Part shown: piece after piece, positions 1 through 59,353 of the stretch
Layout of the letters: each line of letters starts with the position of its first letter
Position numbering within the stretch: position 1 is the first letter of the stretch
Origin: Candidatus Nanohaloarchaea archaeon
GTDB taxonomy: Archaea; Nanohalarchaeota; Nanosalinia; Nanosalinales; Nanosalinaceae
Reading direction: 5' to 3'
Assembly: GCA_047617745.1 (NCBI GenBank)
Contig: JBLGBN010000003.1
Span: 1-59,353 of the forward strand
DNA length: 59,353 nucleotides
Translations under genes and position numbers: made by a program
Notes under the pieces: generated by a model
Told to the model about the DNA's origin: nothing
The model's database searches: none
Seen by the model: only the letters and a program-made list of their open reading frames with translations

Positions 1-621
1 GCGGAGGTTGCAGAAGTATACAAGTTAGAGCTCACGGTCAAAGTCCCTGAAGGAATGACAGAGGAAGACCTTGCAAGACCGGTTGTACAGATACAGGAGC
101 TGGAGAACAGCAAACCGGTATACGAGATATACACATATGGTGAAGAAACAGTTGTCATACCTGTCGATGACGAGAAAAGGGAGTCAAGCGCCCGGAAACT
201 CGCAAAGAAACAGCTGATGCATGAACTTTCAGGAAGAGTTGATAACCCCGAAATCGAGTTCATATCCGATGAGCACATCCGGTTGATGGTTGACGAGGAT
301 GAGATCTCCCACGTTATCGGCTCTGGTGGAGAGAATATTGATCGACTGGAGGATGAACTTGGACTTAATATAACAGTGGAGCCGAAGAGCAAGACGTTGA
401 AGAACGGGATCGACTTCCAGGTAGAGGAACGCGGCAACTCGCTGATCATCGATGTTGGAACCGAAAACTCTGGTGAAGACGTCGACGTGTACGACGGCGA
501 TGAGTTTCTTTTCACGGCGACAGTCGGGAAAAACGGAGAAATCTCCCTGACCAAGAACTCGGATCTCGCGGGAAGGGTTCTCGGAAGTTATGAAGCTGGA
601 AAGCTTGATGTGAAGATTTAA
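1..621 (+). CDS. PINc/VapC-ATPase with C-terminal KH domain (PINA-type), 3' part; begins before the window
   Basis: Frame open from base 1 (AEVAEVYKLELTVKVPEGMTEEDLARPVV...YEIYTYGEETVV). KH GxxG motif VIGSGGENIDRLE. Confidence 0.85.
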   Translation, partial: AEVAEVYKLELTVKVPEGMTEEDLARPVVQIQELENSKPVYEIYTYGEETVVIPVDDEKRESSARKLAKKQLMHELSGRVDNPEIEFISDEHIRLMVDEDEISHVIGSGGENIDRLEDELGLNITVEPKSKTLKNGIDFQVEERGNSLIIDVGTENSGEDVDVYDGDEFLFTATVGKNGEISLTKNSDLAGRVLGSYEAGKLDVKI

Positions 622-707
622 ACATCAGAGATATTTCTTGAAGCCCTACGTATCAGAGCGGTCCCAGCGATAGAAATTTTAAAAAACGAGTCTGAGAATT
701 TGTCTTT

Positions 708-1391
708 ATGGCTATTGACCTGGACGATCTCGATGATGAGGCAAAAGAAGAACTAGTTAAAAACGCAAAAAATGAGGAAAGGAAGGAGAGAATTGAAAAA
801 CAGGAAAACTATGAGTTTGATGACAGAGTTTTCGAAGGGTTAAGAGATACGACCCATTCTAACTATGGATCTTTCCACAGCCAGGTTGCGCGTGATGAAT
901 CAGACACAGAACATATGAGAAAAAATCCTACAGATTACATCAAAGAGAGCAGAGACAAAACTAAAGATGGAGGCAGTAAAATGTATTCGGCTCTCCAGAT
1001 CGCTGAAGACACAGTGCCCAGAGATATCAGCCGGCGTGATGACGATATGGGGCCTTTCTACCGAGCCAGAGATCAGTATGCAAGGGAAAATGATGTTAGT
1101 AAAGACGAGGCTGAAGAACAGATAAAAGAGATGATAAGCAGAGGAGTATCCGAAGAAGACGATGTAGAAGATCAGAAAGATGTCGTTGAATACGCTATAA
1201 AGGGCGTTGCCGGTCAAATCAGAGATAAGCTTGATGCCAGCGATGAAGTGATTGGTTTCACACGGGAAGAGCTCCAGGAAATGGACAGTATTTCAGACGA
1301 TTACTTTACCGGAGAGACAGAGTCAGGGAGCGAGTACGAAATTAGAGGAAACAAATTCTATGCTGCAAAAGATGACTTGATGGACGAATAA
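708..1391 (+). CDS. hypothetical acidic protein
   Basis: 227-aa ORF with halophilic composition, AT-rich TATA-like box upstream, 1 nt from the next gene. Confidence 0.7.
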   Translation: MAIDLDDLDDEAKEELVKNAKNEERKERIEKQENYEFDDRVFEGLRDTTHSNYGSFHSQVARDESDTEHMRKNPTDYIKESRDKTKDGGSKMYSALQIAEDTVPRDISRRDDDMGPFYRARDQYARENDVSKDEAEEQIKEMISRGVSEEDDVEDQKDVVEYAIKGVAGQIRDKLDASDEVIGFTREELQEMDSISDDYFTGETESGSEYEIRGNKFYAAKDDLMDE

Positions 1392-1392
1392 C

Positions 1393-3228
1393 ATGGAAAA
1401 AGCGCAGGTCGACGACTTAAGGGATCTATTCCAGCCGTTGATAAACGATCTGGGAGATGTCCTCAAGTCGATTCTTCTAACAGGATCCGCTGTAAGAAAG
1501 GAGAGGGTAGAAGGATCCGATATCGACCTGATAATCCTCTTGGATGATCACTCAGACAAGTTTTCCCGGAAGCATCTGAAACTGACAGAAGTCATTGTCC
1601 AGGGGATTGAAGAGGAGGCGGAAGAAGACGGATACGGTCTTCACATCCAGCCGCCGAGAACTATATCTTCCTGGTACGAACTGCTTCTTGATGGACAGCC
1701 ATGGGCTGTTACCTCAATGAGATATTCTCAAGCAGTTTACGATCCTGACAGCTTCCAGAAGACAATGAGTTCTGTAATAGCCTCTACACCGCCTTCATCA
1801 GAAAAGTCTCGGGCTAAAAAGCTGCTTGCCCAGGCTCAGGGTGATATTAAAGACGCAGATAACAAGCTCAGAGAGGAAACTCTTGGCAAGATGGCAGAGG
1901 CGATTTACCAACTTCTTTCAGCTGTACTCAGGCTTAGGGGTATAAAGCATGTTGAGAAAGATAAGGCAGCGCAAAAATTCAGGGAGGAAATAAATGAAAA
2001 CAGTCTTGAAAAAGAACTTGAGCTGTACGAACGGCTTCGCAGAATTCAGACTGAAATTGATTCAGGGGAAAGAGAGTTTGAACTTTCAGAGATCAGCTCT
2101 CTCCAGACCGAAGCAGAGGAGGCACTTGAGAACCTGGAGGATTATTTCTGGTCTGAAAAGGAAAAAGAGCACGAGAAGGTTGTAGAACAGGTGTTTGAAG
2201 AGATCAAGGAGTCCTGCAGAAAAGTCCTTGAAGACTATGAAATAGATTTTAATGAAGATAACACTCTCGAAGTATTTGAACAGGAAATAATAGATGAAGG
2301 AATCATCAGCCGGGAGTACTGGGATTTCATCCAGAGCGTGAAGCAGAAAAAGAGAAATTCTGAAGAGGTACAGAAAGATGGTGTATACCGCCCGATGGTG
2401 CAGCTGAAGGATTTTGAAACCGCAGTCGAAAACGTGACCTCCAACGATTTCTACAGAACATTCAGTCTGGAAAACGAAGACTTGAAGGCTCAGCTGACTA
2501 TAGTGAACGAATTCGAGAAGAAAGTCCTGGAAGAATTCGAGGAAAGAATAAAAGCAGTCTGGGTTCTAACGTTTGAAAACTTTCTCGAAACTAGCGATGC
2601 CAATGTAGTTCTTCTCTGGGACGACATTAACTACGAGATTAACGAGGAGGTAAGAGAGAGGTGCAACGAGATAGAATGGGGGATTGGCGAGGAACACAGC
2701 TTCAACATACACACAAGAATAGAGCCGATCACCGATTTCTGGCATAATTTACAGGATGGAGAGGCTGAAACCATTTCCGAGGTAAGAACCGCGATTATCA
2801 GTTATGACCCGAATGGTCTTATCGAGTCAACAGATAAACTGGTTGAATCAGGGGCTATCAGCGGTAACAAAACCGACATCATCGATATAGCTGAAGACTC
2901 TGAAAAACTGCTTGAACCAGGCCCGAAATCCCGGGAAGAAGCACTTACTAACTACTACAGAGCCTCGATAAAGCTAGGTCAAGCGGCTCTTCTGAATCAG
3001 AATATCTCGCCCCCAGTTCAGAAAAAGGTGCCGGAAACACTGGAAAAAAGCCTTTCCGGTCTTAAGCTCAGCAGTGATGATGTCAATCTGATAGAGGAAG
3101 TAATCAGGCTTTACAAAGAGGTCGAGTACGGCAACGTTGAGAAGATAGATCTAGAGAAACTGGAAGAAATCTCGTCACGGATCAAAAATGTAGAAAGAGC
3201 TACAGCTGAAACTGTTCAAGAGAAATAA
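1393..3228 (+). CDS. tandem nucleotidyltransferase (MNT) / HEPN-like fusion protein
   Basis: GS..R......SDIDLIILLDD Pol-beta NTase motif; second degenerate copy (IKAVWVL...SDANVVLLWDD); helical HEPN-like segments after each. Confidence 0.7.
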   Translation: MEKAQVDDLRDLFQPLINDLGDVLKSILLTGSAVRKERVEGSDIDLIILLDDHSDKFSRKHLKLTEVIVQGIEEEAEEDGYGLHIQPPRTISSWYELLLDGQPWAVTSMRYSQAVYDPDSFQKTMSSVIASTPPSSEKSRAKKLLAQAQGDIKDADNKLREETLGKMAEAIYQLLSAVLRLRGIKHVEKDKAAQKFREEINENSLEKELELYERLRRIQTEIDSGEREFELSEISSLQTEAEEALENLEDYFWSEKEKEHEKVVEQVFEEIKESCRKVLEDYEIDFNEDNTLEVFEQEIIDEGIISREYWDFIQSVKQKKRNSEEVQKDGVYRPMVQLKDFETAVENVTSNDFYRTFSLENEDLKAQLTIVNEFEKKVLEEFEERIKAVWVLTFENFLETSDANVVLLWDDINYEINEEVRERCNEIEWGIGEEHSFNIHTRIEPITDFWHNLQDGEAETISEVRTAIISYDPNGLIESTDKLVESGAISGNKTDIIDIAEDSEKLLEPGPKSREEALTNYYRASIKLGQAALLNQNISPPVQKKVPETLEKSLSGLKLSSDDVNLIEEVIRLYKEVEYGNVEKIDLEKLEEISSRIKNVERATAETVQEK

Positions 3229-3279
3229 GAAATTTCAGACATCCATAAATATATTTAACCGGTTACCGTAACTTTCCAT

Positions 3280-4443
3280 GTGAAACAGTTACAGGTCACA
3301 GTACCCGGAAAGTTCAAGGATGACGCGAAAGATATTCTCGAGGATTACTCCACTGATGTATCTGTTTCCGAGGCTGAGAAAGACGATGAAAAGGTCGTCG
3401 AGTTCCATGTAACTGTTGAATCTGATCAGATCGATGAATTATCGGAAGAATTAAAGGAAATTGAAGATCTCGGGTCAGGCGATTTAACTGTTAACGTTAT
3501 GAAGCAGGAGTCCCAGATCAAGAAAGGTCAGAAGACTCAGGGCAAGAGCTCGATTCTGTCGCAGGCAGAGATTTACAGTCAGGCCCAGGAGTCTGCAGTG
3601 TTTAACCGGGCTGAGTGGAGCCTTGTCGGGCTTTCAGCTGTGATAGCGACCTATGGTTTGATCGCGGACAACGTTATTGTTGTTATAGGTGCGATGATGG
3701 TTGCACCGATTCTATCGCCTTTCATCTCGGGAGCATTATCGCTGAATGTCGGGGATAAATCCCTTCTGAAGCAGTCGGTTAAGACCGGATCGCTAAGCTT
3801 TTTACTGGCGGTTCTTGCGGCTACTGTTGCTGCGCTTCCATTCCCTGTAAGCTGGAACTCCTCGCTAGCGCTTGTATCTCAACCGTCTATTGTCAGCGTT
3901 CTACTATCTATTTTCGTTGGAGCGGCTGCTGCATTGACTTTTGTCACCGGGATGAGGGATGAAATTGCAGGAGTAGCAGTTGCAATTGCCTTGATACCTC
4001 CTATAGCAAGTATTGGGATAGGCTTCAAGATGTTTGATCTCAGCCTGGTGGTGAATGCGTTCGCGGTTGCAGTAATGAACATGGTCTCGATCATCGCTTC
4101 AGGGTTTGTCTGCTTCCACCTGCTTGGGATAAGACCTTCAACATACTACAAGAAGAAACAGGCGGAGGAAATCAGATATGTAATCCCTCTGGCCTTGCTC
4201 GTTCTATCTGCACTAGCGGTTCCTGTAGCTTTTTCCTCATATGACAGTTACCAGGAATACACCCAGGAAGAGAATATCCGAAGTTTTGGAGAGGGTTTCT
4301 TCGGTGATAGACTTCTCTCATCAACTGTAGACGGAGACACCGCACATTTCTATGTTGTCGGAAATTACAGCGTCTCTGAGTTTGAAATGCAGAAACCTGA
4401 CGGCACGGATATACAGGTTACAAGGCTGCGGGAAGCAGGCTAA
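3280..4443 (+). CDS. TIGR00341/DUF389 family membrane protein
   Basis: VIGAMMVAP and GVAVAIALIPP motifs, multiple TM helices; GTG start. Confidence 0.85.
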   Translation: MKQLQVTVPGKFKDDAKDILEDYSTDVSVSEAEKDDEKVVEFHVTVESDQIDELSEELKEIEDLGSGDLTVNVMKQESQIKKGQKTQGKSSILSQAEIYSQAQESAVFNRAEWSLVGLSAVIATYGLIADNVIVVIGAMMVAPILSPFISGALSLNVGDKSLLKQSVKTGSLSFLLAVLAATVAALPFPVSWNSSLALVSQPSIVSVLLSIFVGAAAALTFVTGMRDEIAGVAVAIALIPPIASIGIGFKMFDLSLVVNAFAVAVMNMVSIIASGFVCFHLLGIRPSTYYKKKQAEEIRYVIPLALLVLSALAVPVAFSSYDSYQEYTQEENIRSFGEGFFGDRLLSSTVDGDTAHFYVVGNYSVSEFEMQKPDGTDIQVTRLREAG

Positions 4444-4473
4444 TTATTTAAAAAAGGATTTTTAAACCAACTT

Positions 4474-4830
4474 ATGGCTTTGGACCAAATTATTCTGGCC
4501 CTAAACACTGCAGGGACTTTAGCCATCGGAAGCATCTGTTTCTTCATCGTTTACACTACGTTTCGAGGGATTGAGGACGAGAAGATTCAGGAGTTTTCCA
4601 AAAGATTTCTGATGGCGATAGCAGTTCTTCTGCTGTATGTCTCGTACCTGATGGTGTATAACACCTTCTTCCAGGGCTCCACAATGGCTAGATACCCTCT
4701 ATACCTAGTACTTGTCGCTGTATTCCTCTACATGATCTATGCAGCTATGGCGTTTGAGAAAATTGCAAAGGAGTACGGAATATCTCAGGACAAGAAATTA
4801 GAGAAAATGGAGAGGGAAGAACTGGGTTAA
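4474..4830 (+). CDS. hypothetical membrane protein (about 3 TM)
   Basis: Three hydrophobic stretches in 118 aa. Confidence 0.7.
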   Translation: MALDQIILALNTAGTLAIGSICFFIVYTTFRGIEDEKIQEFSKRFLMAIAVLLLYVSYLMVYNTFFQGSTMARYPLYLVLVAVFLYMIYAAMAFEKIAKEYGISQDKKLEKMEREELG

Positions 4831-5990
4831 GGTTTTCTCTTATCTTTTTTCTTTCTAACTACAGCATTCAACTCGTTTAGAGCCTCATCCATTACTTCGA
4901 GCATATCCCAGCCTTCTTCCTCAATGTTTATGTTACCGAGTTCGGAGTAAAGCTTGAGTTCTATTTCCCACCGGTGCTTCTTGCCGTCTTTCTCTGCTTT
5001 CCGGAACCTGACTGTGATTTCTTCAGGTTTCTCAAGCTTTCTTCCAAGAGATCCTCTTAGCTGTGATTTGATCTTGTTGTGGACAGCTGCTTTCTCCTCC
5101 GGCACATCTAGACCTGTCAGTGATACCAGAACTGTTTCACCAGGTGCGAACTTCGACAGGTAGTCGATGAAGTCCTTGACAGTTACAATGGACTCAGGGT
5201 ATCCGCCGTCAGTGAAAACTATCTCGGTGGCGTTCTTCTGCTTCAGTTTCTCAGCAGCTTCTTTCGCTTCAATATGATCCTCCATGCTGAATGGGTCACG
5301 AGCCATTAGCTCCTTCACGGGGATGTCCGACATTTCCTCTTTCTCAATTCCTCCAGCAATATTGACTTCCTGTCGGCCTGACCTGTCACCCTTTGTGCCG
5401 CCAGAGTCGATGGAGTCGCGCGGCACCATAGCTCTCAGAAGATCGGTGCTCCTGAGAATTCCTGTAAGGTTCCCTTCCTCATCAATAACCGGGAGTCGGG
5501 AAAGATTTTTATCCAGCATCAGGTGTCTTGCCTTGTCCAGACTTGTGTCCTCCGAGACTTTCTCCAGGCTGTAGGAGTGGATATCACGGGTTGTGATGTT
5601 GTTGAGTTCGTCGACCTTCTCAAGTATATCCCGGAACTCTGTATCTCCGACCACACCCTTTAATTCGCTGTCTTCCGTGTCTACCAGCATTTTTCTGCCG
5701 GAGTTAACCCTCAGTTGTGTGAGATCAACAAGGCTTGAACCTTCTTTAATTTCAGGTGGCTGGTGCATCGCCTTCTCTATCTTTGTTCTCTCGGGATTGA
5801 ACTGAATATATCTTATCAGTTCCCGGTAACTTATCGCTCCTTCCAGATCGCCTTTTGAGTCAACAACCGGGATGGTCCTGAGTTCTTCCTCCTCCATCCG
5901 GTTTTTAATCTGTGCAAGATTTTCATCTGTCTGCGCTGTGACCGGTTCTTCATTTATGATATCCTTAGCAGGGATGTTTTCGACTTTCAT
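4827..5990 (-). CDS. CBS-domain protein with C-terminal HPF/RaiA-like ribosome hibernation domain
   Basis: Four CBS repeats (IPVVD..G.LEG; SRLPVIDEEGNLTGIL). C-terminal ...WEIELKL...EEEGWDMLEVMDEALNEL..VVRKKKDK resembles the HPF fold. ATG at 5990 is preceded by an AGGTGA SD. Confidence 0.75.
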   Translation of the reverse strand: MKVENIPAKDIINEEPVTAQTDENLAQIKNRMEEEELRTIPVVDSKGDLEGAISYRELIRYIQFNPERTKIEKAMHQPPEIKEGSSLVDLTQLRVNSGRKMLVDTEDSELKGVVGDTEFRDILEKVDELNNITTRDIHSYSLEKVSEDTSLDKARHLMLDKNLSRLPVIDEEGNLTGILRSTDLLRAMVPRDSIDSGGTKGDRSGRQEVNIAGGIEKEEMSDIPVKELMARDPFSMEDHIEAKEAAEKLKQKNATEIVFTDGGYPESIVTVKDFIDYLSKFAPGETVLVSLTGLDVPEEKAAVHNKIKSQLRGSLGRKLEKPEEITVRFRKAEKDGKKHRWEIELKLYSELGNINIEEEGWDMLEVMDEALNELNAVVRKKKDKRKP

Positions 5991-5998
5991 TTTTTGAT

Positions 5999-6502
5999 TC
6001 ACCTGTCGACAAGGAATTTCTCAGGTTTTTCGTCCATGTCGATGAAGTTGTCGGCTGCTTCTCTGATCTCCTTGGCGCTGGACTTACCGAAGCTCATGAC
6101 TTCTACTCTGCATCCAAGAGATTTCAGGTGGTCAACAAGGACTGCGAAGTCGCCGTCTCCTGTGACAAGTACAACTGTATCAAGTTTTTTGGCTTGTTGT
6201 ACCATGTCTACTGTCATGCCGAGGTCCCAGTCTCCTTTCTTCTGTCCGCCGTAGAACTCCTTGAGTTCTTTGGCTTTGACTTCGTATCCTATTCTTCTCA
6301 GTGCCTCAAAGAAGTCTTCCTCGTCAGGTGTATCCGCCTTGATAACGTACGCTGCTGCGCGAACAAGATTTCTGTTCATCACTGCGGCGTCGAGAAGTTT
6401 CTCGAAGTCTACTTTTCCATCATATAGGTTTTTTGCGCTGTAGTACATATTTTGGACGTCTACATAGACGCCTACTCTTTGATCGTCGTGTATATTTGTC
6501 AT
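5999..6502 (-). CDS. NYN domain protein (LabA/DUF88)
   Basis: VYVDVQNMY, KGDWDLGMTVD and LVTGDGDF motifs. Confidence 0.9.
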   Translation of the reverse strand: MTNIHDDQRVGVYVDVQNMYYSAKNLYDGKVDFEKLLDAAVMNRNLVRAAAYVIKADTPDEEDFFEALRRIGYEVKAKELKEFYGGQKKGDWDLGMTVDMVQQAKKLDTVVLVTGDGDFAVLVDHLKSLGCRVEVMSFGKSSAKEIREAADNFIDMDEKPEKFLVDR

Positions 6503-6578
6503 TTTACTAACTTACCTCTATTACGAGAAAATCGATTGAATAATCGATCCTTTTCAGTAAAAAAGACAGCTACGATAT

Positions 6579-7508
6579 TTAAAAGCCTATTCTCTCCATG
6601 AATTTTGGCTCGCCATGAAGATACATGTCAACGTAGAGTACCCCCATAAACTGGCGTACAAAGTAGTAAACCCCTACAAGCATTACTGCCTCAGGGGAGA
6701 CGTGTACAGCCAGGAAGAACGCAATCGCCACGTTTCGTGATGATGAAATAAATCCGATAGCCCGGGACTCTTTCTCATAGAATCCTGAAAGAATTCCCAG
6801 TACATGAGAGTATCCAAAGGTTAGAATACTGAAAGCGGCGAAGAGTAAAGCTGCTATAAGGAGCTGTGATACATAAATTACGCCATCTGCCTGAAGTATA
6901 AGTTTTGCCTGTACCAGCGTGATCAGTGTTATAAGCCAGAAAGCCAGTTTTGAGAAATGAATCCTCAAGTCCTCAATCAAGTTATTTTCATAGTTCTGTG
7001 TAACAATACCGATCAAGAATGGGGCGACCACAAAAACCATGTTCTCCATCATAAGCGTGTAATCAATTTCCAGAGGGAAAAGCAGGAGCAAAACCGGTAC
7101 AAAAACAAGTGAGGCAAAAATACTGAAAGTACCTGAATAAGAGGCTAGATCTCCATCTGCCTTAGCCATGTTCGACCATATCTTTGGCGAGCTTAAAGCC
7201 GCTCCCGAAGCACCAAGTACAAGGAAGACCTCTCCTATGTGTCCGGGAACAAAGGAGAAGATGTATGCGATCGCCGGCACCAGAGCATAGATGGCTATAA
7301 GTGACACGGAAAGCTGGCTGCCTTTATTCCTGATCGCTTTGAAAAACCCTAGATCCAGGTGCAGCCCTACAAGGAAAAACAGTGACGCCAGTAAAAAAGT
7401 GAACAGAACATTGGATAACACCTGGCCCGATATGAAATAAGATACTGCCCCCGCAGAAACAACGAGAAGGGCGAGCTCCAGATCGGTTTTCAGACCATGA
7501 AATGGCAT
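6579..7508 (-). CDS. bile acid:sodium symporter (BASS/ACR3-like) family transporter
   Basis: About 9-10 TM helices; LFFLVGLHL, AKADGDLA and SSRNVAIA segments. Confidence 0.7.
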   Translation of the reverse strand: MPFHGLKTDLELALLVVSAGAVSYFISGQVLSNVLFTFLLASLFFLVGLHLDLGFFKAIRNKGSQLSVSLIAIYALVPAIAYIFSFVPGHIGEVFLVLGASGAALSSPKIWSNMAKADGDLASYSGTFSIFASLVFVPVLLLLFPLEIDYTLMMENMVFVVAPFLIGIVTQNYENNLIEDLRIHFSKLAFWLITLITLVQAKLILQADGVIYVSQLLIAALLFAAFSILTFGYSHVLGILSGFYEKESRAIGFISSSRNVAIAFFLAVHVSPEAVMLVGVYYFVRQFMGVLYVDMYLHGEPKFMERIGF

Positions 7509-7578
7509 GGATGAAAATGGTCAAAGCCGGTTTATTAATCTACAAGCTTAATACATTTTGAGATCCAACTAACAGTTC

Positions 7579-7860
7579 ATATCTGCCTTCAAAGCCGAAG
7601 AAGAGTTCAAGAACCAGATTAAAAGTTACCTTAATGAAAATTACAGTGGCGGATTCGCGGTAGATGTCGAACTGGATTACGAGAATAGAATGTCCCGCGT
7701 AAGCGTTTTCTACAGTAGAAAAGAGGAGGAATTCACTGGAATAGGGCGATTTGTTGATGAAATAATAGAAGAACTGGGAATAGAAGAACCAAGTTCGGAA
7801 GCAGACTTTAATGAAGAAGATAACATTTACGAGATTTCAGTGCTAGATAGAGCCGTATAG
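7579..7860 (+). CDS. hypothetical acidic protein with apparent ATA start (not in ORF track)
   Basis: Open frame ISAFKAEEEFKNQIKSYLNENYSGGFAVDVELDYENRMSRVSVFY...EISVLDRAV* fills the intergenic gap. In-frame TAA at 7570-7572. TTAATA box about 27-32 nt upstream. Confidence 0.55.
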   Translation: MSAFKAEEEFKNQIKSYLNENYSGGFAVDVELDYENRMSRVSVFYSRKEEEFTGIGRFVDEIIEELGIEEPSSEADFNEEDNIYEISVLDRAV

Positions 7861-7886
7861 AGAAAAATTGTTAGAGGAGGAAGGGT

Positions 7887-8729
7887 TTATTCCCTTAACT
7901 CCATAATCTTCTCAAGGTTCTCGCTGTAGCCTTTTTCATCGTCGGCCGGAGTTTCAAGTATCATAGGTAGATTCTCAAGCTTCCCGGAGTTCACCACGTT
8001 TCTGAATCCTTCTTCCCCAATATTTCCTTCACCGATATGTTCGTGGTTGTCTTTCTCGCTCCCTTTCTCATCCTTTGAGTCGTTCAGATGGAGAACTTTC
8101 ACGGTTTCAAGCCCGAGATCCTCTTCGATCTCCTGTATAAAGTCCTGGAAACCGTCTTCTTCGCTTAGCTCGTATCCTGCTGCATGCGCATGACAGGTAT
8201 CGATGCAGACACCGATCTTCGAATCCGGGGTTTCTGCTTTCTCGATCATCTGTCTCAACTGTCCCATTGATTTACCTAGCGTTGTGCCTTTACCGGCTGT
8301 GTTCTCCAGAAGAAGTGTTACATTTTCAGGGATATCCAGTTCGTCGATTCCTTCGGCAATTCTTTCAATACCGTTCTCTACTCCCGAACCAGTGTGAGCC
8401 CCAGGATGGAAGACAACGTATTCAACTCCAAGCGTGGAAGCTGCGTCGAGCTCTGATTGCAGGCAGTCAAGGGATTTCTCGAAGAGATCGTCTTTCGGTG
8501 TTGCGAGGTTTACCAGATATGTCGAATGGATCACATACGGGTTCTGGTTTTGCTCATTTCGGGCTTCCTGGAAAGAATCTCCGTCCTTCTCAGAGTATTC
8601 GGAGACGCTCCAAGTTCTAGGCGATCCCGCGAATATCTGTCCACAGTTCCCTCCGATTTCTTCCTGTCTTTCAACCGCTTTTTCTACTCCGCCTGAAATC
8701 GATACGTGGGCTCCGATTCTGAATGTCAT
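7887..8729 (-). CDS. nfo: endonuclease IV (AP endonuclease)
   Basis: IGAHVSISGG, HSTYLVNLA, FHPG, LLENTAG, CIDTCH, HLNDSK and DNHEHIG motifs. Confidence 0.95.
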   Translation of the reverse strand: MTFRIGAHVSISGGVEKAVERQEEIGGNCGQIFAGSPRTWSVSEYSEKDGDSFQEARNEQNQNPYVIHSTYLVNLATPKDDLFEKSLDCLQSELDAASTLGVEYVVFHPGAHTGSGVENGIERIAEGIDELDIPENVTLLLENTAGKGTTLGKSMGQLRQMIEKAETPDSKIGVCIDTCHAHAAGYELSEEDGFQDFIQEIEEDLGLETVKVLHLNDSKDEKGSEKDNHEHIGEGNIGEEGFRNVVNSGKLENLPMILETPADDEKGYSENLEKIMELRE

Positions 8730-8817
8730 AGGTTCTGATTGAAGGCTTTAATTCAAAAACTCTTCCGTTTTTTCTGCAACGCGTTAAAAAGATTCACATG
8801 GGTAACTGTTACTGCCG

Positions 8818-9243
8818 ATGATCGGTGGAAAACTTGACAAAGTTGAGGAAATAAAGAACTATAGTTTCCAGGAAGAGTTTACCTCAAGAGCGGTAGTATC
8901 GCTTGAACCTGAAGAAAACCGGAGCTTGAAATACGGTTTACTTAATGTTACGGAGGACGCTACCGGAAAGGGAGAACTAGCCTACACCATAGAGGCGGAG
9001 GAGTATCCCGATCTGGAAATTTCGTTCCTGCTGCAGGATGTCCCTCAGAAGAGAATTAGATTTCTGGAAGCGGTTTCACAGGGTCATAGCTTTGATGTCT
9101 GGAGCAAATTTTACTCCGGAGATTACAACGATTCGCCTCTTGAAGAAAATATTATAGATGGGGGCTTCGGCGATGATCAACTACCGGAAGAATACAGGGA
9201 ATCTCTAAATGATTTCCTTCACGACGTGATCTGGGAGGAGTAA
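8818..9243 (+). CDS. hypothetical protein
   Basis: 141-aa acidic ORF. Confidence 0.65.
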   Translation: MIGGKLDKVEEIKNYSFQEEFTSRAVVSLEPEENRSLKYGLLNVTEDATGKGELAYTIEAEEYPDLEISFLLQDVPQKRIRFLEAVSQGHSFDVWSKFYSGDYNDSPLEENIIDGGFGDDQLPEEYRESLNDFLHDVIWEE

Positions 9244-9275
9244 ACGAGATAAAAACCAGGTTACAACCTATCATT

Positions 9276-9602
9276 ATGAGTATCTACGAAGATCTGAAAA
9301 ATCTGGAAGAAAAAATAACCGGTGAAGGTTATACGATTGACCGGTTCGAGGTACGTGAACGGGCAGATACCTACAGTGAGAGCGGAATAAACGGTAGAAC
9401 AGCGCAGAGGGCGGTCGGCAGGAACCCTCTAGAAGTGCTTGAGGACTGGAAAACCGTGGATAACCAGGACTACATAATCGAGGTATTTCTCACTGGCAGA
9501 AACCCGCTAGACAGGGTGCTTTACGATCCAGAGAAACAGGAAGCAGAGTACATCAGTTTCTCTAGCCAGGATCCCTCTCTAGAAGAGCTTCTGGAAGAAT
9601 GA
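9276..9602 (+). CDS. hypothetical protein
   Basis: 108-aa acidic ORF with ATGA overlap into the next gene. Confidence 0.65.
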   Translation: MSIYEDLKNLEEKITGEGYTIDRFEVRERADTYSESGINGRTAQRAVGRNPLEVLEDWKTVDNQDYIIEVFLTGRNPLDRVLYDPEKQEAEYISFSSQDPSLEELLEE

Positions 9603-10324
9603 GACTAATCTCACTAGCCCCTTCAAACACCGAAATCCTGTACAAAATTGATGCAGGAGATCAGATAGTTGCGACAACAGGCCTATGTGATTTTCCCAAG
9701 GAAGCCGCCGGCAAACCAGATGTAGGCGGGTGGGTAAATCCTGATATTGACGAGATAGAATCCTATAATCCTGACCTTGTCATCGCATCCGACGACCTGC
9801 AGGATAGAGCGGTGGAAAATCTAGAGGAGCGCGGCCTGAATGTCTTACAGGTGAAGCCTCACAGTTTAGGAGAGGTATTTGACAGTATAAGGCTGGTAGG
9901 TGAAACTGTCGGGAAAACCTCAGAGGCAGAGGACCTTATCAACAGGATGAAATCCGAGATTAAATCAGTTGATCTGAAGGGCGAGAGGATATACTGCGAG
10001 GAGTGGATGAACCCTCCAATGGTCTCCGGCAACTGGATCCCGGAACTGATAGAAGAGGGCGGCGGCGATTACTTCATTCAAGGCGGAAGAAGCAGGGATT
10101 TCAATACTGGCGACCTGAAAAAGTTCGATCCCGGATATATTTTCCTGAATGTCTGCGGGGCGGGAACCAGAGCGGAAACCGAAAAGGTAAGTGACCGGGA
10201 AAAATGGGAGAATATACAGGCAGTAGAAAAAGGGAATGTCTATGTCATTGACGACGCGCTTCTGAACCGGCCTGGACCCAGACTTACTGAGGGCCTGAAA
10301 CAGATTGAGAAGAGGATTTCCTAG
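9599..10324 (+). CDS. cobalamin/Fe-siderophore-binding protein (BtuF-like), no signal peptide
   Basis: RLISLAPSNTEIL, CDFP, PDLVIA and RPGPRL motifs. Confidence 0.85.
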   Translation: MRLISLAPSNTEILYKIDAGDQIVATTGLCDFPKEAAGKPDVGGWVNPDIDEIESYNPDLVIASDDLQDRAVENLEERGLNVLQVKPHSLGEVFDSIRLVGETVGKTSEAEDLINRMKSEIKSVDLKGERIYCEEWMNPPMVSGNWIPELIEEGGGDYFIQGGRSRDFNTGDLKKFDPGYIFLNVCGAGTRAETEKVSDREKWENIQAVEKGNVYVIDDALLNRPGPRLTEGLKQIEKRIS

Positions 10325-10372
10325 ATTCTAGGGAAAGGATGTTTATAACTTTTCAGATCTCTTCTTGAAAAG

Positions 10373-10759
10373 ATGGCTTCCAATCCTGCGAAACCCGGTT
10401 TTAGACCTCAGTCGCTGTATAATAGATGGTTAAATGAAACAGTTTACAGAGGCGAAGCCGAACTAGAGGATATCCGGGAATCTCTTGAAGGCTACGATGG
10501 AACTGTGATAGTAAACGATGGGCGTAGCGTCTACTCAAATCCACCGGAGACCGTTGATGGATCCGAAATGGGTGAAATACTGGCGCAGCTGGAAAACTAT
10601 GATGAAGTAACAGGATACTGGGAGATATTTGACGCCGGAGAAGACTACCAGATATTTGCATCTCTAACTCCGGGAGAAGAGGATGGAGAAGAGATCTCGT
10701 ATATAGAAGAAGAGAATCTGAAAATGAAATGGAGAACGGAGCTGGAGCCAGAGTTCTAA
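10373..10759 (+). CDS. hypothetical protein
   Basis: 128-aa acidic ORF, TTTATAA box upstream. Confidence 0.65.
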   Translation: MASNPAKPGFRPQSLYNRWLNETVYRGEAELEDIRESLEGYDGTVIVNDGRSVYSNPPETVDGSEMGEILAQLENYDEVTGYWEIFDAGEDYQIFASLTPGEEDGEEISYIEEENLKMKWRTELEPEF

Positions 10760-10760
10760 A

Positions 10761-11327
10761 TCAGGTATCGTGGTCCTCGTAAGGCTCTCCATACTTATCG
10801 CTGAGAAGGTTGATAGCTGCTTTCGCTCCATCACCTATAGCTACTGAGGTCTGATACTCCCAGCTGTTAGCAAGGCCTGCGGAGTAAAGGTTGTCAACGG
10901 ATACGGATTTGTTGGATTCATCTGTCTTAACATGTTTATCCATCATATAAGGGCCTTCAACCCCTTCCTCGAACTCTACCTCGAGTTTTTCCAGGTAGCT
11001 GAGGTCTCCAGCTGAAGCAGCTACAAGGTACTCAGCCTCGTATTCGTTCTCATCTGTAACTACCTTGAAACCTTTATCTGTTTCCGTTACTTCTTCGACT
11101 TCTTCCTCTTTCTTTTCGCCTCCAAAGTCTTCCAGCTTGTTTTCCCCGCTTCTAAGCAGTTCCTGGCCGGCAACTGAATCGTGGCCAATTAAGTTCTGGA
11201 TGTTTGACGTGTTGTGTACCAGGGATTCTCCTGTATCAAGTACAAGAGTTTCTTCTCCTGCTTTAGCAGTGAAAACTCCGGCCTGTAGACCGGCTACTCC
11301 TCCGCCGATTACAATAACTGTTTTCAT
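10761..11327 (-). CDS. short FAD-dependent oxidoreductase (thioredoxin-reductase-like FAD domain only)
   Basis: VIVIGGGVAGL, NLYSAG and Q..VAIGDGAKAA; NADPH domain absent. Confidence 0.8.
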   Translation of the reverse strand: MKTVIVIGGGVAGLQAGVFTAKAGEETLVLDTGESLVHNTSNIQNLIGHDSVAGQELLRSGENKLEDFGGEKKEEEVEEVTETDKGFKVVTDENEYEAEYLVAASAGDLSYLEKLEVEFEEGVEGPYMMDKHVKTDESNKSVSVDNLYSAGLANSWEYQTSVAIGDGAKAAINLLSDKYGEPYEDHDT

Positions 11328-11365
11328 ATGATTAGGTTCCGGAGGTAATATTTACAACTCTATTG

Positions 11366-12625
11366 TCAAGGAGTAAATCTGTCTTTCAGAACTTCAGCGA
11401 CCATTCCGGGGTGATCCTTTGCTATATGCACACCGGTCATAGGGTTTTTGCGCAGCATCGAAACCACCGCTTCCGAGTCCGCTTCCTTGTTGATCAGAGA
11501 CAGCTCCTCTCTATCAAGACTGTTTAGCCCTCTAATTACGCGGTCAACATTTTCGTCGTTAAGCCTGTAAAGTTTATCGGCCAGATCAAGCCGGGAGTCT
11601 CTGTTATCGCCAAGTCTTTGCTCCCATTTACTGTTGTAAAGCGAAAGAGTACTTTCCGAATAATCATTCTGATGGTCGGCGTGAGTAACTGTCTCTGCAG
11701 CAAGCCTTCCTGCGACCATACAGTTGTTGATACCTTCTCCCCAGACCGGATCTATGCTGGATACAGTGTCTCCTGCGAGAATCAGTCGGTCGTCAACTTT
11801 TTCATCGATATCCTGGATGAACGCCATCCCTGCATGTCTCTCAACCTCACCGTCCTTCTCTATCTTCTCGGCTTCCTGAAGCCGGGGATCTTCCTCCCAG
11901 AACTTCTCGAAGTATTCCTCGGGTTTCGCGTCCGGATCCTTCATATTCTTGTATTTATTGAACCAGCAGACACCGACTTTAGCAGTGTCTCCGCCGGTAT
12001 CAAAGATCCAGGAGTATCCGCCGGGAGCGTACTCGGAATCAACTTTAAGCATCATGCTGCCTGGAACCTCCATATCAACATTCTCCATCTCGTACTCAAC
12101 ACCCACAGCGAGGTCCTCAGATCTATCATATTCTACCATTCCCTCCTTCTGTCCCAGAGTTGCGTGAGCACCTGTAGCATCTATGACTACATCACCGGTA
12201 ACGGTTTCCTGACCTTCTCCATCAAGAAGGTTGGCGACTACTCCCAATCCGTCATTTACATCACGGTCGAGGCCTACAACTTGGCGATCAAGCCGGTAAT
12301 CAGCTCCTTCAGTTTCAGCGTCTTCAGCCAGGTAGCGTTTGAACTCTCCAAAATCAAGGACATATCCCGTCTGGTCTACTAACAGTTTTTCATCCGGGCC
12401 TTCAATCACGACTTTATCCGTCTCCTCCATCGCTACCTCTTCCGGGTCGACATCGAACTCTGAAGTCATGCCGGGAAACGTTCCGCCGGTTGACTGCCTG
12501 GTTTCCCCCACGTAACTATCCTTCTCCAGAACGCATACATCGAAATTCCGGTAAGCCAGATCTCTTGCTGCCTGCCCTCCAGCAGGGCCTCCACCGGCTA
12601 TAACAACATCGTAATCAGGGGTCAT
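11366..12625 (-). CDS. geranylgeranyl reductase family flavoprotein (DGGR-like)
   Basis: YDVVIAGGGPAG, YAPGGYSWIF and AGD....DPVWGEGI. Start moved to MTPDYDV. Confidence 0.85.
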   Translation of the reverse strand: MTPDYDVVIAGGGPAGGQAARDLAYRNFDVCVLEKDSYVGETRQSTGGTFPGMTSEFDVDPEEVAMEETDKVVIEGPDEKLLVDQTGYVLDFGEFKRYLAEDAETEGADYRLDRQVVGLDRDVNDGLGVVANLLDGEGQETVTGDVVIDATGAHATLGQKEGMVEYDRSEDLAVGVEYEMENVDMEVPGSMMLKVDSEYAPGGYSWIFDTGGDTAKVGVCWFNKYKNMKDPDAKPEEYFEKFWEEDPRLQEAEKIEKDGEVERHAGMAFIQDIDEKVDDRLILAGDTVSSIDPVWGEGINNCMVAGRLAAETVTHADHQNDYSESTLSLYNSKWEQRLGDNRDSRLDLADKLYRLNDENVDRVIRGLNSLDREELSLINKEADSEAVVSMLRKNPMTGVHIAKDHPGMVAEVLKDRFTP

Positions 12626-12656
12626 GTAACTAAGAAGAGAGCTGAATCTTAAATTT

Positions 12657-13241
12657 TTACAGTGATAAAGAACCGGAAATCCTGCTCTCCACATCATAAC
12701 TTAGCTTGACTATGCGGTCAATAATCGGTTCAATATAGTCCTTCAAAAGGTAGATCAACAGGAGGCCTAGAAGCCCCGAGAAAATACCTCCCAGTATATC
12801 GATCGGGTAATGATGACCGACAAAAACCCTTCCAAAGCCGGTTAATATACCGGTTAATCCGAACAGCCACGCCAGTTTATCTCTTCTAAGATACAGAAAG
12901 CTCCAGAAAACCGAGAACATGGAAGCGGTATGCTGGCTGGGGAATGCATTATCCAGTTCCCCTCCAGAAACTATAGTATTATAGGCGCTAAACGGCTGAT
13001 TGTGGAAATAAAGTAAGCCCAGGGCATAGGTAAGTGAAATACCGATGACTGCTGTAAGAAATGTGAAGACCGCGTCTCTTCTATCCTCCCTGGAGTTAAA
13101 CCATAGATAAGCCAAAGTCGCAGGAATCAACAGTACAAGTAGTTCAGCGCACAACAGGAAGAAAGTATCAACTATCCTGTTGCCTGTAAAACCCTGGATG
13201 AACAGGAAGATCTCGGTATCGACCCCGGAAATGCTTACCAT
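12657..13241 (-). CDS. PAP2 family phosphatase (polyprenyl-diphosphate phosphatase-like)
   Basis: FPSQH and GRVFVGHHYPID motifs, TM helices. Confidence 0.85.
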   Translation of the reverse strand: MVSISGVDTEIFLFIQGFTGNRIVDTFFLLCAELLVLLIPATLAYLWFNSREDRRDAVFTFLTAVIGISLTYALGLLYFHNQPFSAYNTIVSGGELDNAFPSQHTASMFSVFWSFLYLRRDKLAWLFGLTGILTGFGRVFVGHHYPIDILGGIFSGLLGLLLIYLLKDYIEPIIDRIVKLSYDVESRISGSLSL

Positions 13242-13341
13242 GATCTGAAATTACGGCTTTACCGACTAAAAACCTGCGGCTACCCCTCGAACTTACTTAA
13301 AAATAACACCTGAATTGGTCTGTATAAGGTGAATACAAAAA

Positions 13342-13503
13342 ATGGCACAGAGATTTGAAGAAGCCAAGGAAAGAATTTTCGGCAACGTATATATCTGCAG
13401 AAGATGCAACGCAAAGAACAGGACAAGCAACCCTGAGAACACTTCCTGCAGGAAATGCGGTTACAGCAATCTGAGAAAGAAGAACGAAGAATTCGCAGGA
13501 TGA
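13342..13503 (+). CDS. rpl40e: 50S ribosomal protein L40e (not in ORF track)
   Basis: MAQRFEEAKERIFGNVYICRRCNAKNRTSNPENTSCRKCGYSNLRKKNEEFAG*; AGGTGA SD upstream. Confidence 0.95.
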   Translation: MAQRFEEAKERIFGNVYICRRCNAKNRTSNPENTSCRKCGYSNLRKKNEEFAG

Positions 13504-13507
13504 TCGA

Positions 13508-14386
13508 ATGGAGTGGTTCCTGGCAACATTAGCAGCCGCTCTAATTTGGTCAGCTACAGGGATAGTCGCCAAGGAACTGATGGATCAGGACTCCAGTCTA
13601 GTTTACTCCTTTCTTTACTCAACACTAGCACTGGTTTTCTACACACCTGTCTTCCTGTACCTTGTTTCATCAGCTGAAATATCGCTAAGCTTTTTTACGG
13701 TAGGAGCTTTCATCGTATCCGGATTCGCCAATATTTTCGGTATAACTGCGTACAATTACTCGATAAAACTTGGAGAGCTATCCCGCGTAATTCCCTTCAC
13801 GAAGTTGAACCCGGTCTTTACAGCTATAATTGCGGCAGCTTTACTCGGAGAAAAAATGACGCCGACCAGAGTAACAGGTATCTTACTGGTCACAGTCGGC
13901 AGCTACGTTATACTTGAAGAAAAGAACAGAAACTGGAGACAGCCGTTCAGAAGCTTCATCAAAGATAGAGCACCGAAAGTCGCCGTGCTTTCCGCAGTAA
14001 TTTTCTCAGTCGCAGCGGTAATGGACCGGTACGCGGTACAGGCTTTCCAGCCCGAAGTTTACACTTTCATGATCTACCTGTTCATGACCACAGGACTATC
14101 GGTTTACATATTCGGCCAGAGACCGGAACTTGTGGATCAGATTATCCCGGACCTGAAGAAACACCGGCTCAAATACGTTTTTACCGGGGCAGGCGCTGCC
14201 CTGGCATCCTATCTCATATTCTTCGCATTCTCAAAAGCACCCGCCTCCCGAGTAATACCAGTACTGCAGATACAGGTCCTGATCTCGGTAATCGCTGGAG
14301 TTCTACTATTTGAAGAGGATAATTTAAAGCAGAAACTTATCGGCTCAGCGATACTAATCGCCGGAGTTGTGCTGGTTGCGTTGTAA
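13508..14386 (+). CDS. EamA/DMT family transporter
   Basis: Two EamA repeats, 10 TM (LSRVIPFTKLNPVF...LLGEK; SRVIPVLQIQ...LLFEE). Confidence 0.9.
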   Translation: MEWFLATLAAALIWSATGIVAKELMDQDSSLVYSFLYSTLALVFYTPVFLYLVSSAEISLSFFTVGAFIVSGFANIFGITAYNYSIKLGELSRVIPFTKLNPVFTAIIAAALLGEKMTPTRVTGILLVTVGSYVILEEKNRNWRQPFRSFIKDRAPKVAVLSAVIFSVAAVMDRYAVQAFQPEVYTFMIYLFMTTGLSVYIFGQRPELVDQIIPDLKKHRLKYVFTGAGAALASYLIFFAFSKAPASRVIPVLQIQVLISVIAGVLLFEEDNLKQKLIGSAILIAGVVLVAL

Positions 14387-14422
14387 CCATTTAAAGAAAT
14401 TACCTGACTACATCATTCATAC

Positions 14423-14494
14423 GCCCCGTTGGCTCAGCGGTAGAGCGCGTCCTTGGTAAGGACGAGATCCCGGGTTCAAATCTCGGACGGGGCT
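14423..14494 (+). tRNA. tRNA-Thr(GGT)
   Basis: Acceptor GCCCCGT/ACGGGGC; anticodon arm CGTCC-TTGGTAA-GGACG; T-loop TTCAAAT; no encoded CCA. Confidence 0.95.
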
Positions 14495-14575
14495 TCGCCT
14501 TTTCAAAAGAACTCTGTTCTGTTTGTTGTTATCTCAAAATAGGCCGTTATTAGTCTTGGCGTCGCTTTAATTATA

Positions 14576-14929
14576 ATGTCTACAGAAGATGTTTTAGAGA
14601 GAAATGAAGATTCTTTGGAGTCAAAGATAGATTATATTACAGCAAGTGCAGAGAGCTGGCAGGAAGTTTATGAAGAATGCTTGGAAGATCCTTTGGAGCA
14701 TGAAGAAGAGGAGTTGGAGGAATTGGTTGAAGGCTACGCTGTTTTAATAGGGCAGATCCATGTAACTTACAATATAATGGCAAGTACAGGAAAGCAGGAA
14801 TAAGCTGAGCTCATGCTTGATACTTTTGAAGATGTTTCACAGACACAGCACGAATATTCTACAGAAGGCAGAGAGTTAGTTGGAGATACGCCTCTTGATT
14901 TGTTCAAGGAGGAATATGGTTTTCAATAA
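14576..14929 (+). pseudogene. hypothetical protein interrupted by an in-frame TAA (14801-14803)
   Basis: The same frame continues as AELMLDTFEDVSQTQHEYSTEGRELVGDTPLDLFKEEYGFQ* with the same acidic composition. Confidence 0.55.
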
Positions 14930-15067
14930 AGATTTTACAAAATTAAACATCGAGTTTCTGCCCAATATTTCTCTAGCTGAGAATGTCAGTGAACAGGAAA
15001 TGAATATCGCAGTAATGAAATAGTTGATAGATGGGAGCGAAAAAACTCCTTACTGCCTCTACTTCAA

Positions 15068-15370
15068 TCAAATATATTCAGGGACAGAACTCTGATTTGC
15101 TCTATCGTAGGCCTCTTGATAGTTGTCTGGCCAGTTTGTTGGATCGATTATATACATTTCCTGGACGCTTGAGCCAAAATCTTCTAGTTTCTTTTTTCTG
15201 TCGCCGGGACTGCAGTGTGTTTCTACTTCGATCACTGTATCAGTGCTTGCGTCGTCAAGAGCCTTGCATATCATGGATTTGATGAATCCGTGTTTTACTC
15301 CGCCTTTGAACTTTACGGCTTTGACTTCTTTGTTGTGAAAATCAAAGTCTTTTTGTTTCATCCGGAACAT
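15068..15370 (-). CDS. hypothetical protein, possibly a PD-(D/E)XK-like fragment
   Basis: H..IK..IC..L and VIEVET segments; weak similarity only. Confidence 0.4.
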   Translation of the reverse strand: MFRMKQKDFDFHNKEVKAVKFKGGVKHGFIKSMICKALDDASTDTVIEVETHCSPGDRKKKLEDFGSSVQEMYIIDPTNWPDNYQEAYDRANQSSVPEYI

Positions 15371-15495
15371 GCATTTCCTGTAGTCTGTAGTTGTCTATGT
15401 GAAAGTCTCTACTTCTGAATGGATTCTGCGGGACATGAAAAATTTTTCAACTTGTAAAGATAAAAAGTGAGAGGCCTTCACATTTTTCCTTTATC

Positions 15496-15933
15496 TCAGA
15501 TGTATTCCTCTATGTCTTTATCTAGATTTCTTGGGTTAACTGTCTCAGGAAGTATTTCATTTATTTTCTGAAGTTCATTCTCTCCATTCCTGTCCATGAT
15601 TATCTCTGTGTTGTTTTCAGCTAGTTTAGCGAATTCTGCGATGAATTGGAGACAGTTTCCGCAGGGCCTGATGCTGTCAGATTTCTCTGCCGTCACATAT
15701 ACTGCTTTAAAGCTGTATTCTCCGTTGCTTACAGCGCTAGTGATGGCGTTCTGCTCTGCACATGTGCCATTTCCATTAACCATTCCGTCGACTACACAGC
15801 CACTGTAAATCTCGCCTGAAGAAGTGAGAACTGATGCTCCTACAGGAAAGCCATATACTGTAGTGTAGGAGTTTTCCATGGCTTTTTTCGCTGCTTTCTC
15901 CAGTTTTTTGACGTCCTTTTGATCTGTTTCCAT
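15496..15933 (-). CDS. cdd: cytidine deaminase family protein (homotetrameric type, divergent)
   Basis: FPVGASV, CAE and PCGNC zinc motifs. Confidence 0.85.
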   Translation of the reverse strand: METDQKDVKKLEKAAKKAMENSYTTVYGFPVGASVLTSSGEIYSGCVVDGMVNGNGTCAEQNAITSAVSNGEYSFKAVYVTAEKSDSIRPCGNCLQFIAEFAKLAENNTEIIMDRNGENELQKINEILPETVNPRNLDKDIEEYI

Positions 15934-15936
15934 TTT

Positions 15937-16896
15937 TTAATCTACCTTTACCACGTAAGAGGCCTCTTTTGGAACTTCGGACTTGAATTTCTCAAATTTT
16001 TCTTCTGCGTCTGGCTCTACATCCGTCAGTCTTTTGTTAAGACTTTTGATTTTTGGATCAACTATTCTGTGTTTCCGTGTGACTTTGAATCCATATTCTC
16101 CATTATCTTCTATAGTTAATCCGTTTCTGATTCCCTGGAGTTTCTCATTTAATTCCGAATCTTGAGATAGTTTGTCCATAACTTCCTGATCTGTCGTGAA
16201 AAGATCTTCTTCAGTGATAACTCCTTCATCAAGGCCTCTGGAGAGAATGTTTTTCATCAGCATCTTCGTTCCCTCGCTCTTTTTATCGAAGAAAACTTCC
16301 TTGTTCAATTTGAAAAATAGATTCATCACTTCTGACGCTTTTTCCTTGTCTTTGGCGACGATCAATCCGTCTTCAGTTGTAAGGCCTTCAAGCACTCTAT
16401 CGACTGTTTCCTGATCGATGAGGCCTGCCTTGTACAGATCTCTCAACGTGTAATCAAGCCTGTCCGCGCATATATCAGGCCTGTCTCTCTCAAGTATTCC
16501 GAAGTTCTCCTCATCGAAAATATATTCGGGATCGTATCCGTGTTCCTCTACTAATTCATCAAGCCCATATCTTTCAACGAATCTTTCGTGATGATCCTCG
16601 TGAAACGTTTGATCTCTTCTCTCAAAAACTTGATCTGCCAGATGACTGAAAGCTGTATGGCTTATATCGTGGACAAGGCCTGCTATAACTTCGTCTTCGT
16701 CCGCACCAAATTTTTTACACAGGATTGCAACGCCCAGACTGTGCTCGAATCGACTCGTATCCATCTCGGGTTTGACAAGAAAGTCGGCTCCGTTCTGATG
16801 TACTTTCTTAAGTCTCTGCATTCCGGGATTTTCTATAATTTTTTTCTCAAGTTCAGTGAACTGTACTTCGCCGTAAATCGGATCTTCGTATTTCAT
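15937..16896 (-). CDS. HD-domain phosphohydrolase (COG1078/SAMHD1-like dNTPase family)
   Basis: DPIYG, MQRLKKVHQ, SRFEHSLGV, HDISHTAFSH and DRLDYTLRD. Confidence 0.9.
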   Translation of the reverse strand: MKYEDPIYGEVQFTELEKKIIENPGMQRLKKVHQNGADFLVKPEMDTSRFEHSLGVAILCKKFGADEDEVIAGLVHDISHTAFSHLADQVFERRDQTFHEDHHERFVERYGLDELVEEHGYDPEYIFDEENFGILERDRPDICADRLDYTLRDLYKAGLIDQETVDRVLEGLTTEDGLIVAKDKEKASEVMNLFFKLNKEVFFDKKSEGTKMLMKNILSRGLDEGVITEEDLFTTDQEVMDKLSQDSELNEKLQGIRNGLTIEDNGEYGFKVTRKHRIVDPKIKSLNKRLTDVEPDAEEKFEKFKSEVPKEASYVVKVD

Positions 16897-16898
16897 TC

Positions 16899-17471
16899 CT
16901 ATTCAAATACCTCGTAAGCAAACTCTCTAACCTGTTCATAGGCCTCTTCAAGGCCTTCATCATTTTCTATCACTATGTAATCGATTCCATGCCTGTCGTA
17001 TATCTCGAAGTGATTATCCCTCACATCATCGTAAAACTCCAGTATCTCCTCGTCTCCTTCCTCAAAATGAGGGCTTCTCTCCCATATATCCTGTAAAGGC
17101 ATATTCAGGAAGACTGCATAAATATCCACATCACTGTGTTCGCTAAGAATTTCCAGATACTCACTCTGTTCATCTATCAGCGACTCATCAGCGTTCTCCA
17201 TACTGTGCGCCAGACAGCCAGGATGCCACGTTTCGATAACTGCGTGATCCATATCATCAGTCATTAATTCTCTATCTCTAGCTGCTTCATTGACGTGGAT
17301 AGCTTCCTGGAAAGCATGGCTTCCGGCCTTTCCCCAGTCCTCGCCATTTTCATCGATCAATTTCTGGGCGATCTCAGGGAAATAATTGAAGCCATCTCTT
17401 TCTTCAAGCGTCTCCCCGAGACTGGATTTCCCGGCAGTATGTACACCGTTCAAGGCGATTACTTTATCCAT
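16899..17471 (-). CDS. P-loop nucleoside/nucleotide kinase-like protein (AAA_28-like)
   Basis: VIALNGVHTAGKSS Walker A at the N-terminus; TGATG overlap with the upstream RNR gene. Confidence 0.7.
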   Translation of the reverse strand: MDKVIALNGVHTAGKSSLGETLEERDGFNYFPEIAQKLIDENGEDWGKAGSHAFQEAIHVNEAARDRELMTDDMDHAVIETWHPGCLAHSMENADESLIDEQSEYLEILSEHSDVDIYAVFLNMPLQDIWERSPHFEEGDEEILEFYDDVRDNHFEIYDRHGIDYIVIENDEGLEEAYEQVREFAYEVFE

Positions 17472-19237
17472 CAATCCTCATCCTTGAGATCCATCGGCTG
17501 ATCCTGATTTGAACCGTTCCTGTAAACAGTCATCCCGTTCAATCCGGCGTCGTAGGCCTTTAGATAGACGTCTTTAACTGCTTCAGGATCCACATCTTTA
17601 GGCAAGTTAATCGTCTTTGAAACGCTTTCATCGACGAATGCCTGGGCCTCCACAAGTACGTTGAAATGCTCTCTATGCCCGATCTCAATGGCTGTCCTGA
17701 ACACGTCTTTTATTTCCTGAGGAATATCCAGTTCCTGACAGCTACCGTTTTCCCTGACTTTTTCGATCACTTCTTCAGCATCCACATCTCTGTGTTTCTC
17801 CAGTGCTTCACGGAACTCATCGTTGACATCTCCGTACCTGTCTATAAGACTGAAAATCGGCTCAATCTGCTGACTTGTATCAAACGTCATAGCTGACCGA
17901 CCTGTCGGAGGTAAGATAACCGTTGTACTGTTCCTTAAACCATGTTTCTCGATCATCTTATCCAGGCCTCTCCAGTCGGCTTCCGTTATTTTCCTGCTCT
18001 TCTTGTCTCCAAACTTACCAGTCAGGAAATTCCGGCCTTCATCAGCGTACTTGGAGCTGCTCCACCCCTCAAAATTTCCTCTCTGACCTGAAAGTTCCAC
18101 AGAGTACTTCTTGCTGTGATAGTTGATGAAGGAAAGCGTGTCTTTCAATAACTGATTTCCTTCTTCGCTGTCGTATTCAAGTCCGTGCTTGGAGAGTAAC
18201 TTGCTGTAGCCACAGTAACCGATACCTATCTTCCTGCTCTTCCTCATGGCTTCGACTGACTCTTCATGACTGTAATGATTGAGACTGTACTCAAGCACGT
18301 CGTCAAGAAATCTCGTGATCAATTTAGAGGCCTCTTCCAGTGCATCCCAGTCAATACTTTCTCCATTACTGAATCCAGCGATGTTAATGGAAGCGAACTG
18401 GCATGTCTCTCCCTCTGCAAGCCCTACCTCTCCACATGGAGCGACTGAAACATAGTTCAACTCTTCGTTAAAAGGCCTCCTCCTGTTCATGTTGTCGAGG
18501 AAGATCAGCCCTGGATCAGCACAGTCCCAGGCACATTTCACTATAAGATCCATCAATCCGCCGGAATCAACTTCCTCCCCGTCCCTGAGTTCAAACTTCT
18601 CTTCGTTCCTGTAGGCCTCTATAAATTCATCGCTCATATTAACTGAAAGATTGAACTTCCAATCGATCTCCGGATTCTCGTGTTTCACTTTGATGAATTC
18701 CTTGATAGCGGGATTGTTTGCTTTCATTATCCCCATGTTGCCTACGGGCCTGTGCTGTTCATCTCTTTCAAGACCTGTTTTCGCTATCTCCTGCAGATCC
18801 ATCAACACACTCATAGGATTATCCGCTTTATCCAGTGCGAATCCTGTCCCCATTCCCTCTTCGTGATAGTTGTCGACTTTTTCTTTGATCTCGCTGTAAT
18901 CATTGTTCAAATCCACGGGAGGTACTGAACAGGCACTGAGAGGCCTCTCATCGAATCTTCCGGCGTTTGTCATTATCGGCGTGGAAGGTACTATCTTCCT
19001 CTGCATAAACAGTTCAAGCATCCTGTCTGCGAACTCCAATGCTTCCTCAGTTTCTGTGCCAAACTGTTTCTCAATGTCTACAACTACTGAAGCTACTCTC
19101 TCCAGCATCTCAGTCGGTGATTCGTCCTCTGCCAGTATGTCGCCGTCTCTCATGATTTTTTCTGCTTTTTTCGAGGGATTGAACTCCCCTGAAGCTGAAA
19201 CCCTGTCCTTCTGTGTCATTGTAGTTTGTTCTGTCAT
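17471..19237 (-). CDS. nrdJ: class II (adenosylcobalamin-dependent) ribonucleotide reductase homolog, divergent
   Basis: PSTPIMTNAG, LSAC, FNLSV, DPGLIFLD, PCGE, PTG, SKTINLP and GMTVYRNGS. ATG at 19237 follows an AGGTGG SD. No beta-subunit gene nearby. Confidence 0.85.
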   Translation of the reverse strand: MTEQTTMTQKDRVSASGEFNPSKKAEKIMRDGDILAEDESPTEMLERVASVVVDIEKQFGTETEEALEFADRMLELFMQRKIVPSTPIMTNAGRFDERPLSACSVPPVDLNNDYSEIKEKVDNYHEEGMGTGFALDKADNPMSVLMDLQEIAKTGLERDEQHRPVGNMGIMKANNPAIKEFIKVKHENPEIDWKFNLSVNMSDEFIEAYRNEEKFELRDGEEVDSGGLMDLIVKCAWDCADPGLIFLDNMNRRRPFNEELNYVSVAPCGEVGLAEGETCQFASINIAGFSNGESIDWDALEEASKLITRFLDDVLEYSLNHYSHEESVEAMRKSRKIGIGYCGYSKLLSKHGLEYDSEEGNQLLKDTLSFINYHSKKYSVELSGQRGNFEGWSSSKYADEGRNFLTGKFGDKKSRKITEADWRGLDKMIEKHGLRNSTTVILPPTGRSAMTFDTSQQIEPIFSLIDRYGDVNDEFREALEKHRDVDAEEVIEKVRENGSCQELDIPQEIKDVFRTAIEIGHREHFNVLVEAQAFVDESVSKTINLPKDVDPEAVKDVYLKAYDAGLNGMTVYRNGSNQDQPMDLKDED

Positions 19238-19253
19238 GATTAAATCCACCTAG

Positions 19254-19601
19254 CTAGAAACGCGTAGAAGTCACCCTTTCCGTGTTCCCGCAGTCCGCGC
19301 ATTCGTACATCAGGAAATTGTCTTCATCTCCTCTCGCTGCAGGGAACTCGTGCTGTATCGCTCTGTCGTGTTCGCAGTCACTGAATTCGTAATCTTTCAG
19401 AGCATCTTCATCGTATCTTTCAAATATCTCTGTAATCCCTTCCTCTTCCTGGTCTGATTCAAGCGTCCATTCAATTCCGAGCTCTACATCAGCGAACTCA
19501 TCACAGTCCTCGCAGTACCCTATAGAGGCCTCTCGCCCGTCTTCTGTCTCGACGGTTTCTCTTTCAAGTAAGGCTCCACAGTCTTCATGGAAAAGACTCA
19601 A
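19254..19601 (-). CDS. TFS/RPB9-like double zinc-ribbon protein
   Basis: N-terminal HxxC..CxxC ribbon; C-terminal C.H...ARGDED..MYECADCG, matching the TFS RSADE...CxxCG pattern. TTG start overlaps the kinase stop. Confidence 0.7.
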   Translation of the reverse strand: MSLFHEDCGALLERETVETEDGREASIGYCEDCDEFADVELGIEWTLESDQEEEGITEIFERYDEDALKDYEFSDCEHDRAIQHEFPAARGDEDNFLMYECADCGNTERVTSTRF

Positions 19602-20179
19602 ATCAGATCAGCCTCCATCATAATATTCTCTACGACGTTTTCCACGCCATTAATAGCCTCTATCCTGGTCATATCGTATCTTTCTACTGCTTCTTCGTAC
19701 TCCTTTTCTGCCTTTTGCGGTCCTAAAACATCTGCATCTTTCCCGTCTGATCCAGTCTCAACCCTCCCTGATTTTCTCTCAACTCTAGTCTGCCGGTCCG
19801 TCCATAGATAGAACATATGATCCGGCTCAATAAGATCAAACTCTTCTACTGCCTCGTACCATCGCCCCGAATCTTTTTCGTCCAGTTCGTTGTAAACTAC
19901 AGTAGTTGGATAGTAGCGATCCAGTACGACATCTCCGCCTTCGGAGAGATGAGCTTCCACCTGATCGCTGACAGCCGAGTTAGAGGCCATGTACATCAGG
20001 AACTGTGTCTGATTGCTGTGTTTAGGCCTGTCAACGTATTCCCTGATCTCTGAAATCCCGGGTCCTGGACTCTCCATGAATACTGCGTCGATTTCTTCCG
20101 CGAAGGCCTCTGCCACGCTTGATTTTCCGACTCCGTCAAGGCCTTCGAATACGAAAAAGTTTCCAGAATCCTGACTCAT
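19598..20179 (-). CDS. tmk: thymidylate kinase family, CMPK2-like
   Basis: FEGLDGVGKS P-loop and VVLDRY motif. Confidence 0.85.
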   Translation of the reverse strand: MSQDSGNFFVFEGLDGVGKSSVAEAFAEEIDAVFMESPGPGISEIREYVDRPKHSNQTQFLMYMASNSAVSDQVEAHLSEGGDVVLDRYYPTTVVYNELDEKDSGRWYEAVEEFDLIEPDHMFYLWTDRQTRVERKSGRVETGSDGKDADVLGPQKAEKEYEEAVERYDMTRIEAINGVENVVENIMMEADLI

Positions 20180-20230
20180 ATCAAGTCAACTTGACTTGAG
20201 CTTTATATATTTAAGTCAAGCCGGATTGAC
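20180..20230 (-). promoter_or_regulatory. promoter of the kinase-RNR operon with three TCAA-N6-TTGA operator sites
   Basis: TATA box at 20202-20209. Sites at 20181-20194, 20186-20199 and 20216-20229. The first two form the perfect palindrome TCAAGTCAA-C-TTGACTTGA. Confidence 0.7.
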
Positions 20231-20257
20231 CAAACTTCTTTGAGAAACATCTGTAAA

Positions 20258-20947
20258 CTACTCAAAATTAAGTGATTCGAGCCCGAACTCTCCTTCTTCA
20301 TTCTCTGATATGCTCCATTCTCCGAAGAACCTGGAGTCGTTGTCTCTGGCTTTCCTTATTATATCTTCAAGTCCAGGGATGATATTGAGTTCATCTAGCT
20401 CTTCTATATCGTAGAAGTCATCACTTTCTTGTTTAGAGGCCTCTATTACAGTGAAGAAGGCCATGTAGTGCTGTGAAAATCCTTCTGAGAACTTGATATT
20501 GTTCCTCATAACGCCTCTGATCTCTGATTCTGGCGATTTCTCCCCGAACTCTTTCTCGAATGCTTCTTCAGCTGATCTCTTGTTTGATTCGTTTTTTTCA
20601 GTTCTTAAAACAGGGCCTCTGTAAGCACCTGGAAACGGATCAAGAGGATCTTCACGTTTCTTCAGGTAAACCTTGTCTTTGTCAAAGATGAAGACATGAT
20701 TGATTATAAGCGGCTGTCTGATCTGCTTGTGTTCAAGGTAGGCCAGATAATTCTTTCCCTCGGCTGTAGTTGAATATTTCTGCTCTTCCTTCACTATAAG
20801 TTCTTTATCTTGGAGTTTGTTCAGATGGAATGAAATTTTGTTACTGCTTTCGTTTCCCTGGAGCTCTGAGAATCTTAATTTATTTCTGTAGCCGAGTTTC
20901 TCAAGTATCGATCTCTGTATTTTATGCAGATCAATTTTTTCCATCAT
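20258..20947 (-). CDS. winged-HTH plus degenerate Nudix-domain transcriptional regulator
   Basis: LRFSELQ....NKISFHLNKL....LI.K....Y..T.EG ArsR/HxlR-like wHTH; Nudix-like KREDPLDPFPGAY...E......EEAFEKEFGE. Confidence 0.75.
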   Translation of the reverse strand: MMEKIDLHKIQRSILEKLGYRNKLRFSELQGNESSNKISFHLNKLQDKELIVKEEQKYSTTAEGKNYLAYLEHKQIRQPLIINHVFIFDKDKVYLKKREDPLDPFPGAYRGPVLRTEKNESNKRSAEEAFEKEFGEKSPESEIRGVMRNNIKFSEGFSQHYMAFFTVIEASKQESDDFYDIEELDELNIIPGLEDIIRKARDNDSRFFGEWSISENEEGEFGLESLNFE

Positions 20948-22218
20948 TAAACACCTTGATTATTATTTTGTAATGCATTAAAAAGAGCTTTACTGTTGAT
21001 TTTTGAATCCAGATCTTCAAATTTTTCAGCAAGTCTATCTGACGGTGCTTTCTCACTCTCTACTCTGTCAACAAGCAGATCCAGATACTCTCCATCCTTT
21101 ATATTGTTTAATTCAAGGCCTTTTCTCGCCTTCTCTATCTCATCCAGAAGAAGATGGGAGGCCTCTTTTTTAACTCCTTCAGGGCTGTAAAGCATGGAAT
21201 CAAATCCATCTCTCAGTGCATTTTCCCTGTTCTCATTCACTTTTTCAATATCAAGAAGTTCTTCACTGTGGTGCTGTGCATACAGTAAACGTCCTATACA
21301 GAAGGCATGGACTGCAACGTCTTCAATTATAGAGGGCTGAGTTGAAGCTATACGTGACTCCACAACTAGATCATCTCCAATAAACTTTATTCTTGAATCC
21401 TTCCAGAAACGCGACACACTATCAGAAATAAGTTTTTCCTCTCTCCCCAGGATAAACGGCCAGGAACCGACTCTATCCAGATAATCTTCCATATCCAAAT
21501 AATAAGTTTCCAGGCGTCCTATCTGCTTATCCTCGGTGTTGTGAGATTTACTCCAGAGTATCATTCTCAGATCTGAGAGACCTGTGTCTTTCCTTTCAAG
21601 AAAACGGGCATTTCCAGAAAGAGCTGAGATATAAGGGCTTATCATATAAACGTAGTTGGCTTTCTCAACTGCATCATCAAAATCAGAGGCCTCTAAGTTC
21701 GTATGGATGGCAGATATAAGGCTTACAGATTTAGAATCGCCTATATCCGCTTTACTTTTTTCTCCAATCAATTCGTTTCTTTCTACATTATAGTAATCGT
21801 TTATCTGTCTGAAGAACTTTTTACTGCTCAACTTCAACTTATCAAGAGGCCTGAAAACGTTTGTACCTGATCTTATTACTTCAAGATTGTTTTCATCGGC
21901 TCTGGCCTCAATTTTATTTTCCTCTGATTTAATAGAACTCCTTAAGTCTTCAAAAGAACCTAAATTAACTGGCTCTGTGGCTATTTCCACAGAATCTATT
22001 CCCAGTTCTTTTTTAGCTCTATCAAACTCTTTTATTGTATTGTCTCTTTTGTTTTCATCTTCAATAATAGTAATATCGTCGTTTAAGAGAAAGTACTCTG
22101 TCTCTACTCCTGCCCTGATTCTTTCCCTGTCTTTACTGAATCTATCTTCGTTATCCATTATTTCATCTGCCTTGTTCTCAAAAACAGATTTGATCAAATC
22201 ACTTTTTTCTGATCTCAC
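20947..22218 (-). CDS. glutamate-cysteine ligase family 2 (GCS2/YbdK-like carboxylate-amine ligase)
   Basis: AGVETEYFLL, KELGIDSVEIATEP, SAIHTNL, ALSGNA, WKDSRIK and VVESR. GTG start; TAATG overlap with the regulator. Confidence 0.75.
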   Translation of the reverse strand: MRSEKSDLIKSVFENKADEIMDNEDRFSKDRERIRAGVETEYFLLNDDITIIEDENKRDNTIKEFDRAKKELGIDSVEIATEPVNLGSFEDLRSSIKSEENKIEARADENNLEVIRSGTNVFRPLDKLKLSSKKFFRQINDYYNVERNELIGEKSKADIGDSKSVSLISAIHTNLEASDFDDAVEKANYVYMISPYISALSGNARFLERKDTGLSDLRMILWSKSHNTEDKQIGRLETYYLDMEDYLDRVGSWPFILGREEKLISDSVSRFWKDSRIKFIGDDLVVESRIASTQPSIIEDVAVHAFCIGRLLYAQHHSEELLDIEKVNENRENALRDGFDSMLYSPEGVKKEASHLLLDEIEKARKGLELNNIKDGEYLDLLVDRVESEKAPSDRLAEKFEDLDSKINSKALFNALQNNNQGV

Positions 22219-22224
22219 TTTTTA

Positions 22225-22248
22225 GTCAAGTCCTGTTGATATTTAAAA
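22225..22248 (-). promoter_or_regulatory. TCAA-N6-TTGA operator and TATA box of the GCS2-regulator operon
   Basis: GTCAA-gtcctg-TTGAT (22225-22240) lies between the TTTAAAT box and the start codon. Confidence 0.65.
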
Positions 22249-22467
22249 AGATGTCTGTATCTGGTTGAGGATTTTCTTCTGACTGTTCCAGTAGCTGCAT
22301 CATGCCTTAACGTGTTAAAGGATCTTGATGTAATAGAGGTCCGTACGCAGTCATCCTCTCCTGACAGATATATGCCTGAAACAGTTGACATGGAAAAATC
22401 GAGGAATAGGCAAGATATTGAGAGAAAACAAAGAAATACAGGAATTTAAATAAAAAGAAAAATAAGC

Positions 22468-23037
22468 TTGTCTGGGTTCATAATAATTTTAATCTTCATA
22501 AAAGTAACAGTTTTTTTACGAGCCACAAACATCACTAAGAAATGTTCAGAAAAAAAGTTCTTCATATCAACAGTACTCTCTATCCCCGTACTTTACTTCT
22601 CAACCTTTGTTTCAGGCCTGTTAAAATACAGTCCGATACAGTTCACAGGCAGTAACTTTATCGTGCCTGTATTTTCCGTTGTAATTTTTATCTACGGAGG
22701 ACTGCCGTTCCTGAAGATGGCGAAAGGAGAACTCGAAGACAAGAAGCCGGGAATGATGGCTCTGATTTCACTCGCAATTATAGTGGCTTTCACATACAGT
22801 ATAGCCTTGCTCTTTATTCCAGAGACCTCTTCACTTTTCTGGGAGCTCGTTACTTTAATTGATATAATGCTTCTCGGCCACTGGATCGAGATGAGAAGCG
22901 TGAGACAGGCCTCGTCCGCACTTGATGAATTAAAGGAGTTAGTGCCAAATACAGCGGAAAAGATAATCGAAGGCGATGCTGAATCTCGGGGAGAATCAGG
23001 CAGGGAGAGAACAACGAGGGAATTGCAGAGATTATAG
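22468..23037 (+). pseudogene. truncated heavy-metal P1B-type ATPase (CopB-like N-terminal TM region)
   Basis: YGGLPFL, KPGMMALISLAI and FWELVTLIDIMLLGHWIEMRSV; ends before the actuator/P domains. Confidence 0.8.
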
Positions 23038-23288
23038 GATTAGTTTTCCTCTAACCTTCTTAATTATTTTCTTAAGAATTGTCTACCTAAGAAGACATTA
23101 GACCTTTCGGAGTTCACCATTTCAAATGTGAGATTTGGAACTCAGCATTCCAAGCTCAGAAAGGGGCTTTCATTAGTTTTGTTCAAATTTTCCTGCTTAA
23201 ATGAATCTTCCTTCTTTGCTTGGTTTTTTATCTCAGCCACTTCAACATTTAAGTTTTAATCAAGAAGTAACAAACAGGTGAAGATAAA

Positions 23289-23966
23289 ATGGAATACAGT
23301 TTGAACTTAGATGGGGGAGCTCTTGAAGATGCAAACGAGAAGATGTTAAATGGTGAAATACCAGAACCGAGTGAAATGCCGAGTAGAGAGAACCCTGAGG
23401 AATATAGTACTCATATTTACAAGACGACGTTTGAGGACGCAGGTATGGAAAGAGAACCATTCAGGAGAGTGTTCGAAGAGTTCGATCAGAGAGAAGAGTT
23501 TAGTTTTGATGGAGAAAATCCTGTGGAAGCTCTAAATAACGAAGTTGAACGCAGAGATGAACATCCGACAGACTGGCAATCTTATAATTCTGGAGATGAA
23601 GTATTTATCGCGACAGAAATGCCCGGAGTAAATGGGAATCTCTGGAGCGAGTACGGCCCGCTTTCTGCTTTAGACGACGCGGCAGTATTTTCTGCTCCTG
23701 CCTCGATATATGTTGATGTAGGGGGAGAAAAAGTAGTTAATTCGATAGCGAGTATCACGGAACAGACTGGTGCACCATATCTTGAATCTAATCCGGAAGC
23801 GGTCCAATATGAAGAGGGAGGTGATATCTTCACAGGATGGTTCACGGTTCCACCTACTTATACGGAAGAAAAACTTGAAGAGAGCGTAGACGCCTGGGTG
23901 GACCGAGTTAGCCAAGTCAGCGAACTTCAAGAAGACTTGATAGAAGTTATGGATAGGCATCCATAA
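23289..23966 (+). CDS. hypothetical protein
   Basis: 225-aa acidic ORF, AGGTGA SD. Confidence 0.75.
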   Translation: MEYSLNLDGGALEDANEKMLNGEIPEPSEMPSRENPEEYSTHIYKTTFEDAGMEREPFRRVFEEFDQREEFSFDGENPVEALNNEVERRDEHPTDWQSYNSGDEVFIATEMPGVNGNLWSEYGPLSALDDAAVFSAPASIYVDVGGEKVVNSIASITEQTGAPYLESNPEAVQYEEGGDIFTGWFTVPPTYTEEKLEESVDAWVDRVSQVSELQEDLIEVMDRHP

Positions 23967-24038
23967 CATCCTCTTTCTTTTAATCTCCTAAATCAATGCA
24001 GCAAAACTATTTAATCGTTACTAGTAGGTAACATCTTT

Positions 24039-24590
24039 ATGTCCGAAGAGGTTACTGTTGATGAGGCTTTAGATGCCCTAGTTGAAGATGGAGAAAAAAT
24101 AGTCACAGAAGAAGATCAGAGTCTTCCACGACTAAAATTTGCATTTCAGAATTATGAGGACCTCCCTCGATACAAAGCACTGTTTTCAGGTGAAAGAAAA
24201 AAGAGATATGAGAAATGGAAAGTTGATGAAGCTTTAACTGACCTTCGAAGCGCAGTTGGTTCTTGGGCTGAAGAAAATGGCTATGAACTACGTGATGGTT
24301 TAACCGAGGTTTTCGATGAACCTATTGATGAACAATTAATTGCTAACCTCGAAGGTGAAATAAATACCGAAGAAGAAAACATAGAGTTTGGTTTTTACGG
24401 AGGCCAGAAAATAATAACACTATCCACCAACCCTTCAACCCACACAGATAATCCTGGAATGGCAATAACAGCTCACTACGATAATTTTAACGGAAACATG
24501 ACAGAAGAATACAGAGAACTTAACGCGATAACTGAAGCTGTCCTGTCTAAATATGGGCGAATAGTGAAAAGTGAACCCGACTGTCTGTGA
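24039..24590 (+). CDS. hypothetical protein
   Basis: 183-aa acidic ORF. Confidence 0.7.
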   Translation: MSEEVTVDEALDALVEDGEKIVTEEDQSLPRLKFAFQNYEDLPRYKALFSGERKKRYEKWKVDEALTDLRSAVGSWAEENGYELRDGLTEVFDEPIDEQLIANLEGEINTEEENIEFGFYGGQKIITLSTNPSTHTDNPGMAITAHYDNFNGNMTEEYRELNAITEAVLSKYGRIVKSEPDCL

Positions 24591-24643
24591 ATGCCAATAA
24601 ATAACCGGCCCTGATTAAAAAGAGAGGATTCAAATCATAGTGT

Positions 24644-27600
24644 GTGGTAGTAAGGCTTCTAGGCGTAGAAACAGGTAAACTGATCAAGTACAGCGCACTG
24701 GCGTTAGTACTGATGATTTCAGTCAGTCTTTCCGCTGGGGCTAAACCTGTCTACGTAGGTCCTCATACAGTGGAACCTGAGATTAGTCCCCAGCCCTCTA
24801 TCTCAGGACTATCATTAAACTCTGCAGAAAGCCAGGAACAGAGACTAATTGTAAGTTTCGACAAAGTTCCGAACAAGACTGAGAGAGAAAGACTGGAGCA
24901 GGATAAAAACATAGAGTTTCTGAGCTACGCCTCAAACAAAGGGTGGATAGTTAAAGCCGAAAAAAGCAGCCTAAACAAGCTGGAGACGCTGGAAACAGTT
25001 CTGGTTGCGGATTACAGGCCTGAATACAAACTGGGGCAAGAAATGATGGAAAACGGCTTGATGAACAGGTCTCTTAACGGTGACGGAACTGCGAACCTGT
25101 CAGTTGAGTTCTTCGAAGACGTAACTAAGGGAAAACAGAGGCGCATAATTGAGAAGCACGGGAAAGTGGTTGAAGAGCCTGCTTTCGGCAACAGGTGGAA
25201 AATACGGACATCTTCAGATTCCTATATGGATTTAACCGAGGTTGGAGAGGTGAAGAGGATTGAAAACCGCAGAGCAGATATTCAGGCCTTAAACGACGTC
25301 AGCCGGGAGGTAATCTCGGCTAACCGGCTTCGCCAGAACCCCTTCAACCTGACCGGGAACGGCTTTACAGCTTCTATGTGGGACACCGGCTGGGCAGGTA
25401 ATCACACCGACCTCAGAAGCAAGACCACAATTGGAGATAGAGGTGCATGCGACAACTGTAAAGTGATGGAACACGCGACCCATGTCGCCGGTACAATGCT
25501 CGGAGCAGGCCATCTAAACCCGGATCTCAAAGGTGTCGCCCCTGAAGCAGACCTGATAAGCCATGAGTTCTACACAACCAATGCTTTCGCTGAAAACATG
25601 AACGAATCCATAAGACAGAACAACTCTATCCTCTCCCAGAACTCGTACGGAAAAAAGATTACTACAAGATCTGAAATGGGAGACTACGACCAGATCTCAG
25701 AGTTCTTCGACTACCTAGTCAGGGAAAACGCAAACGTCCCACGAACTACTGTAGTTTTTGCCGCTGGAAATGAGAGAACGCAGTGGAGCGTAGATTACAA
25801 TACGACCGCCAGTTTCGGTTCTACCGCGAAAAACACTATCACTGTTGGAGCAGTGGACGATAATTCTGACATGACTTCCTACTCTTCCTGGGGTCCTACA
25901 GATGACGGAAGGATTAAACCAGATGTGGTGGCGGATGGTGGTGGCTCAACCGGTTTGATCGAATCTACTATGCCAAATGGAACATCGGGCTACCCTTACG
26001 CCGGAAAGCCAGGAACTTCTATGGCCGCCCCGGCAGTCTCTGGAGCAGTAATACTGATAAATCAGCAGTTCAACAGGACACATGACCGTCTGCCGGAACC
26101 TGCGACAACCAAAGGATTGCTTATCCACACAGCAGAAGATCTACACAAGGAAGGGCCGGACTACCAGACCGGCTGGGGTCTTGTAAATGCAACCAGAGCA
26201 GTCAGATTTGTGAAAAATCTTGAAAACGACAGGATTAGAAGAAGTCACATAAGCTCTACAGGCGGGGAAAAATCCTACAGCTACGACCTGACAGAGGAAC
26301 GGGATATCAAGTTTACACTGGTATGGAGCGATTATCCAGCGAGCGCAGGGTCTGAAGATACTCTGGTCAACGATCTTGACCTCAACGTTACAGGTCCTAA
26401 CGGTGAGAGAAAGTACCCCTGGACCCTGGAAGGATACTCAAACCCTGACTCAGCAGCCTCTAAAGACAGTGAGGATCACACCAACAATGTAGAACAGGTA
26501 CATATCGAAAATGCAACACCTGGAACCTACCGGGTTGAGGTAGAAGGCAATGAAGTACCACACAACCAGACGTTTTCGCTCGTAGCAACCGATACTGTCC
26601 AGCCTCCGGAAGTAACGATCAGTGAGCCAGAGGGGGTGCTGAAAAAAGCCTGGCTGAACGTGTCCGCAGACAAAAACGTTACCGAGTGGAAATACCAGAT
26701 TAATGACGGCTCAAACACTACATTCACTCCGAACATAACCGTTAACAGCGTGGGAGGTGGAGACAATAATATAACTGTCTGGGCCAGAGGTGAGTTCGAC
26801 AACTGGGTCAGTGAAACCAGTCAGTTCAGACGGGATATCTATCCCCCACAGATCGATGATTTAACCCCTCAGAATAGCACATACCTGAGCGGAGAATTCC
26901 CTGTAAACATGTCTACTGTAGACGAGTTAACCAATGTAACAGACAGAAATTATGCTCTTGTCCAGGAGAACACTGAGCTTGAAACCGGGGAACCGAACAG
27001 CTCTGTAGATTCCAGCGCCTATCCGGACGGAAACTACACACTGGAACTGAATGCTACAGACTACTTCGGGAACACTAACGAAACCTTCCTAGAGGTGGCA
27101 TTCGACAACACACCGCCAGAAATCATGTTAGAAAGAGCCCAACTCAGGTATAAAGGAGGAAAAGAATTTATCAACGCCTCGGCGAGAGATTCTCGGAGCG
27201 GAGTTGAGAAAATTGATTACAGATGGCAGAAAAACGGGTCAAACCAGACAGCCTGGAGACCTGTTAACACAACATTTGATACAGAAAGTCTTCCAGAAGG
27301 CAAGTATAACCTGAGTTTCAGAGGAGTTGATACAGCCGGGAACATCAATAGCTCTGTGAAAACAGTCTCATATATAGACAACAGTAAGCCGGTATCAACC
27401 CGGAAACTTAACCTCACAGAGTCCAATTTATCAAAGGCGGTAACACGTGAGGAGAAAGTTGTCAACTTCACCGAAATAGGTCTCAACTGGAGCTCACCGG
27501 ACAGCAGTTTAACCGATAACCTGTCCGGAATTAGCCATCTCCAGATAGAGAAGAGGAACAGGGTTTTCAACCAATCAACCGGCGAATTCGAACCTGTATC

Positions 27601-29299
27601 GGACTGGAGCACTGTAGAGGTTATAGAGAATCCAGGCCAGTCAGCCAATCATACCCTGATCAACGTGGATCCGGGGAAAAAATACGGTTTTTCGCTTGTG
27701 GCGGTTGACAGAGCCGGGAACAGGAACAGGTCAAAAGTATACAACCTGTCCGTCGACCAGTCTCAGCCGGTTCTAGTAAAGGACTCAAAGAAACCTTTAA
27801 ACTGGGCGAACCAGAAAGAAATCGTTCCAGAAGCAGGTTTCCGGGATATCTCCGGGATTGAAGCTGCCAACTTCACGGTAAACCTCAGTACGGGAGAGGA
27901 AAAGATATCTTCCAGTATCTCATCCATTAATACCAGAGATTACAGTTTAACAGGGAACAGAAGTATAGAAACGGATAACCTGACATACTATACCGTCACT
28001 GCCGAAGTTGAGGACTCTTTTGGCCTGACAAACTCCTCAGTTAACTGGAGTTTCAAAACAGACTTCCATCCTCCGGAACCAGCGATAAACGGCTTCAGCG
28101 ATGGAGGAGCCATAGATCTGGATAACTGGCACAAAGAAAAGGTAAAGGTCGAACTGTCATGTACAGAGACAGAGAGTGAATCCGGCCATCTAGAGTCTTC
28201 CGTAAACCGGAACGGAGAGATCGCGTCTTCTGAAAACAGCCCTGAAAACTTCACGTTCAGCCGGGAAGGATCAAATGAGTACAGTTTTGAGTGTCGGGAT
28301 GTTGCAGGAAACACGGCTGAAGAAGTTCGGGAAATCAGAGTTGACTCAGAACCTCCGGAGATCGAATCGTTCAGTATTGAAAACAACTCCGAAATCCCGT
28401 CTGACACAGCTATAGGAGCAGAAATTACCGGAGAATCAGACGGTTCAGGCATTGATCCAGAGAGTTCGGAGATAAATGTAAACGGCGATGAAAAACTGGC
28501 GGATCTGACAAATAGTTCCCTCGCTCTGGACCTAGATCTCTCTGCTGGAGAAAGCTACAGTATCACCGGACAGCTAACAGACTATGTAGGAAACAGTAAC
28601 TCCTTCCACTACAGCTTTACAGTTAAATCACCTGAAACCGAAGAACAGCAGGGCGGAACAGGTGGGTCAGGAGGCGGGTCTCTGCCGGCTGCCGAAGAAA
28701 TTGAAGAGGAAGAGACAAATACCTCAGATCAAAACGGAGATGATGAACAGGAAAACAGTACAGAGGTTACAGGGAGGGCTAATAACTCAGACTCTCAGTC
28801 GAGGGAAGGTAACGAAAACCAGACATCTGAGAATAACATCCGGATTGAAAACATCAGTGCCGGAGCAAACAGTTCTCAGCTAACCGCAGAGATCGAGTTT
28901 AACAATCCCGGGCCGGAAAGAAACTACACTCTGAATATCACAGTCAATGGAGAAACATACGCGGAAGAGGTCACAGTAGGTAAAGGTGAGACATCAAAAT
29001 CTGTATCAATCCCTTCTAAAGAAGCAGAAACCTACAGCCTGAATATAAACGGGCGGAGAACAGAAGTTTCAAACATAGAGGAGAACCAACCCTCCGCTTT
29101 AACCCTGGTTATTGCAGCCGCTTTAGCATTTGCCCTGATATCAGGAGCGGTAATTTACCTGAGAAAAGAATCTGGAAAACCAGAGAAAGAGGTCAAAGAC
29201 TCACATGGCCACCACGTTGAGGAACTGGGGAGCAAAATGAATGAAAAATACACTGGGGAAGAAAACAATGATGAGGTTAAGAGAAAAAATGAAGAATAA
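24644..29299 (+). CDS. large membrane-anchored S8 (subtilisin-like) serine protease with Ig/FN3-like repeats
   Basis: Signal peptide; catalytic triad WDTG, HATHVAGT, GTSMAAP; LVWSD/NDLDL/NNVEQV domain; repeated D..GN...D..PP units; many N-x-S/T sequons; C-terminal TM. Confidence 0.92.
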   Translation: MVVRLLGVETGKLIKYSALALVLMISVSLSAGAKPVYVGPHTVEPEISPQPSISGLSLNSAESQEQRLIVSFDKVPNKTERERLEQDKNIEFLSYASNKGWIVKAEKSSLNKLETLETVLVADYRPEYKLGQEMMENGLMNRSLNGDGTANLSVEFFEDVTKGKQRRIIEKHGKVVEEPAFGNRWKIRTSSDSYMDLTEVGEVKRIENRRADIQALNDVSREVISANRLRQNPFNLTGNGFTASMWDTGWAGNHTDLRSKTTIGDRGACDNCKVMEHATHVAGTMLGAGHLNPDLKGVAPEADLISHEFYTTNAFAENMNESIRQNNSILSQNSYGKKITTRSEMGDYDQISEFFDYLVRENANVPRTTVVFAAGNERTQWSVDYNTTASFGSTAKNTITVGAVDDNSDMTSYSSWGPTDDGRIKPDVVADGGGSTGLIESTMPNGTSGYPYAGKPGTSMAAPAVSGAVILINQQFNRTHDRLPEPATTKGLLIHTAEDLHKEGPDYQTGWGLVNATRAVRFVKNLENDRIRRSHISSTGGEKSYSYDLTEERDIKFTLVWSDYPASAGSEDTLVNDLDLNVTGPNGERKYPWTLEGYSNPDSAASKDSEDHTNNVEQVHIENATPGTYRVEVEGNEVPHNQTFSLVATDTVQPPEVTISEPEGVLKKAWLNVSADKNVTEWKYQINDGSNTTFTPNITVNSVGGGDNNITVWARGEFDNWVSETSQFRRDIYPPQIDDLTPQNSTYLSGEFPVNMSTVDELTNVTDRNYALVQENTELETGEPNSSVDSSAYPDGNYTLELNATDYFGNTNETFLEVAFDNTPPEIMLERAQLRYKGGKEFINASARDSRSGVEKIDYRWQKNGSNQTAWRPVNTTFDTESLPEGKYNLSFRGVDTAGNINSSVKTVSYIDNSKPVSTRKLNLTESNLSKAVTREEKVVNFTEIGLNWSSPDSSLTDNLSGISHLQIEKRNRVFNQSTGEFEPVSDWSTVEVIENPGQSANHTLINVDPGKKYGFSLVAVDRAGNRNRSKVYNLSVDQSQPVLVKDSKKPLNWANQKEIVPEAGFRDISGIEAANFTVNLSTGEEKISSSISSINTRDYSLTGNRSIETDNLTYYTVTAEVEDSFGLTNSSVNWSFKTDFHPPEPAINGFSDGGAIDLDNWHKEKVKVELSCTETESESGHLESSVNRNGEIASSENSPENFTFSREGSNEYSFECRDVAGNTAEEVREIRVDSEPPEIESFSIENNSEIPSDTAIGAEITGESDGSGIDPESSEINVNGDEKLADLTNSSLALDLDLSAGESYSITGQLTDYVGNSNSFHYSFTVKSPETEEQQGGTGGSGGGSLPAAEEIEEEETNTSDQNGDDEQENSTEVTGRANNSDSQSREGNENQTSENNIRIENISAGANSSQLTAEIEFNNPGPERNYTLNITVNGETYAEEVTVGKGETSKSVSIPSKEAETYSLNINGRRTEVSNIEENQPSALTLVIAAALAFALISGAVIYLRKESGKPEKEVKDSHGHHVEELGSKMNEKYTGEENNDEVKRKNEE

Positions 29300-29471
29300 A
29301 GAAATCAAGAGATACACAGGTATAGCCACGATAATACTGTTCTGGCTTCTAACCCCGCTTTACCTCCAGATCGAGCACGGTTACTCCGCAATCAAAGTTT
29401 CGTTCGCGATAACGGTTTTCTACTACATAGCTTTCAAGCTCTGGAAAAGACAGAACCCGGATTCAGAATAA
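29289..29471 (+). CDS. small 2-TM membrane protein
   Basis: MKNKEIKRYTGIATIILFWLL...; overlaps the protease stop. Confidence 0.55.
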   Translation: MKNKEIKRYTGIATIILFWLLTPLYLQIEHGYSAIKVSFAITVFYYIAFKLWKRQNPDSE

Positions 29472-29502
29472 CCATAAAAAGCTGCTTAAACCCTGATCTG
29501 TT

Positions 29503-31272
29503 ATGGTAAGAAGCAGGGATGAAGTTGAGGAAAAATACAAGTGGGCTGTAGACCAGATTTATGGAGAAGGCGAGGTAGAAGAGGAAATAAACCAGGTAAA
29601 TAATCTCCTAGAGAAAATCAAAGGCTATAGAGGAGACCTTAAACAGGAGTCTGAACTTGAAGAGTTTCTGAAGAACTACTCCAGATGCAGAAGAAAGCTG
29701 TCTACACTGTCCCGCTACGCCTCTATGAAGAGCGATGAAGACACACGAGACCAGGAGGCACAGGCACTGAAAAGCAGGATAAACTCGCTCAGCTCAAAGG
29801 TATCCGAGGAAACCAGTTTTGTCCGCATAGAGATACAGGAAATTGGTGAAGACAAAATCGGGGAAATGATAGATAGAAATGATGAAATAGCAAAACGAGA
29901 TCATTATCTAAGGGAGATACTCCGGCTTAAGCCACACACCAGGTCGCTTGAAGTTGAGGAAACCATCTCGTCTCTGTCAGAGGTGCTCGATGCCCCTTCA
30001 GAGACATACTCTATGCTTTCAAACGCGGATATCAAGTTCCCGGAAGTCGATAGAGAAGGAGAAAAAGTAAGGATAACTAACTCCAACTTCACAAAACTGC
30101 TGAAAGACAGCAACCAGAATTTCAGGCGAGAGGTATACGATAAATACTACGAAACTCTGGAGAATTACGAGAACACTATAGGAACCACATTCTCAAAGGA
30201 AATAAGATCGAACGTTAAGCTGGCAGAACTGAAGAACTACAGCTCAGCAAGAGAGTCAGCACTGAAACCTAACAATATCCCTCTTACAGTCTACGACAAC
30301 CTCATTGAAACCGTGAACGAGAACCTCGATGTTCTCCACAGCCATATGGAGCTAAAAGCTGAAGCCCGAAACCTGGAAAAACCTGGAATGGAGGACCTAT
30401 ATCTACCGATCCCGGAAAGTGAAGGCCCTGAAATAACCTACGAGGAAGCCAAAGAACACATTTTAGAGGCGCTGAAGCCACTGGGCGAGGAATATGTAGA
30501 GAAAGCCAGAGAAGGGCTTGAAAACCGCTGGGTCGATGTCTACGAAACAGAGGGTAAGAGATCCGGCGCTTACTCGGGCGGTTCTTACGATACAAGGCCT
30601 TTCATCCTGATGAACTACCAAAACGATATCAACTCCATGTTCACACTGGCACACGAGCTCGGCCACTCCATGCACTCCCAGCTAACCTCAGAGAACCAGC
30701 CCTACCTTCACAGCAGCTACAAGATATTTGTTGCGGAGGTCGCATCAACAGTTAACGAAGCTCTTCTAACAGACTATCTGCTTGAAAACGTAGATGATCC
30801 AGAGTTCAGAAAACATGTTCTAAGCCACTCACTGGAGAACTTTAGATCTACTCTTTTCCGGCAGACAATGTTCGCAGACTTTGAGCAAAAAATCCACGAA
30901 AAAGCAGAATCAGGCGAAGCTATAACACCCGAAGTTGCCAGCGAAATCTACGGCGACCTGAAATCTAATTTCTACGAACCGGTAGAAATGGATGACCACA
31001 TAGAAAATGAATGGATGAGAATTCCGCATTTCTACTACAGCTTCTACGTGTTCCAGTACGCAACAGGTATCTCTGCCGCAAACAGAATCAAGGAGCTGAT
31101 TAAGGAAGAAGGACCGGAAAAATACCTCGAGTTCCTGAAAAGCGGAGGGAGCGCACCACCGCTCGAACTATTGAGCAAAACAGGGGTTAACATGGAGGAC
31201 AGGGAGCCGGTTAAAGCCGCTATCGAAAATTACAGGGAAAGAGTAGAGCAGATGAGAGAAGAGATTAAGTAG
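29503..31272 (+). CDS. pepF: oligoendopeptidase F (M3B)
   Basis: GKRSGAYS, LAHELGHSMHS, FVAEVAS and WMRIPHFY. Confidence 0.95.
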   Translation: MVRSRDEVEEKYKWAVDQIYGEGEVEEEINQVNNLLEKIKGYRGDLKQESELEEFLKNYSRCRRKLSTLSRYASMKSDEDTRDQEAQALKSRINSLSSKVSEETSFVRIEIQEIGEDKIGEMIDRNDEIAKRDHYLREILRLKPHTRSLEVEETISSLSEVLDAPSETYSMLSNADIKFPEVDREGEKVRITNSNFTKLLKDSNQNFRREVYDKYYETLENYENTIGTTFSKEIRSNVKLAELKNYSSARESALKPNNIPLTVYDNLIETVNENLDVLHSHMELKAEARNLEKPGMEDLYLPIPESEGPEITYEEAKEHILEALKPLGEEYVEKAREGLENRWVDVYETEGKRSGAYSGGSYDTRPFILMNYQNDINSMFTLAHELGHSMHSQLTSENQPYLHSSYKIFVAEVASTVNEALLTDYLLENVDDPEFRKHVLSHSLENFRSTLFRQTMFADFEQKIHEKAESGEAITPEVASEIYGDLKSNFYEPVEMDDHIENEWMRIPHFYYSFYVFQYATGISAANRIKELIKEEGPEKYLEFLKSGGSAPPLELLSKTGVNMEDREPVKAAIENYRERVEQMREEIK

Positions 31273-31310
31273 AGTGAAAGTTTAAACATTTACCAGCCAA
31301 ATTCCCTAGT

Positions 31311-32348
31311 ATGAAAGAACTTCTGAAGAAACTGGTTGAAACACCGGGCGTTTCCGGCAGCGAAAGCAAGATTCGCGAGATAATAAAAGAAGAAATAGAA
31401 GAGGACGCCGACTCTATCGAAGTCGATAATATGGGCAACCTGATCGCCCGGAAAGGCGATGGCGAGAAAACACTTATGCTCACCGTCCACATGGACCAGA
31501 TAGGTCTAACTGTCAAGAGAATAGACGAAGAAGGATTCATCAAGTTCTCAAAGGTCGGAGGAGTAACCACACAGTCCTTGATGAATCAAAGAGTCGAAAT
31601 ACATACAGATGAAGGCATAGTTGCAGGAGTCATAGGGATGAAACCACCCCACCTCATGGAAAAGGAGGAAAGAGATAAACTACCCGAGAAGGACAGCCTG
31701 TTCATTGATATTGGCGCTGAAGATGACGAAGCGGTCGAGGAGGCAGGAGTAAACGTAGGTAACTACATAACCTTTGAGAGAGAATCAAGAGAACTTCTTG
31801 GAGATTACCTCACCTCAATGGCGATGGATAACAGAGTTGGATGCCTTGTAGGTATTGAATCACTGAGGAGATTCAACGAGAACTACGAACTGGCCGTGGT
31901 GTTCTCAACACAGGAAGAAGTAGGTTTGAAAGGAGCAAAAACCTCTGCATACAAAATAGATCCTGATGCGGCGCTTGCAATAGATGTATCAATAGCGGGA
32001 GACTCACCGGGGATCGAGCCACAGGAATCCGACCTTGAGATCGGAGAAGGCGTGGAGATAACCATGATGCAGAGCGAAGGTAGAGGCCTTATAACGCCTG
32101 AAAGCATAAGAGAGTGGCTGCTCACCACTGCTGAAGAAAAAGAACATGACCATCAAAGAGGTGTATGGGAAGGAGGAGCAACAGATGCAGCAAAGATAAA
32201 CCTCGTGAAAGAAGGAATACCTACCGGATCACTTGGTGTACCTCTGAGAAATATGCATTCTGCGACAGAAGTAGTCAAAATATCCGACATAGAGGACACT
32301 GTAGAATTCGTTGAAGACACTTTCCGGACGTTCGAAGACTACTTTTAG
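31311..32348 (+). CDS. M42 family aminopeptidase (TET-like)
   Basis: HMDQIG, MDNRVG, QEEVGLKGA, GATDA and MHS. Confidence 0.92.
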   Translation: MKELLKKLVETPGVSGSESKIREIIKEEIEEDADSIEVDNMGNLIARKGDGEKTLMLTVHMDQIGLTVKRIDEEGFIKFSKVGGVTTQSLMNQRVEIHTDEGIVAGVIGMKPPHLMEKEERDKLPEKDSLFIDIGAEDDEAVEEAGVNVGNYITFERESRELLGDYLTSMAMDNRVGCLVGIESLRRFNENYELAVVFSTQEEVGLKGAKTSAYKIDPDAALAIDVSIAGDSPGIEPQESDLEIGEGVEITMMQSEGRGLITPESIREWLLTTAEEKEHDHQRGVWEGGATDAAKINLVKEGIPTGSLGVPLRNMHSATEVVKISDIEDTVEFVEDTFRTFEDYF

Positions 32349-32355
32349 TCGGCAG

Positions 32356-32448
32356 GTTAGAGCTACTGGAGAGAAACCAGGAGCGGAAAGCTTCCTGGCC
32401 TATATCCGCGATAAGTACAGCAGTATTCGACTTGATTTGAAAACCTAG
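32356..32448 (+). pseudogene. 3' remnant of an M32 carboxypeptidase
   Basis: VRATGEKPGAESFLAYIRDKYSSI resembles the ATGE....YFL.Y...KY C-terminus of M32 enzymes; no start codon. Confidence 0.5.
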
Positions 32449-32466
32449 TTTCCCCCAGATAGTGTT

Positions 32467-32601
32467 TTAGGCGGTTACGGCTGTATCTGCCAGACAGTTG
32501 TGGTGAGCGTAGCCCTCTGCAGCTTCCACATGACTTTCGTCGCTGTGGACTCTCTGACCACAGATCAGGCAGATACCTAGCCTGTCCGAAATATTTTCCA
32601 T
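32467..32601 (-). CDS. zinc-finger microprotein, 44 aa (not in ORF track)
   Basis: MENISDRLGICLICGQRVHSDESHVEAAEGYAHHNCLADTAVTA*; GGAGGGG SD; paralog at 33167-33313. Confidence 0.75.
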   Translation of the reverse strand: MENISDRLGICLICGQRVHSDESHVEAAEGYAHHNCLADTAVTA

Positions 32602-32682
32602 GTTCTCCCCTCCACCCCATTATTAGTGTTCCTATATCTATAAACCTATGTGACCACTTCAAAGTTAGAATAAAAGATGCAG

Positions 32683-33087
32683 CTACTGTATCTGCTTAAT
32701 TCGGTACAGCTGGAGGAAATCGCCGTCAAATTCTTCCGGGTTATCCCGATATCTGAAACTGAGACTGTAGGCTTCATTGCCTAGAACTATAATTTTACTT
32801 AAGGTTCTTCTCTCGCCGTCGCTTGTAGTGTTCAACTCCCACTGCTTGTCACCGTTTTCAATATACGCCCGGAACTCGTTCCAGTTCTCATAGGTTATGT
32901 TTACAGAACGGTTATCAAATTCAACTCTCTCCTCCTGATTATCCGAATCCAGAGTCAAGTTAAAATCGGAGCTGTAAAGCTCTGACTGCTGAGGCTGGGA
33001 AAAAACGTCGCCGATAACCATTCCGGCGCCGACCGCGACTATAAACACAGAGATGCCAACCAAAACTTCTCTCTTTTCGAACTCCAT
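32683..33087 (-). CDS. hypothetical membrane-anchored protein
   Basis: N-terminal TM (VLVGISVFIVAVGAGMVIG); start taken as MEFEKREV. Confidence 0.7.
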   Translation of the reverse strand: MEFEKREVLVGISVFIVAVGAGMVIGDVFSQPQQSELYSSDFNLTLDSDNQEERVEFDNRSVNITYENWNEFRAYIENGDKQWELNTTSDGERRTLSKIIVLGNEAYSLSFRYRDNPEEFDGDFLQLYRIKQIQ

Positions 33088-33166
33088 GAAGAACGATAGA
33101 CCGAAGAACATTATAAAAATGAATACAGGAGAAGTAAACGCAGTTTACAAAATAGAGAAGAGGAGG

Positions 33167-33313
33167 TTAGAGACAGGCCCGGTGACAGTAACCCTCCTCC
33201 GCAGTCACAAAATCGTGCCTGTTAAGCACCCTGTCACCGCATATAACGCATTTGCCGAACTTTTTCTCCGAGACCTCCTGTCTGTAAAGGGACATTGTGT
33301 TCTGTGTAGCCAT
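33167..33313 (-). CDS. zinc-finger microprotein, 48 aa (not in ORF track)
   Basis: MATQNTMSLYRQEVSEKKFGKCVICGDRVLNRHDFVTAEEGYCHRACL*; GGGGT SD; pyrimidine tract after the stop. Confidence 0.75.
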   Translation of the reverse strand: MATQNTMSLYRQEVSEKKFGKCVICGDRVLNRHDFVTAEEGYCHRACL

Positions 33314-33534
33314 TCGTTTTTTACCCCGCTAACCCTATATTGGAAAAGCTCTATTATAAGCTTTTTTCAGAAAACAGTAATTTTAAACGTTCATAGAACC
33401 AAATAAACGTTTATAGGAGTTCATTAGCTAGAATAAAGGTTTATTGATCCTAGAAAAATCTTTTAGATCTTATTTCTACCTAGAAAAATTCTGGACACCA
33501 AAGACTAAAAGGAATGCGGTTAAACCACTGAAAC

Positions 33535-33996
33535 ATGAAGACGTCCAAACTCAAAGAATTAATTCTTGAAACTTCAGAAATTAGATCCATACCCCTGGTC
33601 GCAGTAGCTATACTCCTAGTAACAGGAGTCCTGCTTTTAGAGCTTCAGACCAGCGAAGTGAGGTATAACATCGATGGAAAGGCAGAGCTTGAACATATAG
33701 AAGGCAACCATCTAGGTAACGCGATCATCTACACAGAATCCTACCTACCTGTGTTGATCCAGGAACCAGATCTGGAGGCCTGCATATACTCCAAGAATAA
33801 CAGAACGCCCACAATATTACCGGTAGACACCACAGAAGTGCTGTTTACTACTTCTAATATTGAAAATCTGGATATCCGGCTCTCAATCCCACGCGACAAA
33901 CTCGACAGGAACTATCCCGAGGGCGAAGTAAACCTGACTTTGATGGAAAAATGCCCGCTTAGAGGCAGTTCAGAGATTGTGCTGACAGAGAAGTAA
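33535..33996 (+). CDS. hypothetical membrane-anchored protein
   Basis: Single N-terminal TM helix. Confidence 0.65.
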   Translation: MKTSKLKELILETSEIRSIPLVAVAILLVTGVLLLELQTSEVRYNIDGKAELEHIEGNHLGNAIIYTESYLPVLIQEPDLEACIYSKNNRTPTILPVDTTEVLFTTSNIENLDIRLSIPRDKLDRNYPEGEVNLTLMEKCPLRGSSEIVLTEK

Positions 33997-34001
33997 AAGG
34001 T

Positions 34002-35612
34002 TTACTCGGGCTGCGACTCCCTATTTTTCTCCAGCATAGTCTCCACAGCTTCTGAGGATGGAGTCATAACAGTCCTGATCTCGGCTTCTGTTATATCATC
34101 TATATCTTCCATCTGAGAGCTGTAATGGTTGAAAAGTTCTTCGCCCAGTGCTTCCTCGGCTTTATCTGGGTTGTAGCGCATATAGCTTATATAGCCGAGC
34201 CCAACAGGCGTTGTGACAGCAATATCTTGATCTCCTGCTGTATCTGTAAACACTTCAGATTTCTGATGGCCTACGCCAAGCCCGTGGAAGAGTTCATGAG
34301 CTATTATCCCTCTACTGTCAAGCTCGTCCACTATAAAAGGAAACCTATCGGACTCCATAACCATCTCAGCCCGGTCCTCGCTGTTAAGAAGAGCTATACC
34401 TGTAGAGGTTTTATCCTCTTCAAACAGTTGGTCGAATTCCGAAACCCCTGCTATCGATCGCTTTTCACCTATAGGATCGACATCAAGAAGAAGCTGATAG
34501 TCTCTTTCACCTTCCCCAGCTATTTCCTGAAACTCTGCGAGCCTTTCTCTGGATTTTTCGGCTTCAAGCTCTATCTCTGTGTAATCGATCGATACATCAT
34601 ACATTGATTCATGGTAGAAACTGCCGAGCACAGCTTCAACCACATCTTTAGCTGGTTCAAGGAATACAGCGGTTTTTTCCGTTCCGTAAAGCTCAATTTC
34701 TATCGGCTCCTGGCTCTTTCTCTTCTCAGGTTCCTGGCCTAGTGCTTCTGCCAGCTGGCTCAGCTGTTCAGGCTGTGAAGCCCTTTCTTCGAGAGAGTTC
34801 ACCGCCTGCTCCGGGTTTTCTTCAGCCAGCTGACTGTATAAAATCTCCAGATCACCTGCGTTAACCTCTCCGCCCCGGTTATAGTCGAGAACATGTGGTA
34901 CAAAGTCCTGAAAGAATGGAGTGCTACTAAGATATGACGCGCGGAAAACATCTGCTTCAGTGAGTTCTCCGTCCGAGTTGAAATCATGTAGGTTTCCATT
35001 AACTATCATCGGTGTTTCATCAACTACAGCCCGGGTTACACTTTCGTATGCCTCTTCCCTGATATTTTCAAGTCCTTTTTCAAGCTGGTAAGTCATGGAT
35101 AAAGCTTCTAGAGCTCCGCTTGCATAGATATCAGAAATCTGAAGGCCGGAATCACTCGAGTTCTGGATCGATCTCTGCAGGTCTTCTCTGACATCTCTAA
35201 GGTCTGAGACTGTCTCACCCACATTTTCCTCCCAGCCGGTTTCAATACCCAGAAAAGCGGGATCCGCAAGGTAAATATTCATAGAACCGGTTTCAGGCAG
35301 TGAAAGACCATCAGTGTCGAAATTTTCCGGATATCCGTGTTCTGTTTCCTTCAGCAGAGTGTAGCCTGCTCTACCATCAAAAAAGCTATTTTCAGGCGTC
35401 AAATCAGTATTTGATGTTTCAGCTATCCTATAATCTGCCCCATTAGATGGGCGGCACAGCACATAATCTTCTGCTATCTGCCCTTCACATATTGACATAG
35501 CCTGCCGGGCCTGACTGCTCAGGTCGGAAAGCCGATCAATACTTATGTCAGAATCCAGAAGACCTCCTGATCCCAGCGCGCCAACAGATTTAATGAAATC
35601 CCTTCTTTCCAT
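34002..35612 (-). CDS. Tat-exported protein with dockerin/EF-hand-like pair and metzincin zinc motif
   Basis: MERRDFIK twin-arginine motif; DFNSDGELTEAD and DYNRGGEVNAGD; HELFHGLGVGH. Confidence 0.7.
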   Translation of the reverse strand: MERRDFIKSVGALGSGGLLDSDISIDRLSDLSSQARQAMSICEGQIAEDYVLCRPSNGADYRIAETSNTDLTPENSFFDGRAGYTLLKETEHGYPENFDTDGLSLPETGSMNIYLADPAFLGIETGWEENVGETVSDLRDVREDLQRSIQNSSDSGLQISDIYASGALEALSMTYQLEKGLENIREEAYESVTRAVVDETPMIVNGNLHDFNSDGELTEADVFRASYLSSTPFFQDFVPHVLDYNRGGEVNAGDLEILYSQLAEENPEQAVNSLEERASQPEQLSQLAEALGQEPEKRKSQEPIEIELYGTEKTAVFLEPAKDVVEAVLGSFYHESMYDVSIDYTEIELEAEKSRERLAEFQEIAGEGERDYQLLLDVDPIGEKRSIAGVSEFDQLFEEDKTSTGIALLNSEDRAEMVMESDRFPFIVDELDSRGIIAHELFHGLGVGHQKSEVFTDTAGDQDIAVTTPVGLGYISYMRYNPDKAEEALGEELFNHYSSQMEDIDDITEAEIRTVMTPSSEAVETMLEKNRESQPE

Positions 35613-35782
35613 AAAAAACATTGAATTTGTTACCAGGAAGATATTAAAAACCGATAGGTGACGTAGAAAATCGGAAAAACTGTTTCGTGTATCATAAACT
35701 GATATACTGTTTATCTCTGCTAACGGAACTAACGGAACACTTCAAAAAGCTATTTTTAAATTAGATCTTTTTATTTTAACTT

Positions 35783-36520
35783 ATGGCCTCCAAAAATGAA
35801 ATAGAAACCATAAAAAAGCTAGCAAATCAGGGAAAATCCGTTAACACAATTAAAAATAAATTAGAATTGCCTAAATCAACAGTTTACTATCATTTCAGAA
35901 AAGAAGTTGGACAAAAACAGAAAGAAAAACAAATCAGTATACCACAGGACCAAGATTTCAAAGGAGAACTCTGTGGACTATTCGCAGGAGATGGCGGATT
36001 CCAAAAAGACAAAAATGGAAGCTACCGGATAAGATTTTATCTAAACTACAACTACAGATACTGGACACTTCTAGCCAATTATCTAGAGAAAAGACTAAGC
36101 AAGCAACCTAATATATACAAAAATCCGAGATCCTCTAAAACAATTCTAAATTATTGCTCTAAGAAGCTATACAAATTCCTAAGATCAAATTTGTGGTGGG
36201 AAAAAGATAAGACTTCAAGTATTTGCTTAAAGCCGGAGAAAGATTTCAGCAGAAACTTCAAAACTGGTTTTCTAAGAGGTTTTATAGATACAGATGGTTA
36301 TAGAAGGCCCGATCACAAGCGTTATGTATTTACAAGCGCCAGCGATGATCTTATCAAAAATACAAGCAATATCTTGACTTCACTAGGCATACAAAACACC
36401 TCTTTTAATGAAGAAGATGAACGCGGCTATATGACCAAGCATAAGATACGTATAACAGGAGAGGATGTAGACAAATTCAATTCTAAGATAAAACCAAGAA
36501 ATCCTAAGAGAAGATACTAG
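35783..36520 (+). CDS. free-standing HTH plus double-motif LAGLIDADG endonuclease
   Basis: QGKSVNTIKNKLELPKSTVYYHF HTH; ELCGLFAGDG and GFLRGFIDTDG motifs; Lys-rich and AT-rich. Confidence 0.85.
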   Translation: MASKNEIETIKKLANQGKSVNTIKNKLELPKSTVYYHFRKEVGQKQKEKQISIPQDQDFKGELCGLFAGDGGFQKDKNGSYRIRFYLNYNYRYWTLLANYLEKRLSKQPNIYKNPRSSKTILNYCSKKLYKFLRSNLWWEKDKTSSICLKPEKDFSRNFKTGFLRGFIDTDGYRRPDHKRYVFTSASDDLIKNTSNILTSLGIQNTSFNEEDERGYMTKHKIRITGEDVDKFNSKIKPRNPKRRY

Positions 36521-36649
36521 TGCGGCGTCGGGGATTTGAACCCCGGTTCCGACCAATCTGCCTATCGAGAAACGAATTCTCTCAAACTCGCTTCGCAGAG
36601 GAAGCAAGTGTTGGCAAGGTCGTGTCTTAGGCCACTGGACCAACGCCGC
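36521..36649 (-). tRNA. tRNA-Gly(GCC) with a 56-nt intron at position 37/38 (intron 36556-36611)
   Basis: Acceptor GCGGCGT/ACGCCGC; anticodon stem CGACC/GGTCG; loop TTGCCA|T; BHB-like helix TTGC/GCAG. Exons 38+35 = 73 nt. Confidence 0.9.
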
Positions 36650-36751
36650 AAGATTACCATGTAAATTGATTGGTTACTTGCAATATTAAAAATGGATCGG
36701 ACCCGGGAATCGAACCATTTTTGAATTTGGCATCCGACTTAATTTCCACGA

Positions 36752-37681
36752 ATGACTGAAGAAGTTAGAGACATGATAGTTATCGGCGGTGCTTCTGCAG
36801 CTCAATCCGCTGCAATCTACGCAGTTAGAGCCGGAATGGACGTTCTTGTTATTGCAGACGAGTACGGCGGGCAGATAAACAATACTGATGTAGTCGAGAA
36901 CTGGCTCGGCACAAAATCAATCTCCGGACCAGACCTAGCGGAGAAGTTCACCGAACACATGAGAGAGTATGAAGTTGACGAGTATACAGGGGAGAAAGTA
37001 GTAGATGTAAGGAAAGAAAACGATACTTTTACTGTTGAAACAGAATCCGGTGAAGAGTTTCAATCTCACGCAGTAATAATTGCAACCGGAGGCTCCAGAA
37101 GAAGACTTAACGTTCCTGGCGAAGAAGAGTACCGGAACAAGGGCGTCGCATACTGTGCAGTGTGCGATGGCCCGCTTTATCAGGGAGAGGAGGTAGCAGT
37201 TGTAGGCGGAGGATACGCAGGGACAGAGGCAGCTGACTATCTATCTGATGTCGCAGAACAGGTCTATCTATTATCCAGATCAGGAGTACTGAAAGGCGAG
37301 GAAATAACTATCAACAAAGTAGAAAATGACGAAAATGTCGATGTAGTTAGAGAGGCTTCTGTTAGCGAGTTCCAGGGCGAACAATTGCTGGAATCAGTTG
37401 AGTACGACCAGAACGGCGAGAAGAAAGAACTAGATGTGCCTGGCGCCTTCATCGAGATCGGAACAGTTCCCAATTCGGATATTACCGATCTCGTGGAGAA
37501 AGATGACTCAGGGAAGATCAAGGTAGATAGAGAGATGAATACAGGTGTAGAAGGGCTTTACGCTGCTGGAGATGTAAACGACATGGGAGCACAGCAACTA
37601 GTTGTATCGGCAGGACAGGGCTGTGACGCAGCGCTTAACGCCTCCGAGTACGTTAAACAGAAGAAGTCTGAGGAAGAATAA
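36752..37681 (+). CDS. trxB: thioredoxin reductase
   Basis: GVAYCAVCDG, VVGGGYAG and GLYAAGD. Confidence 0.93.
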   Translation: MTEEVRDMIVIGGASAAQSAAIYAVRAGMDVLVIADEYGGQINNTDVVENWLGTKSISGPDLAEKFTEHMREYEVDEYTGEKVVDVRKENDTFTVETESGEEFQSHAVIIATGGSRRRLNVPGEEEYRNKGVAYCAVCDGPLYQGEEVAVVGGGYAGTEAADYLSDVAEQVYLLSRSGVLKGEEITINKVENDENVDVVREASVSEFQGEQLLESVEYDQNGEKKELDVPGAFIEIGTVPNSDITDLVEKDDSGKIKVDREMNTGVEGLYAAGDVNDMGAQQLVVSAGQGCDAALNASEYVKQKKSEEE

Positions 37682-38320
37682 TCAGCGGATAATACCTTCT
37701 TTCTCCAGTCTTTCCCTCACTATTTCGAAAATCCTTTCATGTCCATCGCTGTTAGGGTGAAGACCGTCCTCAAGCATTTCCTTTGCTTTACCAGGTTTAA
37801 ATTCATCCCTAATATCGATGTGAGATACGTTTTTCTTCTGACACACCTGTTTCTGTATCGACATGTAGTTCTCCAGTCTTTCATCACTGACCTTCTTTTC
37901 CGGAGCGTAAGGAATCTCTCCTTCGATCGAGATATAGAAATCGCTGATAACTAAAACTTCGTCAGCAAGATCTTCAGCAGTATCCAGCAACTCTCTTATA
38001 TTCCTGCGGTAATCATCCTCCGAAACCCTGATTTCCTGCTGCTCCTTCAGGAACTGTATATCGTTCGCCCCTATCTGCACAAGTATAACCTGATCGGATT
38101 CCTCCCATGCACGGGCCTCGAACTCCGCTTCAAATCTTTCAAGCAGATCTCCGCTGTCTTCCCCGGAAACACCAAGATTGTAGACATCTGAGACCAGCTC
38201 CTCGTCCTGCTCTTCAAGAGCTCGTTCGTCCAGATATTTTCTCAACCTCTGGATCCATCCTCCTTCCTTATCCCAGAAGCCGTAGGTCACAGAGTGCCCG
38301 AAACCGAAGACCTGAACCAT
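37682..38320 (-). CDS. SGNH/GDSL hydrolase
   Basis: FGHSVTYG, YNLGVSG, GAND and DGLHPN. Confidence 0.88.
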   Translation of the reverse strand: MVQVFGFGHSVTYGFWDKEGGWIQRLRKYLDERALEEQDEELVSDVYNLGVSGEDSGDLLERFEAEFEARAWEESDQVILVQIGANDIQFLKEQQEIRVSEDDYRRNIRELLDTAEDLADEVLVISDFYISIEGEIPYAPEKKVSDERLENYMSIQKQVCQKKNVSHIDIRDEFKPGKAKEMLEDGLHPNSDGHERIFEIVRERLEKEGIIR

Positions 38321-38353
38321 GGGAAAAAACTAGGTGATGGAAAAATTTAAGCT

Positions 38354-38788
38354 TCAGGTGAATACATCGGCGTTCTGGTAGTCCATCTCTAGCTCTCCTT
38401 GAACTGTTATCTTAAGAGGCTCTGTAATTATGTCGTAAGGATCTTCCGTGTCATAGTTTTCATCAAGAAATGATGCTCTCGGAGGAAGATCGGACCGGCT
38501 GTCAGAAGCCCCATACTCAACATTGAACTCTATGTAAACTCCTTCAGAGATCTCTCTAGCCATCCCACGCCAGTAAGATGTACCGAATTCATCTCTTGAC
38601 GAGTCTAGATCATCAAGCAGTCCTGCAACGTGAGAACCATTCCCTTCTGAACTTATACGGTCTCCGGGAACTTTTGAGGTTATATTGTATTCAAAAATTT
38701 CATCCCTGTTCCTCAGAAACCCTGCAATTTCAGCAGTTATACCACTTAACTGAGTGTAAGTTCTTGCTTTCTCGTCAATAGTCGACAT
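38354..38788 (-). CDS. hypothetical protein
   Basis: 144-aa acidic ORF. Confidence 0.6.
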   Translation of the reverse strand: MSTIDEKARTYTQLSGITAEIAGFLRNRDEIFEYNITSKVPGDRISSEGNGSHVAGLLDDLDSSRDEFGTSYWRGMAREISEGVYIEFNVEYGASDSRSDLPPRASFLDENYDTEDPYDIITEPLKITVQGELEMDYQNADVFT

Positions 38789-38825
38789 TCTACAGAAAAT
38801 ATTGAGGATAAACCTTCAAGTTTGT

Positions 38826-39149
38826 TTACTTGATAGACGGAAAATGCTCCAGTTCGATCTCAAGAATACCTCTTATTTCTACATCGAGTTCTTTACCGTC
38901 CTTTCCATACTGTTTCTCCATTTCCATGAAGTAACCTCCCGGCTCTTCCCGATACCCAAAACTCCATGTATCAGCAAATCCTTCCTCGTAGCTCTCCGAG
39001 ATTTCCTCCAGACATGTGTAAGCTGAGCCGGAGTTTAACTCCATAACTTCATTCCGATCACCGCTGAGATTGATCATTACATCTCCCTCAGCCAGACTGA
39101 GAATACTTCTCACAGTGTAGTCATCGATTTCCTGAGAGTCAGTCATCAA
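38826..39149 (-). CDS. hypothetical protein
   Basis: 107-aa acidic ORF. Confidence 0.6.
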   Translation of the reverse strand: MMTDSQEIDDYTVRSILSLAEGDVMINLSGDRNEVMELNSGSAYTCLEEISESYEEGFADTWSFGYREEPGGYFMEMEKQYGKDGKELDVEIRGILEIELEHFPSIK

Positions 39150-39219
39150 TTACCTAACAGCTCCGAAATCTTAAGTCGATTTGTTTCCTGTTTTAAGTAT
39201 TGGCTCTAATACTGTTTCC

Positions 39220-39474
39220 ATGACACAGGACACCAAAATGGCGAAATGCGTTTTCTGCGGAGAGAACGCAACCAAAAAGAACAGAGAAGGCCAACCTGTC
39301 TGCAGAGAGCACAAAGGAAAAGACCCCAAAGATGTCGCATGCCCGGAGTGCGGTATGCCGATGAAGATCAAAGAAGGCCGGTACGGCTTTTTCTGGGGAT
39401 GTGAAGGATATCCACAGTGCGACAAGACCTACCAGATAGAATCAGTTATCGACGAAGAATTCAAGGATGACTGA
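39220..39474 (+). CDS. stand-alone topoisomerase-type C4 zinc-ribbon protein
   Basis: CPECGMPMKIKEGRYGFFWGCEGYPQC plus an N-terminal CxxC...CxxH. Confidence 0.85.
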   Translation: MTQDTKMAKCVFCGENATKKNREGQPVCREHKGKDPKDVACPECGMPMKIKEGRYGFFWGCEGYPQCDKTYQIESVIDEEFKDD

Positions 39475-39508
39475 ACGAGAATCTTAGTTCCACCCTGTTA
39501 TATTCTAA

Positions 39509-40406
39509 TTAACTCACATTGATTCGGTATATTTGTCCGTCGGCTCCATCAGCTCCGTTTCCACCTTTATGGGCTCCTAGATCCAGGTCTTGTTCAGGTT
39601 TGGCGATGCCACCATTTCCTCCTGTTGCTGTTATTGTTCCGTTTTCGGCGAGGTTGGGTGTTAGTGTGTATACTAAGCCGCCTGCACCTCCACCGCCAGC
39701 ACCTCCACTCCCGCCGTTCGAGATGTATAGTCCGTTTGAGCCATTCCCTCCGTTTCCCTCTATTGCTCCCCCGCTACCGCCAGTATTCTCACTGACTGCT
39801 TCCAGCGTCCCGTTAATCGTTATTTTCTTCGTTGCATGAATTATAACGGTTCCAGTGGCTGTCATTGTCACTCCTTCTTCTATAGTATAATCCGTTGTAT
39901 GTAGAATTCCGTTTTCTGTTCCATTAGTGGTTCTGGTGATGCTTCCGTCGCTTCCGTCACCGTAGATCGGAGGTATACTGATTTCCAACCCATTCAGTTC
40001 CATTGTAGTAGTGGACTCCTCCTCCACCTGTATCAAAGAAAAGTGTTCCATCCTCTGGCGAACTAGGTTTCTCAGTTCCAGTAGAGAAGTGGCTGTCGTC
40101 TGTTAGATCGGCGTATAGACCCGATCCCTCTCCATCGTTACCGGCGTGCCAGGCTGTCTCATCGTTAATCGTTGTGCCCTGGAAAAGACTTGCGCCTGAT
40201 GTAAGAGATGAAAGAGCTAATCCTCCAGCCCCTAAACCTACATACTTTAGGAACTGTCGGCGGGAGCTCTTATCCCCTGTAACGGAACTGGGTGAAGAGT
40301 TATTATTTTCGATACTGTCTTTATCCTCAAGCCGGTCAATTCTATTCTTTAAACTCTGCAGTTCCTTCCTTAACTCATGTTCTTCCGGATCCTGCTCTTC
40401 TGCCAC
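39509..40406 (-). pseudogene. frameshifted Tat-motif, Gly-rich, tail-fibre-like surface protein
   Basis: ORFs 39957-40406 and 39509-40051 join as ...YYNGTEW/EISIPPIYGDGSDG... if one base near 39985-39992 is removed. Confidence 0.65.
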
Positions 40407-40526
40407 ATATGAATAACTAAACTGGGTGCGTTTAAAATTACTGGCGTACAGGGATTGCTAGTTACTGTATCCCGTCAATTTAACTACACAAAGTTCTGCA
40501 AAATAAAGTCTTAGGGAGCCAAAAAA

Positions 40527-41540
40527 TTAATTCACTTTCTCTTCTACCTGTTTTCTGATAGTTTCAGGAGTCGCCGTCTTATTGTTCTCAACGTACTGGA
40601 CAGCGCAGAGATTTCCAAGAGCCAGTGATTCTTCCCAGCTCCATCCGGCCGCTCTACCTGCTGAAACCCCTGCATCAAACCTGTCCCCTGCCCCTGTCCT
40701 GGTCTCCACATGATCAGTTACAAGGTTTTCTACCTCAACTACCCCTTCTTCAGTCCCTGCTACTGCTCTGTATTTATCGTGGAGGATGTAGGCGTCGATC
40801 CCGGTTGTCTCCTGTACCTGATTGATTTTTTGCGAAGTTTCGCCCTCTATCCCATATATTTCAGCGGTTCTCTTGACTTCGTCGCTGTTTGCGTGGACCT
40901 GAACCTCAGATCTCTCCGATATTTTTTCCAATGCGGTGAACATCTCCTTTATCCTGTCTGATTCAATGTCTGTCAGGTTACCCGGATCGAAACTGAAGAC
41001 CTCAGCCTCGATCTTTTCCTCGGCTATTTTCTCCAGTTCTGAGGTCATATGATGTATCGAGGTCCAGTTAGCGCAGCATATAACGTCTGCTGACAGAACT
41101 TCTTCCAACTTATTGAACTTCTTCAGATCTTCAAGCTTCCATTCAGTAAGCTCTGGAGTTTCCTCCGATAGAAGCAAGGATCCGTTCTCGAACTCGGCTA
41201 TCGTCACGTCAGCAGGGGTGCCCATAGAATAAGTTTGGAAACCTGTATGATTGAAGATAGAGTTATTGAGGTATCCATAGTGCGCGGTTTCCAGGCCGAG
41301 GGAGTCACACTGTAAAGACATGTTGAATGATTTTCCGCCGGGCTCTCTCCTTTCAGGGGTTACACGGAAAGAGGCAGACGAGTTTTCCTCTATCTTTTTC
41401 GCAACCTCATGTCTGTCGGTTATTCTGCCGCTCTTGCCTTTCATCATCTGGACATAAGTATCTACACTGCCATCCGGGAACCCTACAGCGGTTAACTGCT
41501 CCAGTTCACCTAGCTTCTCAACAATCTCATTGTATACCAT
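40527..41540 (-). CDS. PfkB family carbohydrate kinase
   Basis: TRTGAGDRFDAG C-terminal signature. Confidence 0.8.
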   Translation of the reverse strand: MVYNEIVEKLGELEQLTAVGFPDGSVDTYVQMMKGKSGRITDRHEVAKKIEENSSASFRVTPERREPGGKSFNMSLQCDSLGLETAHYGYLNNSIFNHTGFQTYSMGTPADVTIAEFENGSLLLSEETPELTEWKLEDLKKFNKLEEVLSADVICCANWTSIHHMTSELEKIAEEKIEAEVFSFDPGNLTDIESDRIKEMFTALEKISERSEVQVHANSDEVKRTAEIYGIEGETSQKINQVQETTGIDAYILHDKYRAVAGTEEGVVEVENLVTDHVETRTGAGDRFDAGVSAGRAAGWSWEESLALGNLCAVQYVENNKTATPETIRKQVEEKVN

Positions 41541-41545
41541 GCTGT

Positions 41546-42310
41546 CTACCTGAGGTCAGGATATGGCGGGGTCCTTCGCTTGTGTTCTGTTCTGCGGTTC
41601 ATGTCTCTGAACTTCTCCACTTTATCCCAAGGTATTTCAGTGTTTTCAGCTATCTCCGCGGCAGACTGTTCTTTTTCAATCAGTCTTTTCAGGATTTTAT
41701 CGATTGTTTCGTATGAAGCGCCTAGTTCTCCTTCATCAGTCTGTCCTTCCCATAGCCCGGCGGTCGGCTTTTTCTCTATAAATTTCTTGTCCAAACCGAT
41801 GTGTCTGGCGAGTTCACGTACCTCTGTCTTGTAAAGATCCCCTATCGGCACAAGGTCTACTGCACTGTCACCATACTTGGTGAAGTAACCAATCTTTGCC
41901 TCGGTCTTATTCCCCCCGCCAAGCACCATGAGGTTATTTTGGTTAGCATCCATATACTCGTAGACCATCCGTACACGGGCTCTAACGTTGCCCTCCGTAA
42001 GTTTATCCGTTTCGAATGGTGCTTTTTTGTTAAAGCTCTGGACTGTATCCTCTATGTTAACATCTCTAAGGGTTATGCCAAGGTTATCCGCCAGCTCTCT
42101 CGCATCCGCCATATTCTCCTGATCACTGGGTTCACCAGGCATTACCCAGCCATGCACATTTTCAGGCCCCACAGCTTCTGTAGCAAGGGTTGCAACCACG
42201 GCCGAGTCTAGACCTCCGCTAATACCTGTGACAAAACCCTCTGCGCCGGCTTCCTCTAGTTTCTGGTTTAGAAAACTACCTATTTTTTCCACAACTTTGT
42301 TGTAATCCAT
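41546..42310 (-). CDS. nadE: NH3-dependent NAD+ synthetase
   Basis: GISGGLDS, NVRARVRM, GYFTKYGD and PTAGLWEGQTDE. Confidence 0.95.
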   Translation of the reverse strand: MDYNKVVEKIGSFLNQKLEEAGAEGFVTGISGGLDSAVVATLATEAVGPENVHGWVMPGEPSDQENMADARELADNLGITLRDVNIEDTVQSFNKKAPFETDKLTEGNVRARVRMVYEYMDANQNNLMVLGGGNKTEAKIGYFTKYGDSAVDLVPIGDLYKTEVRELARHIGLDKKFIEKKPTAGLWEGQTDEGELGASYETIDKILKRLIEKEQSAAEIAENTEIPWDKVEKFRDMNRRTEHKRRTPPYPDLR

Positions 42311-42315
42311 CTTTC

Positions 42316-42825
42316 TTACCCTGTTTCAGATATTATGTGCTTGTACTGTCTGATTTTGTCGACGTTGCAATCCGGCGTGATTTCTTTCCAGTTTTCATCC
42401 CCCGCTCTTATCCTTTTTCTCAGCTCTGTACCGCTGCATTCGTCCGGTCGGAAAAGCTCCTGCGCCTCTACCTCGGCATCGGTATATTCTCGTACTAATC
42501 TCTGAACCAGATTATTTCTGGTTATAACTACATCCGGTTCGGTCTTCTCTTCCAGTCTTTCAGCCCAGACCGGATAGCCTTCTTCACCTCGGTCTTCATC
42601 CTCAAGCGGCGTTATTTCTACCTCTGGATGGCAGCTCCGGATAATTTCTTTTCTCTCCTCAAACGTTAAGGGATTTTCCTCTGTACGGGACTTGCTGGAG
42701 CTCCCAACCACCAATTCAAAGATGCTGTACTTCTCCTCGTATTTTTCCACGGTTGTATGGTGGCCGAGATGGAAAGGCTGGAAACGCCCCAGGAAAACTG
42801 CTTTCGCCTGTCTCACACCAACCAT
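42316..42825 (-). CDS. nadM: nicotinamide-nucleotide adenylyltransferase
   Basis: GRFQPFHLGH, ENPLTFEER and SGTELR. Confidence 0.9.
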   Translation of the reverse strand: MVGVRQAKAVFLGRFQPFHLGHHTTVEKYEEKYSIFELVVGSSSKSRTEENPLTFEERKEIIRSCHPEVEITPLEDEDRGEEGYPVWAERLEEKTEPDVVITRNNLVQRLVREYTDAEVEAQELFRPDECSGTELRKRIRAGDENWKEITPDCNVDKIRQYKHIISETG

Positions 42826-42915
42826 TTTGACTTCATGCCGCTTAAAGTCTTTTCAGCGAGATTTTTAACATTCGAGCTGTAAATAAATGATATAGACGGA
42901 GGTTCTAGATACTCT

Positions 42916-43338
42916 ATGTACGAAAAAATACTGTTGCCTACGGACGGAAGCGATGAGTCTATGCAAGCTGTAAATCATGCAGAAGAGCTGGCCGATAAGT
43001 TTGGTGCCGAGGTGCATATTCTTCACGTTGCAGACATCAGCAAAGAAGCAGGTGAACCCCGGATACCAAGTCAGGTAGAGGCTATGAGGGACGTAGGAGA
43101 GGAAATGGTCAACGAAGTTGAAGAAAAATTCAGCGAGGAAGTGAAGACGACGACAGAAGTCAAGGTAGGAATACCTCACAAAGAGATTAACTCCTATGTT
43201 GAGGAAAAAGATATTGACCTGATCACAATGGGGAGTCACGGCCGGTCCGGGCTTAACCGGATGCTGCTTGGAAGCGTGACTGAGAAAGTTCTCCGGACCT
43301 GTTCGGTGCCGGTTCTAACCATACAGAGTGAAGAGTAA
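42916..43338 (+). CDS. universal stress protein
   Basis: ILLPTDGS and MGSHGRSGLNRMLLGSVTEKV. Confidence 0.95.
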   Translation: MYEKILLPTDGSDESMQAVNHAEELADKFGAEVHILHVADISKEAGEPRIPSQVEAMRDVGEEMVNEVEEKFSEEVKTTTEVKVGIPHKEINSYVEEKDIDLITMGSHGRSGLNRMLLGSVTEKVLRTCSVPVLTIQSEE

Positions 43339-45023
43339 TGAAAAACAAAGAGGTAGCTGACATACTCTACGAAATCGCAGACTACCTTGAGATGCAGGAC
43401 GTAGAGTGGAAACCACGCGCATACCGTAGAGCAGCAAGAAATATTGAATCTCTCTCAGAAGATATTGAAGAAATACATGATAGGGGAGAGCTGGAGGGAA
43501 TCAACGGCGTCGGGGAGAACATAGCAGATAAGATAGCCGAGTTCCTTGAGACCGGAGAAATGAAGTACTACCAGGAGTTGAAAGAGGATCTACCTGTGGA
43601 AATCGAGGCTCTCACCGCTGTCGAAGGTTTAGGACCCAAAAGCGTGAAGAAAATATATCAGGCGATAGGGGTAACCGACCTCGACGAACTTGAGGAAGCC
43701 GCTGAACAGGGGGAAATCGCCGGGATAGAAGGCTTCGGGGAGAAAACACAGGAGAACATACTGAAACATATTGAGACAGCCAGAAAAGGCGAGGAACGGA
43801 TGCTTATAGGGAAGGCTTTTCCTATAGCAGAAGATCTGCGGGAAAACCTGGAAAACTCAGAACTCTTCGGGCGTGTAACAACCGTCGGCTCCTTCAGACG
43901 TAGAAGACCTACAGTCGGGGATATAGATATTCTTGCAACCTCCGATAGACCTGAGGAAGCGATGGAACAGTTTACCTCCGGATCGGATGTCAAAGAGGTT
44001 CTAGGTGAAGGTGAAACCAAGTCGTCGGTAATAATTTCCGGCGATCTACAGGTTGACCTGAGAATAGTCGATGAGGAAAGCTACGGAGCAGCGCTCCAGT
44101 ACTTCACAGGGTCAAAAGACCACAACGTAACCCTGAGAACAATCGCAGTGAAGAAAGACTGGAAACTGAACGAATATGGTCTGTTCGACTCTAAAGACAA
44201 CAAAATTGCGGGAAGAACCGAGGAATCAATATACTCAAAGCTCCAGATGGACTACATCGAACCAGAACTCAGAGAGGATACTGGGGAAGTAGAAGCAGCC
44301 GAGAAGGGAGAGCTACCTGATCTGGTAGAGAAAGAAGATATACGCGGCGACCTCCAGATGCACACAACCCACAGCGACGGCAGGAACAGTATAAGAGAAA
44401 TGGCGGAGAAAGCCGAGGAAATAGGTCACGAATACATACTGATAACCGACCATGGAGAATCTCTCAGGATAGCCAACGGCGTAGACGAGGAAGAACTCGA
44501 CGAACAGAGGCAGAAAATCAACGAGCTCAATGAAGAGTTCGATGTAGAGATTCTACTGGGGGTTGAGGCTAATATCACGGAAGACGGGCTGGACATACCC
44601 GATAAGAAGCTGGAAGGACTTGATATCGTTGTAGCCGCTTTACACGACAAAGTTGAAAATCCAACTGAGAGAATAATTGATACTCTGGAAAACCATCCTG
44701 TGGATATACTGGCTCATCCGCTCAACCGGAAGATAAATAGCCGGGAGCCCCTGGAACTGGACCTTGATAAAGTAGCAGAGGTAGCATCACAGCAGAATGT
44801 GGCACTGGAGATAAACTCACAGCCGGCAAGACTGGACCTGCCCTGGCAGGATGTCAAGGAGTATCGGGACAGGATAAAATATGTGATCTCAACTGACGCG
44901 CACTCGCCTTCGGAGATGAATTACATGCATCTCGGGGTTTCGCAGGCCCGAAGAGGCTGGTGCGAAAAAGAAAACATCCTCAACACACGTTCACTTGACA
45001 AACTGAGGTCGTACTTCGAATGA
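43338..45023 (+). CDS. polX: DNA polymerase X with PHP domain
   Basis: GSFRR...GDIDIL, YFTGSKDHN, MHT..SDG, TDH and STDAH. Confidence 0.95.
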   Translation: MKNKEVADILYEIADYLEMQDVEWKPRAYRRAARNIESLSEDIEEIHDRGELEGINGVGENIADKIAEFLETGEMKYYQELKEDLPVEIEALTAVEGLGPKSVKKIYQAIGVTDLDELEEAAEQGEIAGIEGFGEKTQENILKHIETARKGEERMLIGKAFPIAEDLRENLENSELFGRVTTVGSFRRRRPTVGDIDILATSDRPEEAMEQFTSGSDVKEVLGEGETKSSVIISGDLQVDLRIVDEESYGAALQYFTGSKDHNVTLRTIAVKKDWKLNEYGLFDSKDNKIAGRTEESIYSKLQMDYIEPELREDTGEVEAAEKGELPDLVEKEDIRGDLQMHTTHSDGRNSIREMAEKAEEIGHEYILITDHGESLRIANGVDEEELDEQRQKINELNEEFDVEILLGVEANITEDGLDIPDKKLEGLDIVVAALHDKVENPTERIIDTLENHPVDILAHPLNRKINSREPLELDLDKVAEVASQQNVALEINSQPARLDLPWQDVKEYRDRIKYVISTDAHSPSEMNYMHLGVSQARRGWCEKENILNTRSLDKLRSYFE

Positions 45024-47056
45024 AGGAACCGCAGGGTAACCAGTATGTTCGGGAACCAGAACTGGATTTCAAAGATCCGGAAGAGCTTTCAGAAAAGGAA
45101 GCTGAGGAACAGGTGGAACTCCTCAGAGAGGCAGTGGAGTACCACGATTACCGTTACTATGTGGAGAATGATCCGGTTATATCGGATAGAGCATACGACA
45201 TACTGTTTGACAGACTGCAGAAACTGGAGCAAGAGTATAATCTGCAGACTGAGAACTCGCCAACACAGAGAGTTGGGGGAGAGACGCTAGATGAGCTGGA
45301 AACCCGGGAACACCGGAAAGAAATGCTGAGTCTGGACGCCTCCGAAGAAGAGGAAGAGGTCAGAGATTTTGATGAAAGGGTCAGGCGGAAAGCCGGGGAA
45401 GTCAATTACCACATTGAACCAAAGTTTGACGGGCTGTCTGTAGAGTTTGTTTACGAAAACGGTGAACTTGAAGCCGCAGTGACAAGAGGAAACGGAAGAG
45501 AGGGCGATGATATAACCGCGAACGTACAGACTATAGGTTCGGTGCCGCTAAAACTTCATGGTGCTCCGGACACGCTGGTTTTGCGCGGAGAGATCTACAT
45601 GCCGCGCAACGGTTTCCAGCAGCTGAACAAAGAAAGAGTGGAAAGAGGCGAGGAACCTTTTGCCAACCCGAGGAATGCTGCGGCAGGAACAGTCAGGCAA
45701 CTGGATCCTTCTGTAGTCGCAGACAGACCGCTGGACGTCTTCTTCTACGATATAATGGCGAGTTCAAAAGAAGATCTGGAGACCCAAAAGGAAGCGATGG
45801 ATTTAATGGAGGAAGTAGGGCTCAAGGTCAACGAGTACAACCGGGTCGTCGAGGATATAGACGGATTTATCGAGTACAGAGATCGGTTGCTTGAGAAGAG
45901 AGATGACCTGAATTATGATATTGACGGGGTTGTGGCGAAGGTGAACAGGTTTGAGAAAAGAGAGATACTGGGGAAGACTGCAGCCCATCCTCGCTGGGCG
46001 TTCGCCTACAAGTTCCCGGCGAAGACCGGAACGACGACAGTCAGGGATATCGCCGTACAGGTAGGGAGAACCGGTAAATTAACACCGGTAGCCCTGCTGG
46101 AGCCGGTCGACGTTAAAGGTGTGACAATATCCCGAGCCTCCCTGCATAATGAGAAGCAGGCGCAGAAACTGGGAATATCCAGAGGAGCGAAGGTAGAGGT
46201 TGAGAGAGCCGGGGATGTGATCCCGCAGGTGAAGGAAGTTAAGGAAGAGGGTGAGGAAGTGTTCAAAATGCCTGAAAAATGCCCTGTATGCGGTTCAGAT
46301 GTCATCGGCGAGAAAGAACACCACTTCTGTACAGGCGGTGTTTCATGCCCTGCACAGCTTAAACGGAAACTGGAGTACTTCGCCTCCGAAGAAGCCATGG
46401 ATATCGAAGGATTAGGTGAAAAAGTCGCAGAGCAACTAGTAGACGAGAATATTATCAACAAGATACCTGAACTTTACTCTCTGGAGAGAGAAGATCTGCT
46501 CCAGCTGGAAAAATTCGCTGACAAATCAGCCGGGAACCTACTTGAAGAGATTGAGAAATCGAAAGAAGTAGACCTAGCCAGCTTCCTGACCGCTCTAGGG
46601 ATAAGACACGTCGGTAAGGAAACTGCTAGAGATCTGGCCGGAGAGTTTACGCTACAGGAACTTATGGAGGCAGATAGAGAAAAGCTGGAGCAAATGGAAG
46701 ATATAGGTCCAGAAGTCTCGAAAAATATTACCCGGTTCTTCGAGGGAAGAGGGAGGGAGCTTGTCGAAAAACTTCTGGAGGTCGGTGTCCAGCCGGAAAG
46801 AGAGGAAACAGGTGAAGAGCTTGAGGGCCTGAAACTGGTTATAACCGGCAATATAGAGGGATATACACGTGAAGAACTGATTGATTTGCTGGAGAGGTAC
46901 GGTGCGGATGTAACTTCCTCAGTCAGCTCGGAAACAGGTTACCTCGTAGTCGGAGAAAACCCGGGAACCATGAAGATAGAGGACGCTGAGAAAGAAGGAG
47001 TCGAGAAGCTGGACGAGGACAGTTTCAGGGAAAAACTGCTGTCAGAGATTGAATAA
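45020..47056 (+). CDS. ligA: NAD-dependent DNA ligase
   Basis: EPKFDG, TRGNG..G, ANPRNAAAG, AYKF, VGRTG, C4 zinc finger and BRCT. Confidence 0.96.
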   Translation: MKEPQGNQYVREPELDFKDPEELSEKEAEEQVELLREAVEYHDYRYYVENDPVISDRAYDILFDRLQKLEQEYNLQTENSPTQRVGGETLDELETREHRKEMLSLDASEEEEEVRDFDERVRRKAGEVNYHIEPKFDGLSVEFVYENGELEAAVTRGNGREGDDITANVQTIGSVPLKLHGAPDTLVLRGEIYMPRNGFQQLNKERVERGEEPFANPRNAAAGTVRQLDPSVVADRPLDVFFYDIMASSKEDLETQKEAMDLMEEVGLKVNEYNRVVEDIDGFIEYRDRLLEKRDDLNYDIDGVVAKVNRFEKREILGKTAAHPRWAFAYKFPAKTGTTTVRDIAVQVGRTGKLTPVALLEPVDVKGVTISRASLHNEKQAQKLGISRGAKVEVERAGDVIPQVKEVKEEGEEVFKMPEKCPVCGSDVIGEKEHHFCTGGVSCPAQLKRKLEYFASEEAMDIEGLGEKVAEQLVDENIINKIPELYSLEREDLLQLEKFADKSAGNLLEEIEKSKEVDLASFLTALGIRHVGKETARDLAGEFTLQELMEADREKLEQMEDIGPEVSKNITRFFEGRGRELVEKLLEVGVQPEREETGEELEGLKLVITGNIEGYTREELIDLLERYGADVTSSVSSETGYLVVGENPGTMKIEDAEKEGVEKLDEDSFREKLLSEIE

Positions 47057-47099
47057 CTCAAATCTTATTTAAGAATCTGGATGTCCTCTTGATTCAAGG

Positions 47100-47174
47100 G
47101 GGCCCGTAGCTCAGCTTGGACAGAGCGAGCGGCTTCGGACCGCTAGGTCTAGGGTTCAAATCCCTACGGGCTCG
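47100..47174 (+). tRNA. tRNA-Arg(TCG)
   Basis: Acceptor GGGCCCG/CGGGCTC; anticodon arm AGCGG-CTTCGGA-CCGCT; T-loop TTCAAAT. Confidence 0.95.
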
Positions 47175-47333
47175 TCTTATTTAGTGTTACAAGGTAATAT
47201 CCAGTTCTCAAGAACTGTGGTTTGTTTTATAAAGATGAACAGTGCAATCCCATGTGTGTAAATGCAGAGGGTGAAGCGGTTAAGAGATTTCTTCATCCAC
47301 CGCCTTAGAAGGGCACTCAAACGGGTGAACAAA

Positions 47334-48542
47334 ATGGTAGAAGAACAGGACAATTCTGACATGAAAGAGAAAGACAAAGATAAGAAACAGTCACAAAAAT
47401 CGGGAAAGAAACAGAAAATACAGTTCCCACAGTACTTCCAGCAGCAGGGCCAGAACGGCTCCAAGCAGCACGGAACAAAACTGAAAACACCGGTTCTCAG
47501 AGGCGTAGTTGTCTCAGAGTTTGACGGCGAAAGAATCTGGGTAGAAGCCAGCGGAAATATGAAGGGACGTTACGGAGTAGAAGTTCCAAACGGACATTCT
47601 CCAGAGGACTTCACACCCGGAACAGAAGTAGCGCTTGACCCAAACAGTTTCAAGGTAACAGATATTGTAGAAAAAGGCAAGGACGCAGAGTTCGAATCTA
47701 TCGATACCGATGTAACATTCCAGGACGTCGGAGGCCTTGACCACATAATCAAATCACTGAAATCAAACGTAGGTGCACAGCTAGACCCCGGAAAACAGCA
47801 GAAAATCCAGGAATGGGGAATGGATCTAGACAAAAGCATTCTCCTGATCGGTAGACCGGGAACAGGTAAAACTCACCTCGTGAAAGCGCTCTCCAACGAG
47901 TACGATGCGGACATGTTCATGATCAACGGACCGCAGATGGTTGAGAAATTCATTGGTGAAGGAGCCAAGAAAGTCAAAAGACTATACGAACAGGCACGAG
48001 CATCCGACAAACCAGCAATCGTATTCATCGACGAGATTGACGCAATCGCGAAGAAAAGACTCGACGACCGGAGACACGGTGGGGAAGAAGTCGAGAGAAC
48101 CATGTCACAGCTCCTATCAGAGCTTGATGGACTTGATACTGACGAGGACTCGAACGTTATCTCGATCTTCGCAACCAACAAGCCGGACGTTATGGATCCA
48201 GCGCTTCTGAACAGGACAAGCGCAGTTGAGGTACCTGTACCAAACGAAGAAGCCAAGAAGGAAATTCTACAGGTCCACACCCGGAGAATCGATCTCAGCT
48301 CGGATGTCGACCTAGATCTGGTCGCGGACGAGCTGGATGAAGATTTCACCGGAAGAGATATCCAGCAGATCGTCAAGCAGGCAGCGATCAACTCTCTGGA
48401 CAGACACGAGGACATCTCAAAGGCAGAAGTCGGAATGGAAGACTTCCAGGAAGCGATCAAAGACCTCAAGGAAGGTAACATTGGAACGGAGAAAGACTTC
48501 CTAGCATCCGAGAACTACCACCCAGACGAGATGTTCGCATAG
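47334..48542 (+). CDS. proteasome-activating nucleotidase-like AAA ATPase (divergent)
   Basis: VTFQDVGGL, GRPGTGKT, VEKFIGEGAK, FIDEIDAIA, OB-like region and C-terminal MFA. ATG at 47334 follows a GGTGA SD. Confidence 0.8.
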   Translation: MVEEQDNSDMKEKDKDKKQSQKSGKKQKIQFPQYFQQQGQNGSKQHGTKLKTPVLRGVVVSEFDGERIWVEASGNMKGRYGVEVPNGHSPEDFTPGTEVALDPNSFKVTDIVEKGKDAEFESIDTDVTFQDVGGLDHIIKSLKSNVGAQLDPGKQQKIQEWGMDLDKSILLIGRPGTGKTHLVKALSNEYDADMFMINGPQMVEKFIGEGAKKVKRLYEQARASDKPAIVFIDEIDAIAKKRLDDRRHGGEEVERTMSQLLSELDGLDTDEDSNVISIFATNKPDVMDPALLNRTSAVEVPVPNEEAKKEILQVHTRRIDLSSDVDLDLVADELDEDFTGRDIQQIVKQAAINSLDRHEDISKAEVGMEDFQEAIKDLKEGNIGTEKDFLASENYHPDEMFA

Positions 48543-48608
48543 AGCCCGAGGCTCCGGACATCTCCAATTTTTTCAAATTTCTATCTTTCCTTTTCAATAT
48601 GTGATAAA

Positions 48609-48824
48609 ATGACTGAACCGGAACTCGACAAAAGCTTCAAGCTTGACAACGAAGCGCTAGCCGACTTCCTGAGAGATATAGCTGAATCACTTGAAGAAGA
48701 TGAAAGCCTGAAACTCGACGGCAAAGAATGGAAACTAGTCCAACCAGTAACAGACGAGAAAAATTTAATGCGGTTGATCAAAGACGAAGAAGGGCTGGAA
48801 GTAAGTTTCCGATTAGACGAGTAA
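48609..48824 (+). CDS. amphi-Trp-domain-like small protein
   Basis: EALADFLRDIAESLE...L.....W pattern. Confidence 0.55.
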   Translation: MTEPELDKSFKLDNEALADFLRDIAESLEEDESLKLDGKEWKLVQPVTDEKNLMRLIKDEEGLEVSFRLDE

Positions 48825-49082
48825 TTATTTTATATAATCAACCATTTTATCTAGTTTCTCCCGCTTCTTCATGGTTGATGACTCTGTGAGGAAGTCCTGC
48901 GCCAGTTTGTAGAGGTAACCGTTACCATTCTGTAACTGTTTCAACCTCTGCCCGGGCTCCGGAACCTCGTCATAAGTTAGCTCGAGAACCTGTTCGAATA
49001 TCCGGTACATCAGGTACCTCTTCTGGGCGACATCATCCGTCTCCAGCTTTTCCTGTAGCTCTTCTATATTTTCAAGAGTCAT
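48825..49082 (-). CDS. hypothetical protein
   Basis: 85 aa, ATGA overlap with gatB. Confidence 0.65.
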   Translation of the reverse strand: MTLENIEELQEKLETDDVAQKRYLMYRIFEQVLELTYDEVPEPGQRLKQLQNGNGYLYKLAQDFLTESSTMKKREKLDKMVDYIK

Positions 49083-50497
49083 TCTATCTGGTCTATAATC
49101 TTTTCACGGGCGGTTTTCGGATCTGCCTTGCCCTGGCTCTCCTGCATGACCTGGCCGACAAGGAAGTTAACCGCTTCCTCATCTCCGGACTTGTAGTCGT
49201 CAACTGCGTCCTGGTTCTCCTTGATCACGGTTTCAACAATCTGGTCGACTTCATCGTCCCCGGCTTTCAGCAGATCTTCCTCTTCAACTATTGCTTCAGG
49301 ATCCTGAGGTTCTTCAACTATCTCTCTGATAACTTTCTCCGCGTTCCTGTCAGAGATATTATCTTCCTCTAGTAATTCAAGCAGGTATTTGATCCAGTCT
49401 AGTTCCAGTTCGGCTTCCGAATAACTGAGCTCGTTGTAGTTCAGTGTCTTCCGGAGTTCTCCGGTCATCCAGGAGCCGACAATCTCTGGATCATGTTCTT
49501 CGCATAGAACTTCGAAGTCGTCCGCCATTTCCTGTTCCACGATCAGTGATTCAATCATTTTTTCGGAAATACCGTACTCTTCTTTGAACCTCTCAAATTT
49601 CTCGTGTGGCAGTTCCGGTATCTCGGATTCAACTTTGTTGACAAACTCTCCCCCGAGTTCCTGTCGGGTGAGGTCGGGATCGAATATGTATCCGTAGTCC
49701 TCCTCGGTCTCTTTCTCCCTCATCTTCTCGGTTGCGGATATATCTGCATTGTAGTTCCGGGTGTGCTGGGAAATTTCTCTGTTTCTTCTTTTCAGCTGCT
49801 TCTGTCTCGAGATTTCATAACTCAGTGCTTTTTCTACTTCTGAGGTTCCTGTAATATTCTTGACCTCGACTTTCTCTCCACCTTCAATTGATATATTGGC
49901 GTCGCTCTTGATAGCAAAATCGGATTCAGGGAAGTAAACCTCCAGGTACTGTAGAATCTTTGCCAGCTGCTGAAGGTACTCTCTGGCTTCTTCTGGTGAT
50001 CTAAAGTCCGGCTCTGTAACGATCTCTAGAAGCGGTGTGCCTGCTCTGTTGTAATCTACTTTGGTATAGTTTGAGTCGGAGATGCTCCCCCCGACGTGTT
50101 TCATCTTGGCCGGGTCCTCCTCTATGTGGAGCCGTGTAATTCCAATCTCCGATTTCTCGTCTCCCACCTGTATCTCGATCTCTCCATCCTCGCCTACAGG
50201 TATCTCGTACTGTGTGATCTGGTAGTTCTTCGACATGTCAGGGTAGAAATATGTCTTTCTTGAGAAAAACACATCATCATTTATATCGCACTGAAGGGAG
50301 AGCGCGGTCTTTGTCGCCAGTTCAAGCACTTTTTTATTCAGTCTTGGCTTGCTTCCAGGATGCCCTAGACAGGTCGGACAGACGTGTGTGTTCGGTTCTT
50401 CTGCTTCTTTGTTTGGGCATCCACAGAACAGCTTTGTACTGGTGTCTAGCTGGACGTGGGTTTCCAGACCAATCATTACGTCTACTTCTTCACTCAT
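49079..50497 (-). CDS. gatB: Asp/Glu-tRNA amidotransferase subunit B
   Basis: IGLETHVQL..KLFC, RKTYFYPD and DYNRAGTPLLEIVTEP. Start at MSEEVD. Confidence 0.96.
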   Translation of the reverse strand: MSEEVDVMIGLETHVQLDTSTKLFCGCPNKEAEEPNTHVCPTCLGHPGSKPRLNKKVLELATKTALSLQCDINDDVFFSRKTYFYPDMSKNYQITQYEIPVGEDGEIEIQVGDEKSEIGITRLHIEEDPAKMKHVGGSISDSNYTKVDYNRAGTPLLEIVTEPDFRSPEEAREYLQQLAKILQYLEVYFPESDFAIKSDANISIEGGEKVEVKNITGTSEVEKALSYEISRQKQLKRRNREISQHTRNYNADISATEKMREKETEEDYGYIFDPDLTRQELGGEFVNKVESEIPELPHEKFERFKEEYGISEKMIESLIVEQEMADDFEVLCEEHDPEIVGSWMTGELRKTLNYNELSYSEAELELDWIKYLLELLEEDNISDRNAEKVIREIVEEPQDPEAIVEEEDLLKAGDDEVDQIVETVIKENQDAVDDYKSGDEEAVNFLVGQVMQESQGKADPKTAREKIIDQIE

Positions 50498-50831
50498 GGT
50501 AACACCTCTTGATTTCCTCAAAGACCTCAAGATGGTACGGCCTAGCTTCCTCAACATTTTCAAGAATGGACTCTCCTATATACGAACTAATATTCTCACC
50601 GTTGCTTTCGAAGTACTCTTCTTTCCTCGCAGTTAGATGCTGGAAAGCAGTCATTGTTCTAACTGCATAACTGAGAAGATCCCCCTCAGTTTCTCTAATC
50701 ATCTCGCCGCTCAACCACTTGTCCGGGTCGAACTCTCCTTCATGCTCTACAATACCTTCGATTGAGTCAATCAGCACCTCTGTCTTGTAGTCTATAGTGT
50801 TTTTCTCACTGGTAAGAGGTTGCGTGGTCAT
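50490..50831 (-). CDS. hypothetical protein between gatA and gatB
   Basis: Overlaps both neighbours, suggesting translational coupling. Confidence 0.65.
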   Translation of the reverse strand: MTTQPLTSEKNTIDYKTEVLIDSIEGIVEHEGEFDPDKWLSGEMIRETEGDLLSYAVRTMTAFQHLTARKEEYFESNGENISSYIGESILENVEEARPYHLEVFEEIKRCYHE

Positions 50832-52204
50832 CTATTCTCACCTCCTGAATAGGTGAAAGCCGTGTCAAGTATTTTCTTTTCCTCGAAATGATCTGCGATT
50901 ATATGCAGCCCGGTAGGCATTCCCTGACTTTTTCCGTTCGGTACTGAGACCATCGGCATCCCTGCCAGGTTCGGCCCCACGGTTAGAGTGTCCATTGCGT
51001 AGACTTCCTCCGGCGCCATTGATTCTGCCTCCTCGATCTTCGGAGCGATGTTCGGCATTGAAGGCGATACAAGCACATCGTATTTCTCGAATGCTTCTTT
51101 GAACTGGTTAATTATCTTCTGTCTGACCTCCGCTGCCTTGATGTAATAAGCGTCTCTGTAACCAGCTTTTCTTGTATAAGTTCCGAGCAGAACTCTTCTC
51201 TTGGCCTCTTCACCGAAGCCTTCTGAACGGATCTCCGAGAAATACTCGTTGAAATCGTCGAACTCTTCCGGATCCTTTTCCGTTCCGTATCTCATACCTG
51301 CAAATCTTGCAAGGTTTGTTGATGTTTCAGCCATCGCCAGAACATAGTAAGCGGGAACTGCGGTTTCAGCGGACAGAAGCGGCATATCGACCTCCTCGAT
51401 CTCTGCCCCTCTCTCCCTGAGTTCATCTAGAGAATCCTCAAAGTTCTCTCTAACACCTTCTTCCAGACCTTCAAGTTCTAAATACTGTTTTGGAACTCCG
51501 ACCTTCAGGTCTTCCTTTTCCTCGAGATCCGAGTAATCTTCCACTTTTTTACTTGAGGTTGTCTGATCGTTCTCATCCTCCCCTGCTATTACTTCCAGAC
51601 CCTTTGCACAACCATACACCGATTTCGCGAGAACACCGATCTTGTCCAGGGAGTTAGCGTAATCAACTAAACCGTACCGTGAGACTCTTCCATAGGTCGG
51701 TGTGATACCAACTACTCCGTTGTATGCTGCGGGGTTGGTGATTGAACCTCCGGTTGATTCACCTATTGAGATTATAGGTTGGTCCATCGCTGCGACAATT
51801 GCCCCGGCTCCTCCAGAGCTTCCCCCAACCACCCTTTCCGGGTCGTGAGGGTTCCTTGGTGTTCCAAATGCGCAGTTGGTTGAGAAGGTTCCGAAGCCGA
51901 ACTCGTCCTGGTTTGTTTTACCGTAGAAAACCGCTCCTTCATTTTTCAGTCTTTCGACAACGGTTGCATCGAAAACCGGTTTGTAGTCTTCAATTATCTT
52001 TGAACCAGCTGAGGTGGTAATATTTTCAGTGCAGATAGCATCTTTGACGACAAATGGAACGCCGGAAAGCTCTCCTTCCTGATTATTTTCTTGCTTCTCT
52101 ATTTCTCTCATAAAATTGAGATCGGAGTCTTTCTGTTCAATCTGCTTCTGGAAACTTTCATGATCTATCTCGGATTCCCCCTCAATAACTTTTCTCAGAC
52201 CCAT
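50828..52204 (-). CDS. gatA: Asp/Glu-tRNA amidotransferase subunit A
   Basis: VKD, GKTNQDEF, GGSSGG, ESTGGSI and EAKRRVLLGT. Confidence 0.95.
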   Translation of the reverse strand: MGLRKVIEGESEIDHESFQKQIEQKDSDLNFMREIEKQENNQEGELSGVPFVVKDAICTENITTSAGSKIIEDYKPVFDATVVERLKNEGAVFYGKTNQDEFGFGTFSTNCAFGTPRNPHDPERVVGGSSGGAGAIVAAMDQPIISIGESTGGSITNPAAYNGVVGITPTYGRVSRYGLVDYANSLDKIGVLAKSVYGCAKGLEVIAGEDENDQTTSSKKVEDYSDLEEKEDLKVGVPKQYLELEGLEEGVRENFEDSLDELRERGAEIEEVDMPLLSAETAVPAYYVLAMAETSTNLARFAGMRYGTEKDPEEFDDFNEYFSEIRSEGFGEEAKRRVLLGTYTRKAGYRDAYYIKAAEVRQKIINQFKEAFEKYDVLVSPSMPNIAPKIEEAESMAPEEVYAMDTLTVGPNLAGMPMVSVPNGKSQGMPTGLHIIADHFEEKKILDTAFTYSGGENR

Positions 52205-52235
52205 AGTTCATCGTTGAAAGCAGAATCTTAAAAAT

Positions 52236-52523
52236 TCATTCGAATTCGATTAGAGCCCAGCCATTTCCGTACTCGACTTTGCTAACATCAAGGGAGTTAT
52301 ATTTCAAGTTATAATTTTCATCCAGGAAATCAAGGAACTCTTCTCTGGAATACGCTACTAAGCCTTCAAGCCCTTCAGATCTCAGATGCGCGTACTGCTT
52401 ACCTCCAGATATGTAGTTAAATCCTTCTAAAATCTCATCCTGTTCAGAATTAGTCCAGCTGTTTTTGCCTTCAGGGATTTCCGGCTCTAAAACGTCTTCG
52501 AAATCCTGTGAATTAAAATCCAC
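52236..52523 (-). CDS. hypothetical protein
   Basis: 95-aa acidic ORF, GTG start. Confidence 0.55.
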   Translation of the reverse strand: MDFNSQDFEDVLEPEIPEGKNSWTNSEQDEILEGFNYISGGKQYAHLRSEGLEGLVAYSREEFLDFLDENYNLKYNSLDVSKVEYGNGWALIEFE

Positions 52524-52558
52524 GATAATTACAGGGGGTTAAAACAATTTATGCTCTT

Positions 52559-52696
52559 CTACTCGGAACCCTCTATACTGCATTTGTCCACATGAAAAGT
52601 TTCTCCACATTCAGTACATTCCGGGAAGAGCGGACGGTAACCCTGAAAGCTCATCTCCCCTCCACATTCCGGGCAGTGAAGTTTTTTATGGTCCAA
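52559..52696 (-). CDS. CPxCG zinc-finger microprotein (not in ORF track)
   Basis: (M)DHKKLHCPECGGEMSFQGYRPLFPECTECGETFHVDKCSIEGSE*; TTG start overlapping the phosphoesterase end, start uncertain. Confidence 0.65.
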   Translation of the reverse strand: MDHKKLHCPECGGEMSFQGYRPLFPECTECGETFHVDKCSIEGSE

Positions 52697-53177
52697 GTTC
52701 TCTGAAATCGATATCACCTGTTCGTGTATCTAGTACTGCGACACTGAACTCTTCTTCCTGCCCCGGCAGTTTGATTCCTCCCGGATTGATCTCAACTGCA
52801 TCATCATGTTTCTCCGTTTTTCTCTGATGCGTATGCCCCCGAAAAACATAGTCGTAATCTTTCGATACCAGCCCTTCAACTATCTCTTCCTCTGTTCCGT
52901 GGTAAACTGCGATTCTCTTTCCGTCGAACTCGAGCCCGGCTATATTATTATAAAATGATCCGAACTCCTCTACTGCACCTTTCAGATCCCATTCTCCGTC
53001 ATTGTTCCCTCTAACGGCGTAAAAATCAAAGTCTCCGTTGAAAATTTCAGCTGTAAATGGCGCAATCATATCGCCGCAGTGCACGACTTTGTCAATGTCT
53101 TGGTCTTCGAAAAACATTACTGCTTTCTCAGCGAGCTCAACGTTATCGTGGGTATCGGAGACTATCCCGATCTTCAT
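52686..53177 (-). CDS. YfcE/MJ0936 family metallophosphoesterase
   Basis: SDTH, HCGD, GNND, HG, GHTH and NPG. Confidence 0.92.
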   Translation of the reverse strand: MKIGIVSDTHDNVELAEKAVMFFEDQDIDKVVHCGDMIAPFTAEIFNGDFDFYAVRGNNDGEWDLKGAVEEFGSFYNNIAGLEFDGKRIAVYHGTEEEIVEGLVSKDYDYVFRGHTHQRKTEKHDDAVEINPGGIKLPGQEEEFSVAVLDTRTGDIDFRELGP

Positions 53178-53230
53178 ACCATTAAGCTGTTTGAGGAGGC
53201 TTATTAGATTAGGTTTCTAATAGGTAGTCT

Positions 53231-53503
53231 GTGCGAGATATTCTGGAAACAAGCCGAGTGGATAAACCGGAGTCAATTGAGGTTCTTTCAAGACTGGAAA
53301 AGAACGCCGAGAAAAAACACAGTATACCAACCTACGAATCCGGTCAGGAAAAAGTTCTACATCACACTGTAAGATTCGATGAAGAAACCCTTAATTACAG
53401 CCTAGGACAGGTCCAGGTAGAGTTCTATGGAAATAATTCAATAGAAGCAGTTGGAGACAGATTTATTATTGAAGAATACTTCCCTGAATCAAGCTATGAA
53501 TAA
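53231..53503 (+). CDS. hypothetical protein
   Basis: 90-aa acidic ORF filling the gap. Confidence 0.5.
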   Translation: MRDILETSRVDKPESIEVLSRLEKNAEKKHSIPTYESGQEKVLHHTVRFDEETLNYSLGQVQVEFYGNNSIEAVGDRFIIEEYFPESSYE

Positions 53504-53504
53504 C

Positions 53505-53942
53505 CTAATTCCAGCCGACTTCCTGATACTCTAGACCATCATCCATCTCGTCAATCACTTTTTCAACATAATCAATGGTATTCTCAGGGAGGTTATCTTT
53601 CTCCACCCATTGCAGTTCAGCGCATTTCCCAGGTTCTTCATTTGTTGGTTCTCCTTTCCAGTCGCCTGCTTTGAAGAATACATCAACATAGATAGTTCCC
53701 TCCGACCGCCGGTGCATGATTGAGGTAGTTTCCAGATCTTCTTTCTCTAATTCGATCCCGACTTCTTCCTCGGCCTCTCTTATCATAGCCTCCCGGAAGT
53801 TTTCCCCTTCATCGACATGACCGGCGACGAGACTGTATTTTCCGTCCTTGTAGCCTGTATTCTTTCTCTTCATCAGAAGGACTTGATCCTCTTTCTCCAG
53901 GATCAGATATGAAGCAGTGTTAGGCGTATGTTTCTCCGGCAT
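53505..53942 (-). CDS. NUDIX hydrolase
   Basis: GHVDEGENFREAMIREAEEEVG Nudix box. Confidence 0.93.
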   Translation of the reverse strand: MPEKHTPNTASYLILEKEDQVLLMKRKNTGYKDGKYSLVAGHVDEGENFREAMIREAEEEVGIELEKEDLETTSIMHRRSEGTIYVDVFFKAGDWKGEPTNEEPGKCAELQWVEKDNLPENTIDYVEKVIDEMDDGLEYQEVGWN

Positions 53943-53951
53943 GCTATCAGT

Positions 53952-54230
53952 CTAGGCGCTCGGTCCTTTGAAGTATCCGTCTTCGTCATTATCTGTGTTC
54001 TGGAACACTTCATCTTTATCCAGTGTTTCCTCTACTTCGTCTTCCCGGGTTTCCTGTTCTGTCTTGGTTGGATGGAAGGCTGGCTCTACGTCTTCAGTAT
54101 CTATTTCCTCCAGTTTCTGGAAGGTTGAGAGAATGTTTTCAAATTCTCTGGCGAACTGTTCTGCCTCACCTTCTTCCAGATTGATCCTGGCGTTCTCGGC
54201 GATGTCTTTCACTTCTTCAGCTTCGACCAT
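53952..54230 (-). CDS. gatC: Asp/Glu-tRNA amidotransferase subunit C
   Basis: IAENARINL, IDTEDVEP, RED and GYFKGP. Confidence 0.9.
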   Translation of the reverse strand: MVEAEEVKDIAENARINLEEGEAEQFAREFENILSTFQKLEEIDTEDVEPAFHPTKTEQETREDEVEETLDKDEVFQNTDNDEDGYFKGPSA

Positions 54231-54399
54231 ATCAGAAACTTGGATCGGAAATATTTAGTAACTGTTTGAAACAGGCATAAGTTTGCCGCATGAACTTTCC
54301 GTGAACAGTTCTGAACAGAAGCTGTTCGGAAACGATGAACATTGTTAATCAGTGAGTTGTAGCAAAGATTTATAAAGGAGCTAAGTAAATGTTAGGATA

Positions 54400-54545
54400 A
54401 GCTTGAAACATTCGTCTTTGGGCGGACGAATACGAAGCGACTGATTGACATTTGACTCGTTTGGGCGCGAGTCGACTCGGATTCAAATTGGGCTTTGAAT
54501 CCAAACGTATTGGGCATTCAAGTTGGGCTTGAATTTGGACTAACT
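54400..54545 (+). ncRNA. putative structured RNA / leader with repeated UUGGGC-loop hairpins
   Basis: Four hairpins with different stems but the same loop; TTTATAAA at 54369-54376. Ends approximate. Confidence 0.6.
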
Positions 54546-54608
54546 TCTATAGGAGAATTAACTATGCCGCTTTAAAAAGGTTAGGCATAGCTGTAACGTG
54601 ATGCTAAA

Positions 54609-55673
54609 ATGGAATCCCTAATAGATAATAACGAGTCCGGAAAAGACGTCGAAAACCTTGACGATGTAAAAGATGCTAGAATCGTAGTTGTAGGAGTCGG
54701 TGGAGCAGGAAACAACCAGGTAACCCGCATACAGAAGAAGGAAGTGCAGGGCGCAGACACCGTAGCAATCAATACTGACAAACAGCACCTCGAAATGGCT
54801 TCAGCAGATCGAAAAATCCTCGTAGGAAAAGACCTGACAAAAGGTCTTGGAGCAGGAGGAAAACCTGAGAAAGGTGCAAGATCAGCTGAAGAGAACCGAG
54901 CCGAACTACGATCAATCTTCAAAGATGCAGACATGGTCTTCCTCACAGCAGGAATGGGAGGAGGAACAGGTACAGGAGCAACCCCTGTCCTTGCAGAGAT
55001 CGCAAAGAAAGAAGACTGCATCGTGATCGGAACAGTAACAATGCCTTTCGAGATTGAAGGAGCAAGAATGAGCAAGGCAGAAGACGGGCTCTACAGACTA
55101 AGACAGCACGTCGACACCGCAATTGTAATTGAAAACGACAAACTACTGGATATCGCAGGCGACATGCCTCTGGACCAGGCCTTCGGAGTAGCAGACGAAC
55201 TGATCACTACCATGATCAAAGGCGTCACAGAAACAATCTCCAAGCCAAGCCTCGTCAACCTTGACTACGCAGACGTCCAGGCAATCATGAACCAGGGAGG
55301 AGTAGCAGTAGTAGGATACGGAGAATCAGACACCAAGAACAAAGGAGAAGAAGCAATTCACGAAGCACTATCCAACCCGCTACTCGATGTCGAGTTCGAA
55401 GGAGCAAACGGAGCACTGCTACACGTAGCAGGAGGAGACGACCTAACACTTAACGAGATCAACGACGTAGGTCAAAAAGTCAAACACCATCTCGACAGCC
55501 ACGCACAGGTAATCTGGGGTGCAAGAGTAAAAGAAGAACTACAAGGAAAACTCCAGGTAATCTCAATAATCACAGGCGTCGAATCACCGTACGTCCTCGG
55601 AGAAGTAGAAGAGGAACAGGAAACAGACGTCTCAGGAGATGTCAACGACCTGGGAATCGAGGTAATCGAATAA
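54609..55673 (+). CDS. ftsZ: cell division protein FtsZ (FtsZ2-type)
   Basis: GVGGAGNN, GADTVAINTDKQHL, GMGGGTGTG and NLDYAD. Confidence 0.96.
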   Translation: MESLIDNNESGKDVENLDDVKDARIVVVGVGGAGNNQVTRIQKKEVQGADTVAINTDKQHLEMASADRKILVGKDLTKGLGAGGKPEKGARSAEENRAELRSIFKDADMVFLTAGMGGGTGTGATPVLAEIAKKEDCIVIGTVTMPFEIEGARMSKAEDGLYRLRQHVDTAIVIENDKLLDIAGDMPLDQAFGVADELITTMIKGVTETISKPSLVNLDYADVQAIMNQGGVAVVGYGESDTKNKGEEAIHEALSNPLLDVEFEGANGALLHVAGGDDLTLNEINDVGQKVKHHLDSHAQVIWGARVKEELQGKLQVISIITGVESPYVLGEVEEEQETDVSGDVNDLGIEVIE

Positions 55674-55748
55674 AGAGTTTCACCAGAGGCTTCCGCGGTA
55701 ACACGCGAAGCTTCCTTCACTTCATATCATACTTTCCCCCTTACCCCT

Positions 55749-55830
55749 TAAGACCTCCGCGTCCGGGTTTGATGGGCACCAAGCCTGTCAAACACCGTAC
55801 ACTCCCCTCCCCCCTTATGCGGAGGTCTTA
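55749..55830 (+). other. long stem-loop element downstream of ftsZ
   Basis: TAAGACCTCCGC pairs perfectly with GCGGAGGTCTTA, enclosing an inner hairpin GTTTGATGGG/CCTGTCAAAC. Confidence 0.6.
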
Positions 55831-55895
55831 AATTTACCTTTTATCCCTCTCATGTAATCAAAACTGGTTTAAGACTTCTCTGGCAAGAAAACCGT

Positions 55896-56399
55896 GTGGA
55901 CCCGAGGATAACTATACTTGGAGGTATCTCAGTTATACTTGCATCCCTCCCTGCTTTAGCTATACAGCTAGAAACCCGTTACAGCGGTTTAGTAGCAGGT
56001 TTCTCGATTCTCGCATTCTTCGCTGCAGTAAAATTATTTAACAGGAAGATCCTGGAAGAATCAACCGGAAGAAGGACAAAGGCGTTCCAGGACCTTGTTG
56101 AAACAGTTTCCGTATTTCTGGTAATCGGATCTGCAGGGCTGACCGAGATAATTCCTGGCTGGCTAGCGGTTTTAACAGTCGGTTTACTCGGGGTGACGAA
56201 GGTGTTCCAGTTACAGATGAGCCGTAGATACAGGAAAAACTTCAGGTTTACCGTTGGTGAAGACTACTGGATTATCCTAACCAGCATCATTTTTCTGGGA
56301 TCCTATATCAACAGTTACTTCCTCTTCTATGGTATGGCGGCGCTGAGCTTGATTCTCGTCTACGACCTCAGCTCACTGACCAGAAAGATAAAACGATAA
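55896..56399 (+). CDS. membrane protein, possibly a degenerate CDP-alcohol phosphotransferase homolog
   Basis: About 6 TM with a similar layout; catalytic DG..AR...G...D...D motif not present. Confidence 0.45.
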   Translation: MDPRITILGGISVILASLPALAIQLETRYSGLVAGFSILAFFAAVKLFNRKILEESTGRRTKAFQDLVETVSVFLVIGSAGLTEIIPGWLAVLTVGLLGVTKVFQLQMSRRYRKNFRFTVGEDYWIILTSIIFLGSYINSYFLFYGMAALSLILVYDLSSLTRKIKR

Positions 56400-56456
56400 A
56401 GGCTAATTACCGGTATCTGTTCAACTATTTAATTGTTGGTCGCGTCATTTTCCTGT

Positions 56457-56963
56457 ATGAAGGCTCCAATATGTAACGTATGCTTAAAGAGCGAGGACGA
56501 GCTCTGCAGCATGTGCGAAGACAAGTTTGAAAACGGCGAAATCACGGAAACCGACATTGAGGTCTCAAGAATTCTACACAACCTCAGCAAGGAACACGCC
56601 TCACTGAAGGACTCAGAAATAATCAAAACATTCGAAGCAGAAAACGTAGTAGTAATAGCGACCGCAAAAGGCGACGGCGCAAAAGTCGTCGGTAGAAGCG
56701 GAGAAATCGTCAAGAAAGTAGCAGATGAAGTAGGCAAATCAATCAGAGTAGTAGAGAAATCAGAGGATGATCTGGAGACAATTAAAGGGTTGCTTAGTCC
56801 TGCAGAAGTTGAATCCGTCAACACAGTCTTCACGCCGGAAGGGCAGGAGAAAAAGATCGTTGTCAGCGACGAATACGAAGGCAAGATCAACATCTCCGAA
56901 GAAGAGTTCGAAGACATAATTGAGGGAATAACCGGCACCAAGTACCGGCTCTCCTTCGAGTAA
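56457..56963 (+). CDS. NusA-like KH protein with N-terminal zinc finger
   Basis: MKAPICNVCLKS...LCSMCE and VVGRSGEIVK GxxG. Confidence 0.85.
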   Translation: MKAPICNVCLKSEDELCSMCEDKFENGEITETDIEVSRILHNLSKEHASLKDSEIIKTFEAENVVVIATAKGDGAKVVGRSGEIVKKVADEVGKSIRVVEKSEDDLETIKGLLSPAEVESVNTVFTPEGQEKKIVVSDEYEGKINISEEEFEDIIEGITGTKYRLSFE

Positions 56964-57035
56964 AAACCTTTCCCTTCTCCTTCTTATCCCAGGAAAAGAA
57001 ATAAGTCAGCTATTCTTGAAGAAGCCATTAGGAAA

Positions 57036-57656
57036 ATGGAAAAACTTGCTAGAATCGTGAAAGATTTCATTACGAACTCCGCTGAAGAAGACTACCGACA
57101 GACAGACCCTATTCGGGTACACAAATATGTGGACACCTTCACCTCCTCAATCATGGAGGACAGCCCTGTACTGGTGTCCCACAATCTAAGCATGGGATGG
57201 TCGGAAGATCTGGAAGAAGAGCTTGAAGCCAGTGAACTAAAACCGGAGTGGGAAGAAATAATCGAGGGAAAAACCCGGACACTGATGGATGACTTTCTGG
57301 AGGATTATCCTCAGGTAAAAGCATTCACCGACAAAATCGGCTACTCTCCTATCGAAAGCGAATCATACCGTTTCGGGCTTGCAGGCGCCTACACAGCAGA
57401 TATAATGGATCTAGATAATTCAGTGATGAAGGAAAGCGTGACTGCCGGACTAGACAAATCACTGGAAGACGCCGGCTTAAAGTACTACAGAAACTCGGCA
57501 GGTGAAGTCGCGGAAATAGACGAGACATTGGAGTGCGTCGAAGCCGGATTCGAGGACTACGGCAGTGAAATCAGGCGAGCCGAGCTGGAAGATGAAATAG
57601 ATAGGTGGTCGCCGATCACAGGATGGACCGATTACGAGGAAGAAATCAATGGTTAA
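57036..57656 (+). CDS. hypothetical protein
   Basis: 206-aa acidic ORF. Confidence 0.7.
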   Translation: MEKLARIVKDFITNSAEEDYRQTDPIRVHKYVDTFTSSIMEDSPVLVSHNLSMGWSEDLEEELEASELKPEWEEIIEGKTRTLMDDFLEDYPQVKAFTDKIGYSPIESESYRFGLAGAYTADIMDLDNSVMKESVTAGLDKSLEDAGLKYYRNSAGEVAEIDETLECVEAGFEDYGSEIRRAELEDEIDRWSPITGWTDYEEEING

Positions 57657-57725
57657 GAAGCAGTCGGAGCTGGGAAACCGCTCCAATCCATTTGTTAATT
57701 AAATCTTCTCAAACCCTATTTTTGT

Positions 57726-59353
57726 ATGGCAACAGAGAAAAACTCAAAGAAGTTCATTGTAGCGATCGATCAGGACAAGATAGAGCCGGACCTAGCGCGG
57801 GAAACCGTCATCAACTTTGATCCCTTGAATAGAGCTGGAAAAGAAGGCGGGTTCTATCTTGATGAGAACGAGGAGCTCCACATCGACGACGAAGACGTGA
57901 TGGAAGCCCACAAGATGGCGATCAACAAATACCCCTACGATAACGCCATCACAATGATACAGCTACCGTTCGAAGAAGGTGACAAAGTCCACCAGTTCTC
58001 GGAGAACAGCTTCCGGCTGTACGGACTGCCTGTACCCGAGGAAGGAAGATCAATCGGATTGCTTGGAGAGAACGGTATCGGTAAATCAGTTTCGCTGAAG
58101 ATACTAACTGGAGACACCAAGCCGAACTTCGGCGACTGGGAGAACCCGCCAAGCTGGGAGGAAATCGTGAAGGAATACCGGGGAACAGGGCTCCAGAATC
58201 ATTTCGAGAAACTGAAGAACGACGAAATAAGCTCCGCCTATAAACCACAGCAGGTGGAAAGACTTCCCGAAGTTTATTCAGGCAAAGTACAGCAACTTCT
58301 GAAGAAATCAGCAGAGAATGAGGATGAGATTGAGGAGATCGCAGAAAAACTAGATATAAACCAGCTTCTGGATCGGGATATTGAAAATCTCTCAGGCGGA
58401 GAACTACAGAGAGCTGCAATCGCATCCACACTGCTTAAAGACAAAGATATCTACATGTTCGACGAACCATCCTCTTTCCTTGACGTGAAACAGAGGCTCA
58501 ACGCGGGAAGAGAGATAGTCAACCTTGCTGAGAATAATTCTGTGATGACGGTTGAACACGATCTGGCAACACTTGACCTTATAGCGTCAGGAATCCACAT
58601 ATTCTATGGAGAACCTGGGGGTTATGGAATGGTATCCGATACACTTTCAACCAAAGAAGGTATCAACAACTACCTAGATGGATACCTGCCGTCCCAGAAC
58701 GTCCGGTTCAGGAAGGAGTCAATTGAGTTTGACAGAACCAAAAGATCACAGGTAGAACAACACAATACGGTGCTTGAATTCCCTGAAATGAGTAAAGACT
58801 TTGGGGAAGGAGAGTTCGAGCTGGAAACCGAATCAGGAGAGCTGCATGAAGAAGAAATACTCGCAATATTTGGAGAGAACGGGCTGGGAAAAACTGTCTT
58901 CGCCAAGATGCTGGCCGGAGCTATAGAACCTGATGAGGGCGAATCGCCCGACGTTTCAATTTCCTACAAACCACAGTACCTAGAGGCGCAGGATGAAACA
59001 GTAGAGGAAGCGCTCTCCAAACACACCAATGTAAACAGCAAGAGATTTGAGAACCGGATCGCGGAGCCGCTTGGCCTCGAAAAACTATACGAAAATAACC
59101 TAGAAGACCTTTCTGGAGGAGAGCTGCAGAGAGTTGGGATAGCTATCTGTCTCTCCAAAAACGCAGATATCTACCTTCTAGACGAGCCTTCCGCCTACCT
59201 GGATGTCGAGGCAAGAGTAGAGCTTGGAAGAACACTGAAACGGTTCGCAAGAAAGACTGAGAAACCATTAATGGTAATTGACCACGATCTCCTGATGCTG
59301 GACTATATTGCGGACCGGGGAATGGTTTTTAGAGGAGAACCCGGGGTTAGTGG
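57726..59353 (+). CDS. ribosome recycling ATPase ABCE1/RLI, runs off the window end (not in ORF track)
   Basis: NSFRLYGLPVP, GENGIGKS, YKPQ, LSGGELQR twice, DEPSSFLDV, GENGLGKT and DEPSAYLDVE. Confidence 0.95.
   Translation, partial: MATEKNSKKFIVAIDQDKIEPDLARETVINFDPLNRAGKEGGFYLDENEELHIDDEDVMEAHKMAINKYPYDNAITMIQLPFEEGDKVHQFSENSFRLYGLPVPEEGRSIGLLGENGIGKSVSLKILTGDTKPNFGDWENPPSWEEIVKEYRGTGLQNHFEKLKNDEISSAYKPQQVERLPEVYSGKVQQLLKKSAENEDEIEEIAEKLDINQLLDRDIENLSGGELQRAAIASTLLKDKDIYMFDEPSSFLDVKQRLNAGREIVNLAENNSVMTVEHDLATLDLIASGIHIFYGEPGGYGMVSDTLSTKEGINNYLDGYLPSQNVRFRKESIEFDRTKRSQVEQHNTVLEFPEMSKDFGEGEFELETESGELHEEEILAIFGENGLGKTVFAKMLAGAIEPDEGESPDVSISYKPQYLEAQDETVEEALSKHTNVNSKRFENRIAEPLGLEKLYENNLEDLSGGELQRVGIAICLSKNADIYLLDEPSAYLDVEARVELGRTLKRFARKTEKPLMVIDHDLLMLDYIADRGMVFRGEPGVS

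Follow-up and report, generated by a model that had tools for sequence, protein, structure and literature searches.

A class II ribonucleotide reductase paralog in a possible accessory deoxynucleotide module on a nanohaloarchaeal tRNA island

The enzyme considered here is related to the canonical class II ribonucleotide reductases (RNRs), NrdJ. In one study (PMC8365446), PNSP or PAGR phosphate-loop motifs are reported in >97% of NrdJ, and organisms with two nrdJ genes are described as tending toward different phosphate specificities. Such a difference offers a mundane explanation for the presence of two class II enzymes. The PASV preprint (10.1101/2021.01.20.427478) treats Asn437 as essential, and sequences without it were discarded as non-RNR. 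A literature search found no description of the RNR paralog subfamily or of the module reported below.

The window (the 59,353 bp stretch of a nanohaloarchaeal contig that was analysed) contains an operon of six minus-strand ORFs at 15496–20179, with junctions that are either gaps of 2–4 nt or overlaps of 4 nt. An earlier note on this DNA had described six overlapping or abutting genes, and all six were located behind a single promoter. The promoter-proximal gene (19598–20179) encodes a TMPK-like kinase with the P-loop GLDGVGKS and a DRY motif, which scores higher against the PADLOC candidate-defence model PDC-M51B (108.9 bits) than against the Pfam TMPK family PF02223 (70.2 bits), and also matches VakA (68.7 bits). 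It is additional to a canonical tmk, the separate copy that the note had proposed looking for, which is found with ThyA on contig C6. The second gene (19254–19601) encodes a 115 aa protein that has a pair of zinc ribbons of the CCCH type and in which the acidic D92-E93 is invariant. A Pfam search with it returned zero matches at E<0.01; it ranks second among the PF01096 matches of the genome (16.4 bits, E 0.009) and can be aligned from end to end with the transcript cleavage factor, TFS, that the genome also encodes (BLASTP E 4e-5), in agreement with its first description as a TFS-like zinc ribbon. Beyond the RNR gene lies KIN2 (16899–17474), a second P-loop nucleotide-kinase-like protein (GVHTAGKS) with matches to AAA_28 (32.4 bits) and to phrog_761, 'thymidylate kinase' (E 1.5e-9). 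It is followed by an HD phosphohydrolase of the SAMHD1/2HEK type (15937–16896; PF01966, 32.7 bits) with an intact H...HD...D motif, the N-terminal 120–180 residues of which match 2hek (E 6.7e-16) and SAMHD1 chains (E ~1e-10) in the PDB. The last gene (15496–15933) encodes a cytidine deaminase (CDA; PF00383, 53.2 bits; NF004064, 96.7 bits with a cut-off of 74) of the small tetrameric, nucleoside type, not a dCTP deaminase. Its CAE and PCGNC zinc motifs are present, and GCVVDG replaces the GCNIEN of the human enzyme.

The third gene (17471–19249) encodes a short class II RNR paralog of 588–592 aa, database copies of which begin at residue 5 (ATG at 19237). Its barrel matches PF02867 (274.9 bits), and its score against TIGR02504, NrdJ_Z, is 381.7, slightly below the cut-off of 399.95. 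C107, P271-C272, E274 and C283 are retained, and A270 stands in place of Asn, so that SVAPCGE aligns with STNPCGE of the Thermotoga maritima enzyme; every other residue of the radical chemistry is present. CQF replaces CNL, the apical loop is PSTP, there is an extra Cys at position 346 and the C-terminal Cys tail is absent. The RNR and the CDA had both been said to have lost sugar-contacting residues, and the alignments bear out the substitutions, at positions that we take to be ribose-contacting sites. The RNR paralog belongs to a subfamily that spans domains, with members in CPR, DPANN and actinomycetes; a search for members in viral contigs found none. The canonical Asn437 position is Ala in 119/121 members, CQF is found in 113/121 and the GIGxCG Cys in 119/121. 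In the subfamily the thiyl Cys, the Glu and both redox Cys residues are retained, a further Cys is invariant and the redox tail is missing; the phosphate loop is x-S-T-P, unlike the PNSP or PAGR of canonical NrdJ given in PMC8365446. Because the PASV preprint treats Asn437 as essential, ordinary reductase activity cannot be taken for granted. From the alignment, the co-varying CNL-to-CQF change, which introduces Gln284, may replace the lost Asn amide.

Across 74 loci, the RNR paralog has as neighbours genes for Nudix (30), CYTH (21), GreA-like (17), TMPK-like (13), AAA17 kinase (13), KIN2 (7) and HD (4) proteins, and RNR/CYTH, RNR/Nudix and kinase/RNR gene fusions were observed. The HD orthologues are downstream of the RNR paralog in loci L029, L031, L036 and L047. 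CDA is a partner only in nanohaloarchaeal cassettes (G024 and L120–L123), and was looked for and not found adjoining the L029 cassette. Further neighbours include a ThyA-like/dCMP-deaminase fusion, uridine kinase, adenylate kinase, adenylosuccinate synthetase and HIT. The subfamily is wired to NMP-type kinases, to divergent GreA/TFS paralogs and to phosphohydrolases for NTPs, of the Nudix, CYTH or HD type. The link to paralogs of RNA polymerase cleavage factors is a repeated one. The GreA paralogs are distinct from the housekeeping GreA that their genomes also encode; they read GD.WHDN, with the acidic tip residues kept. In two archaeal-labelled genomes the sole PF01272 match lies 2–3 kb from the RNR paralog. 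The Nudix partners are nearest to MutT-type sanitising enzymes, with scores far under the cut-offs, and the kinase partners resemble PDC-M51B, VakA and the kinase domain of the anti-phage dCTP deaminase NF041025 (51.2 bits).

No PADLOC model matched the RNR, HD, CDA or zinc-ribbon protein. The immediate neighbours at other loci are mostly housekeeping or nucleotide-metabolism genes, and none of the 122 that were scanned, out of 151 selected, was an RM, CRISPR or Abi gene; a defence-island setting, for which the earlier note had proposed a test, was not seen. Neither a conserved tailoring enzyme (aminotransferase, dehydratase or radical SAM) nor a transporter or efflux gene was a conserved partner across the loci and neighbours examined. 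Given the lack of PADLOC matches, the housekeeping neighbours, the lack of viral members and the kept residues, a dNTP-supply role is at least as likely as the special nucleotide pathway first proposed. The conserved gene order, the very probably non-housekeeping RNR, the Asn-to-Ala change as a mark of the whole subfamily and the cleavage-factor paralogs agree with that proposal, and there was no sign of a sugar-modified product or of antiviral action.

The operon lies in a variable region (14495–29502), recognized by interval comparison and GC content, that extends from an EamA transporter gene and tRNA-Thr(GGT) (14423–14494, plus strand; ARAGORN) to an M3 peptidase gene. This interval is 15.1 kb here, 1.7 kb in G002, a closed genome of the same genus, and 6.1 kb in G001. 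GC content is 0.397–0.419 at 14–16 and 20–24 kb compared with 0.43–0.49 elsewhere. With the tRNA gene flanking an interval expanded to this extent, the initial description of a tRNA island stands. The tRNA-Thr gene also adjoins the cassette in L029, L120 and L121, though not in L122 or L123; a search for a repeated fragment of it elsewhere in the window found none. When conservation of gene order was examined, as had been suggested, the cassette was collinear in L029, in G024 (split over contigs C63 and C21) and in 4/4 metagenome contigs (L120–L123). It is carried by only 2/41 relatives and by 2/201 genomes in the class of G043, and was found in two different genomic contexts. The cassette is 86% identical to that of G024 at the nucleotide level, while the flanks share 67–68%.

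The operon promoter (20180–20213, minus strand) consists of a TATA-like AAATATATAAAG (approximately 20201–20213) and a palindromic operator, AGTCAAGTTGACTTGAT (20180–20196), that abuts the ATG. A second copy of the operator (22224–22240), with a TATA-like TTTTTAAAT, forms the promoter (22224–22248, minus strand) of an operon in which a GCS2/YbdK-family carboxylate-amine ligase gene (20947–22218, minus strand) is co-transcribed with that of a putative repressor (20258–20947, minus strand). The pattern AGTCAAGT-N4-TTGAT occurs at these two sites in the window, where 0.10 are expected and 0/100 shuffles gave two, a count made with a pattern built from the same two sites; the 834 kb assembly contains no others. 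L029 and L030 give independent evidence that the operator is conserved, since it is identical there while the remaining spacer sequence differs, and L029 has a matching ATCAAGTGGAATTGACT at both its promoters. The repressor has an N-terminal winged HTH (HTH_45, 21.8 bits; DUF7347, 22.9 bits; both under the Pfam cut-offs) and a C-terminal domain that is possibly a degenerate Nudix fold. A Pfam search with the C-terminal half gave nothing, hhalign aligned it with the Nudix partners (probability 40%, E 3e-4), and an AF2 model (pLDDT 41) was too low in confidence for use. Thus, of the GCS2 and HTH-Nudix operon with a common operator that had been proposed, the operator was found at both promoters and the Nudix assignment was not confirmed. 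The regulator is syntenic in L029, L030, L120, L122 and L123, and the ligase (PF04107, 32.7 bits; NF010039, 46.6 bits, far under the cut-off) in only two other cassettes, L029 and L120.

We tentatively favour, at somewhat short of an even chance, a deoxynucleotide module that is accessory, has spread by horizontal transfer and is controlled by a repressor, and that is not the main RNR operon of the cell. The repressor would leave its operator, possibly when a nucleotide binds the C-terminal domain, and the two kinases would lift salvaged nucleotides, probably pyrimidines, to di- or triphosphates. The RNR paralog would then remove the 2'-OH through ordinary thiyl-radical chemistry, with Gln284 as a possible stand-in for Asn and possibly a small thiol as reductant, perhaps gamma-glutamyl-cysteine from the co-regulated GCS2 ligase, whose part here is purely conjectural. 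The HD hydrolase and the CDA could trim or convert the pool, for example from dC to dU species for ThyA and the TMPK-like kinase, and the TFS paralog, in the RNA polymerase secondary channel, may help to excise deoxy-type nucleotides that are wrongly incorporated when the pool is out of balance. That the products are ordinary 2'-deoxynucleotides is assumed, and is the least certain step. What speaks against a supply role is that it has no obvious need of NTP hydrolases and leaves the linkage of divergent GreA and TFS paralogs to the module unexplained. Conflict systems would be matched just as well by the patchy distribution and the position on an island, and the higher PADLOC than Pfam score of the TMPK-like kinase also counts against it.

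A different reading, rather unlikely though not negligible, extends the main idea of the earlier note: altered radical chemistry by the RNR paralog would make a non-standard nucleotide, which could be a signalling molecule or an analogue that is sugar-modified or terminates chains. The kinases would provide its precursor or activate it, the hydrolases would keep the product in check or process it, and the TFS/Gre paralog would protect the cell's own RNA polymerase by cutting the analogue off the 3' end of the RNA, leaving viral or competitor polymerases blocked. The near-invariant Asn-to-Ala change and the non-standard loop are consistent with this, as are the linked secondary-channel factors with intact acidic tips in both domains, the lone PF01272 matches, the defence-like kinases, the rarity and tight repression of the island-borne module and the presence of a canonical RNR in 39/45 genomes that host the paralog. 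However, the residues for normal reduction are otherwise all there, with Gln284 as possible compensation, and the blank PADLOC results, the neighbours scanned and the lack of a tailoring enzyme argue against it. Resistance to nucleoside analogues from hosts or competitors, or their detoxification, is an improbable reading, in which hydrolases would destroy analogue triphosphates, the CDA inactivate cytidine analogues and TFS/Gre excise terminators, with the RNR paralog and kinases re-routing salvage. Going by record titles, most carriers are epibionts or symbionts (CPR, DPANN and Dependentiae) or antibiotic-producing actinomycetes, and the Nocardia clade is sister to Saccharibacteria sequences in the RNR paralog tree; the MutT-like Nudix partners and the altered CDA sugar pocket also fit. 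Yet this reading is conjectural throughout, has no conserved transporter to point to and does not require a reductase, the invariant core of the module.

A defence by nucleotide-pool depletion, in which HD and CDA destroy dNTPs or dC nucleotides on infection and the RNR paralog and kinases restore or sense the pool, appears very doubtful. It would suit the kinship of the HD protein with SAMHD1-type dNTP triphosphohydrolases, the deaminase in the operon, the NF041025-like kinases at other loci and a repressed operon on an island. However, HD and CDA show the least conservation among the parts, neither has a PADLOC match, the CDA is of the nucleoside type, and a dNTP maker and a dNTP destroyer under one promoter are hard to reconcile. 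Just as little credence is given to the RNR paralog being the organism's only RNR, in place of canonical nrdJ and among ordinary housekeeping nucleotide genes. It is indeed the sole PF02867 match in the assembly (88.6% completeness), which has zero PF13597 matches, and a second RNR was not detected in 6/45 carrier genomes; these six, however, are MAGs of 0.7–1.0 Mb with no completeness figure. Among the 41 genomes searched (this one, G000, and 40 relatives), 36 gave an RNR match, and all but G000 itself and G024:C63 are of the canonical type (~35% identity), the relatives retaining a ~990 aa NrdJ with the Asn; G024 has both types. In G002, the canonical, intein-bearing nrdJ is flanked by genes matching contig C34 on one side and the initial 615 bases of contig C3 on the other, which is exactly where this assembly breaks. 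The separate canonical RNR that the earlier note had asked after is thus present in relatives and most carriers, and although none is found within this assembly, its nrdJ probably falls in the C34/C3 gap. The RNR paralog is very probably not the housekeeping enzyme of the lineage.

The assembly to which the window belongs as contig C3, here G000, comprises 834,247 bases in 34 contigs at 88.6% completeness, and the proteins that the window encodes are strongly acidic. The cassette is a six-gene operon at 15496–20179 on the minus strand, with ORFs either spaced 2–4 nt apart or overlapping by 4 nt. It encodes, in order of transcription, a TMPK-like kinase, a 115 aa zinc-ribbon protein, a 592 aa RNR homologue (17471–19249, here the RNR paralog), a second P-loop protein (KIN2, 16899–17474; AAA_28, 32.4 bits), an HD hydrolase (PF01966, 32.7 bits) and a cytidine deaminase (CDA). 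Upstream, on the same strand, the frames of a GCS2-family ligase and a 229 aa putative regulator overlap by one base. The kinase has a P-loop and a DRY motif, and scores 70.2 bits with PF02223 and 75.7 bits with TIGR00041 (cut-off 83.25). With the PADLOC models it reaches 108.9 bits for PDC-M51B, more than for the Pfam TMPK model, and 68.7 bits for VakA, which we take to be the model for the viperin-associated kinase, while the RNR paralog, HD protein, CDA and 115 aa protein match no PADLOC model. The genome does have the separate canonical tmk about which the earlier note had asked: tmk and ThyA are both on contig C6, outside the cassette, and when the two kinases were compared using PF02223 the canonical one scored 142.8 bits vs 69.9 bits for that of the cassette. 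The CDA (NF004064, 96.7 bits; cut-off 74) matches the nucleoside cytidine deaminase equivalogs of NCBIfam and has intact zinc and catalytic motifs.

The RNR paralog is above the cut-offs for the ten-stranded barrel domain PF02867 (274.9 bits) and for the all-alpha N-domain (37 bits), and does not reach that for TIGR02504 (NrdJ_Z; 381.7 bits, cut-off 399.95). Two NCBI records of its family are named 'hypothetical protein', and a search of the ESM Atlas returned only generic B12-RNR clusters. The closest structure by sequence is the dimeric class II NrdJ of Thermotoga maritima (PDB 1xje/1xjk; E ~1e-59, residues 141–585), with which the paralog has in common the barrel, the all-alpha domain, the catalytic Cys, Pro and Glu and the redox Cys pair. 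A270-P271-C272-G-E274 aligns with the N-P-C-G-E of T. maritima, so that the thiyl Cys, the Pro diagnostic for class II and the Glu are present, and A270 corresponds to Asn320, the equivalent of Escherichia coli N437. In an alignment of 45 sequences C107, P271, C272, E274 and C283 are invariant, as is A270. In E. coli the redox pair is C225 and C462. C283 aligns with T. maritima C333; the equivalence of C107, in the motif LSACSVPP, to E. coli C225 rests on motif position, because the HMMER alignment is weak there.

Homologues were collected by a word-indexed search that found 797 relatives among 8000 scored candidates, and the top 120 were almost all 540–630 aa long. Across the query and these 120 listed homologues, the Asn437 position is occupied by Ala in 119/121, by Ser in one, by Asp in one and by Asn in none. 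The second redox Cys is followed by QF in 113/121, giving CQF where the T. maritima and other canonical enzymes have CNL, and an extra Cys in GIGxCG is found in 119/121. In place of the PNSP of T. maritima, the apical phosphate loop reads [PFML]-S-T-P in 79 of 88 regular-expression matches (33/121 sequences were unmatched). The Cys tail and Cys-rich domain are also missing; of the 68 sequences with a YR.GS end motif, 65 continue for under 20 residues beyond it, none of them Cys. By comparison, PMC8365446 gives a PNSP (NDP reducers) or PAGR (NTP reducers) loop for >97% of NrdJ, and PMC5704485 a Cys-rich C-terminal domain for 70%. In the PASV preprint (10.1101/2021.01.20.427478), Pro438 is diagnostic for class II, N437, C439, E441 and C462 are treated as essential and sequences lacking any of them are discarded. 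The RNR paralog thus represents a subfamily that would not pass standard RNR filters. In a maximum-likelihood tree built quickly from 70 sequences of 520–700 aa, a long branch with full support set the paralogs, as one clade, apart from six NrdJ of the canonical type from nanohaloarchaea. The earlier note had held that both the RNR and the deaminase had lost conserved sugar-contacting residues. The substitutions are there, at positions known for contact with the ribose: Ala for Asn in the RNR paralog and GCVVDG in the CDA where human CDA has GCNIEN. The GCNIEN-equivalent positions are also variable among related nanohaloarchaeal CDAs.

The gene order, non-conservation of which would have told against the earlier note's reading, is conserved. 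Kinase-TFS-RNR-kinase-HD-CDA is complete and collinear in all four metagenome contigs recovered via the zinc-ribbon protein, and recurs in G024, a genome of another genus, where it is divided between contigs C63 and C21. The order in locus L029 is GCS2-regulator-kinase-TFS-RNR-kinase-HD, without the CDA. Among the 41 genomes searched (G000 and 40 relatives), only G000 and G024 carry the cassette. Their cassettes share 86% DNA identity vs 67–68% for adjacent genes, and the cassette neighbours in G024 differ from those in G000. Between the EamA transporter gene with tRNA-Thr and the M3 peptidase gene lie 15.1 kb in G000 vs 1.7 kb in G002, a closed genome of the same genus, and tRNA-Thr(GGT) also adjoins the cassette in L029, L120 and L121. 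On these sequence comparisons, the cassette is a conserved, accessory and apparently mobile unit. A classical integrative element was rejected, as no integrase was found among the 56 of 71 window ORFs scanned with Pfam (ORFs up to 48.6 kb) and no att-like repeat of the tRNA-Thr elsewhere in the window. A viral origin was also rejected, as two scans of 2.9 million viral contigs gave no family member: the single-protein query returned nothing, and with the alignment as query a single locus came up, at 26% identity. Matches to PHROGs were limited to generic RNR and TMPK families.

Several other genes in the window deserve mention. The 189 aa ORF at 22468–23037, whose similarity to copper-translocating P-type ATPases is confined to their N-terminal part (TIGR01511 positions 2–86 of 542), is probably a gene fragment within the island. 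Much of the stretch between the cassette and the M3 peptidase gene is occupied by a gene for a 1551 aa S8 subtilase with Ig-like domains (24644–29299). Further along, a free-standing 245 aa LAGLIDADG_3 ORF adjoins a thioredoxin-reductase-like gene (35783–36520 and 36752–37681). A Peripla_BP_2-type periplasmic-binding-protein gene (9599–10324) is 7 kb from the gene for the RNR paralog, which is putatively B12-dependent; binding proteins of this type are used in B12 or siderophore uptake.

The genome scan found 168 relatives of the RNR paralog, of which 80 loci were studied. These are from Nanohaloarchaeota, Woesearchaeota, Micrarchaeota, many Patescibacteria and Saccharibacteria, Dependentiae, and actinomycetes with large genomes (e.g. 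Nocardia, Amycolatopsis, Actinomadura and Saccharothrix). The distribution is wide but sparse; in the class of one carrier, G043, the family was present in 2/201 sampled genomes. In the tree, the sister group of the Nocardia clade consists of Saccharibacteria sequences (L046, L048 and L063 compared with the Nocardia clade; SH-aLRT 97), a grouping compatible with an exchange of genes between epibionts and their actinomycete hosts. In actinomycetes (Nocardia L051–L064 and L087; Pseudonocardiales L093–L108) a Nudix gene follows that of the RNR paralog, and genes for XRE-type regulators (HTH_31+DUF5753, DUF6879, HTH+TPR or an HTH-peptide deformylase fusion) often come before it. Nocardia mexicana has two copies of the RNR paralog.

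Recurrent partners were counted within four genes of the RNR paralog at 74 loci, using profiles built from neighbour clusters and named via Pfam and NCBIfam scans of representatives. Nudix proteins were the most frequent (30/74 loci), followed by CYTH (21) and GreA-like (17) proteins, TMPK-like and AAA_17/18 kinases (13 each), KIN2 (7), U8, a family without assignment (6), and HD (4). Some partners are fused, as RNR/CYTH (L068, P0091), RNR/Nudix (L089, P0055), kinase/RNR (L088), kinase/kinase (L034) and kinase/CYTH (L066). Similarity of the AAA_17 kinases to the kinase domain in the NCBIfam anti-phage dCTP deaminase reaches 51.2 bits, far below the cut-off, and one CYTH partner is at the cut-off for class IV adenylate cyclase (57.9 vs 57.95). 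A Woesearchaeota MAG has, close to the RNR paralog, a gene for a 735 aa fusion of MtrA-like, thymidylate-synthase-like, pterin-binding and dCMP-deaminase parts (L068:4380–6587), and a Peribacteria MAG has one for a thymidylate-synthase-like/methyltransferase fusion (L066:90–1580).

The 115 aa protein aligns with the genome's own TFS over its full length (BLASTP residues 4–109 vs 3–113, E 4e-5). With the TFIIS-ribbon model PF01096 it scores 16.4 bits, below the cut-off of 21, and only one other protein of the genome scores higher. Among its remote relatives, drawn from 1.84 billion representatives, seven of nine have a TFIIS ribbon at E<0.01, four of them above the cut-off. The N-terminal ribbon is of the RPB9 type and the C-terminal one of the TFIIS type, both with CCCH vs CCCC zinc ligands, and the acidic D92-E93, invariant in five sequences, aligns with the SDE of the host TFS, in the hairpin by which TFS reaches into the active site of the polymerase. 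By its ribbons and acidic tip, the protein is classed as a TFS paralog, and cleavage activity is predicted. We rejected as the main reading that it is a split Cys-rich redox domain of the RNR, as in NrdJb, because it aligns end to end with TFS and keeps the acidic DE, and because its bacterial counterpart is GreA-like and unable to bind zinc. That counterpart, in an analogous position, is a GreA-fold protein with the tip GD.WHDN. Such partners score 31–83 bits on GreA models (cut-offs 139–167) and 20–40 bits in weak Rnk matches, and none reached an equivalog cut-off for GreA, GreB or Rnk. The three CPR genomes checked each have, besides this partner, a housekeeping GreA at another locus with a better score; in two genomes that bear archaeal titles, the sole PF01272 match is 2–3 kb from the RNR paralog. 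The 17 Gre-linked loci, a count uncorrected for kinship, are scattered over many separate lineages in the RNR tree, and their gene orders vary. Specialised paralogs of secondary-channel factors include archaeal TFS4, bacterial Gfh1 and Rnk, the last a Gre-fold protein named 'nucleoside diphosphate kinase regulator' and tied historically to nucleotide kinase levels; in contrast to these, the cassette-type TFS/Gre paralogs keep the acidic tip and are set in a nucleotide-enzyme operon. The repeated association of the RNR subfamily with kinases, with NTP hydrolases and, in bacteria and archaea independently, with paralogs of RNA-polymerase cleavage factors suggests a so far undescribed link of nucleotide-pool chemistry to transcription proofreading, both in CPR and DPANN symbionts and in actinomycetes.

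In the assembly the RNR paralog is the sole PF02867 match and there is no NrdD, so the possibility raised in the earlier note, that it is the only RNR in the genome, holds for the assembled contigs. Canonical-type matches in relatives are NrdJ of 925–1057 aa, or longer with inteins, that share ~35% identity with the paralog and read TNPC[GA]E...CNLG. In G002, the canonical, intein-bearing nrdJ (1883 aa ORF) is flanked on one side by genes that match the 3.5 kb contig C34 and directly adjoins, on the other, the orthologue of the gene inside which the window starts (1–615). As these flanks match C34 and the start of C3, the canonical nrdJ locus coincides with an assembly break in G000, and ~10–14 kb that includes nrdJ seems to be unassembled between the two contigs. 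We conclude that the cassette is probably additional to the housekeeping pathway and no replacement for it. Besides the paralog, another RNR was detected in 39/45 carrier genomes (5/5 in a first set, 24/40 by PF02867 and 10 of the remaining 16 by NrdD), and the six others are MAGs of 0.7–1.0 Mb. That the paralog serves as the sole housekeeping RNR is thus very unlikely. Frames for canonical NrdJ of 1334–1923 aa in G002 (L025:9658–15309), G004, G013, G030 and G033 indicate inteins in several nanohaloarchaea. When Logan contigs from four runs were compared with the G002 nrdJ region at a likeness of at least 80%, many pieces of ~200–560 nt covered extein parts, and joints that skip ~1400 nt at one intein place represent intein-free alleles in the same samples. 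The pieces show only that related, fragmented canonical nrdJ is present in these samples, with no tie to G000.

These features fit a specialised nucleotide-conversion module around a radical reductase. The role ranked first, tentatively and at somewhat under an even chance, is an auxiliary deoxynucleotide supply or salvage, because every residue required for reduction is retained apart from the Asn, whose amide the co-varying Gln could supply, because there are known cases of a second nrdJ that differs in specificity (PMC8365446) and because the wider neighbourhoods look metabolic. Such a role accounts poorly for the hydrolases, and for TFS/Gre only via ad hoc proofreading under a skewed dNTP/NTP ratio. 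Phage T4-type sets bring together RNR, dNMP kinase, dCTPase/dUTPase, dCMP deaminase and thymidylate synthase; the cassette has the same enzyme classes, but is cellular, includes a cleavage-factor paralog and a putative dedicated repressor, and has ThyA on C6. Both the hydrolases and the TFS/Gre paralogs are better accounted for if the family makes a non-standard nucleotide and the cleavage-factor paralog shields the producer's polymerase, which we consider possible, if unlikely. In the viperin-like form of this proposal, which is similarly doubtful, the Ala-for-Asn subfamily would be a B12-type radical enzyme yielding a deoxy-, keto- or other sugar-altered chain terminator or signal, with Gre/TFS as immunity. 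If this were true, the producer's own RNA polymerase would excise the compound, and a cross-domain nucleotide-warfare module would have been built on RNR chemistry. As where viperin is paired with a CMPK2-like kinase, a TMPK-fold kinase sits beside a radical enzyme for the nucleotide sugar, but in the cassette that enzyme is an RNR homologue and not a radical-SAM enzyme; no viperin or radical-SAM model was matched by the eight cassette proteins in Pfam and PADLOC scans. Cordycepin (Cns1-3) and oxetanocin (OxsA/OxsB) clusters likewise pair a redox or B12 enzyme that modifies the sugar with an HD phosphohydrolase or a nucleotide kinase; the homology found to the cassette is at the level of the HD and kinase superfamilies, and the cassette redox enzyme is the RNR homologue.

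Detoxification of nucleoside analogues appears improbable as the role of these enzymes, and defence by pool depletion very improbable. Bearing on the latter, the 319 aa HD protein has an N-terminal DPIYG...QRL...RFEHSLGV...HD region in common with SAMHD1-type dNTP triphosphohydrolases (2hek, E 6.7e-16; SAMHD1, ~1e-10), with only the first 120–180 residues covered, and neither it nor the CDA matched the dGTPase or dCTP deaminase models of PADLOC. The other immediate neighbours of the RNR paralogs, of which 122 of the 151 selected were Pfam-scanned, form a mixed group in which housekeeping genes predominate and several belong to nucleotide metabolism; none of those scanned was a restriction, CRISPR or Abi gene. 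No defence-island context, for which the earlier note had proposed to look, was seen at these loci.

RNRs are among the most intensively studied of enzymes, and Asn437 serves as a filter for 'bona fide' members in 10.1101/2021.01.20.427478, yet a deeply conserved cross-domain subfamily does without it and coexists with canonical RNRs even in genomes of 0.7–1 Mb. Either the Asn is dispensable, perhaps via the co-varying Gln, or there is a new radical chemistry on nucleotides. Cultivable carriers (Nocardia, Amycolatopsis and Saccharomonospora) make this directly testable. Neither the Asn-less NrdJ subfamily nor the RNR-Nudix/CYTH-Gre module was found in a search of full-text literature, with subscription journals and supplements outside its scope, and term searches of PMC9531940, PMC9669993 and PMC5704485 located no mention of either. 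The gene association is conserved and, within the literature searched, previously unremarked.

In both the six-gene and the GCS2-regulator operon, a TATA-like box precedes the motif AGTCAAGT-N4-TTGAT, one copy per operon, at 20180–20196 and 22224–22240. Allowing up to one mismatch, exactly two sites were found in the window (expected 0.10; none of 100 shuffles gave two), and the whole 834 kb assembly contains the same two and no others. Because the pattern was derived from these very sites, independent support for the operator comes from conservation. The copy that adjoins the start codon of the kinase gene recurs unchanged in L029 and L030 despite a differing spacer around it, and L029 has a matching ATCAAGTGGAATTGACT at both its promoters. 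The common operator proposed in the earlier note is upheld by these findings, and the obvious candidate for its repressor is the wHTH protein. The description of this protein as an HTH-Nudix regulator stands in part: there is a weak winged-HTH signal, but the C-terminal half has no Pfam Nudix match and aligned with the Nudix partners at an hhalign probability of 40% (E 3e-4, 125 columns). That half may be a degenerate Nudix fold. In NrtR-like regulators the order of the Nudix and wHTH domains is opposite to that proposed for the cassette regulator, for which an AF2 model based on a three-sequence alignment had a pLDDT of 41. A 58 aa ORF (22215–22391) overlaps the GCS2 start, contains the GCS2 TATA box and operator, and is 64% conserved across 39 aa in L120; it may be a regulatory region and not a gene.

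Follow-up and report, generated by a model that had tools for sequence, protein, structure and literature searches.

The gene at 17471..19249 on the minus strand encodes an NrdJ-like (class II RNR-type) catalytic subunit, and it belongs to a clade in which the finger-loop Asn is replaced, a loop-1 segment is deleted and the C-terminal redox tail is missing. It is an accessory paralog, not the organism's housekeeping RNR, and lies on an accessory island within the window, i.e. the whole 59,353-nt stretch of nanohaloarchaeal DNA that was analysed. The chances appear about even that the protein acts as a thiyl-radical nucleotide reductase of accessory role and without allosteric regulation. The clade is apparently an undescribed branch of the B12-type RNRs: literature searches returned no account of an Asn-less NrdJ clade, no APCGE or APCAE string in an RNR context and no description of an RNR-Nudix-Gre/TFS module; RNRdb-derived supplementary tables could list such sequences.

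Fold, class and active-site motifs

Counted from GTG 19249, the protein has 592 aa; the alternative start ATG 19237, from which the original prediction had taken its span of 17471-19237, yields 588 aa, equal to the length of a 100%-identical database protein (P0002). PF02867 is the sole domain family matched (Pfam, E 1.6e-81), and the top sequence match is T. maritima NrdJ (7e-60). The scores against TIGR02504 (NrdJ_Z equivalog, 381.7 bits) and NCBIfam NF005401 ('ribonucleotide reductase-like protein', 137.9 bits) lie under the cut-offs of 399.95 and 906, respectively. The AF2 model (pLDDT 90.2) matches T. maritima NrdJ in Foldseek (1xjf/3o0o, TM 0.85), AdoCbl complexes included, and together with PF02867 it predicts the RNR ten-stranded alpha/beta barrel with its finger loop. 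The finger loop contains Pro, not the Leu of the class I motif N-L-C-x-E, PF00268 is absent from the genome, and in the tree the Asn-less clade stands apart from class I RNR. PF13597, the mark of class III RNR (NrdD), is likewise absent from the genome. Alignment of clade members with 8 canonical NrdJ sequences located the following features:

18929..18931, minus strand: C107 (PLSAC), reducing Cys of strand beta-A; invariant, aligned with canonical LSAC
18401..18403, minus strand: C283 (GETCQF), reducing Cys of strand beta-F; invariant, aligned with canonical ACNLG (EACNLG)
18428..18442, minus strand: finger-loop APCGE, with A270 for the canonical Asn, C272 as putative thiyl radical site, and E274; clade-wide
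18821..18826, minus strand: loop-1 deletion junction A142/D143
18737..18781, minus strand: remodelled loop 2, KTGLERDEQHRPVGN; RPVGN clade-invariant, the residues before it variable
18977..18988, minus strand: apical phosphate loop P-S-T-P
17891..17914, minus strand: distal phosphate loop LPPTGRSA; canonical IAPTGT[IT]S
17858..17875, minus strand: SQQIEP; canonical TSGGxEP
18212..18214, minus strand: C346 in GIGxCG, a clade-invariant extra Cys; canonical GLGxMG
17510..17530, minus strand: strand beta-J motif TVYRNGS, common to canonical NrdJ (xYRxGS type)

The stretch 18419-18445 (minus strand) translates as VAPCGEVGL, and APCGE in place of NPCGE, as originally predicted, is common to the clade and not private to this gene. 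According to the available part of one class II survey, NPCXE occurs in 3,175 of 3,347 sequences (PMC9669993). The thiyl Cys, the Glu and both redox Cys, predicted to be retained, are indeed invariant in 34 sequences (C107, C272, E274, C283). Around the junction (GMGTGFALDKA-DNPMSVL), the protein falls 14 residues short of the canonical 'LRPKGDxVxxTGGxxSG' stretch, which we take to be loop 1, and the alignment shows no compensating insertion; the loss of this loop, noted earlier for the single protein, proves to be a clade-wide deletion. The accompanying suggestion that normal allosteric specificity control may be lacking draws support at the sequence level from this deletion and from the variable N-terminal half of loop 2. 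The PPTGRSA and SQQIEP replacements reappear in the alignment as clade signatures. The C-terminus lies 12 residues past TVYRNGS, with 0 Cys among them, and the tail-less end without a shuttle Cys pair is again a clade feature, whereas in canonical RNRs of the same or related genomes the chain terminates in CxxC or a Cys-rich tail. Such a Cys pair or Cys-rich domain is not strictly defining for class II, because 26% of zinc-finger-less class II C-termini also contain no Cys in the accessible portion of PMC9669993. In the available text of PMC8365446, the apical loop is P-N-S-P in canonical NDP reducers and P-A-G-R in NTP reducers; PSTP is nearest to the NDP-type PNSP and is not among the motifs given in that text for 1,655 NrdJ sequences.

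The Asn-less clade and its conservation

Asn is found at the finger-loop position in none of the 120 closest homologs (116 AP, 2 AT, 1 SP, 1 DP) and in none of the 78 genome loci read (72 AP, 6 PP). Among the best-matching 149 representatives at 50% identity that were read, 73 AP, 7 SP, 5 PP, 2-3 VP and 1 AT stand against 40 NP; about 88 belong to the non-Asn clade, which comprises at least about 88 distinct clusters. In the clade the Asn is replaced by a small residue, Ala and less often Ser, Pro or Val. The non-Asn representatives also have no RP loop, 0-4 Cys (mostly 0-2) in the final 40 aa, and PPTG wherever the motif was located by script, with one exception (P0208, APTG). Because all these features recur in every clade member examined, they are not chance or sequencing error. 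In a quick IQ-TREE run, not a careful search, the tree proposed earlier as a check on whether APCGE defines a clade gave a monophyletic group (49 of 49 rows, SH-aLRT 100) inside class II.

The clade extends over Nanohaloarchaeota, CPR bacteria, Micrarchaeota, Dependentiae and about 35 actinomycetes, and in two homologs (P0055, P0091) a NUDIX or CYTH domain is part of the same chain. A viral auxiliary gene was considered and rejected, the clade being essentially absent from viral collections: the IMG/VR search gave 1 locus only, at 26% identity, and the best match among 4,668 phage records is 30.9% identical and canonical.

A private mutation or decay had been the original prediction's own alternative, in case close homologs all carried NPCGE. 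No homolog with Asn was found down to about 35% identity, and the Asn-less motif is therefore a clade signature under purifying selection, not decay. The clade alignment contains 52 invariant columns across 34 sequences (37-83% identity), all catalytic Cys and Glu included, and the comparison of the window gene with L002 (dN 0.103, dS 1.71) gives a dN/dS of about 0.06; the gene is under purifying selection. A catalytically dead pseudo-enzyme or a decaying nrdJ duplicate might be suspected in a protein that scores below the NrdJ equivalog cut-off and is without the residue used as a functional-RNR criterion in the available part of the PASV preprint. However, the low dN/dS, the invariant catalytic columns, the number of distinct clusters and the conserved operon partners render this extremely improbable.

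The island, its genes and the coexisting RNRs

Synteny reveals extra DNA at about 14.4-24.6 kb, within which the whole operon is contained:

14484..23194: accessory island with the whole operon
14423..14494, plus strand: tRNA-Thr(GGT), the left island edge; the same tRNA flanks the block in G062
15496..15933, minus strand: cytidine deaminase (NF004064, 96.7 bits, above the cut-off of 74)
15937..16896, minus strand: HD-domain protein, its N-terminal half like SAMHD1-type dNTP triphosphohydrolases (SAMHD1 chains about 1e-10; 2hek 7e-16)
16899..17474, minus strand: P-loop kinase-like protein (AAA_28; PHROG thymidylate kinase 1.5e-9)
17471..19249, minus strand: the RNR-like protein
19254..19601, minus strand: extra divergent TFS/RPB9-like double zinc-ribbon protein, 115 aa (PDB 1qyp E 0.025; PF01096 E 0.032)
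19598..20179, minus strand: extra Tmk-like nucleotide kinase (TIGR00041, 75.7 bits, below the 83.25 cut-off)
20258..20947, minus strand: winged-helix protein, 229 aa (Pfam)
20947..22218, minus strand: GCS2 / carboxylate-amine-ligase-like protein (profile matches)

The start of the P-loop kinase-like gene overlaps the RNR-like stop by 4 nt, and the TFS-like start overlaps the Tmk-like stop by the same length. The TFS-like protein, which matches the Atlas TFS clusters at 0.98, scores 16.4 bits versus 47.8 bits for the housekeeping TFS elsewhere in the genome (C16), and the Tmk-like kinase scores 69.9 bits versus 142.8 bits for the housekeeping Tmk (on C6). As extra divergent copies, the island kinase and TFS resemble a parallel pathway more closely than they do simple redundancy. 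A detached NrdJ redox tail at 19254-19601 was rejected, as this protein matches TFS/RPB9 zinc ribbons and the housekeeping TFS is encoded elsewhere; a complex prediction with the RNR-like protein scored 0.01, which is evidence neither way on binding. A Nudix domain suspected by eye in the winged-helix protein receives no support from Pfam.

Among 80 clade loci, a MutT/NudG-like Nudix protein occurs in 44, P-loop kinases in 33, and the neighbour cluster of the kinase at 16899..17474 in 25. The neighbours that recur are dNTP hydrolases of Nudix or SAMHD1-like type, additional kinases (Tmk-like and P-loop) and additional, divergent paralogs of transcript-cleavage factors, TFS-like in the window genome and GreA-like in CPR. 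Of the 3 nanohaloarchaeal islands that were compared, 2 contain a TFS-like gene; a GreA-like gene is present in 15 of the 80 loci, every one with a P-loop kinase. In 4 of 5 CPR genomes the GreA-like paralogs score 58-63 bits versus 79-93 bits for the housekeeping proteins, and their coiled-coil tip carries D-x-W-H-D-N instead of D-L-S-E-N in all 10 that were aligned.

The island, 8.6-10 kb in size and adjoining tRNA-Thr, is absent from the same-genus genomes G074 and G071, present in G062 and G010, and common to other genera. One 8711-nt contig covers exactly 14484-23194; furthermore, a saltern metagenome covers the island alone, and its run X13 holds a joint that goes back from 23084 to 14531. 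These observations would suit a conflict system, namely a mobile nucleotide-pool cassette for antiviral defence or for a mobile element's own replication, whatever the chemistry. The SAMHD1-like dNTPase and the cytidine deaminase on the island point the same way, as do the XRE/DUF5753 regulators flanking actinomycete loci, the PADLOC matches of the Tmk-like kinase (PDC-M51B, best at 6e-32; VakA, presumably the viperin-associated nucleotide kinase, 2e-19) and of Nudix neighbours (PDC-S07, about 1e-9), and the weak match of one neighbour kinase to an anti-phage dCTP deaminase model. Nevertheless, a conflict system is distinctly unlikely: the PADLOC kinase matches may reflect Tmk homology only, the clade is nearly missing from viruses, and the island shows no att-like direct repeat at its borders, no integrase among its ORFs (Pfam, even at E<=5) and no known defence core gene. 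A known defence system was rejected, the RNR-like protein having no PADLOC match.

Judged from the assembled genome alone (88.6% complete), with a single PF02867 match, no NrdD and no class I beta, the gene would seem to be the organism's only, housekeeping RNR, and no further RNR was found in 7 of 50 other clade genomes, all 7 of which have an adenosyltransferase. However, the canonical nrdJ of the same-genus G074 and G071 lies between genes that map to C34 and to the window's first 600 nt, and because these flanking genes do so, the expected canonical nrdJ locus is an assembly gap just before the window. A canonical-type NrdJ match is present in each of the 4 other genomes of this genus (in G072 a 373-aa partial frame only, profile positions 1-201), and 0 of 4 carry the Asn-less clade. 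PduO stands at a contig start in 2 of the 7 genomes with an apparently sole RNR, fitting the same assembly artefact. A sole RNR was thus rejected on synteny, a housekeeping role is very improbable, and the apparent 'single odd RNR' of this nanohaloarchaeal genome results from an assembly artefact together with a mobile island.

Another RNR is carried by 48 of the 55 clade-holding genomes checked (5 of 5 in a first set and 43 of 50 in a second), even where genomes are of only 0.7-1.7 Mb; in the second set it is a canonical class I/II alpha in 30, NrdD in 10 and a third type of about 565 aa in 3. Such near-constant co-existence suggests a non-redundant job. This genome (G000) encodes a PduO-type adenosyltransferase. 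Across the clade, an adenosyltransferase (PduO or CobA type) is absent from 9 of 10 genomes with NrdD and from 3 of 3 with the third RNR type, and it is also absent from 4 of 5 with a very high-scoring second alpha, a complete Babeliaceae chromosome included (this alpha was read as class I, with NLC, for G003 and G004 only). PduO, where present, often adjoins canonical nrdJ, and adenosyltransferase genes track canonical NrdJ rather than the Asn-less clade; as a genomic proxy for the use of AdoCbl by the clade, this distribution is ambiguous.

Candidate reactions and known systems

As an unregulated accessory reductase, the protein would most likely keep thiyl-radical nucleotide 2'-reduction, probably on nucleoside diphosphates in view of the PSTP apical loop, with specificity set without dNTP-effector control. 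Backbone, water or another residue may take over the contact of the Asn with the ribose, and the active-site disulfide may be re-reduced directly, with no tail. The enzyme would act in addition to the housekeeping NrdJ, with the nucleotide kinases, the SAMHD1-like dNTPase, the cytidine deaminase and the TFS paralog as candidate partners, and the island genes together could supply deoxynucleotides and trim their pool through hydrolysis and re-phosphorylation, in place of allostery. In favour of this reading are the clade-wide residue pattern, the invariant catalytic residues and low dN/dS, the match of the AF2 model to T. maritima NrdJ, the retained NrdJ-type beta-J motif and NDP-like apical loop, the deoxynucleotide enzymes in the operon and in other clade loci, and the PduO encoded in this genome; by sequence, the invariant radical/redox set (apart from the Asn) and the PSTP loop would fit ordinary reduction. 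Against it, E. coli N437 mutants are reportedly inactive in turnover, and the protein has no redox tail and no known in-trans substitute. The near-constant co-existence with another RNR, the missing adenosyltransferase of many clade genomes and the extra, divergent kinase and TFS of the island also weigh against it. The available part of the PASV preprint treats this Asn as essential, RNRdb sequences without N437 being discarded. In T. maritima class III RNR, however, the accessible text of PMC4493059 describes Asn and Glu contacts replaced by backbone and water contacts.

The same fold and radical machinery could also serve a changed chemistry or substrate, as inferred in the original prediction, which is possible if somewhat unlikely: a non-standard nucleotide with a different 2' substituent might occupy the space opened by Asn to Ala/Pro, or the product might be dehydrated or keto-deoxy. 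The co-encoded kinases and hydrolases would then process the compound, and the TFS/GreA-like paralog would handle its effect on RNA polymerase. Consistent with this, every loop that contacts the substrate is remodelled along with the loss of Asn, the clade hardly ever stands as the sole RNR, its partners are additional, diverged versions of housekeeping genes, analogous but non-homologous RNA-polymerase factors (GreA-like, TFS-like) are linked in both domains, and many host genomes are without adenosyltransferase. However, a redox-neutral reaction could do without the full pair of reducing Cys, which is invariant here; an apical loop closest to the NDP type and the neighbouring deoxynucleotide enzymes fit ordinary reduction, and no analysis indicated an alternative substrate or product. 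A rather unlikely extension makes the clade the core of a mobile nucleotide-modifying module, not a deoxynucleotide supplier. Its thiyl-radical enzyme, possibly AdoCbl-independent, would form an unusual sugar-modified nucleotide, which the extra kinases would charge and the (d)NTP hydrolases would clear, while the secondary-channel factor (TFS-like in archaea, GreA-like with D-x-W-H-D-N in bacteria) would protect or redirect the cell's own RNA polymerase. Such a logic might parallel, by analogy, viperin-type antiviral nucleotide chemistry on an RNR scaffold.

In sequence surveys, the finger-loop Asn serves as a pass/fail criterion for 'bona fide' RNRs (PASV preprint, available part); therefore, a clade of at least about 88 clusters at 50% identity is filtered out, not studied. 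If the clade does reduce nucleotides, a natural active site can dispense with the Asn, neither the specificity loop nor the redox tail is required for an RNR to run, and pool balance may rest on coupled hydrolases and kinases, not on allostery. If another chemistry is true, it would represent a new radical nucleotide enzyme linked to RNA-polymerase secondary-channel factors in bacteria and archaea. Homologs are carried by cultured actinomycetes and can be expressed, making statements on the textbook mechanism testable.

Among known systems, prokaryotic viperin offers an analogy only, as a radical enzyme that works on a nucleotide sugar and is encoded next to an additional Tmk/CMK-like kinase; the enzymes are non-homologous, and no evidence of a chain-terminator product was found for the RNR-like protein. 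The class III RNR of T. maritima does not use the Asn and Glu side chains of classes I and II to orient the ribose (PMC4493059, accessible text), but differs in its glycyl radical, finger-loop motif and family. Split NrdJa/NrdJb and truncated NrdJd, in the available parts of PMC5704485 and PMC9669993, also have a catalytic chain without a redox tail, and NrdJd truncated of the Cys-rich domain is active only with a small dithiol; there the Cys-rich domain is encoded in trans or elsewhere, whereas no partner of this kind came to light here. The closest canonical sequence found is Microcystis phage MaAM05 NrdZ (30.9% identity over 93% of the query), nearest to the clade in the quick tree without strong support; unlike the clade, it contains NPCGE, the LRPAGD loop 1, APTGTIS, SGGIEP and a C-terminal CxxC. 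T. maritima NrdJ (1xje, 3o0o) is nearest both by sequence and by fold, with 28% identity in the structural match, and shares the barrel, the finger-loop Cys and Glu, the reducing Cys pair and xYRxGS; the apical loop of the window protein is closest to its NDP type. Compared with it, the window protein has Ala for Asn, the 14-residue loop-1 deletion, a remodelled loop 2, PPTGRS, SQxIEP, the extra invariant Cys of GIGxCG and a C-terminus free of the Cys-rich domain.

Residues and extent of the Asn-less clade

The RNR-like protein matches PF02867 (1.6e-81, profile positions 53-523) and PF00317 (3.6e-9), and its nearest solved relative is T. maritima NrdJ (7e-60). With the NrdJ equivalog TIGR02504 it scores 381.7, slightly under the cut-off of 399.95. 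The 588-residue form has the length of an identical database protein. The gene and its finger loop are located as follows:

17471..19249 (-), RNR large-subunit homolog, 592 aa with the GTG start, 588 aa with the ATG at 19237
18419-18445 (-), finger loop VAPCGEVGL
18428-18442 (-), finger-loop motif APCGE

The roles of individual residues are known from the E. coli and T. maritima RNRs, and E. coli N437 mutants are inactive. In the alignment with eight canonical NrdJ sequences, C107 and C283 are the counterparts of the canonical reducing Cys, C272 of the radical Cys, and E274 of the Glu. A 14-residue deletion takes out LRPKGDxVxxTGGxxSG, which we read as the effector loop, loop 1. The canonical loop 2, KQGGxRRGA, is replaced by a variable stretch with an invariant RPVGN at its end, while GLGxMG becomes GIGxCG, IAPTGT[IT]S becomes LPPTGRS, and TSGGxEP becomes SQQIEP. 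Beyond TVYRNGS, 12 residues without Cys lead to the chain end, whereas the canonical RNRs of the same genomes, or of related ones, have tails with CxxC or six Cys. Motif coordinates and alignment thus bear out all sequence statements of the original prediction, namely APCGE for NPCGE, the missing loop 1, the PPTGRSA and SQQIEP replacements, the tail without a Cys pair, and the retained catalytic Cys and Glu. The AF2 model built on the clade alignment (pLDDT 90.2, pTM 0.91) superposes best on T. maritima NrdJ (TM 0.85, 28% identity).

The homolog search gave 797 matches among 8,000 scored candidates, and the finger loops of the 120 best listed (38-100% identity) read AP in 116, AT in 2, SP in 1, and DP in 1, with Asn in none. 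A one-genome-per-species scan yielded 161 confirmed stretches, from which 80 loci were retained; 78 have readable finger loops (72 AP, 6 PP, no Asn), and the other two are a partial ORF and a TGA-recoded gene. Of 1.84 billion 50%-identity representatives searched with a profile, 21,973 matched at E<=0.001. Among the 149 read of the best 150, 73 AP, 7 SP, 5 PP, 2-3 VP, and 1 AT stand against 40 NP, with 20 not parsed. PPTG and the absence of an RP loop are consistent among the non-Asn representatives, whose last 40 residues contain 0-4 Cys (mostly 0-2). The representatives with NP have APTG and usually six Cys. A quick IQ-TREE run with 69 rows recovers the 49 clade members as a monophyletic group (SH-aLRT 100, stem length 1.13), within class II and separate from class I. 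Across 34 aligned members 52 columns are invariant, and the window gene and its homolog at clade locus L002 differ by dN 0.103 and dS 1.71. As judged from these sequences, APCGE is the trait of a clade and not a private mutation. Decay or artefact was rejected as a reading of the gene.

By record titles, the hosts are Nanohaloarchaeota, many CPR/Patescibacteria lineages, Micrarchaeota, Dependentiae, MAGs labelled Gammaproteobacteria or Pseudomonadota, a Planctomycetota MAG, a Croceitalea, and about 35 actinomycetes (Nocardia, Amycolatopsis, Saccharothrix, Streptoalloteichus, Saccharomonospora, Actinokineospora, Pseudonocardia, and Actinomadura). The actinomycete branch and a Saccharibacteria sequence form one group (SH-aLRT 95). 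In a Nocardia sp. chromosome (L026), the RNR-like gene at 5899-7701 and a large part of its neighbourhood lie under the host-typical GC3>0.8, consistent with a recent horizontal acquisition. In a MAG labelled Peribacteria (L023, G093:C2:27081-28391), the clade member contains 12 in-frame TGA codons, which suggests that this genome uses an alternative code and that the gene is not broken.

The operon and its recurring neighbours

Three genes follow the RNR-like gene on its 3' side, close-packed or overlapping: an AAA_28 P-loop kinase-like gene, an HD gene whose product matches SAMHD1-type dNTPases in its N-terminal half (~1e-10), and a cytidine deaminase (NF004064, 96.7 bits vs a cut-off of 74). 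On the 5' side are two extra copies, a TFS/RPB9-like double zinc ribbon (16.4 bits vs 47.8 for the housekeeping TFS on contig C16) and a Tmk-like kinase (69.9 bits vs 142.8 for the housekeeping Tmk on contig C6). The top PADLOC match of the Tmk-like protein is PDC-M51B (6e-32).

Flanking ORFs were clustered over the 80 loci (79 fetched plus the window). In 44 loci there is a MutT/NudG-like Nudix, mostly just downstream and on the strand of the enzyme gene; 33 have P-loop kinase/CYTH or Tmk/dNK-like clusters, 7 have PfkB, and 5 have HD. One or more of the Nudix, kinase, PfkB, and HD clusters are present in 64. In two homologs, NUDIX or CYTH is fused to the enzyme. GreA-like genes occur in 15 loci, all 15 with a kinase as well, and are the second, lower-scoring paralog in four of five CPR genomes checked (58-63 vs 79-93 bits). 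GreA and TFS have acidic tips; the coiled-coil tip of the GreA-like neighbours reads D-x-W-H-D-N in 10 of 10 aligned, and D-L-S-E-N in four housekeeping copies. In CPR loci, this D-x-W-H-D-N subfamily adjoins a Tmk-like kinase and the Asn-less gene (examples L074:4538-5044, L070:4432-4938, L028:4302-4790, and L017:5024-5782). With GreA-like paralogs in CPR and a TFS-like gene in the archaeal operon, RNA-polymerase secondary-channel factors, non-homologous but analogous, are therefore linked to the Asn-less enzyme in both bacteria and archaea.

Because the Cys/Glu/Cys set is invariant, the phosphate loop is NDP-like, a class II beta-J motif is present, and deoxynucleotide enzymes lie nearby, the most economical reading, with roughly an even chance of being right, is that the clade enzyme would be an unregulated, tail-less, accessory reductase. 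Pool control would then have moved onto the coupled hydrolases and kinases.

Accompanying RNRs and the cobalamin question

In the window's own assembly (G000: 834 kb, 34 contigs, 88.6% complete), searches found the RNR-like gene as the one PF02867 match, and neither NrdD nor a class I beta subunit. In the same-genus genomes G074 and G071, canonical NrdJ (1,002 aa and an intein-bearing 1,923-aa frame, respectively) sits between two gene sets, of which one matches contig C34 (3.4 kb) and the second the window's first 600 nt. Since these flanks match, the expected canonical nrdJ locus, with the housekeeping RNR, probably falls in the assembly gap from C34 to C3, the window's contig; on the same synteny, the reading of the RNR-like gene as the sole RNR was rejected. 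The window itself starts (1-620) inside a gene that has canonical nrdJ among its upstream neighbours in same-genus genomes.

Most of 70 phylum genomes carry canonical NrdJ (full-profile matches of about 430-440 bits). The Asn-less type is present in only four (G000, G010, G062, and, partially, G031), and the last three have canonical NrdJ as well. A third RNR-like ORF type of ~565-577 aa, neither canonical NrdJ nor of the Asn-less clade, matches PF02867 in three pieces (profile positions 2-129, 170-334, and 373-522); it occurs in the phylum in G030, G031, G050, G061, G062, and G066, and in CPR in G078, G083, and G103 (example G075:C15:34007-35356).

Each of the first five clade genomes, among them a closed Saccharibacteria genome and a Babeliaceae chromosome, has a second, canonical alpha, and a full-length one is present in 30 of 50 further genomes (one of these, G124, is flagged as unpublished). 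The remaining 20 comprise 10 with NrdD, 3 with the third, ~565-aa type, and 7 with nothing else. All seven of the latter have a cobalamin adenosyltransferase (6 PduO-type, 1 CobA-type), so that in these seven the clade member could be the working AdoCbl enzyme. PduO lies at a contig start in two of the seven. G000 would count in the same category, with PduO, though its canonical nrdJ most likely lies in the gap. An adenosyltransferase is found in only 1 of the 13 genomes with NrdD or the third type. On the other side, PduO is present in 11 of 17 small genomes with canonical alpha, often beside that canonical gene. Of five genomes whose second alpha scores very high, four lack both adenosyltransferase types, among them the complete Babeliaceae chromosome; this alpha was read as class I (NLC) for G003 and G004 only. 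Because this distribution points both ways, AdoCbl would be the clade's default cofactor by homology only.

An altered chemistry of the clade enzyme, which we regard as rather unlikely, is kept in consideration by four observations: the clade nearly always shares its tiny host genomes with another RNR; its partner genes are additional and divergent paralogs; Gre/TFS-like factors are linked to it; and an adenosyltransferase is often missing. The same four observations argue against simple redundancy.

The accessory island and published class II enzymes

G074 and G071 have no counterpart of window genes 14576-24590, and the genes flanking the island are only 1.3 kb apart in G074. Both G062 and G010 carry the block, with identities of 52-83% (GCS2-like, wHTH, Tmk-like, TFS-like, RNR-like, AAA_28, and HD) and no match in G010 to the GCS2-like, wHTH, and TFS-like genes. 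A tRNA-Thr(GGT) borders it in the window and in G062. An 8,711-nt public contig covers exactly 14484-23194, and in a saltern run from a separate study coverage is limited to 14368-23240, with a joint 23084->14531 that goes back 8554 (depth 30, side 62). The joint, present in one contig, is a hint of a circular or tandem form. Neither an integrase among the island ORFs nor an att repeat was found at the island. A role of the clade in conflict or mobile elements, compatible with either chemistry, seems improbable. In addition, the tRNA-Thr bin (14368-14834) has ~10-20x the depth of its flanks in four metagenome runs, as expected for a tRNA common to many organisms, where assembly graphs break.

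Elsewhere in the window, at 8818-10324, a substrate-binding protein of the Peripla_BP_2 type (BtuF, IsdE, and TroA-like matches, all weak) is encoded together with two small unassigned ORFs; it is conserved in G074 and could be part of a cobalamin or metal uptake system. Behind a free-standing LAGLIDADG-domain ORF (35783-36520; PF14528, 1.3e-16) lies a thioredoxin-reductase-like flavoprotein (36752-37681; Pyr_redox_2, 1.3e-44).

The literature search found no description of the Asn-less clade or its gene module. In the available text of PMC9669993, the NPCXE finger loop occurs in 3,175 of 3,347 class II sequences, with the exceptions left undiscussed there. The PASV preprint, in its accessible portion, requires N437, C439, E441, and C462, and discarded 286 of 29,401 RNRdb representatives, each without one of these. 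For 1,655 NrdJ sequences, the accessible part of PMC8365446 gives the apical phosphate loops as PNSP, PAGR, PSMR, or PQGSP; the window protein carries PSTP, which differs from every NrdJ motif given there.

Follow-up and report, generated by a model that had tools for sequence, protein, structure and literature searches.

Cis-regulatory RNAs known from archaea are few, and we know of none described for an archaeal cell-division gene. The closest designs come from elsewhere. The bacterial sponge RNAs CsrB and RsmZ carry many hairpins with unrelated stems, each presenting one short G-rich loop word, a design suited to many copies of one protein. The animal transferrin-receptor (TfR) mRNA bears in its 3' UTR an array of iron-responsive elements (IREs), hairpins that have a CAGUGN loop and a C bulge. 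In the tRNA-mimic operator of Escherichia coli thrS and in T-box leaders, the loops of leader hairpins resemble, or pair with, the anticodon loop of a tRNA. As for the control of ftsZ2 itself, PMC7439475 reports that in other archaea the gene is preceded by a small regulator gene, cdrS, with which it is co-transcribed, and that the cdrS-ftsZ2 pair is seen in all archaeal clades except DPANN.

Here we describe an array of hairpins with a constant loop directly upstream of an ftsZ gene in a Candidatus Nanohaloarchaea archaeon. The array is real, phylum-wide and single-copy, its stems covary, and it is tied to the ftsZ gene. The window, that is, the whole stretch of DNA analysed, comprises 59,353 nucleotides; within it, gatC and ftsZ form a divergent pair separated by 378 nt, and the array sits inside this gap. 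The features of the locus, together with the second ftsZ gene of the genome, are the following.

53952-54230, minus strand: gatC (Pfam GatC).
54302..54341, no strand assigned: TGAACA/TGTTCA-type repeats, clustered on the upstream side of the distal promoter.
54369..54376, plus strand: distal TATA box P1, TTTATAAA, with a conserved TTATAAA or close variant in relatives.
54410..54431, plus strand: hairpin 1, loop UUGGGC, 8 bp including a closing U.G.
54452..54475, plus strand: hairpin 2, loop UUGGGC, 9 bp including two U.G.
54479..54502, plus strand: hairpin 3, loop UUGGGC, 9 bp.
54510..54515, plus strand: extra TTGGGC, unpaired and genome-specific.
54516..54534, plus strand: hairpin 4, loop UUGGG, 7 bp with a 5-nt loop.
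54546..54556, plus strand: small conserved hairpin, consensus UCUA-N3-UAGA, with 88.1% of cells pairing.
54561..54591, plus strand: A-rich box (A-box, 54571-54578) between inverted arms, its columns invariant in alignment A6.
54598..54603, plus strand: Shine-Dalgarno-like GUGAUG, 5-11 nt before the ATG (read by eye from the sequence).
54609..55673, plus strand: ftsZ, 354 aa (Pfam Tubulin plus FtsZ_C; TIGR00065).
Contig C4, 23509-24552: second ftsZ paralog, after an FKBP-like ORF with a gap of about 90 nt.

The four hairpins can be read directly in the sequence at the places given in the preliminary description of this DNA, with the qualification that hairpin 2, present as reported, has a slightly longer span (54452-54475, not 54454-54473). 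The TTGGGC at 54510, a TTGGAC at 54535, the TATA box at 54369-54376, an AGGAG at 54551 and the sequence ATG-CCG-CTT-TAA at 54564 are likewise all where they had been placed. The idea that the last of these forms a mini-ORF led by the AGGAG had to be given up, since an ATG occurs there in only 9 of 45 same-family sequences.

Several smaller observations concern the make-up of the array. Hairpins 3 and 4 (54479-54534) have almost identical stem letters, so that the minimum free energy (MFE) fold pairs the arms of one with the arms of the other, and hairpin 4 is probably a local duplicate of hairpin 3. Among relatives, three to six hairpins are found per leader, and growth seems to proceed by local duplication. 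The extra TTGGGC at 54510 is absent from the same-genus loci L001, L003 and L004, and also from the RNA contig described below, which differs from the window at 54507-54515. The linker between hairpins 1 and 2 (54436-54446) holds a single-stranded ACWGAUC-like word that is conserved in relatives too and that resembles the Shine-Dalgarno-like GGNUGAU directly before the ATG; a decoy, a standby site and a piece of an extended hairpin 2 stem are possible readings. Read by eye, GGNUGAU-like words occupy the Shine-Dalgarno place in most same-family relatives, and GGAGG does so in other families.

The clustering of TTGGGC before ftsZ is far beyond chance. Five copies, all on the plus strand, fall within 111 nt (54418-54528), and four of the five cap hairpins, while the whole window holds only 10 copies on both strands, fewer than the 19.5 +/- 4.5 given by shuffles. 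The 834,247-base genome contains 92 copies, both strands counted, and the only other pair on the same strand within 80 nt is a two-copy case inside a gene on contig C7. The folding energy by itself is less telling: for the plus strand the MFE is -43.3 kcal/mol (z -1.80), which 8 of 200 shuffles equal or better, and for the minus strand it is -39.1 kcal/mol (z -4.55). The plus-strand fold is thus unexceptional against shuffles, and energy alone would not single it out. The genome from which the window comes (834 kb in 34 contigs, 46% G+C) is 88.6% complete; its 23S rRNA is assembled at C1:10681-13626, no 16S rRNA was found, and just 24 tRNA genes were called in the assembly at this level of completeness.

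To describe the conservation of the array, we read the regions upstream of ftsZ orthologs in 62 (a set of 30 loci and a set of 32) of the 70 genomes that make up the set for the phylum and that fall in one order and five families. All 62 regions contain hairpins with a GGGC-type loop word on the sense strand of ftsZ. Under a strict rule that requires a perfect stem of 5 bp or more, and that undercounts the bulged stems of one genus, at least two hairpins with a GGGC, GGGA or GGCG loop are present in 59 of the 62 leaders and at least three in 49, which leaves 13 below three. Among the loops, UUGGGC is the most frequent (88), followed by GGGC closed by U-A pairs (36) and CGGGCA (19). An 18-mer of hairpin 2 has 29 matches in the species genome collection, 21 in nanohaloarchaeal or uncultured-archaeon records and 8 in bacteria, the latter number being about the chance level for that length.

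The loops of a leader tend to change together. All nine leaders of genera g2, g12 and g18 carry UGGGA-type loops exclusively, and none of the 53 leaders outside these genera has solely GGGA loops. A second kind of joint change occurs in one genome, the only one of family f5 (G028, locus L064), which has three hairpins, each with UUGGCG in place of UUGGGC. In a quick tree built from FtsZ only, two of the GGGA genera group together (support 88) and the third stands apart, so that this tree needs two GGGA changes, although its well-supported branches permit one. When all loops of a leader change to one new word, they are likely to be read by a single partner that changes with them; these concerted, lineage-wise switches point to a co-evolving trans factor and constitute the strongest hint as to mechanism.

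The stems, on the other hand, vary with compensation. A covariance model (R1) that covers hairpins 1-3, built on 12 relatives that align cleanly, finds 21 of the 30 loci at E<=0.02, every one on the ftsZ strand. In the resulting alignment of 21 relatives (A5), which was itself fitted to the model structure, 92.8% of cells show standard pairing compared with 77.6 +/- 1.1 for shuffled partners, 0 of 500 shuffles attaining the observed level, though these shuffle statistics overstate the significance because the relatives are kin. When the partner is slid by 1-3 columns as a control, pairing falls to 21-46%. Changes on both sides are seen at 18 of the 26 pairs among the 21 relatives. In hairpin 1 all eight pairs show them; in hairpin 3 seven of nine pairs covary and 98.2% of cells pair; in hairpin 2 three of nine pairs covary and four never vary, its inner stem CUCG/CGAG being almost invariant. 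The alignments made with MAFFT only (A1 and A2) misplace hairpin 1 in several rows, and RNAalifold run on A1 recovered just parts of the structure. The check that had been proposed for the array, namely that relatives should show stem covariation around constant loops, thus gave a strong result.

Within its own genome, R1 has one match at E<=10. At E<=0.01 it finds a single match in each of 22 out of 41 relatives, and all 22 matches lie on the same strand as an ftsZ ortholog and within about 250 nt on its 5' side. The remaining 19 genomes are more distant, and they are missed because the model is too narrow; the hairpins are visible there by eye. With a single copy in its own genome and in each of the 22 relatives, and with no other cluster of the motif in its own genome, the array does not behave as a dispersed or REP-like repeat. 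A search of Rfam 15 with the window segment 53900-54900, both strands, returned no match at E<=10, so the array does not fall into a known RNA family there either, and a literature search found no published description of it.

Which of the two divergent genes does the array belong to? In 27 of 30 loci, the neighbour on the upstream side is gatC. In genome G005, a same-strand ORF is inserted and gatC lies about 1.7 kb off, and in G039 gatC is on a different contig; in both, the array remains with ftsZ and no array is found upstream of the relocated gatC. Since the array tracks ftsZ when gatC moves, a minus-strand leader of gatC is ruled out. The genome carries two ftsZ genes, which score 343 bits (window gene) and 418 bits (C4 paralog) against FtsZ homolog 1 of M. 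jannaschii. As the C4 paralog is the closer to FtsZ1, the window gene is probably of the FtsZ2 type. Upstream of the C4 paralog lies a short, plain stretch that contains a TATA-like box and no hairpin array.

A small ribbon-helix-helix (RHH) gene directly upstream, as in the cdrS-ftsZ2 operon, is absent from this locus. Between 54231 and 54608, no plus-strand ORF of 40 aa or more exists, indels among relatives break any reading frame upstream of ftsZ, and the five RHH_1 matches in the genome are all on other contigs. With no conserved ORF there and the RHH genes elsewhere, the hairpin leader therefore occupies the place of cdrS. The lack of cdrS, already remarked upon in the preliminary description, agrees with the distribution given in PMC7439475, in which DPANN is the exception.

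To account for these observations, we propose that the array forms the structured 5' region of an ftsZ mRNA made from P1 and that its loops act as multivalent docking sites for one trans-acting factor, a reading to which we give about an even chance of being correct. The ftsZ transcript would start from the distal promoter, with its TATA box at 54369, and would read through the array into ftsZ. From about 54400 to the ATG at 54609, the RNA would fold into three to six independent hairpins whose stems would be free to change, each loop showing one short word, UUGGGC in this genome, with a common GG(G) core. The factor docking on these loops would most likely be an oligomeric or multi-domain RNA-binding protein, and it would set the amount of FtsZ through the stability of the mRNA or through how accessible it leaves the ribosome-binding site, which lies about 90 nt further downstream.

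The promoter end of this proposal draws on several lines of evidence. In most relatives, TTATAAA or a close variant stands 30-50 nt before hairpin 1, with most columns invariant in alignment A1, and the P1 TATA box is flanked 5' by A-rich, BRE-like sequence, which, by our by-eye reading, points P1 toward ftsZ. The TGAACA/TGTTCA-type repeats often read GTGAACAG and, in relatives too, precede the distal TATA box by 30-90 nt; 49 copies occur in 30 upstream stretches of 118 nt, compared with 0.07 expected genome-wide per 118 nt, and the cluster of three or more copies here is one of just two in its own genome. They are probably the operator of a putative transcription factor dedicated to P1. An RNA contig of 1277 nt from a salt-lake RNA library, about 91% identical to the window, bridges 54383-55654 and covers the array and nearly all of ftsZ unbroken. 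It begins about 20 nt upstream of the expected start site, and RNA libraries of this kind can contain DNA. This one contig is unstranded, and as DNA may be present in the library, it supports the transcription that had been predicted for the array within that limit; in RNA run X1, the gatC side has no cover.

Runs of T, as would be expected of a terminator, are scarce between the last motif and the ATG: T5 is found in none of the 62 leaders and T4 in six, compared with 12.6% and 34.8%, respectively, of random 90-nt windows of the genome. Because the leaders are kin, this scarcity is no more than suggestive of read-through into ftsZ. Wobble pairs, by contrast, carry no strand signal. The fitted alignment contains 42 G.U cells versus 15 A.C, with 21 of the 42 at two loop-closing pairs. 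When both kinds of mismatch are treated alike, 147 distinct hairpins yield 25 of the G.U type and 25 of the A.C type. The argument that G-U pairs favour a plus-strand RNA thus holds weakly in the window (three G.U) and fails across relatives. The case for a plus-strand RNA comes instead from context, namely the constant orientation relative to ftsZ, the TATA box with its BRE-like flank, the repeats, the absence of T5 and the RNA contig.

The 3' part of the leader is less clear-cut. The small hairpin at 54546..54556, for all its pairing, has no pair with changes on both sides. The helix that flanks the A-box pairs in 70.3% of cells, with a covariation score of 0.188 versus 0.139 for shuffled partners and 0.05-0.12 for slid controls, a modest covariation, and it shows no strand bias (G.U 35 versus A.C 26). 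An alternative fold of this 3' block (CCUA/UAGG plus CC/GG), judged by eye, was discarded, its 5' arm varying without compensation. The A-box itself may be the loop of an RNA hairpin or a second, proximal promoter of ftsZ, the latter being suggested by its distance to the ATG and by the TTATAAA that relative L034 has in its place. The identity of the A-box decides between a leader and a separate sRNA.

This second arrangement, in which an independent sRNA starts at P1, ends before ftsZ and sponges a loop-binding protein while ftsZ is transcribed from the A-box (54571), we consider unlikely, but it is the chief rival of the leader reading. In most same-family genomes, the nearly invariant A-box lies 40-48 nt before the ATG with a Shine-Dalgarno-like word in between, and the TTATAAA of L034 makes a good TATA box. 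Furthermore, a halite metatranscriptome contains a conserved intergenic sRNA of 266 nt from a nanohaloarchaeon (STRG.4577.1; PMC7002113), and the leaders measure 205-347 nt from TATA to ATG; likened by length alone, the two could be the same RNA. Such an sRNA should end somewhere between the array and the ATG, however, where the T5 count is zero; the contig from the RNA library is continuous from the array through ftsZ; and the A-box, again by eye, is without the A-rich BRE-like flank of P1.

If the array is indeed part of the ftsZ mRNA, as we prefer, its loops would have a reader, for which several candidates were considered. A KH/NusA-like protein of 176 aa (56433-56963, plus strand), with an N-terminal CxxC...CxxC motif and an NF005013-like match below cut-off, is encoded about 0.8 kb downstream of ftsZ and is syntenic in 22 of 24 same-family loci. 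The suggestion that this neighbour is the binder finds no backing in its sequence, since none of the columns in its alignment sets the three GGGA genomes apart from the 19 others and hence no residue tracks the loop switch; it stays a candidate. A search for the CsrA domain PF02599 (E<=0.01) gave no match in the genome, an absence that is not proven because the genome is 88.6% complete. Mimicry of a ribosomal-protein site finds no support in the 23S rRNA, where no hairpin with a stem of at least 5 bp shows the loop; the 16S rRNA is unassembled.

A tRNA-like logic offers a different kind of reader. The hairpins could mimic the anticodon arm of tRNA-Pro and be bound by a protein that recognises this tRNA, such as ProRS, or their loops could pair with a loop of a tRNA or other RNA, which would tie division to translation status; we regard this as quite improbable. 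Outside the array, the genome has one strong UUGGG hairpin, namely the anticodon arm of tRNA-Pro(UGG) (C27:53-127), whose loop is UUUGGGA; the anticodon loop of tRNA-Pro(GGG) on C6 is GUGGGGC. Every loop variant retains YGG, the form that Pro anticodons take, and in one relative (L024) stems of 5-6 bp carry the 7-nt loop CUUGGGA, which fits the thrS type of a 5-bp stem and a 7-nt cognate loop. The thrS operator of E. coli is a precedent for an anticodon-arm mimic. However, most loops have 6 nt rather than 7, with C after GGG where tRNA-Pro(UGG) has A, and we estimate that a 6-mer likeness to one of about 46 tRNAs is near chance. In addition, the regulated gene is ftsZ rather than proS, and the complementary word forms no cluster in the genome. 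Stand-alone anticodon-binding domains are absent from the genome, all four matches lying within long ORFs of synthetase size.

A role of the element as DNA, in the form of palindromes bound by a protein or of extruded hairpins, is very improbable, even though the wobble statistics favour neither strand and the nearby TGAACA repeats show control at the DNA level within the same intergenic region. Palindromic operators keep their arms and vary their centre. Here it is the arms that vary, by compensating changes, around an asymmetric centre that stays constant, which makes a DNA-level role unlikely. Moreover, the motif is always on the sense strand of ftsZ: 29 of the 30 upstream regions contain no antisense copy, and the single one, in L010, lies outside the array. 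Finally, we find it hardly credible that four or more loops pool their GGG runs in a potassium-dependent G-quadruplex acting as a sensor of intracellular salt, for although most leaders expose three to six such runs in loops, the f5 genome has UUGGCG loops without GGG, 13 of the 62 leaders hold fewer than three such hairpins under the strict rule, and the conservation of the flanking U and C, as well as the switch from C to A, would be left unexplained.

Returning to the multivalent ftsZ leader, a broader version of it can be put forward tentatively, as possible rather than probable: in nanohaloarchaea, which are without CdrS, the array would be a phylum-wide riboregulator, an FtsZ2-type leader whose three to six identical loops are counted by a dedicated, co-evolved factor. 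Such a factor would explain why all loops have changed together at least twice. It may be related to tRNA biology, for example a reader of tRNA-Pro-like loops, and, if so, it would couple the division of these tiny symbionts to their translational capacity. The array is conserved in every examinable family of the phylum and covaries clearly; the lineages in which all loops have changed together provide a built-in genetic handle, and a hairpin with a six-letter loop is a defined bait for a new archaeal RNA-binding protein. In the place of CdrS, the array may show how reduced, host-dependent cells time their division.

In design, the array is like the Csr/Rsm sponges and the IRE arrays, yet it is a member of no known family. 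With CsrB and RsmZ it shares the many hairpins of unrelated stem and single G-rich loop word, suited to many copies of one protein. Its loops are UUGGGC, CGGGCA and similar words, not (A)GGA; GGA occurs only within the UGGGA of three genera, no Rfam Csr/Rsm match was obtained, and no CsrA/RsmA partner was found in the 88.6%-complete genome. The array is furthermore archaeal, and it lies in cis before one gene with which it is probably co-transcribed.

T-box and thrS leaders differ from it in that the array has three to six equal hairpins, not one specifier, and in that the downstream gene encodes no aminoacyl-tRNA synthetase; for a T-box, we found no Rfam match and no terminator-like T run, and the array tracks ftsZ, not gatC. 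To the IRE array it is alike in combining a constant loop with variable stems in the untranslated region of a single mRNA, and the IRE case, in which one protein reads the hairpins and sets the fate of the mRNA, resembles what a binder would do here. The loop sequence and the organisms are unrelated, and the position differs as well, the TfR hairpins lying in the 3' UTR and these upstream of ftsZ. With the transcriptional control of ftsZ2 by CdrS/CdrL, in turn, the array shares the place directly upstream of an FtsZ2-type gene and the same would-be target, the amount of FtsZ2; according to PMC7439475, CdrS is a small ribbon-helix-helix protein encoded upstream of ftsZ2, and at this position the nanohaloarchaea have instead a structured RNA with no conserved ORF.

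Follow-up and report, generated by a model that had tools for sequence, protein, structure and literature searches.

We consider it probable, from sequence and predicted structure, that the ABCE1 (RLI) gene at the end of the DNA analysed here, a 59,353-nucleotide stretch of a Nanohaloarchaeal contig (the window), encodes the organism's only ABCE1 recycling ATPase, and that the N-terminal domain of this protein has been rebuilt as a protein-only module without an Fe-S cluster. ABCE1 is described in all archaea and eukaryotes as carrying two [4Fe-4S] clusters on eight conserved Cys, and viability in yeast depends on at least seven of them (PMC13255074, PMC5711452, PMC8153317). No published account of a Cys-less ABCE1 was found in the literature on ABCE1 together with Nanohaloarchaea, DPANN or Woesearchaeota. 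The source organism is a salt-loving DPANN-type archaeon, whose small genome of 834 kb agrees with the reduced symbiont that had been predicted. The gene, its upstream neighbour and its principal motifs are located as follows.

56433..56963, + strand: upstream neighbour, a NusA-like KH-domain protein of 176 aa (PF13184)
57726..59351, + strand: ABCE1/RLI coding sequence, 542 aa from an ATG start, 3' end lost at the end of the contig and window
57726..57968, + strand: N-terminal domain (residues 1-81), a homologue of the Fe-S domain of ABCE1 with 0/8 Cys
58065..58088, + strand: NBD1 Walker A, GENGIGKS (PF00005)
58389-58403, + strand: NBD1 signature, LSGGE
58449-58466, + strand: NBD1 Walker B, IYMFDE
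58872..58895, + strand: NBD2 Walker A, GENGLGKT (PF00005)
59109-59123, + strand: NBD2 signature, LSGGE
59169-59186, + strand: NBD2 Walker B, IYLLDE

By its profile and alignment scores, the ORF is a true ABCE1/RLI. Despite truncation at residue 542, it scores 628.1 bits against NF009945 (PRK13409, the RLI equivalog of NCBIfam; cut-off 469), residues 11-541 covering profile positions 4-534 of 592, and its residues 8-540 align with residues 18-550 of P. abyssi ABCE1 (3bk7_A) at E 6.5e-146. PF00005 matches two stretches, giving twin NBDs in one chain with no membrane domain, and the motifs listed above indicate two intact ATPase sites. The truncated frame lacks about 55 C-terminal residues; a tblastn search of the source genome with the C-terminal part of homologue P0003 returned only the overlapping 12 residues on contig C3. 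The 597-aa homologue P0002, identical to the window protein at 539 of 542 positions, supplied the final ~55 residues (the end of hinge 2) of a full-length structural model with a pLDDT of 88. In this model the ABCE1 body, including the helix-loop-helix insertion of NBD1 and the hinge regions, is present by fold, and it superposes on the Fe-S-less crystal structures 1yqt, 5yv5 and 3ozx with a target-normalised TM of 0.91-0.93 and an rmsd of 2.3-2.5 A over 516-521 columns. The architecture is thus predicted to be that of canonical archaeal ABCE1 (3BK7, 6TMF), namely N-domain, NBD1 with helix-loop-helix, hinge and NBD2, with 46% of residues identical to 3bk7 in a Foldseek alignment of 602 columns.

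Yeast Rli1 and human ABCE1 belong to the same family (E about 5e-125), and by analogy with them the window protein is presumed to split ribosomes with aRF1/aPelota using ATP, the role that the eukaryotic proteins play with eRF1/Pelota homologues. The source genome contains candidate genes for the partners, one for Pelota (209 bits) and one that is aRF1-like, and the KH gene adjoins ABCE1 in families f1, to which the source genome belongs, and f5 (synteny, including G015). Among PDB entries, ABC-F proteins such as EttA come next (E 1e-22 to 1e-24); they too are soluble twin-NBD ribosome ATPases without Fe-S, but unlike the window ABCE1 they lack an N-terminal wedge domain and join their NBDs by a different linker. 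Assignment of the window protein to ABC-F was rejected on NCBIfam scores far under the cut-offs (172 vs 380).

The original prediction was of an ABCE1 whose Fe-S domain contains no cysteines, and this has been borne out, since in the alignments none of the eight ligand Cys is present in a protein with so high an RLI score. Its range of 57726-57970 holds residues 1-81 (57726-57968), and the N-terminal string that it quoted corresponds to residues 10-81. The single Cys among the 542 residues is C475 in NBD2, and residues 1-474 have none. The alignment to the Fe-S domain of 3bk7_A is continuous apart from gaps of one residue, and at the positions of the eight Cys it has I19, A24, I29, D32, M59, H62, A65 and Y69; alignment to S. 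solfataricus ABCE1 (6tmf_d) gives the same map, except that V28 rather than I29 stands at Cys 3. Cluster membership was taken from the human ligands, given as C16-C21-C25-C65 and C29-C55-C58-C61 in Table 1 of PMC13255074, so that Cys 1, 2, 3 and 8 form the ABCE1-type cluster and Cys 4-7 the ferredoxin-like cluster. The corresponding positions in the window, together with two loops discussed below, are these.

57780..57782, + strand: I19, at Cys 1 (ABCE1-type cluster; alignments to 3bk7_A, 6tmf_d)
57783..57791, + strand: E20-P21-D22, equivalent of the S. solfataricus K12-P13-D14 loop (alignment to 6tmf_d)
57795..57797, + strand: A24, at Cys 2 (ABCE1-type cluster; alignments to 3bk7_A, 6tmf_d)
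57807..57812, + strand: V28-I29, at Cys 3 (ABCE1-type cluster); the paired residue varies with gap placement (I29 against 3bk7_A, V28 in two other alignments, one of them to 6tmf_d)
57819..57821, + strand: D32, at Cys 4 (ferredoxin-like cluster; alignment to 3bk7_A)
57822..57833, + strand: P33-L34-N35-R36 (P-x-N-R loop), equivalent of S. solfataricus P25..R28 (alignment to 6tmf_d)
57900..57902, + strand: M59, at Cys 5 (ferredoxin-like cluster; alignments to 3bk7_A, 6tmf_d)
57909..57911, + strand: H62, at Cys 6 (ferredoxin-like cluster; alignment to 3bk7_A)
57918..57920, + strand: A65, at Cys 7 (ferredoxin-like cluster; alignment to 3bk7_A)
57930..57932, + strand: Y69, at Cys 8 (ABCE1-type cluster; alignments to 3bk7_A, 6tmf_d)

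A Pfam search of the ORF gave no PF04068 (Fer4_RLI), no PF00037 and no Fer4-clan match at E <= 1, and ferredoxin-type CxxCxxCxxxCP motifs are likewise absent from the window ABCE1. Applied to relatives, the same profiles match a canonical protein twice (G001, PF04068 and PF00037) and a one-cluster protein once (G036, PF04068 only). The absence of Cys alone is unremarkable, because at the 0.69% Cys content of the crude ORF set of the source genome ~57% of random 81-residue stretches would be Cys-free; its interest lies solely in the position-by-position homology of the stretch to an eight-Cys domain. As a separate observation, homologue P0122 has a relic Cys at the place of Cys 7, the equivalent of A65.

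The loss extends across relatives. The first 100 residues contain no Cys in all 120 homologues among the matches listed, whose N-domains are 76-100% identical, and the distinct N-domains from the f1 and f5 loci, both Nanohaloarchaeota families, are Cys-free in 39 of 39 cases, each with an open reading frame. From these loci, the Cys-less trait is fixed in f1 and f5. The cultivated Ca. Nanohalobium constans likewise has a full-length Cys-less ABCE1 (P0086). Twelve positions are invariant in 136 Cys-less sequences (Q16, D32, P33, L34, R36, G42, F43, L51, I53, V58, H62 and L80), with E60, M59 and H52 nearly so and P21 almost invariant.

For the fold, the evidence comes from prediction. The N-domain blocks of the full-length model have a pLDDT of 66-82, with strands at residues 10-14, 43-45, 51-53 and 75-79 and helices at 21-29 and 55-67, and the core of a domain-only model reaches 76-85 with an element order that fits (beta-alpha-beta)x2. 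It is predicted with moderate confidence that the N-domain keeps the beta-alpha-beta-beta-alpha-beta layout of the Fe-S domain. When the isolated domain was compared by Foldseek, the top match was the Fe-S domain of ABCE1 (3bk7), though a weak one (E 0.018, TM 0.44, rmsd 5.2, 77 columns, probability 0.97), followed by the P. furiosus ferredoxin 1siz, also weak (E 0.069); nothing was returned at E <= 0.001. A wide structural search with the isolated domain gave generic ferredoxin-like plaits only (Z 5-6), with no ABCE1 in the best 50 rows. The ferredoxin-like fold that the original prediction assigned to the region is a candidate one, suggested by the order of the predicted elements and by the identity of the best Foldseek match.

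Several explanations compete with a conserved, cluster-free module. The domain might be a decaying remnant, the protein being either inactive or working as an ABCE1 deprived of its Fe-S domain would. In keeping with this, the domain sequence alone is barely recognisable, its sole match among PDB sequences being 6tmf_d at E 0.065, and the sister family f4 appears to live without ABCE1. Decay is nevertheless very improbable given the pattern of substitution. In 30 f1 coding sequences (406 pairs), the 72-codon N-domain is more conserved than a 40-codon NBD1 segment, with a median non-synonymous difference (pN) of 0.108 vs 0.184; for the 76 pairs whose dS is finite, the median dN/dS is 0.057 vs 0.129, values that are rough because dS is saturated (median ~1.7). 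A dN/dS of about 0.06 indicates that the N-domain is under strong purifying selection, and its fixed length, the invariance of its twelve columns over two families, the 76-100% identity and the open frame at all 39 loci argue in the same direction. Alternatively, clusters could be supplied in trans, by a canonical ABCE1 or a docking Fe-S protein encoded in the unassembled 11% of the source genome, which is 88.6% complete in 34 contigs. We regard this as extremely improbable. The source genome has one ABCE1 match above the cut-off, the seven other matches being single-NBD ABC ATPases of <=93 bits, one of them a SufC-like gene. Eight single-contig genomes of the same family (G066, G032, G040, G047, G051, G053, G054 and G059) also have one match each, which argues that there is no canonical second copy, and the loci read from single-contig genomes (L016, L028, L038, L053, L054) are all Cys-less. 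A second canonical ABCE1, a finding that would have told against the original prediction, was thus seen neither in the source genome nor in these eight relatives. A docking Fe-S protein is also hard to place, as no Fer4 domain was detected in the source genome and any Fer4 occurs in just 2/49 other f1 genomes. Weak second N-domain matches in frames of 529-545 aa were noted in seven f1 genomes; the one that was read, L098 of G024, encodes subunit B of topoisomerase VI, and its match can be put down to chance similarity.

Two further alternatives concern metal and cluster supply. One metal ion, which could be Fe, Zn or Mn, might be bound at D32/E60/H62, with H52 and M59, and replace the ferredoxin-like cubane in a structural or sensing capacity; the domain would then differ from the cofactor-free one of the original prediction. 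D32 and H62, at Cys 4 and Cys 6, are invariant in 136/136 Cys-less and 48/48 one-cluster sequences, and D32, M59 and H62 should lie close in space because they replace three ligands of one cluster; the near invariance of E60, M59 and H52 in the Cys-less set points the same way. One His with carboxylates is a common mononuclear metal site. However, an Asp-His hydrogen bond or salt bridge would explain the conservation of D32 and H62 without metal, and the one-cluster forms have Glu at H52, so that a metal site seems rather unlikely, if worth keeping in mind. The original prediction had instead linked the Cys loss to a loss of Fe-S biogenesis in a reduced symbiont. The Fe-S proteome of the source genome is indeed tiny, with radical-SAM Elp3 as the one radical-SAM match, no Fer4 domain, no match to the PriL large-subunit family at 88.6% completeness and no CxxCxxCxxxCP motif among 946 crude ORFs. 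The proposed check for suf/isc genes and other Fe-S proteins nonetheless contradicts this explanation, to which we give almost no credence: contigs C17 and C29 carry SufB/SufD, a SufC-like ABC ATPase, SufS and a NifU_N scaffold-like protein, Elp3 is retained, and bacterial-type SufB is found in 46/49 other f1 genomes.

If the N-domain is a protein-only module, hydrophobic side chains and an Asp/Glu/His network would fill both cluster cavities, and with the cavities filled the beta-alpha-beta-beta-alpha-beta module may still fold. It would then remain the mechanical wedge of ABCE1, pushed out on closure of the NBDs and using the conserved P-x-N-R loop to dock in the vicinity of h44 and uS12. 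In S. solfataricus, P25..R28 contact uS12 in the post-splitting complex, and the K12-P13-D14 loop would clash with NBD2 upon closure (PMC7196836). The P-x-N-R loop is common to canonical archaeal ABCE1 and the window protein, which differ in the eight Cys and in some rRNA-contact residues: K15, E19, K59 and R2 of S. solfataricus (contacts from PMC7196836) are replaced by L23, T27, N67 and F10, so that docking may differ.

The likely gain would be an essential translation factor that is no longer inactivated by oxygen or iron shortage. Reactive oxygen species are reported to target the clusters of yeast Rli1 (PMC3442406); compared with the yeast and human proteins, the window ABCE1 has all eight Cys naturally removed. 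The lineages that gained a cluster-free ABCE1 also appear to have dropped ferredoxin-type proteins and kept SUF and superoxide dismutase. This argument rests on a survey of 70 genomes that are related and thus not independent, in which bacterial-type SufB occurs in f1 46/49, f5 5/8, f2 0/1 and f4 1/10, Fer4 domains in f1 2/49, f5 0/8, f2 1/1 and f4 7/10, and Fe/Mn-SOD in f1 41/49, f5 4/8, f2 0/1 and f4 3/10; across the order, the SufB carriers are the Cys-less families.

One-cluster ABCE1s offer a candidate intermediate. They occur in Woesearchaeota/Nanoarchaeia-type MAGs and in one Nanohaloarchaeon, G036, and still match PF04068; we know of no earlier description of this one-cluster form. They have Asp at Cys 4 and His at Cys 6, as the window protein does, and unlike it they keep the full ABCE1-type ligand set (Cys 1, 2, 3 and 8). 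Both forms have the motifs DP[IL]NRSG.EGF and V.E.H, and with Cys columns removed the Cys-less N-domains are 38-41% identical to one-cluster domains against 29-33% to canonical ones, the first range widening to 38-45% when further one-cluster comparisons are counted. The ferredoxin-like cluster may accordingly have been lost at a first step, giving the one-cluster form of Woesearchaeota-type archaea and G036, and the ABCE1-type cluster at a second, giving the Cys-less form. The NBD phylogeny fits this two-step history imperfectly. In a tree under a site-heterogeneous model, a 'quick' search that included two long rows (P0122, P0127), all 18 Cys-less rows and G036 lie to the same side of a branch whose SH-aLRT is 98, and the nearest NBD relatives of the Cys-less forms are f2-type canonical proteins with eight Cys from the same order, rather than one-cluster forms. 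A simpler FastTree places f1 apart from f5, and f5 inside the canonical forms; the site-heterogeneous tree is the one we trust. The AU test rejected a topology in which all 18 Cys-less rows form a clade without G036 (p 6.2e-5, for a group named post hoc). As G036 is nested in f1, domain exchange or repeated loss is needed.

These proteins bear on what the clusters are for. Candidate roles include a plain scaffold, a redox or oxygen sensor and a link between iron supply and translation, and the Cys-less ABCE1s are a natural test among them, as well as natural sequences for direct tests of cluster function. A clade whose single ABCE1 would be cluster-free, with an N-domain nonetheless under strong conservation, argues that it is the domain, rather than the clusters, that the mechanical function requires, and would undercut the usual case for Fe-S biogenesis being essential on account of ABCE1. 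A parallel is known in other information-processing proteins of archaea, for example RNA polymerase subunit D, whose structural [4Fe-4S] domain is kept in some lineages and is protein-only in others, whereas the ABCE1 clusters have been treated as universal and essential.

More tentatively, and with considerable doubt, one order may hold all stages of dismantling: two clusters (f2), one (G036 and the Woesearchaeota-type form), none (f1 and f5) and no ABCE1 (f4). If so, the clusters would be a dispensable structural or regulatory add-on, with a wedge possible from protein alone; N-domains with and without clusters, as suggested by the mosaic in G036, would be exchangeable like cassettes on a common ATPase body; and archaea could recycle their ribosomes with no ABCE1. 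Family f4 is flagged as possibly recycling ribosomes in this way. ABCE1 was found in 0/10 f4 genomes, in which Pelota and aRF1 are present despite this, and no ABCE1-size ORF lies downstream of the KH gene in two of them (G004, G010), an absence of adjacency that is not decisive because f2 shows it too. Frames of ~550 aa with two Fer4 domains were considered as divergent f4 ABCE1s, and the one that was read (G010, L096) proved to be an [FeFe]-hydrogenase large subunit, whose gene adjoins a NuoF-like gene.

According to the available text of reviews up to 2026 (PMC5711452, PMC8153317, PMC13255074), ABCE1 is present in all archaeal and eukaryotic genomes and carries two essential clusters with eight conserved cysteines. 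For human ABCE1, Table 1 of the 2026 one (PMC13255074) gives the ligands as C16-C21-C25-C65 and C29-C55-C58-C61, a pairing by which C1, C2, C3 and C8 (numbered in sequence order) belong to one cluster and C4-C7 to the other. A Cys-less variant of such a well-known protein is relevant to both translation and Fe-S biology. Open full-text literature joining ABCE1 with Nanohaloarchae*, DPANN (plus iron-sulfur) or Woesearchaeota, a body that leaves most subscription journals uncovered, contained nothing relevant; the one match names the taxa only among the abbreviations of a figure. The gene lies at the 3' end of the window:

57726-59351, + strand: ABCE1/RLI open reading frame, 542 aa, ATG start, running off the contig end
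57036-57656, + strand: very acidic 206-aa open reading frame between a KH-domain gene and ABCE1, no Pfam match

Against the NCBIfam equivalog model of RLI, the ribosome biogenesis/translation initiation ATPase, the protein reaches 628 bits (cut-off 469). It aligns along its whole length with P. abyssi ABCE1 (3bk7; E 6.5e-146) and has Walker A, signature and Walker B all intact in NBD1 and NBD2. About 55 C-terminal residues are cut off by the contig end and have no match on any other contig of the genome (G000; 834 kb, 34 contigs, 88.6% complete). The full length is given by the database protein P0002 (597 aa), which has the same residue at 539 of the 542 positions, and near-identical database proteins carry the source name Nanohaloarchaea.

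The sequence quoted in the original prediction, which held that this Fe-S domain is free of Cys, corresponds to residues 10-81, and that claim holds, as none of the eight ligand positions is Cys in alignments to P. abyssi and S. solfataricus ABCE1 that need one-residue gaps only. The positions are occupied by I19, A24, I29 (or V28), D32, M59, H62, A65 and Y69, such that the ligands of the ABCE1-type cluster are replaced by aliphatic or aromatic residues (I, A, V/I, Y) and those of the ferredoxin-like cluster by D, M, H and A, with E60 adjoining; the sole Cys, C475, is in NBD2. A Pfam search of the protein found neither Fer4_RLI (PF04068) nor Fer4, while a canonical relative matches both and a one-cluster relative (keeping C1, C2, C3 and C8) PF04068 alone. 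The crude proteome of G000 is acidic (E 11.1%, D 6.9%) and Cys-poor (0.69%), with 360 of 946 crude ORFs devoid of Cys. The chance of 81 Cys-free residues in such a proteome is ~0.57; judged from sequence, the absence of Cys is by itself unremarkable, and its significance lies in the homology, position for position, with a domain whose hallmark is eight Cys.

The variant is widespread among relatives. A word-indexed database search with residues 1-95 gave 170 candidates, 151 of them at E <= 0.001, and among the matches listed, whose names include those of Ca. Nanohalobium constans and Ca. Nanosalina, all 120 homologues (120/120) are free of Cys over the first 100 residues. Among 70 surveyed genomes from the GTDB phylum, which fall in a single order, the Cys-less N-domain (residues 1-81) was detected in 48/49 from the window's family (f1, G000 not counted) and 8/8 from a second family (f5), and 39/39 distinct N-domains read from these loci lack Cys within the protein. 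When 1.84 billion cluster representatives were scanned exhaustively with HMMER, the same 95 residues brought up 16 proteins in total, read as 12 Cys-less and 4 one-cluster types. The second, canonical ABCE1 that the original prediction named as counter-evidence was found neither in G000 (88.6% complete), with its one ABCE1 match, nor in eight single-contig genomes (G066, G032, G040, G047, G051, G053, G054, G059; one match apiece), and ABCE1 is single-copy in these genomes. Cys-less ABCE1 is thus a clade-wide, evolutionarily structured trait and no accident of one genome.

Across 136 aligned Cys-less proteins, which come from f1 and f5 plus three outlying lineages, 12 columns of the N-domain never vary (Q16, D32, P33, L34, R36, G42, F43, L51, I53, V58, H62 and L80). 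Across 30 f1 coding sequences (406 pairs), the median non-synonymous difference is 0.108 in the N-domain versus 0.184 in a 40-codon NBD1 segment, and the median dN/dS, rough because dS is saturated and computable for 76 pairs, is 0.057 versus 0.129. From these comparisons, the Cys-less N-domain is being maintained.

Run on the 136 Cys-less sequences alone, AlphaFold2 modelled the full chain at mean pLDDT 88 and pTM 0.83; confidence is lower in the N-domain (66-82 in ten-residue blocks), with predicted elements E10-14, H21-29, E43-45, E51-53, H55-67 and E75-79. This order is beta-alpha-beta-beta-alpha-beta, as in the ABCE1 Fe-S domain. The modelled body superposes on Fe-S-less ABCE1 crystal structures at an rmsd of 2.3-2.5 Å, and the full chain on 3bk7 at 11.2 Å (TM 0.81) and on post-splitting or 43S complexes at 5.5-6.3 Å, so the modelled N-domain is oriented otherwise than in the free crystal form. 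Modelled alone (39 sequences; core pLDDT 76-85), the N-domain had no Foldseek match at E <= 0.001, the top matches being ABCE1 3bk7 (E 0.018, probability 0.97, TM 0.44) and then P. furiosus ferredoxin (E 0.069), and a Foldseek-independent structure search returned generic ferredoxin-like plaits only (Z 5-6). Of the fold expected by the original prediction, the element order is thus recovered, but the isolated domain matches 3bk7 only at that marginal E value; with moderate confidence, the models suggest that the layout is kept while the geometry is uncertain, as would be expected if side chains stand in for two cubanes.

Ribosome-facing residues were mapped through the window/S. solfataricus alignment, with contacts as far as described in the available text on the S. 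solfataricus post-splitting structure (PMC7196836).

S. solfataricus ABCE1 residues and their window counterparts (PMC7196836)
P25, R28 (uS12 contact): matched by P33, R36, invariant in the Cys-less set
S29 (uS12 contact): A37, Ser in many relatives
K12-P13-D14 (loop clashing with NBD2 upon closure): E20-P21-D22, P21 nearly invariant
K15, E19, K59, R2 (rRNA contact): replaced by L23, T27, N67, F10, unconserved
N17 (rRNA contact): changed to R25, itself nearly invariant
K60 (no contact role cited): K68, nearly invariant

By this map, the uS12-facing and NBD2-facing loops are preserved and the rRNA-facing surface is altered. The N-domain probably acts as a protein-only wedge, without clusters.

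A possible intermediate composition is seen in another f1 genome, G036, whose ABCE1 has C1, C2, C3, C7 and C8, with D, T and H at C4, C5 and C6. Its N-domain as query recovered 25 proteins, 24 with the same pattern and one canonical, and a scan of species-representative genomes gave 29 one-cluster-type ABCE1 loci plus two spurious bacterial matches, with titles of Woesearchaeota, Nanoarchaeia, Nanoarchaeota and Nanobdellati, a few probably mislabelled. This class, of Woesearchaeota/Nanoarchaeia-type MAGs, comprises loci L066-L093 and proteins P0137-P0159. D at C4 and H at C6 occur in 48/48 one-cluster sequences (43 by pattern, 5 by eye), C7 being C or S; by their residues, these proteins have the ABCE1-type ligand set complete and the ferredoxin-like set lost. 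The Cys-less and one-cluster forms have in common the D, the H and the motifs DP[IL]NRSG.EGF and V.E.H, and once the eight Cys columns are left out, Cys-less N-domains share 38-41% identity with one-cluster ones versus 29-33% with canonical ones. P0122, a Cys-less outlier, has a single Cys left, at C7.

A tree of the NBDs only (49 rows, 505 columns; LG+C20+F+G4, PMSF, quick search) places all 18 Cys-less rows and G036 to one side of a branch (SH-aLRT 98), with G036 within f1, canonical 8-Cys proteins of family f2 (G001) and further relatives as neighbours, and the Woesearchaeota one-cluster forms as a separate clade amid canonical proteins. In contrast, a FastTree run on the NBDs split f1 from f5. 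A Cys-less clade excluding G036, a group named post hoc after the tree, was rejected (-79 log-likelihood units, AU p 6.2e-5). The G036 gene reads as follows:

L043:67-1845 (L043/L065, G036:C20): mosaic ABCE1, one-cluster N-domain on f1-like NBDs

Its NBD windows share 58-82% identity with those of the f1 proteins closest to it, three in number, 47-77% with the window protein and 25-58% with the Woesearchaeota forms, and its N-domain 44-46% with the same three f1 relatives and 57-64% with the Woesearchaeota forms; together with the tree, these values indicate that body and N-domain differ in history. Domain exchange by recombination, repeated loss and convergence are possible explanations, among which we set no order. 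An assembly chimera appears less likely, given f1-like sequence to either side of the mosaic. The G036 contig shares synteny with the genes upstream of ABCE1 in the window. The 206-aa acidic ORF is missing at the equivalent site in G036, where the KH gene nearly abuts ABCE1.

The original prediction also tied the Cys loss, as a possibility, to lost Fe-S biogenesis, and this is refuted, as G000 still encodes SufB and SufD (split where contigs C17 and C29 end) along with SufS, a SufC-like ATPase and a scaffold-like NifU_N protein. The assembly break falls inside SufB (C17:19513-19899 and C29:9-1079, overlapping profile ranges 320-448 and 3-358). The Fe-S inventory of G000 is extremely small, with one radical-SAM protein (Elp3), no Fer4 domain or PriL match in the 88.6% complete genome, and no CxxCxxCxxxCP motif in the 946 crude ORFs.

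Genomes with a match, by family (the genomes are kin; to be read as a pattern)
Fer4 domains: f1 2/49, f5 0/8, f2 1/1, f4 7/10
Bacterial-type SufB: f1 46/49, f5 5/8, f2 0/1, f4 1/10
Fe/Mn superoxide dismutase: f1 41/49, f5 4/8, f2 0/1, f4 3/10

From these counts, the Cys-less families look like oxygen-exposed lineages that have retained a robust SUF system for few clients and dropped ferredoxin-type proteins. The clusters of yeast Rli1 are described as a main target of reactive oxygen species in the available text of PMC3442406, which offers a plausible selective reason for cluster loss. Some SufB matches sit in frames of 829-890 aa (G048:C58:19591-22056, G039:C71, G068:C15, G049:C54), and that of G048 is in two parts ~1.1 kb apart in one frame, resembling an intein-sized insertion.

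In family f4, ABCE1 was found in none of the ten genomes G003-G012 (from 5 genera, with completeness of 80-93% and one of them assembled into 8 contigs), where the ABCE1 family model reached at best 94 bits, on single NBDs, and a canonical ABCE1 of the same order 53 bits. Pelota is present in 9/10 (268-286 bits), along with aRF1-like matches. If true, f4 would be an archaeal lineage lacking ABCE1. A [FeFe]-hydrogenase large subunit (550 aa) lies beside a NuoF-like FMN/4Fe-4S subunit in f4 (L096, G010:C49:41800-45600), a locus that points to a probable anaerobic fermentative lifestyle, in contrast to f1 and f5. Across the order, aRF1-like matches, taken as second matches of the Pelota model, include frames of 917-973 aa versus the usual ~420 aa (G038:C5, G068:C23, G006:C3, G039:C84, G037:C5, G049:C75, G043:C52, G007:C10, G008:C5, G023:C7), which could reflect a fusion or an inserted element, for instance an intein.
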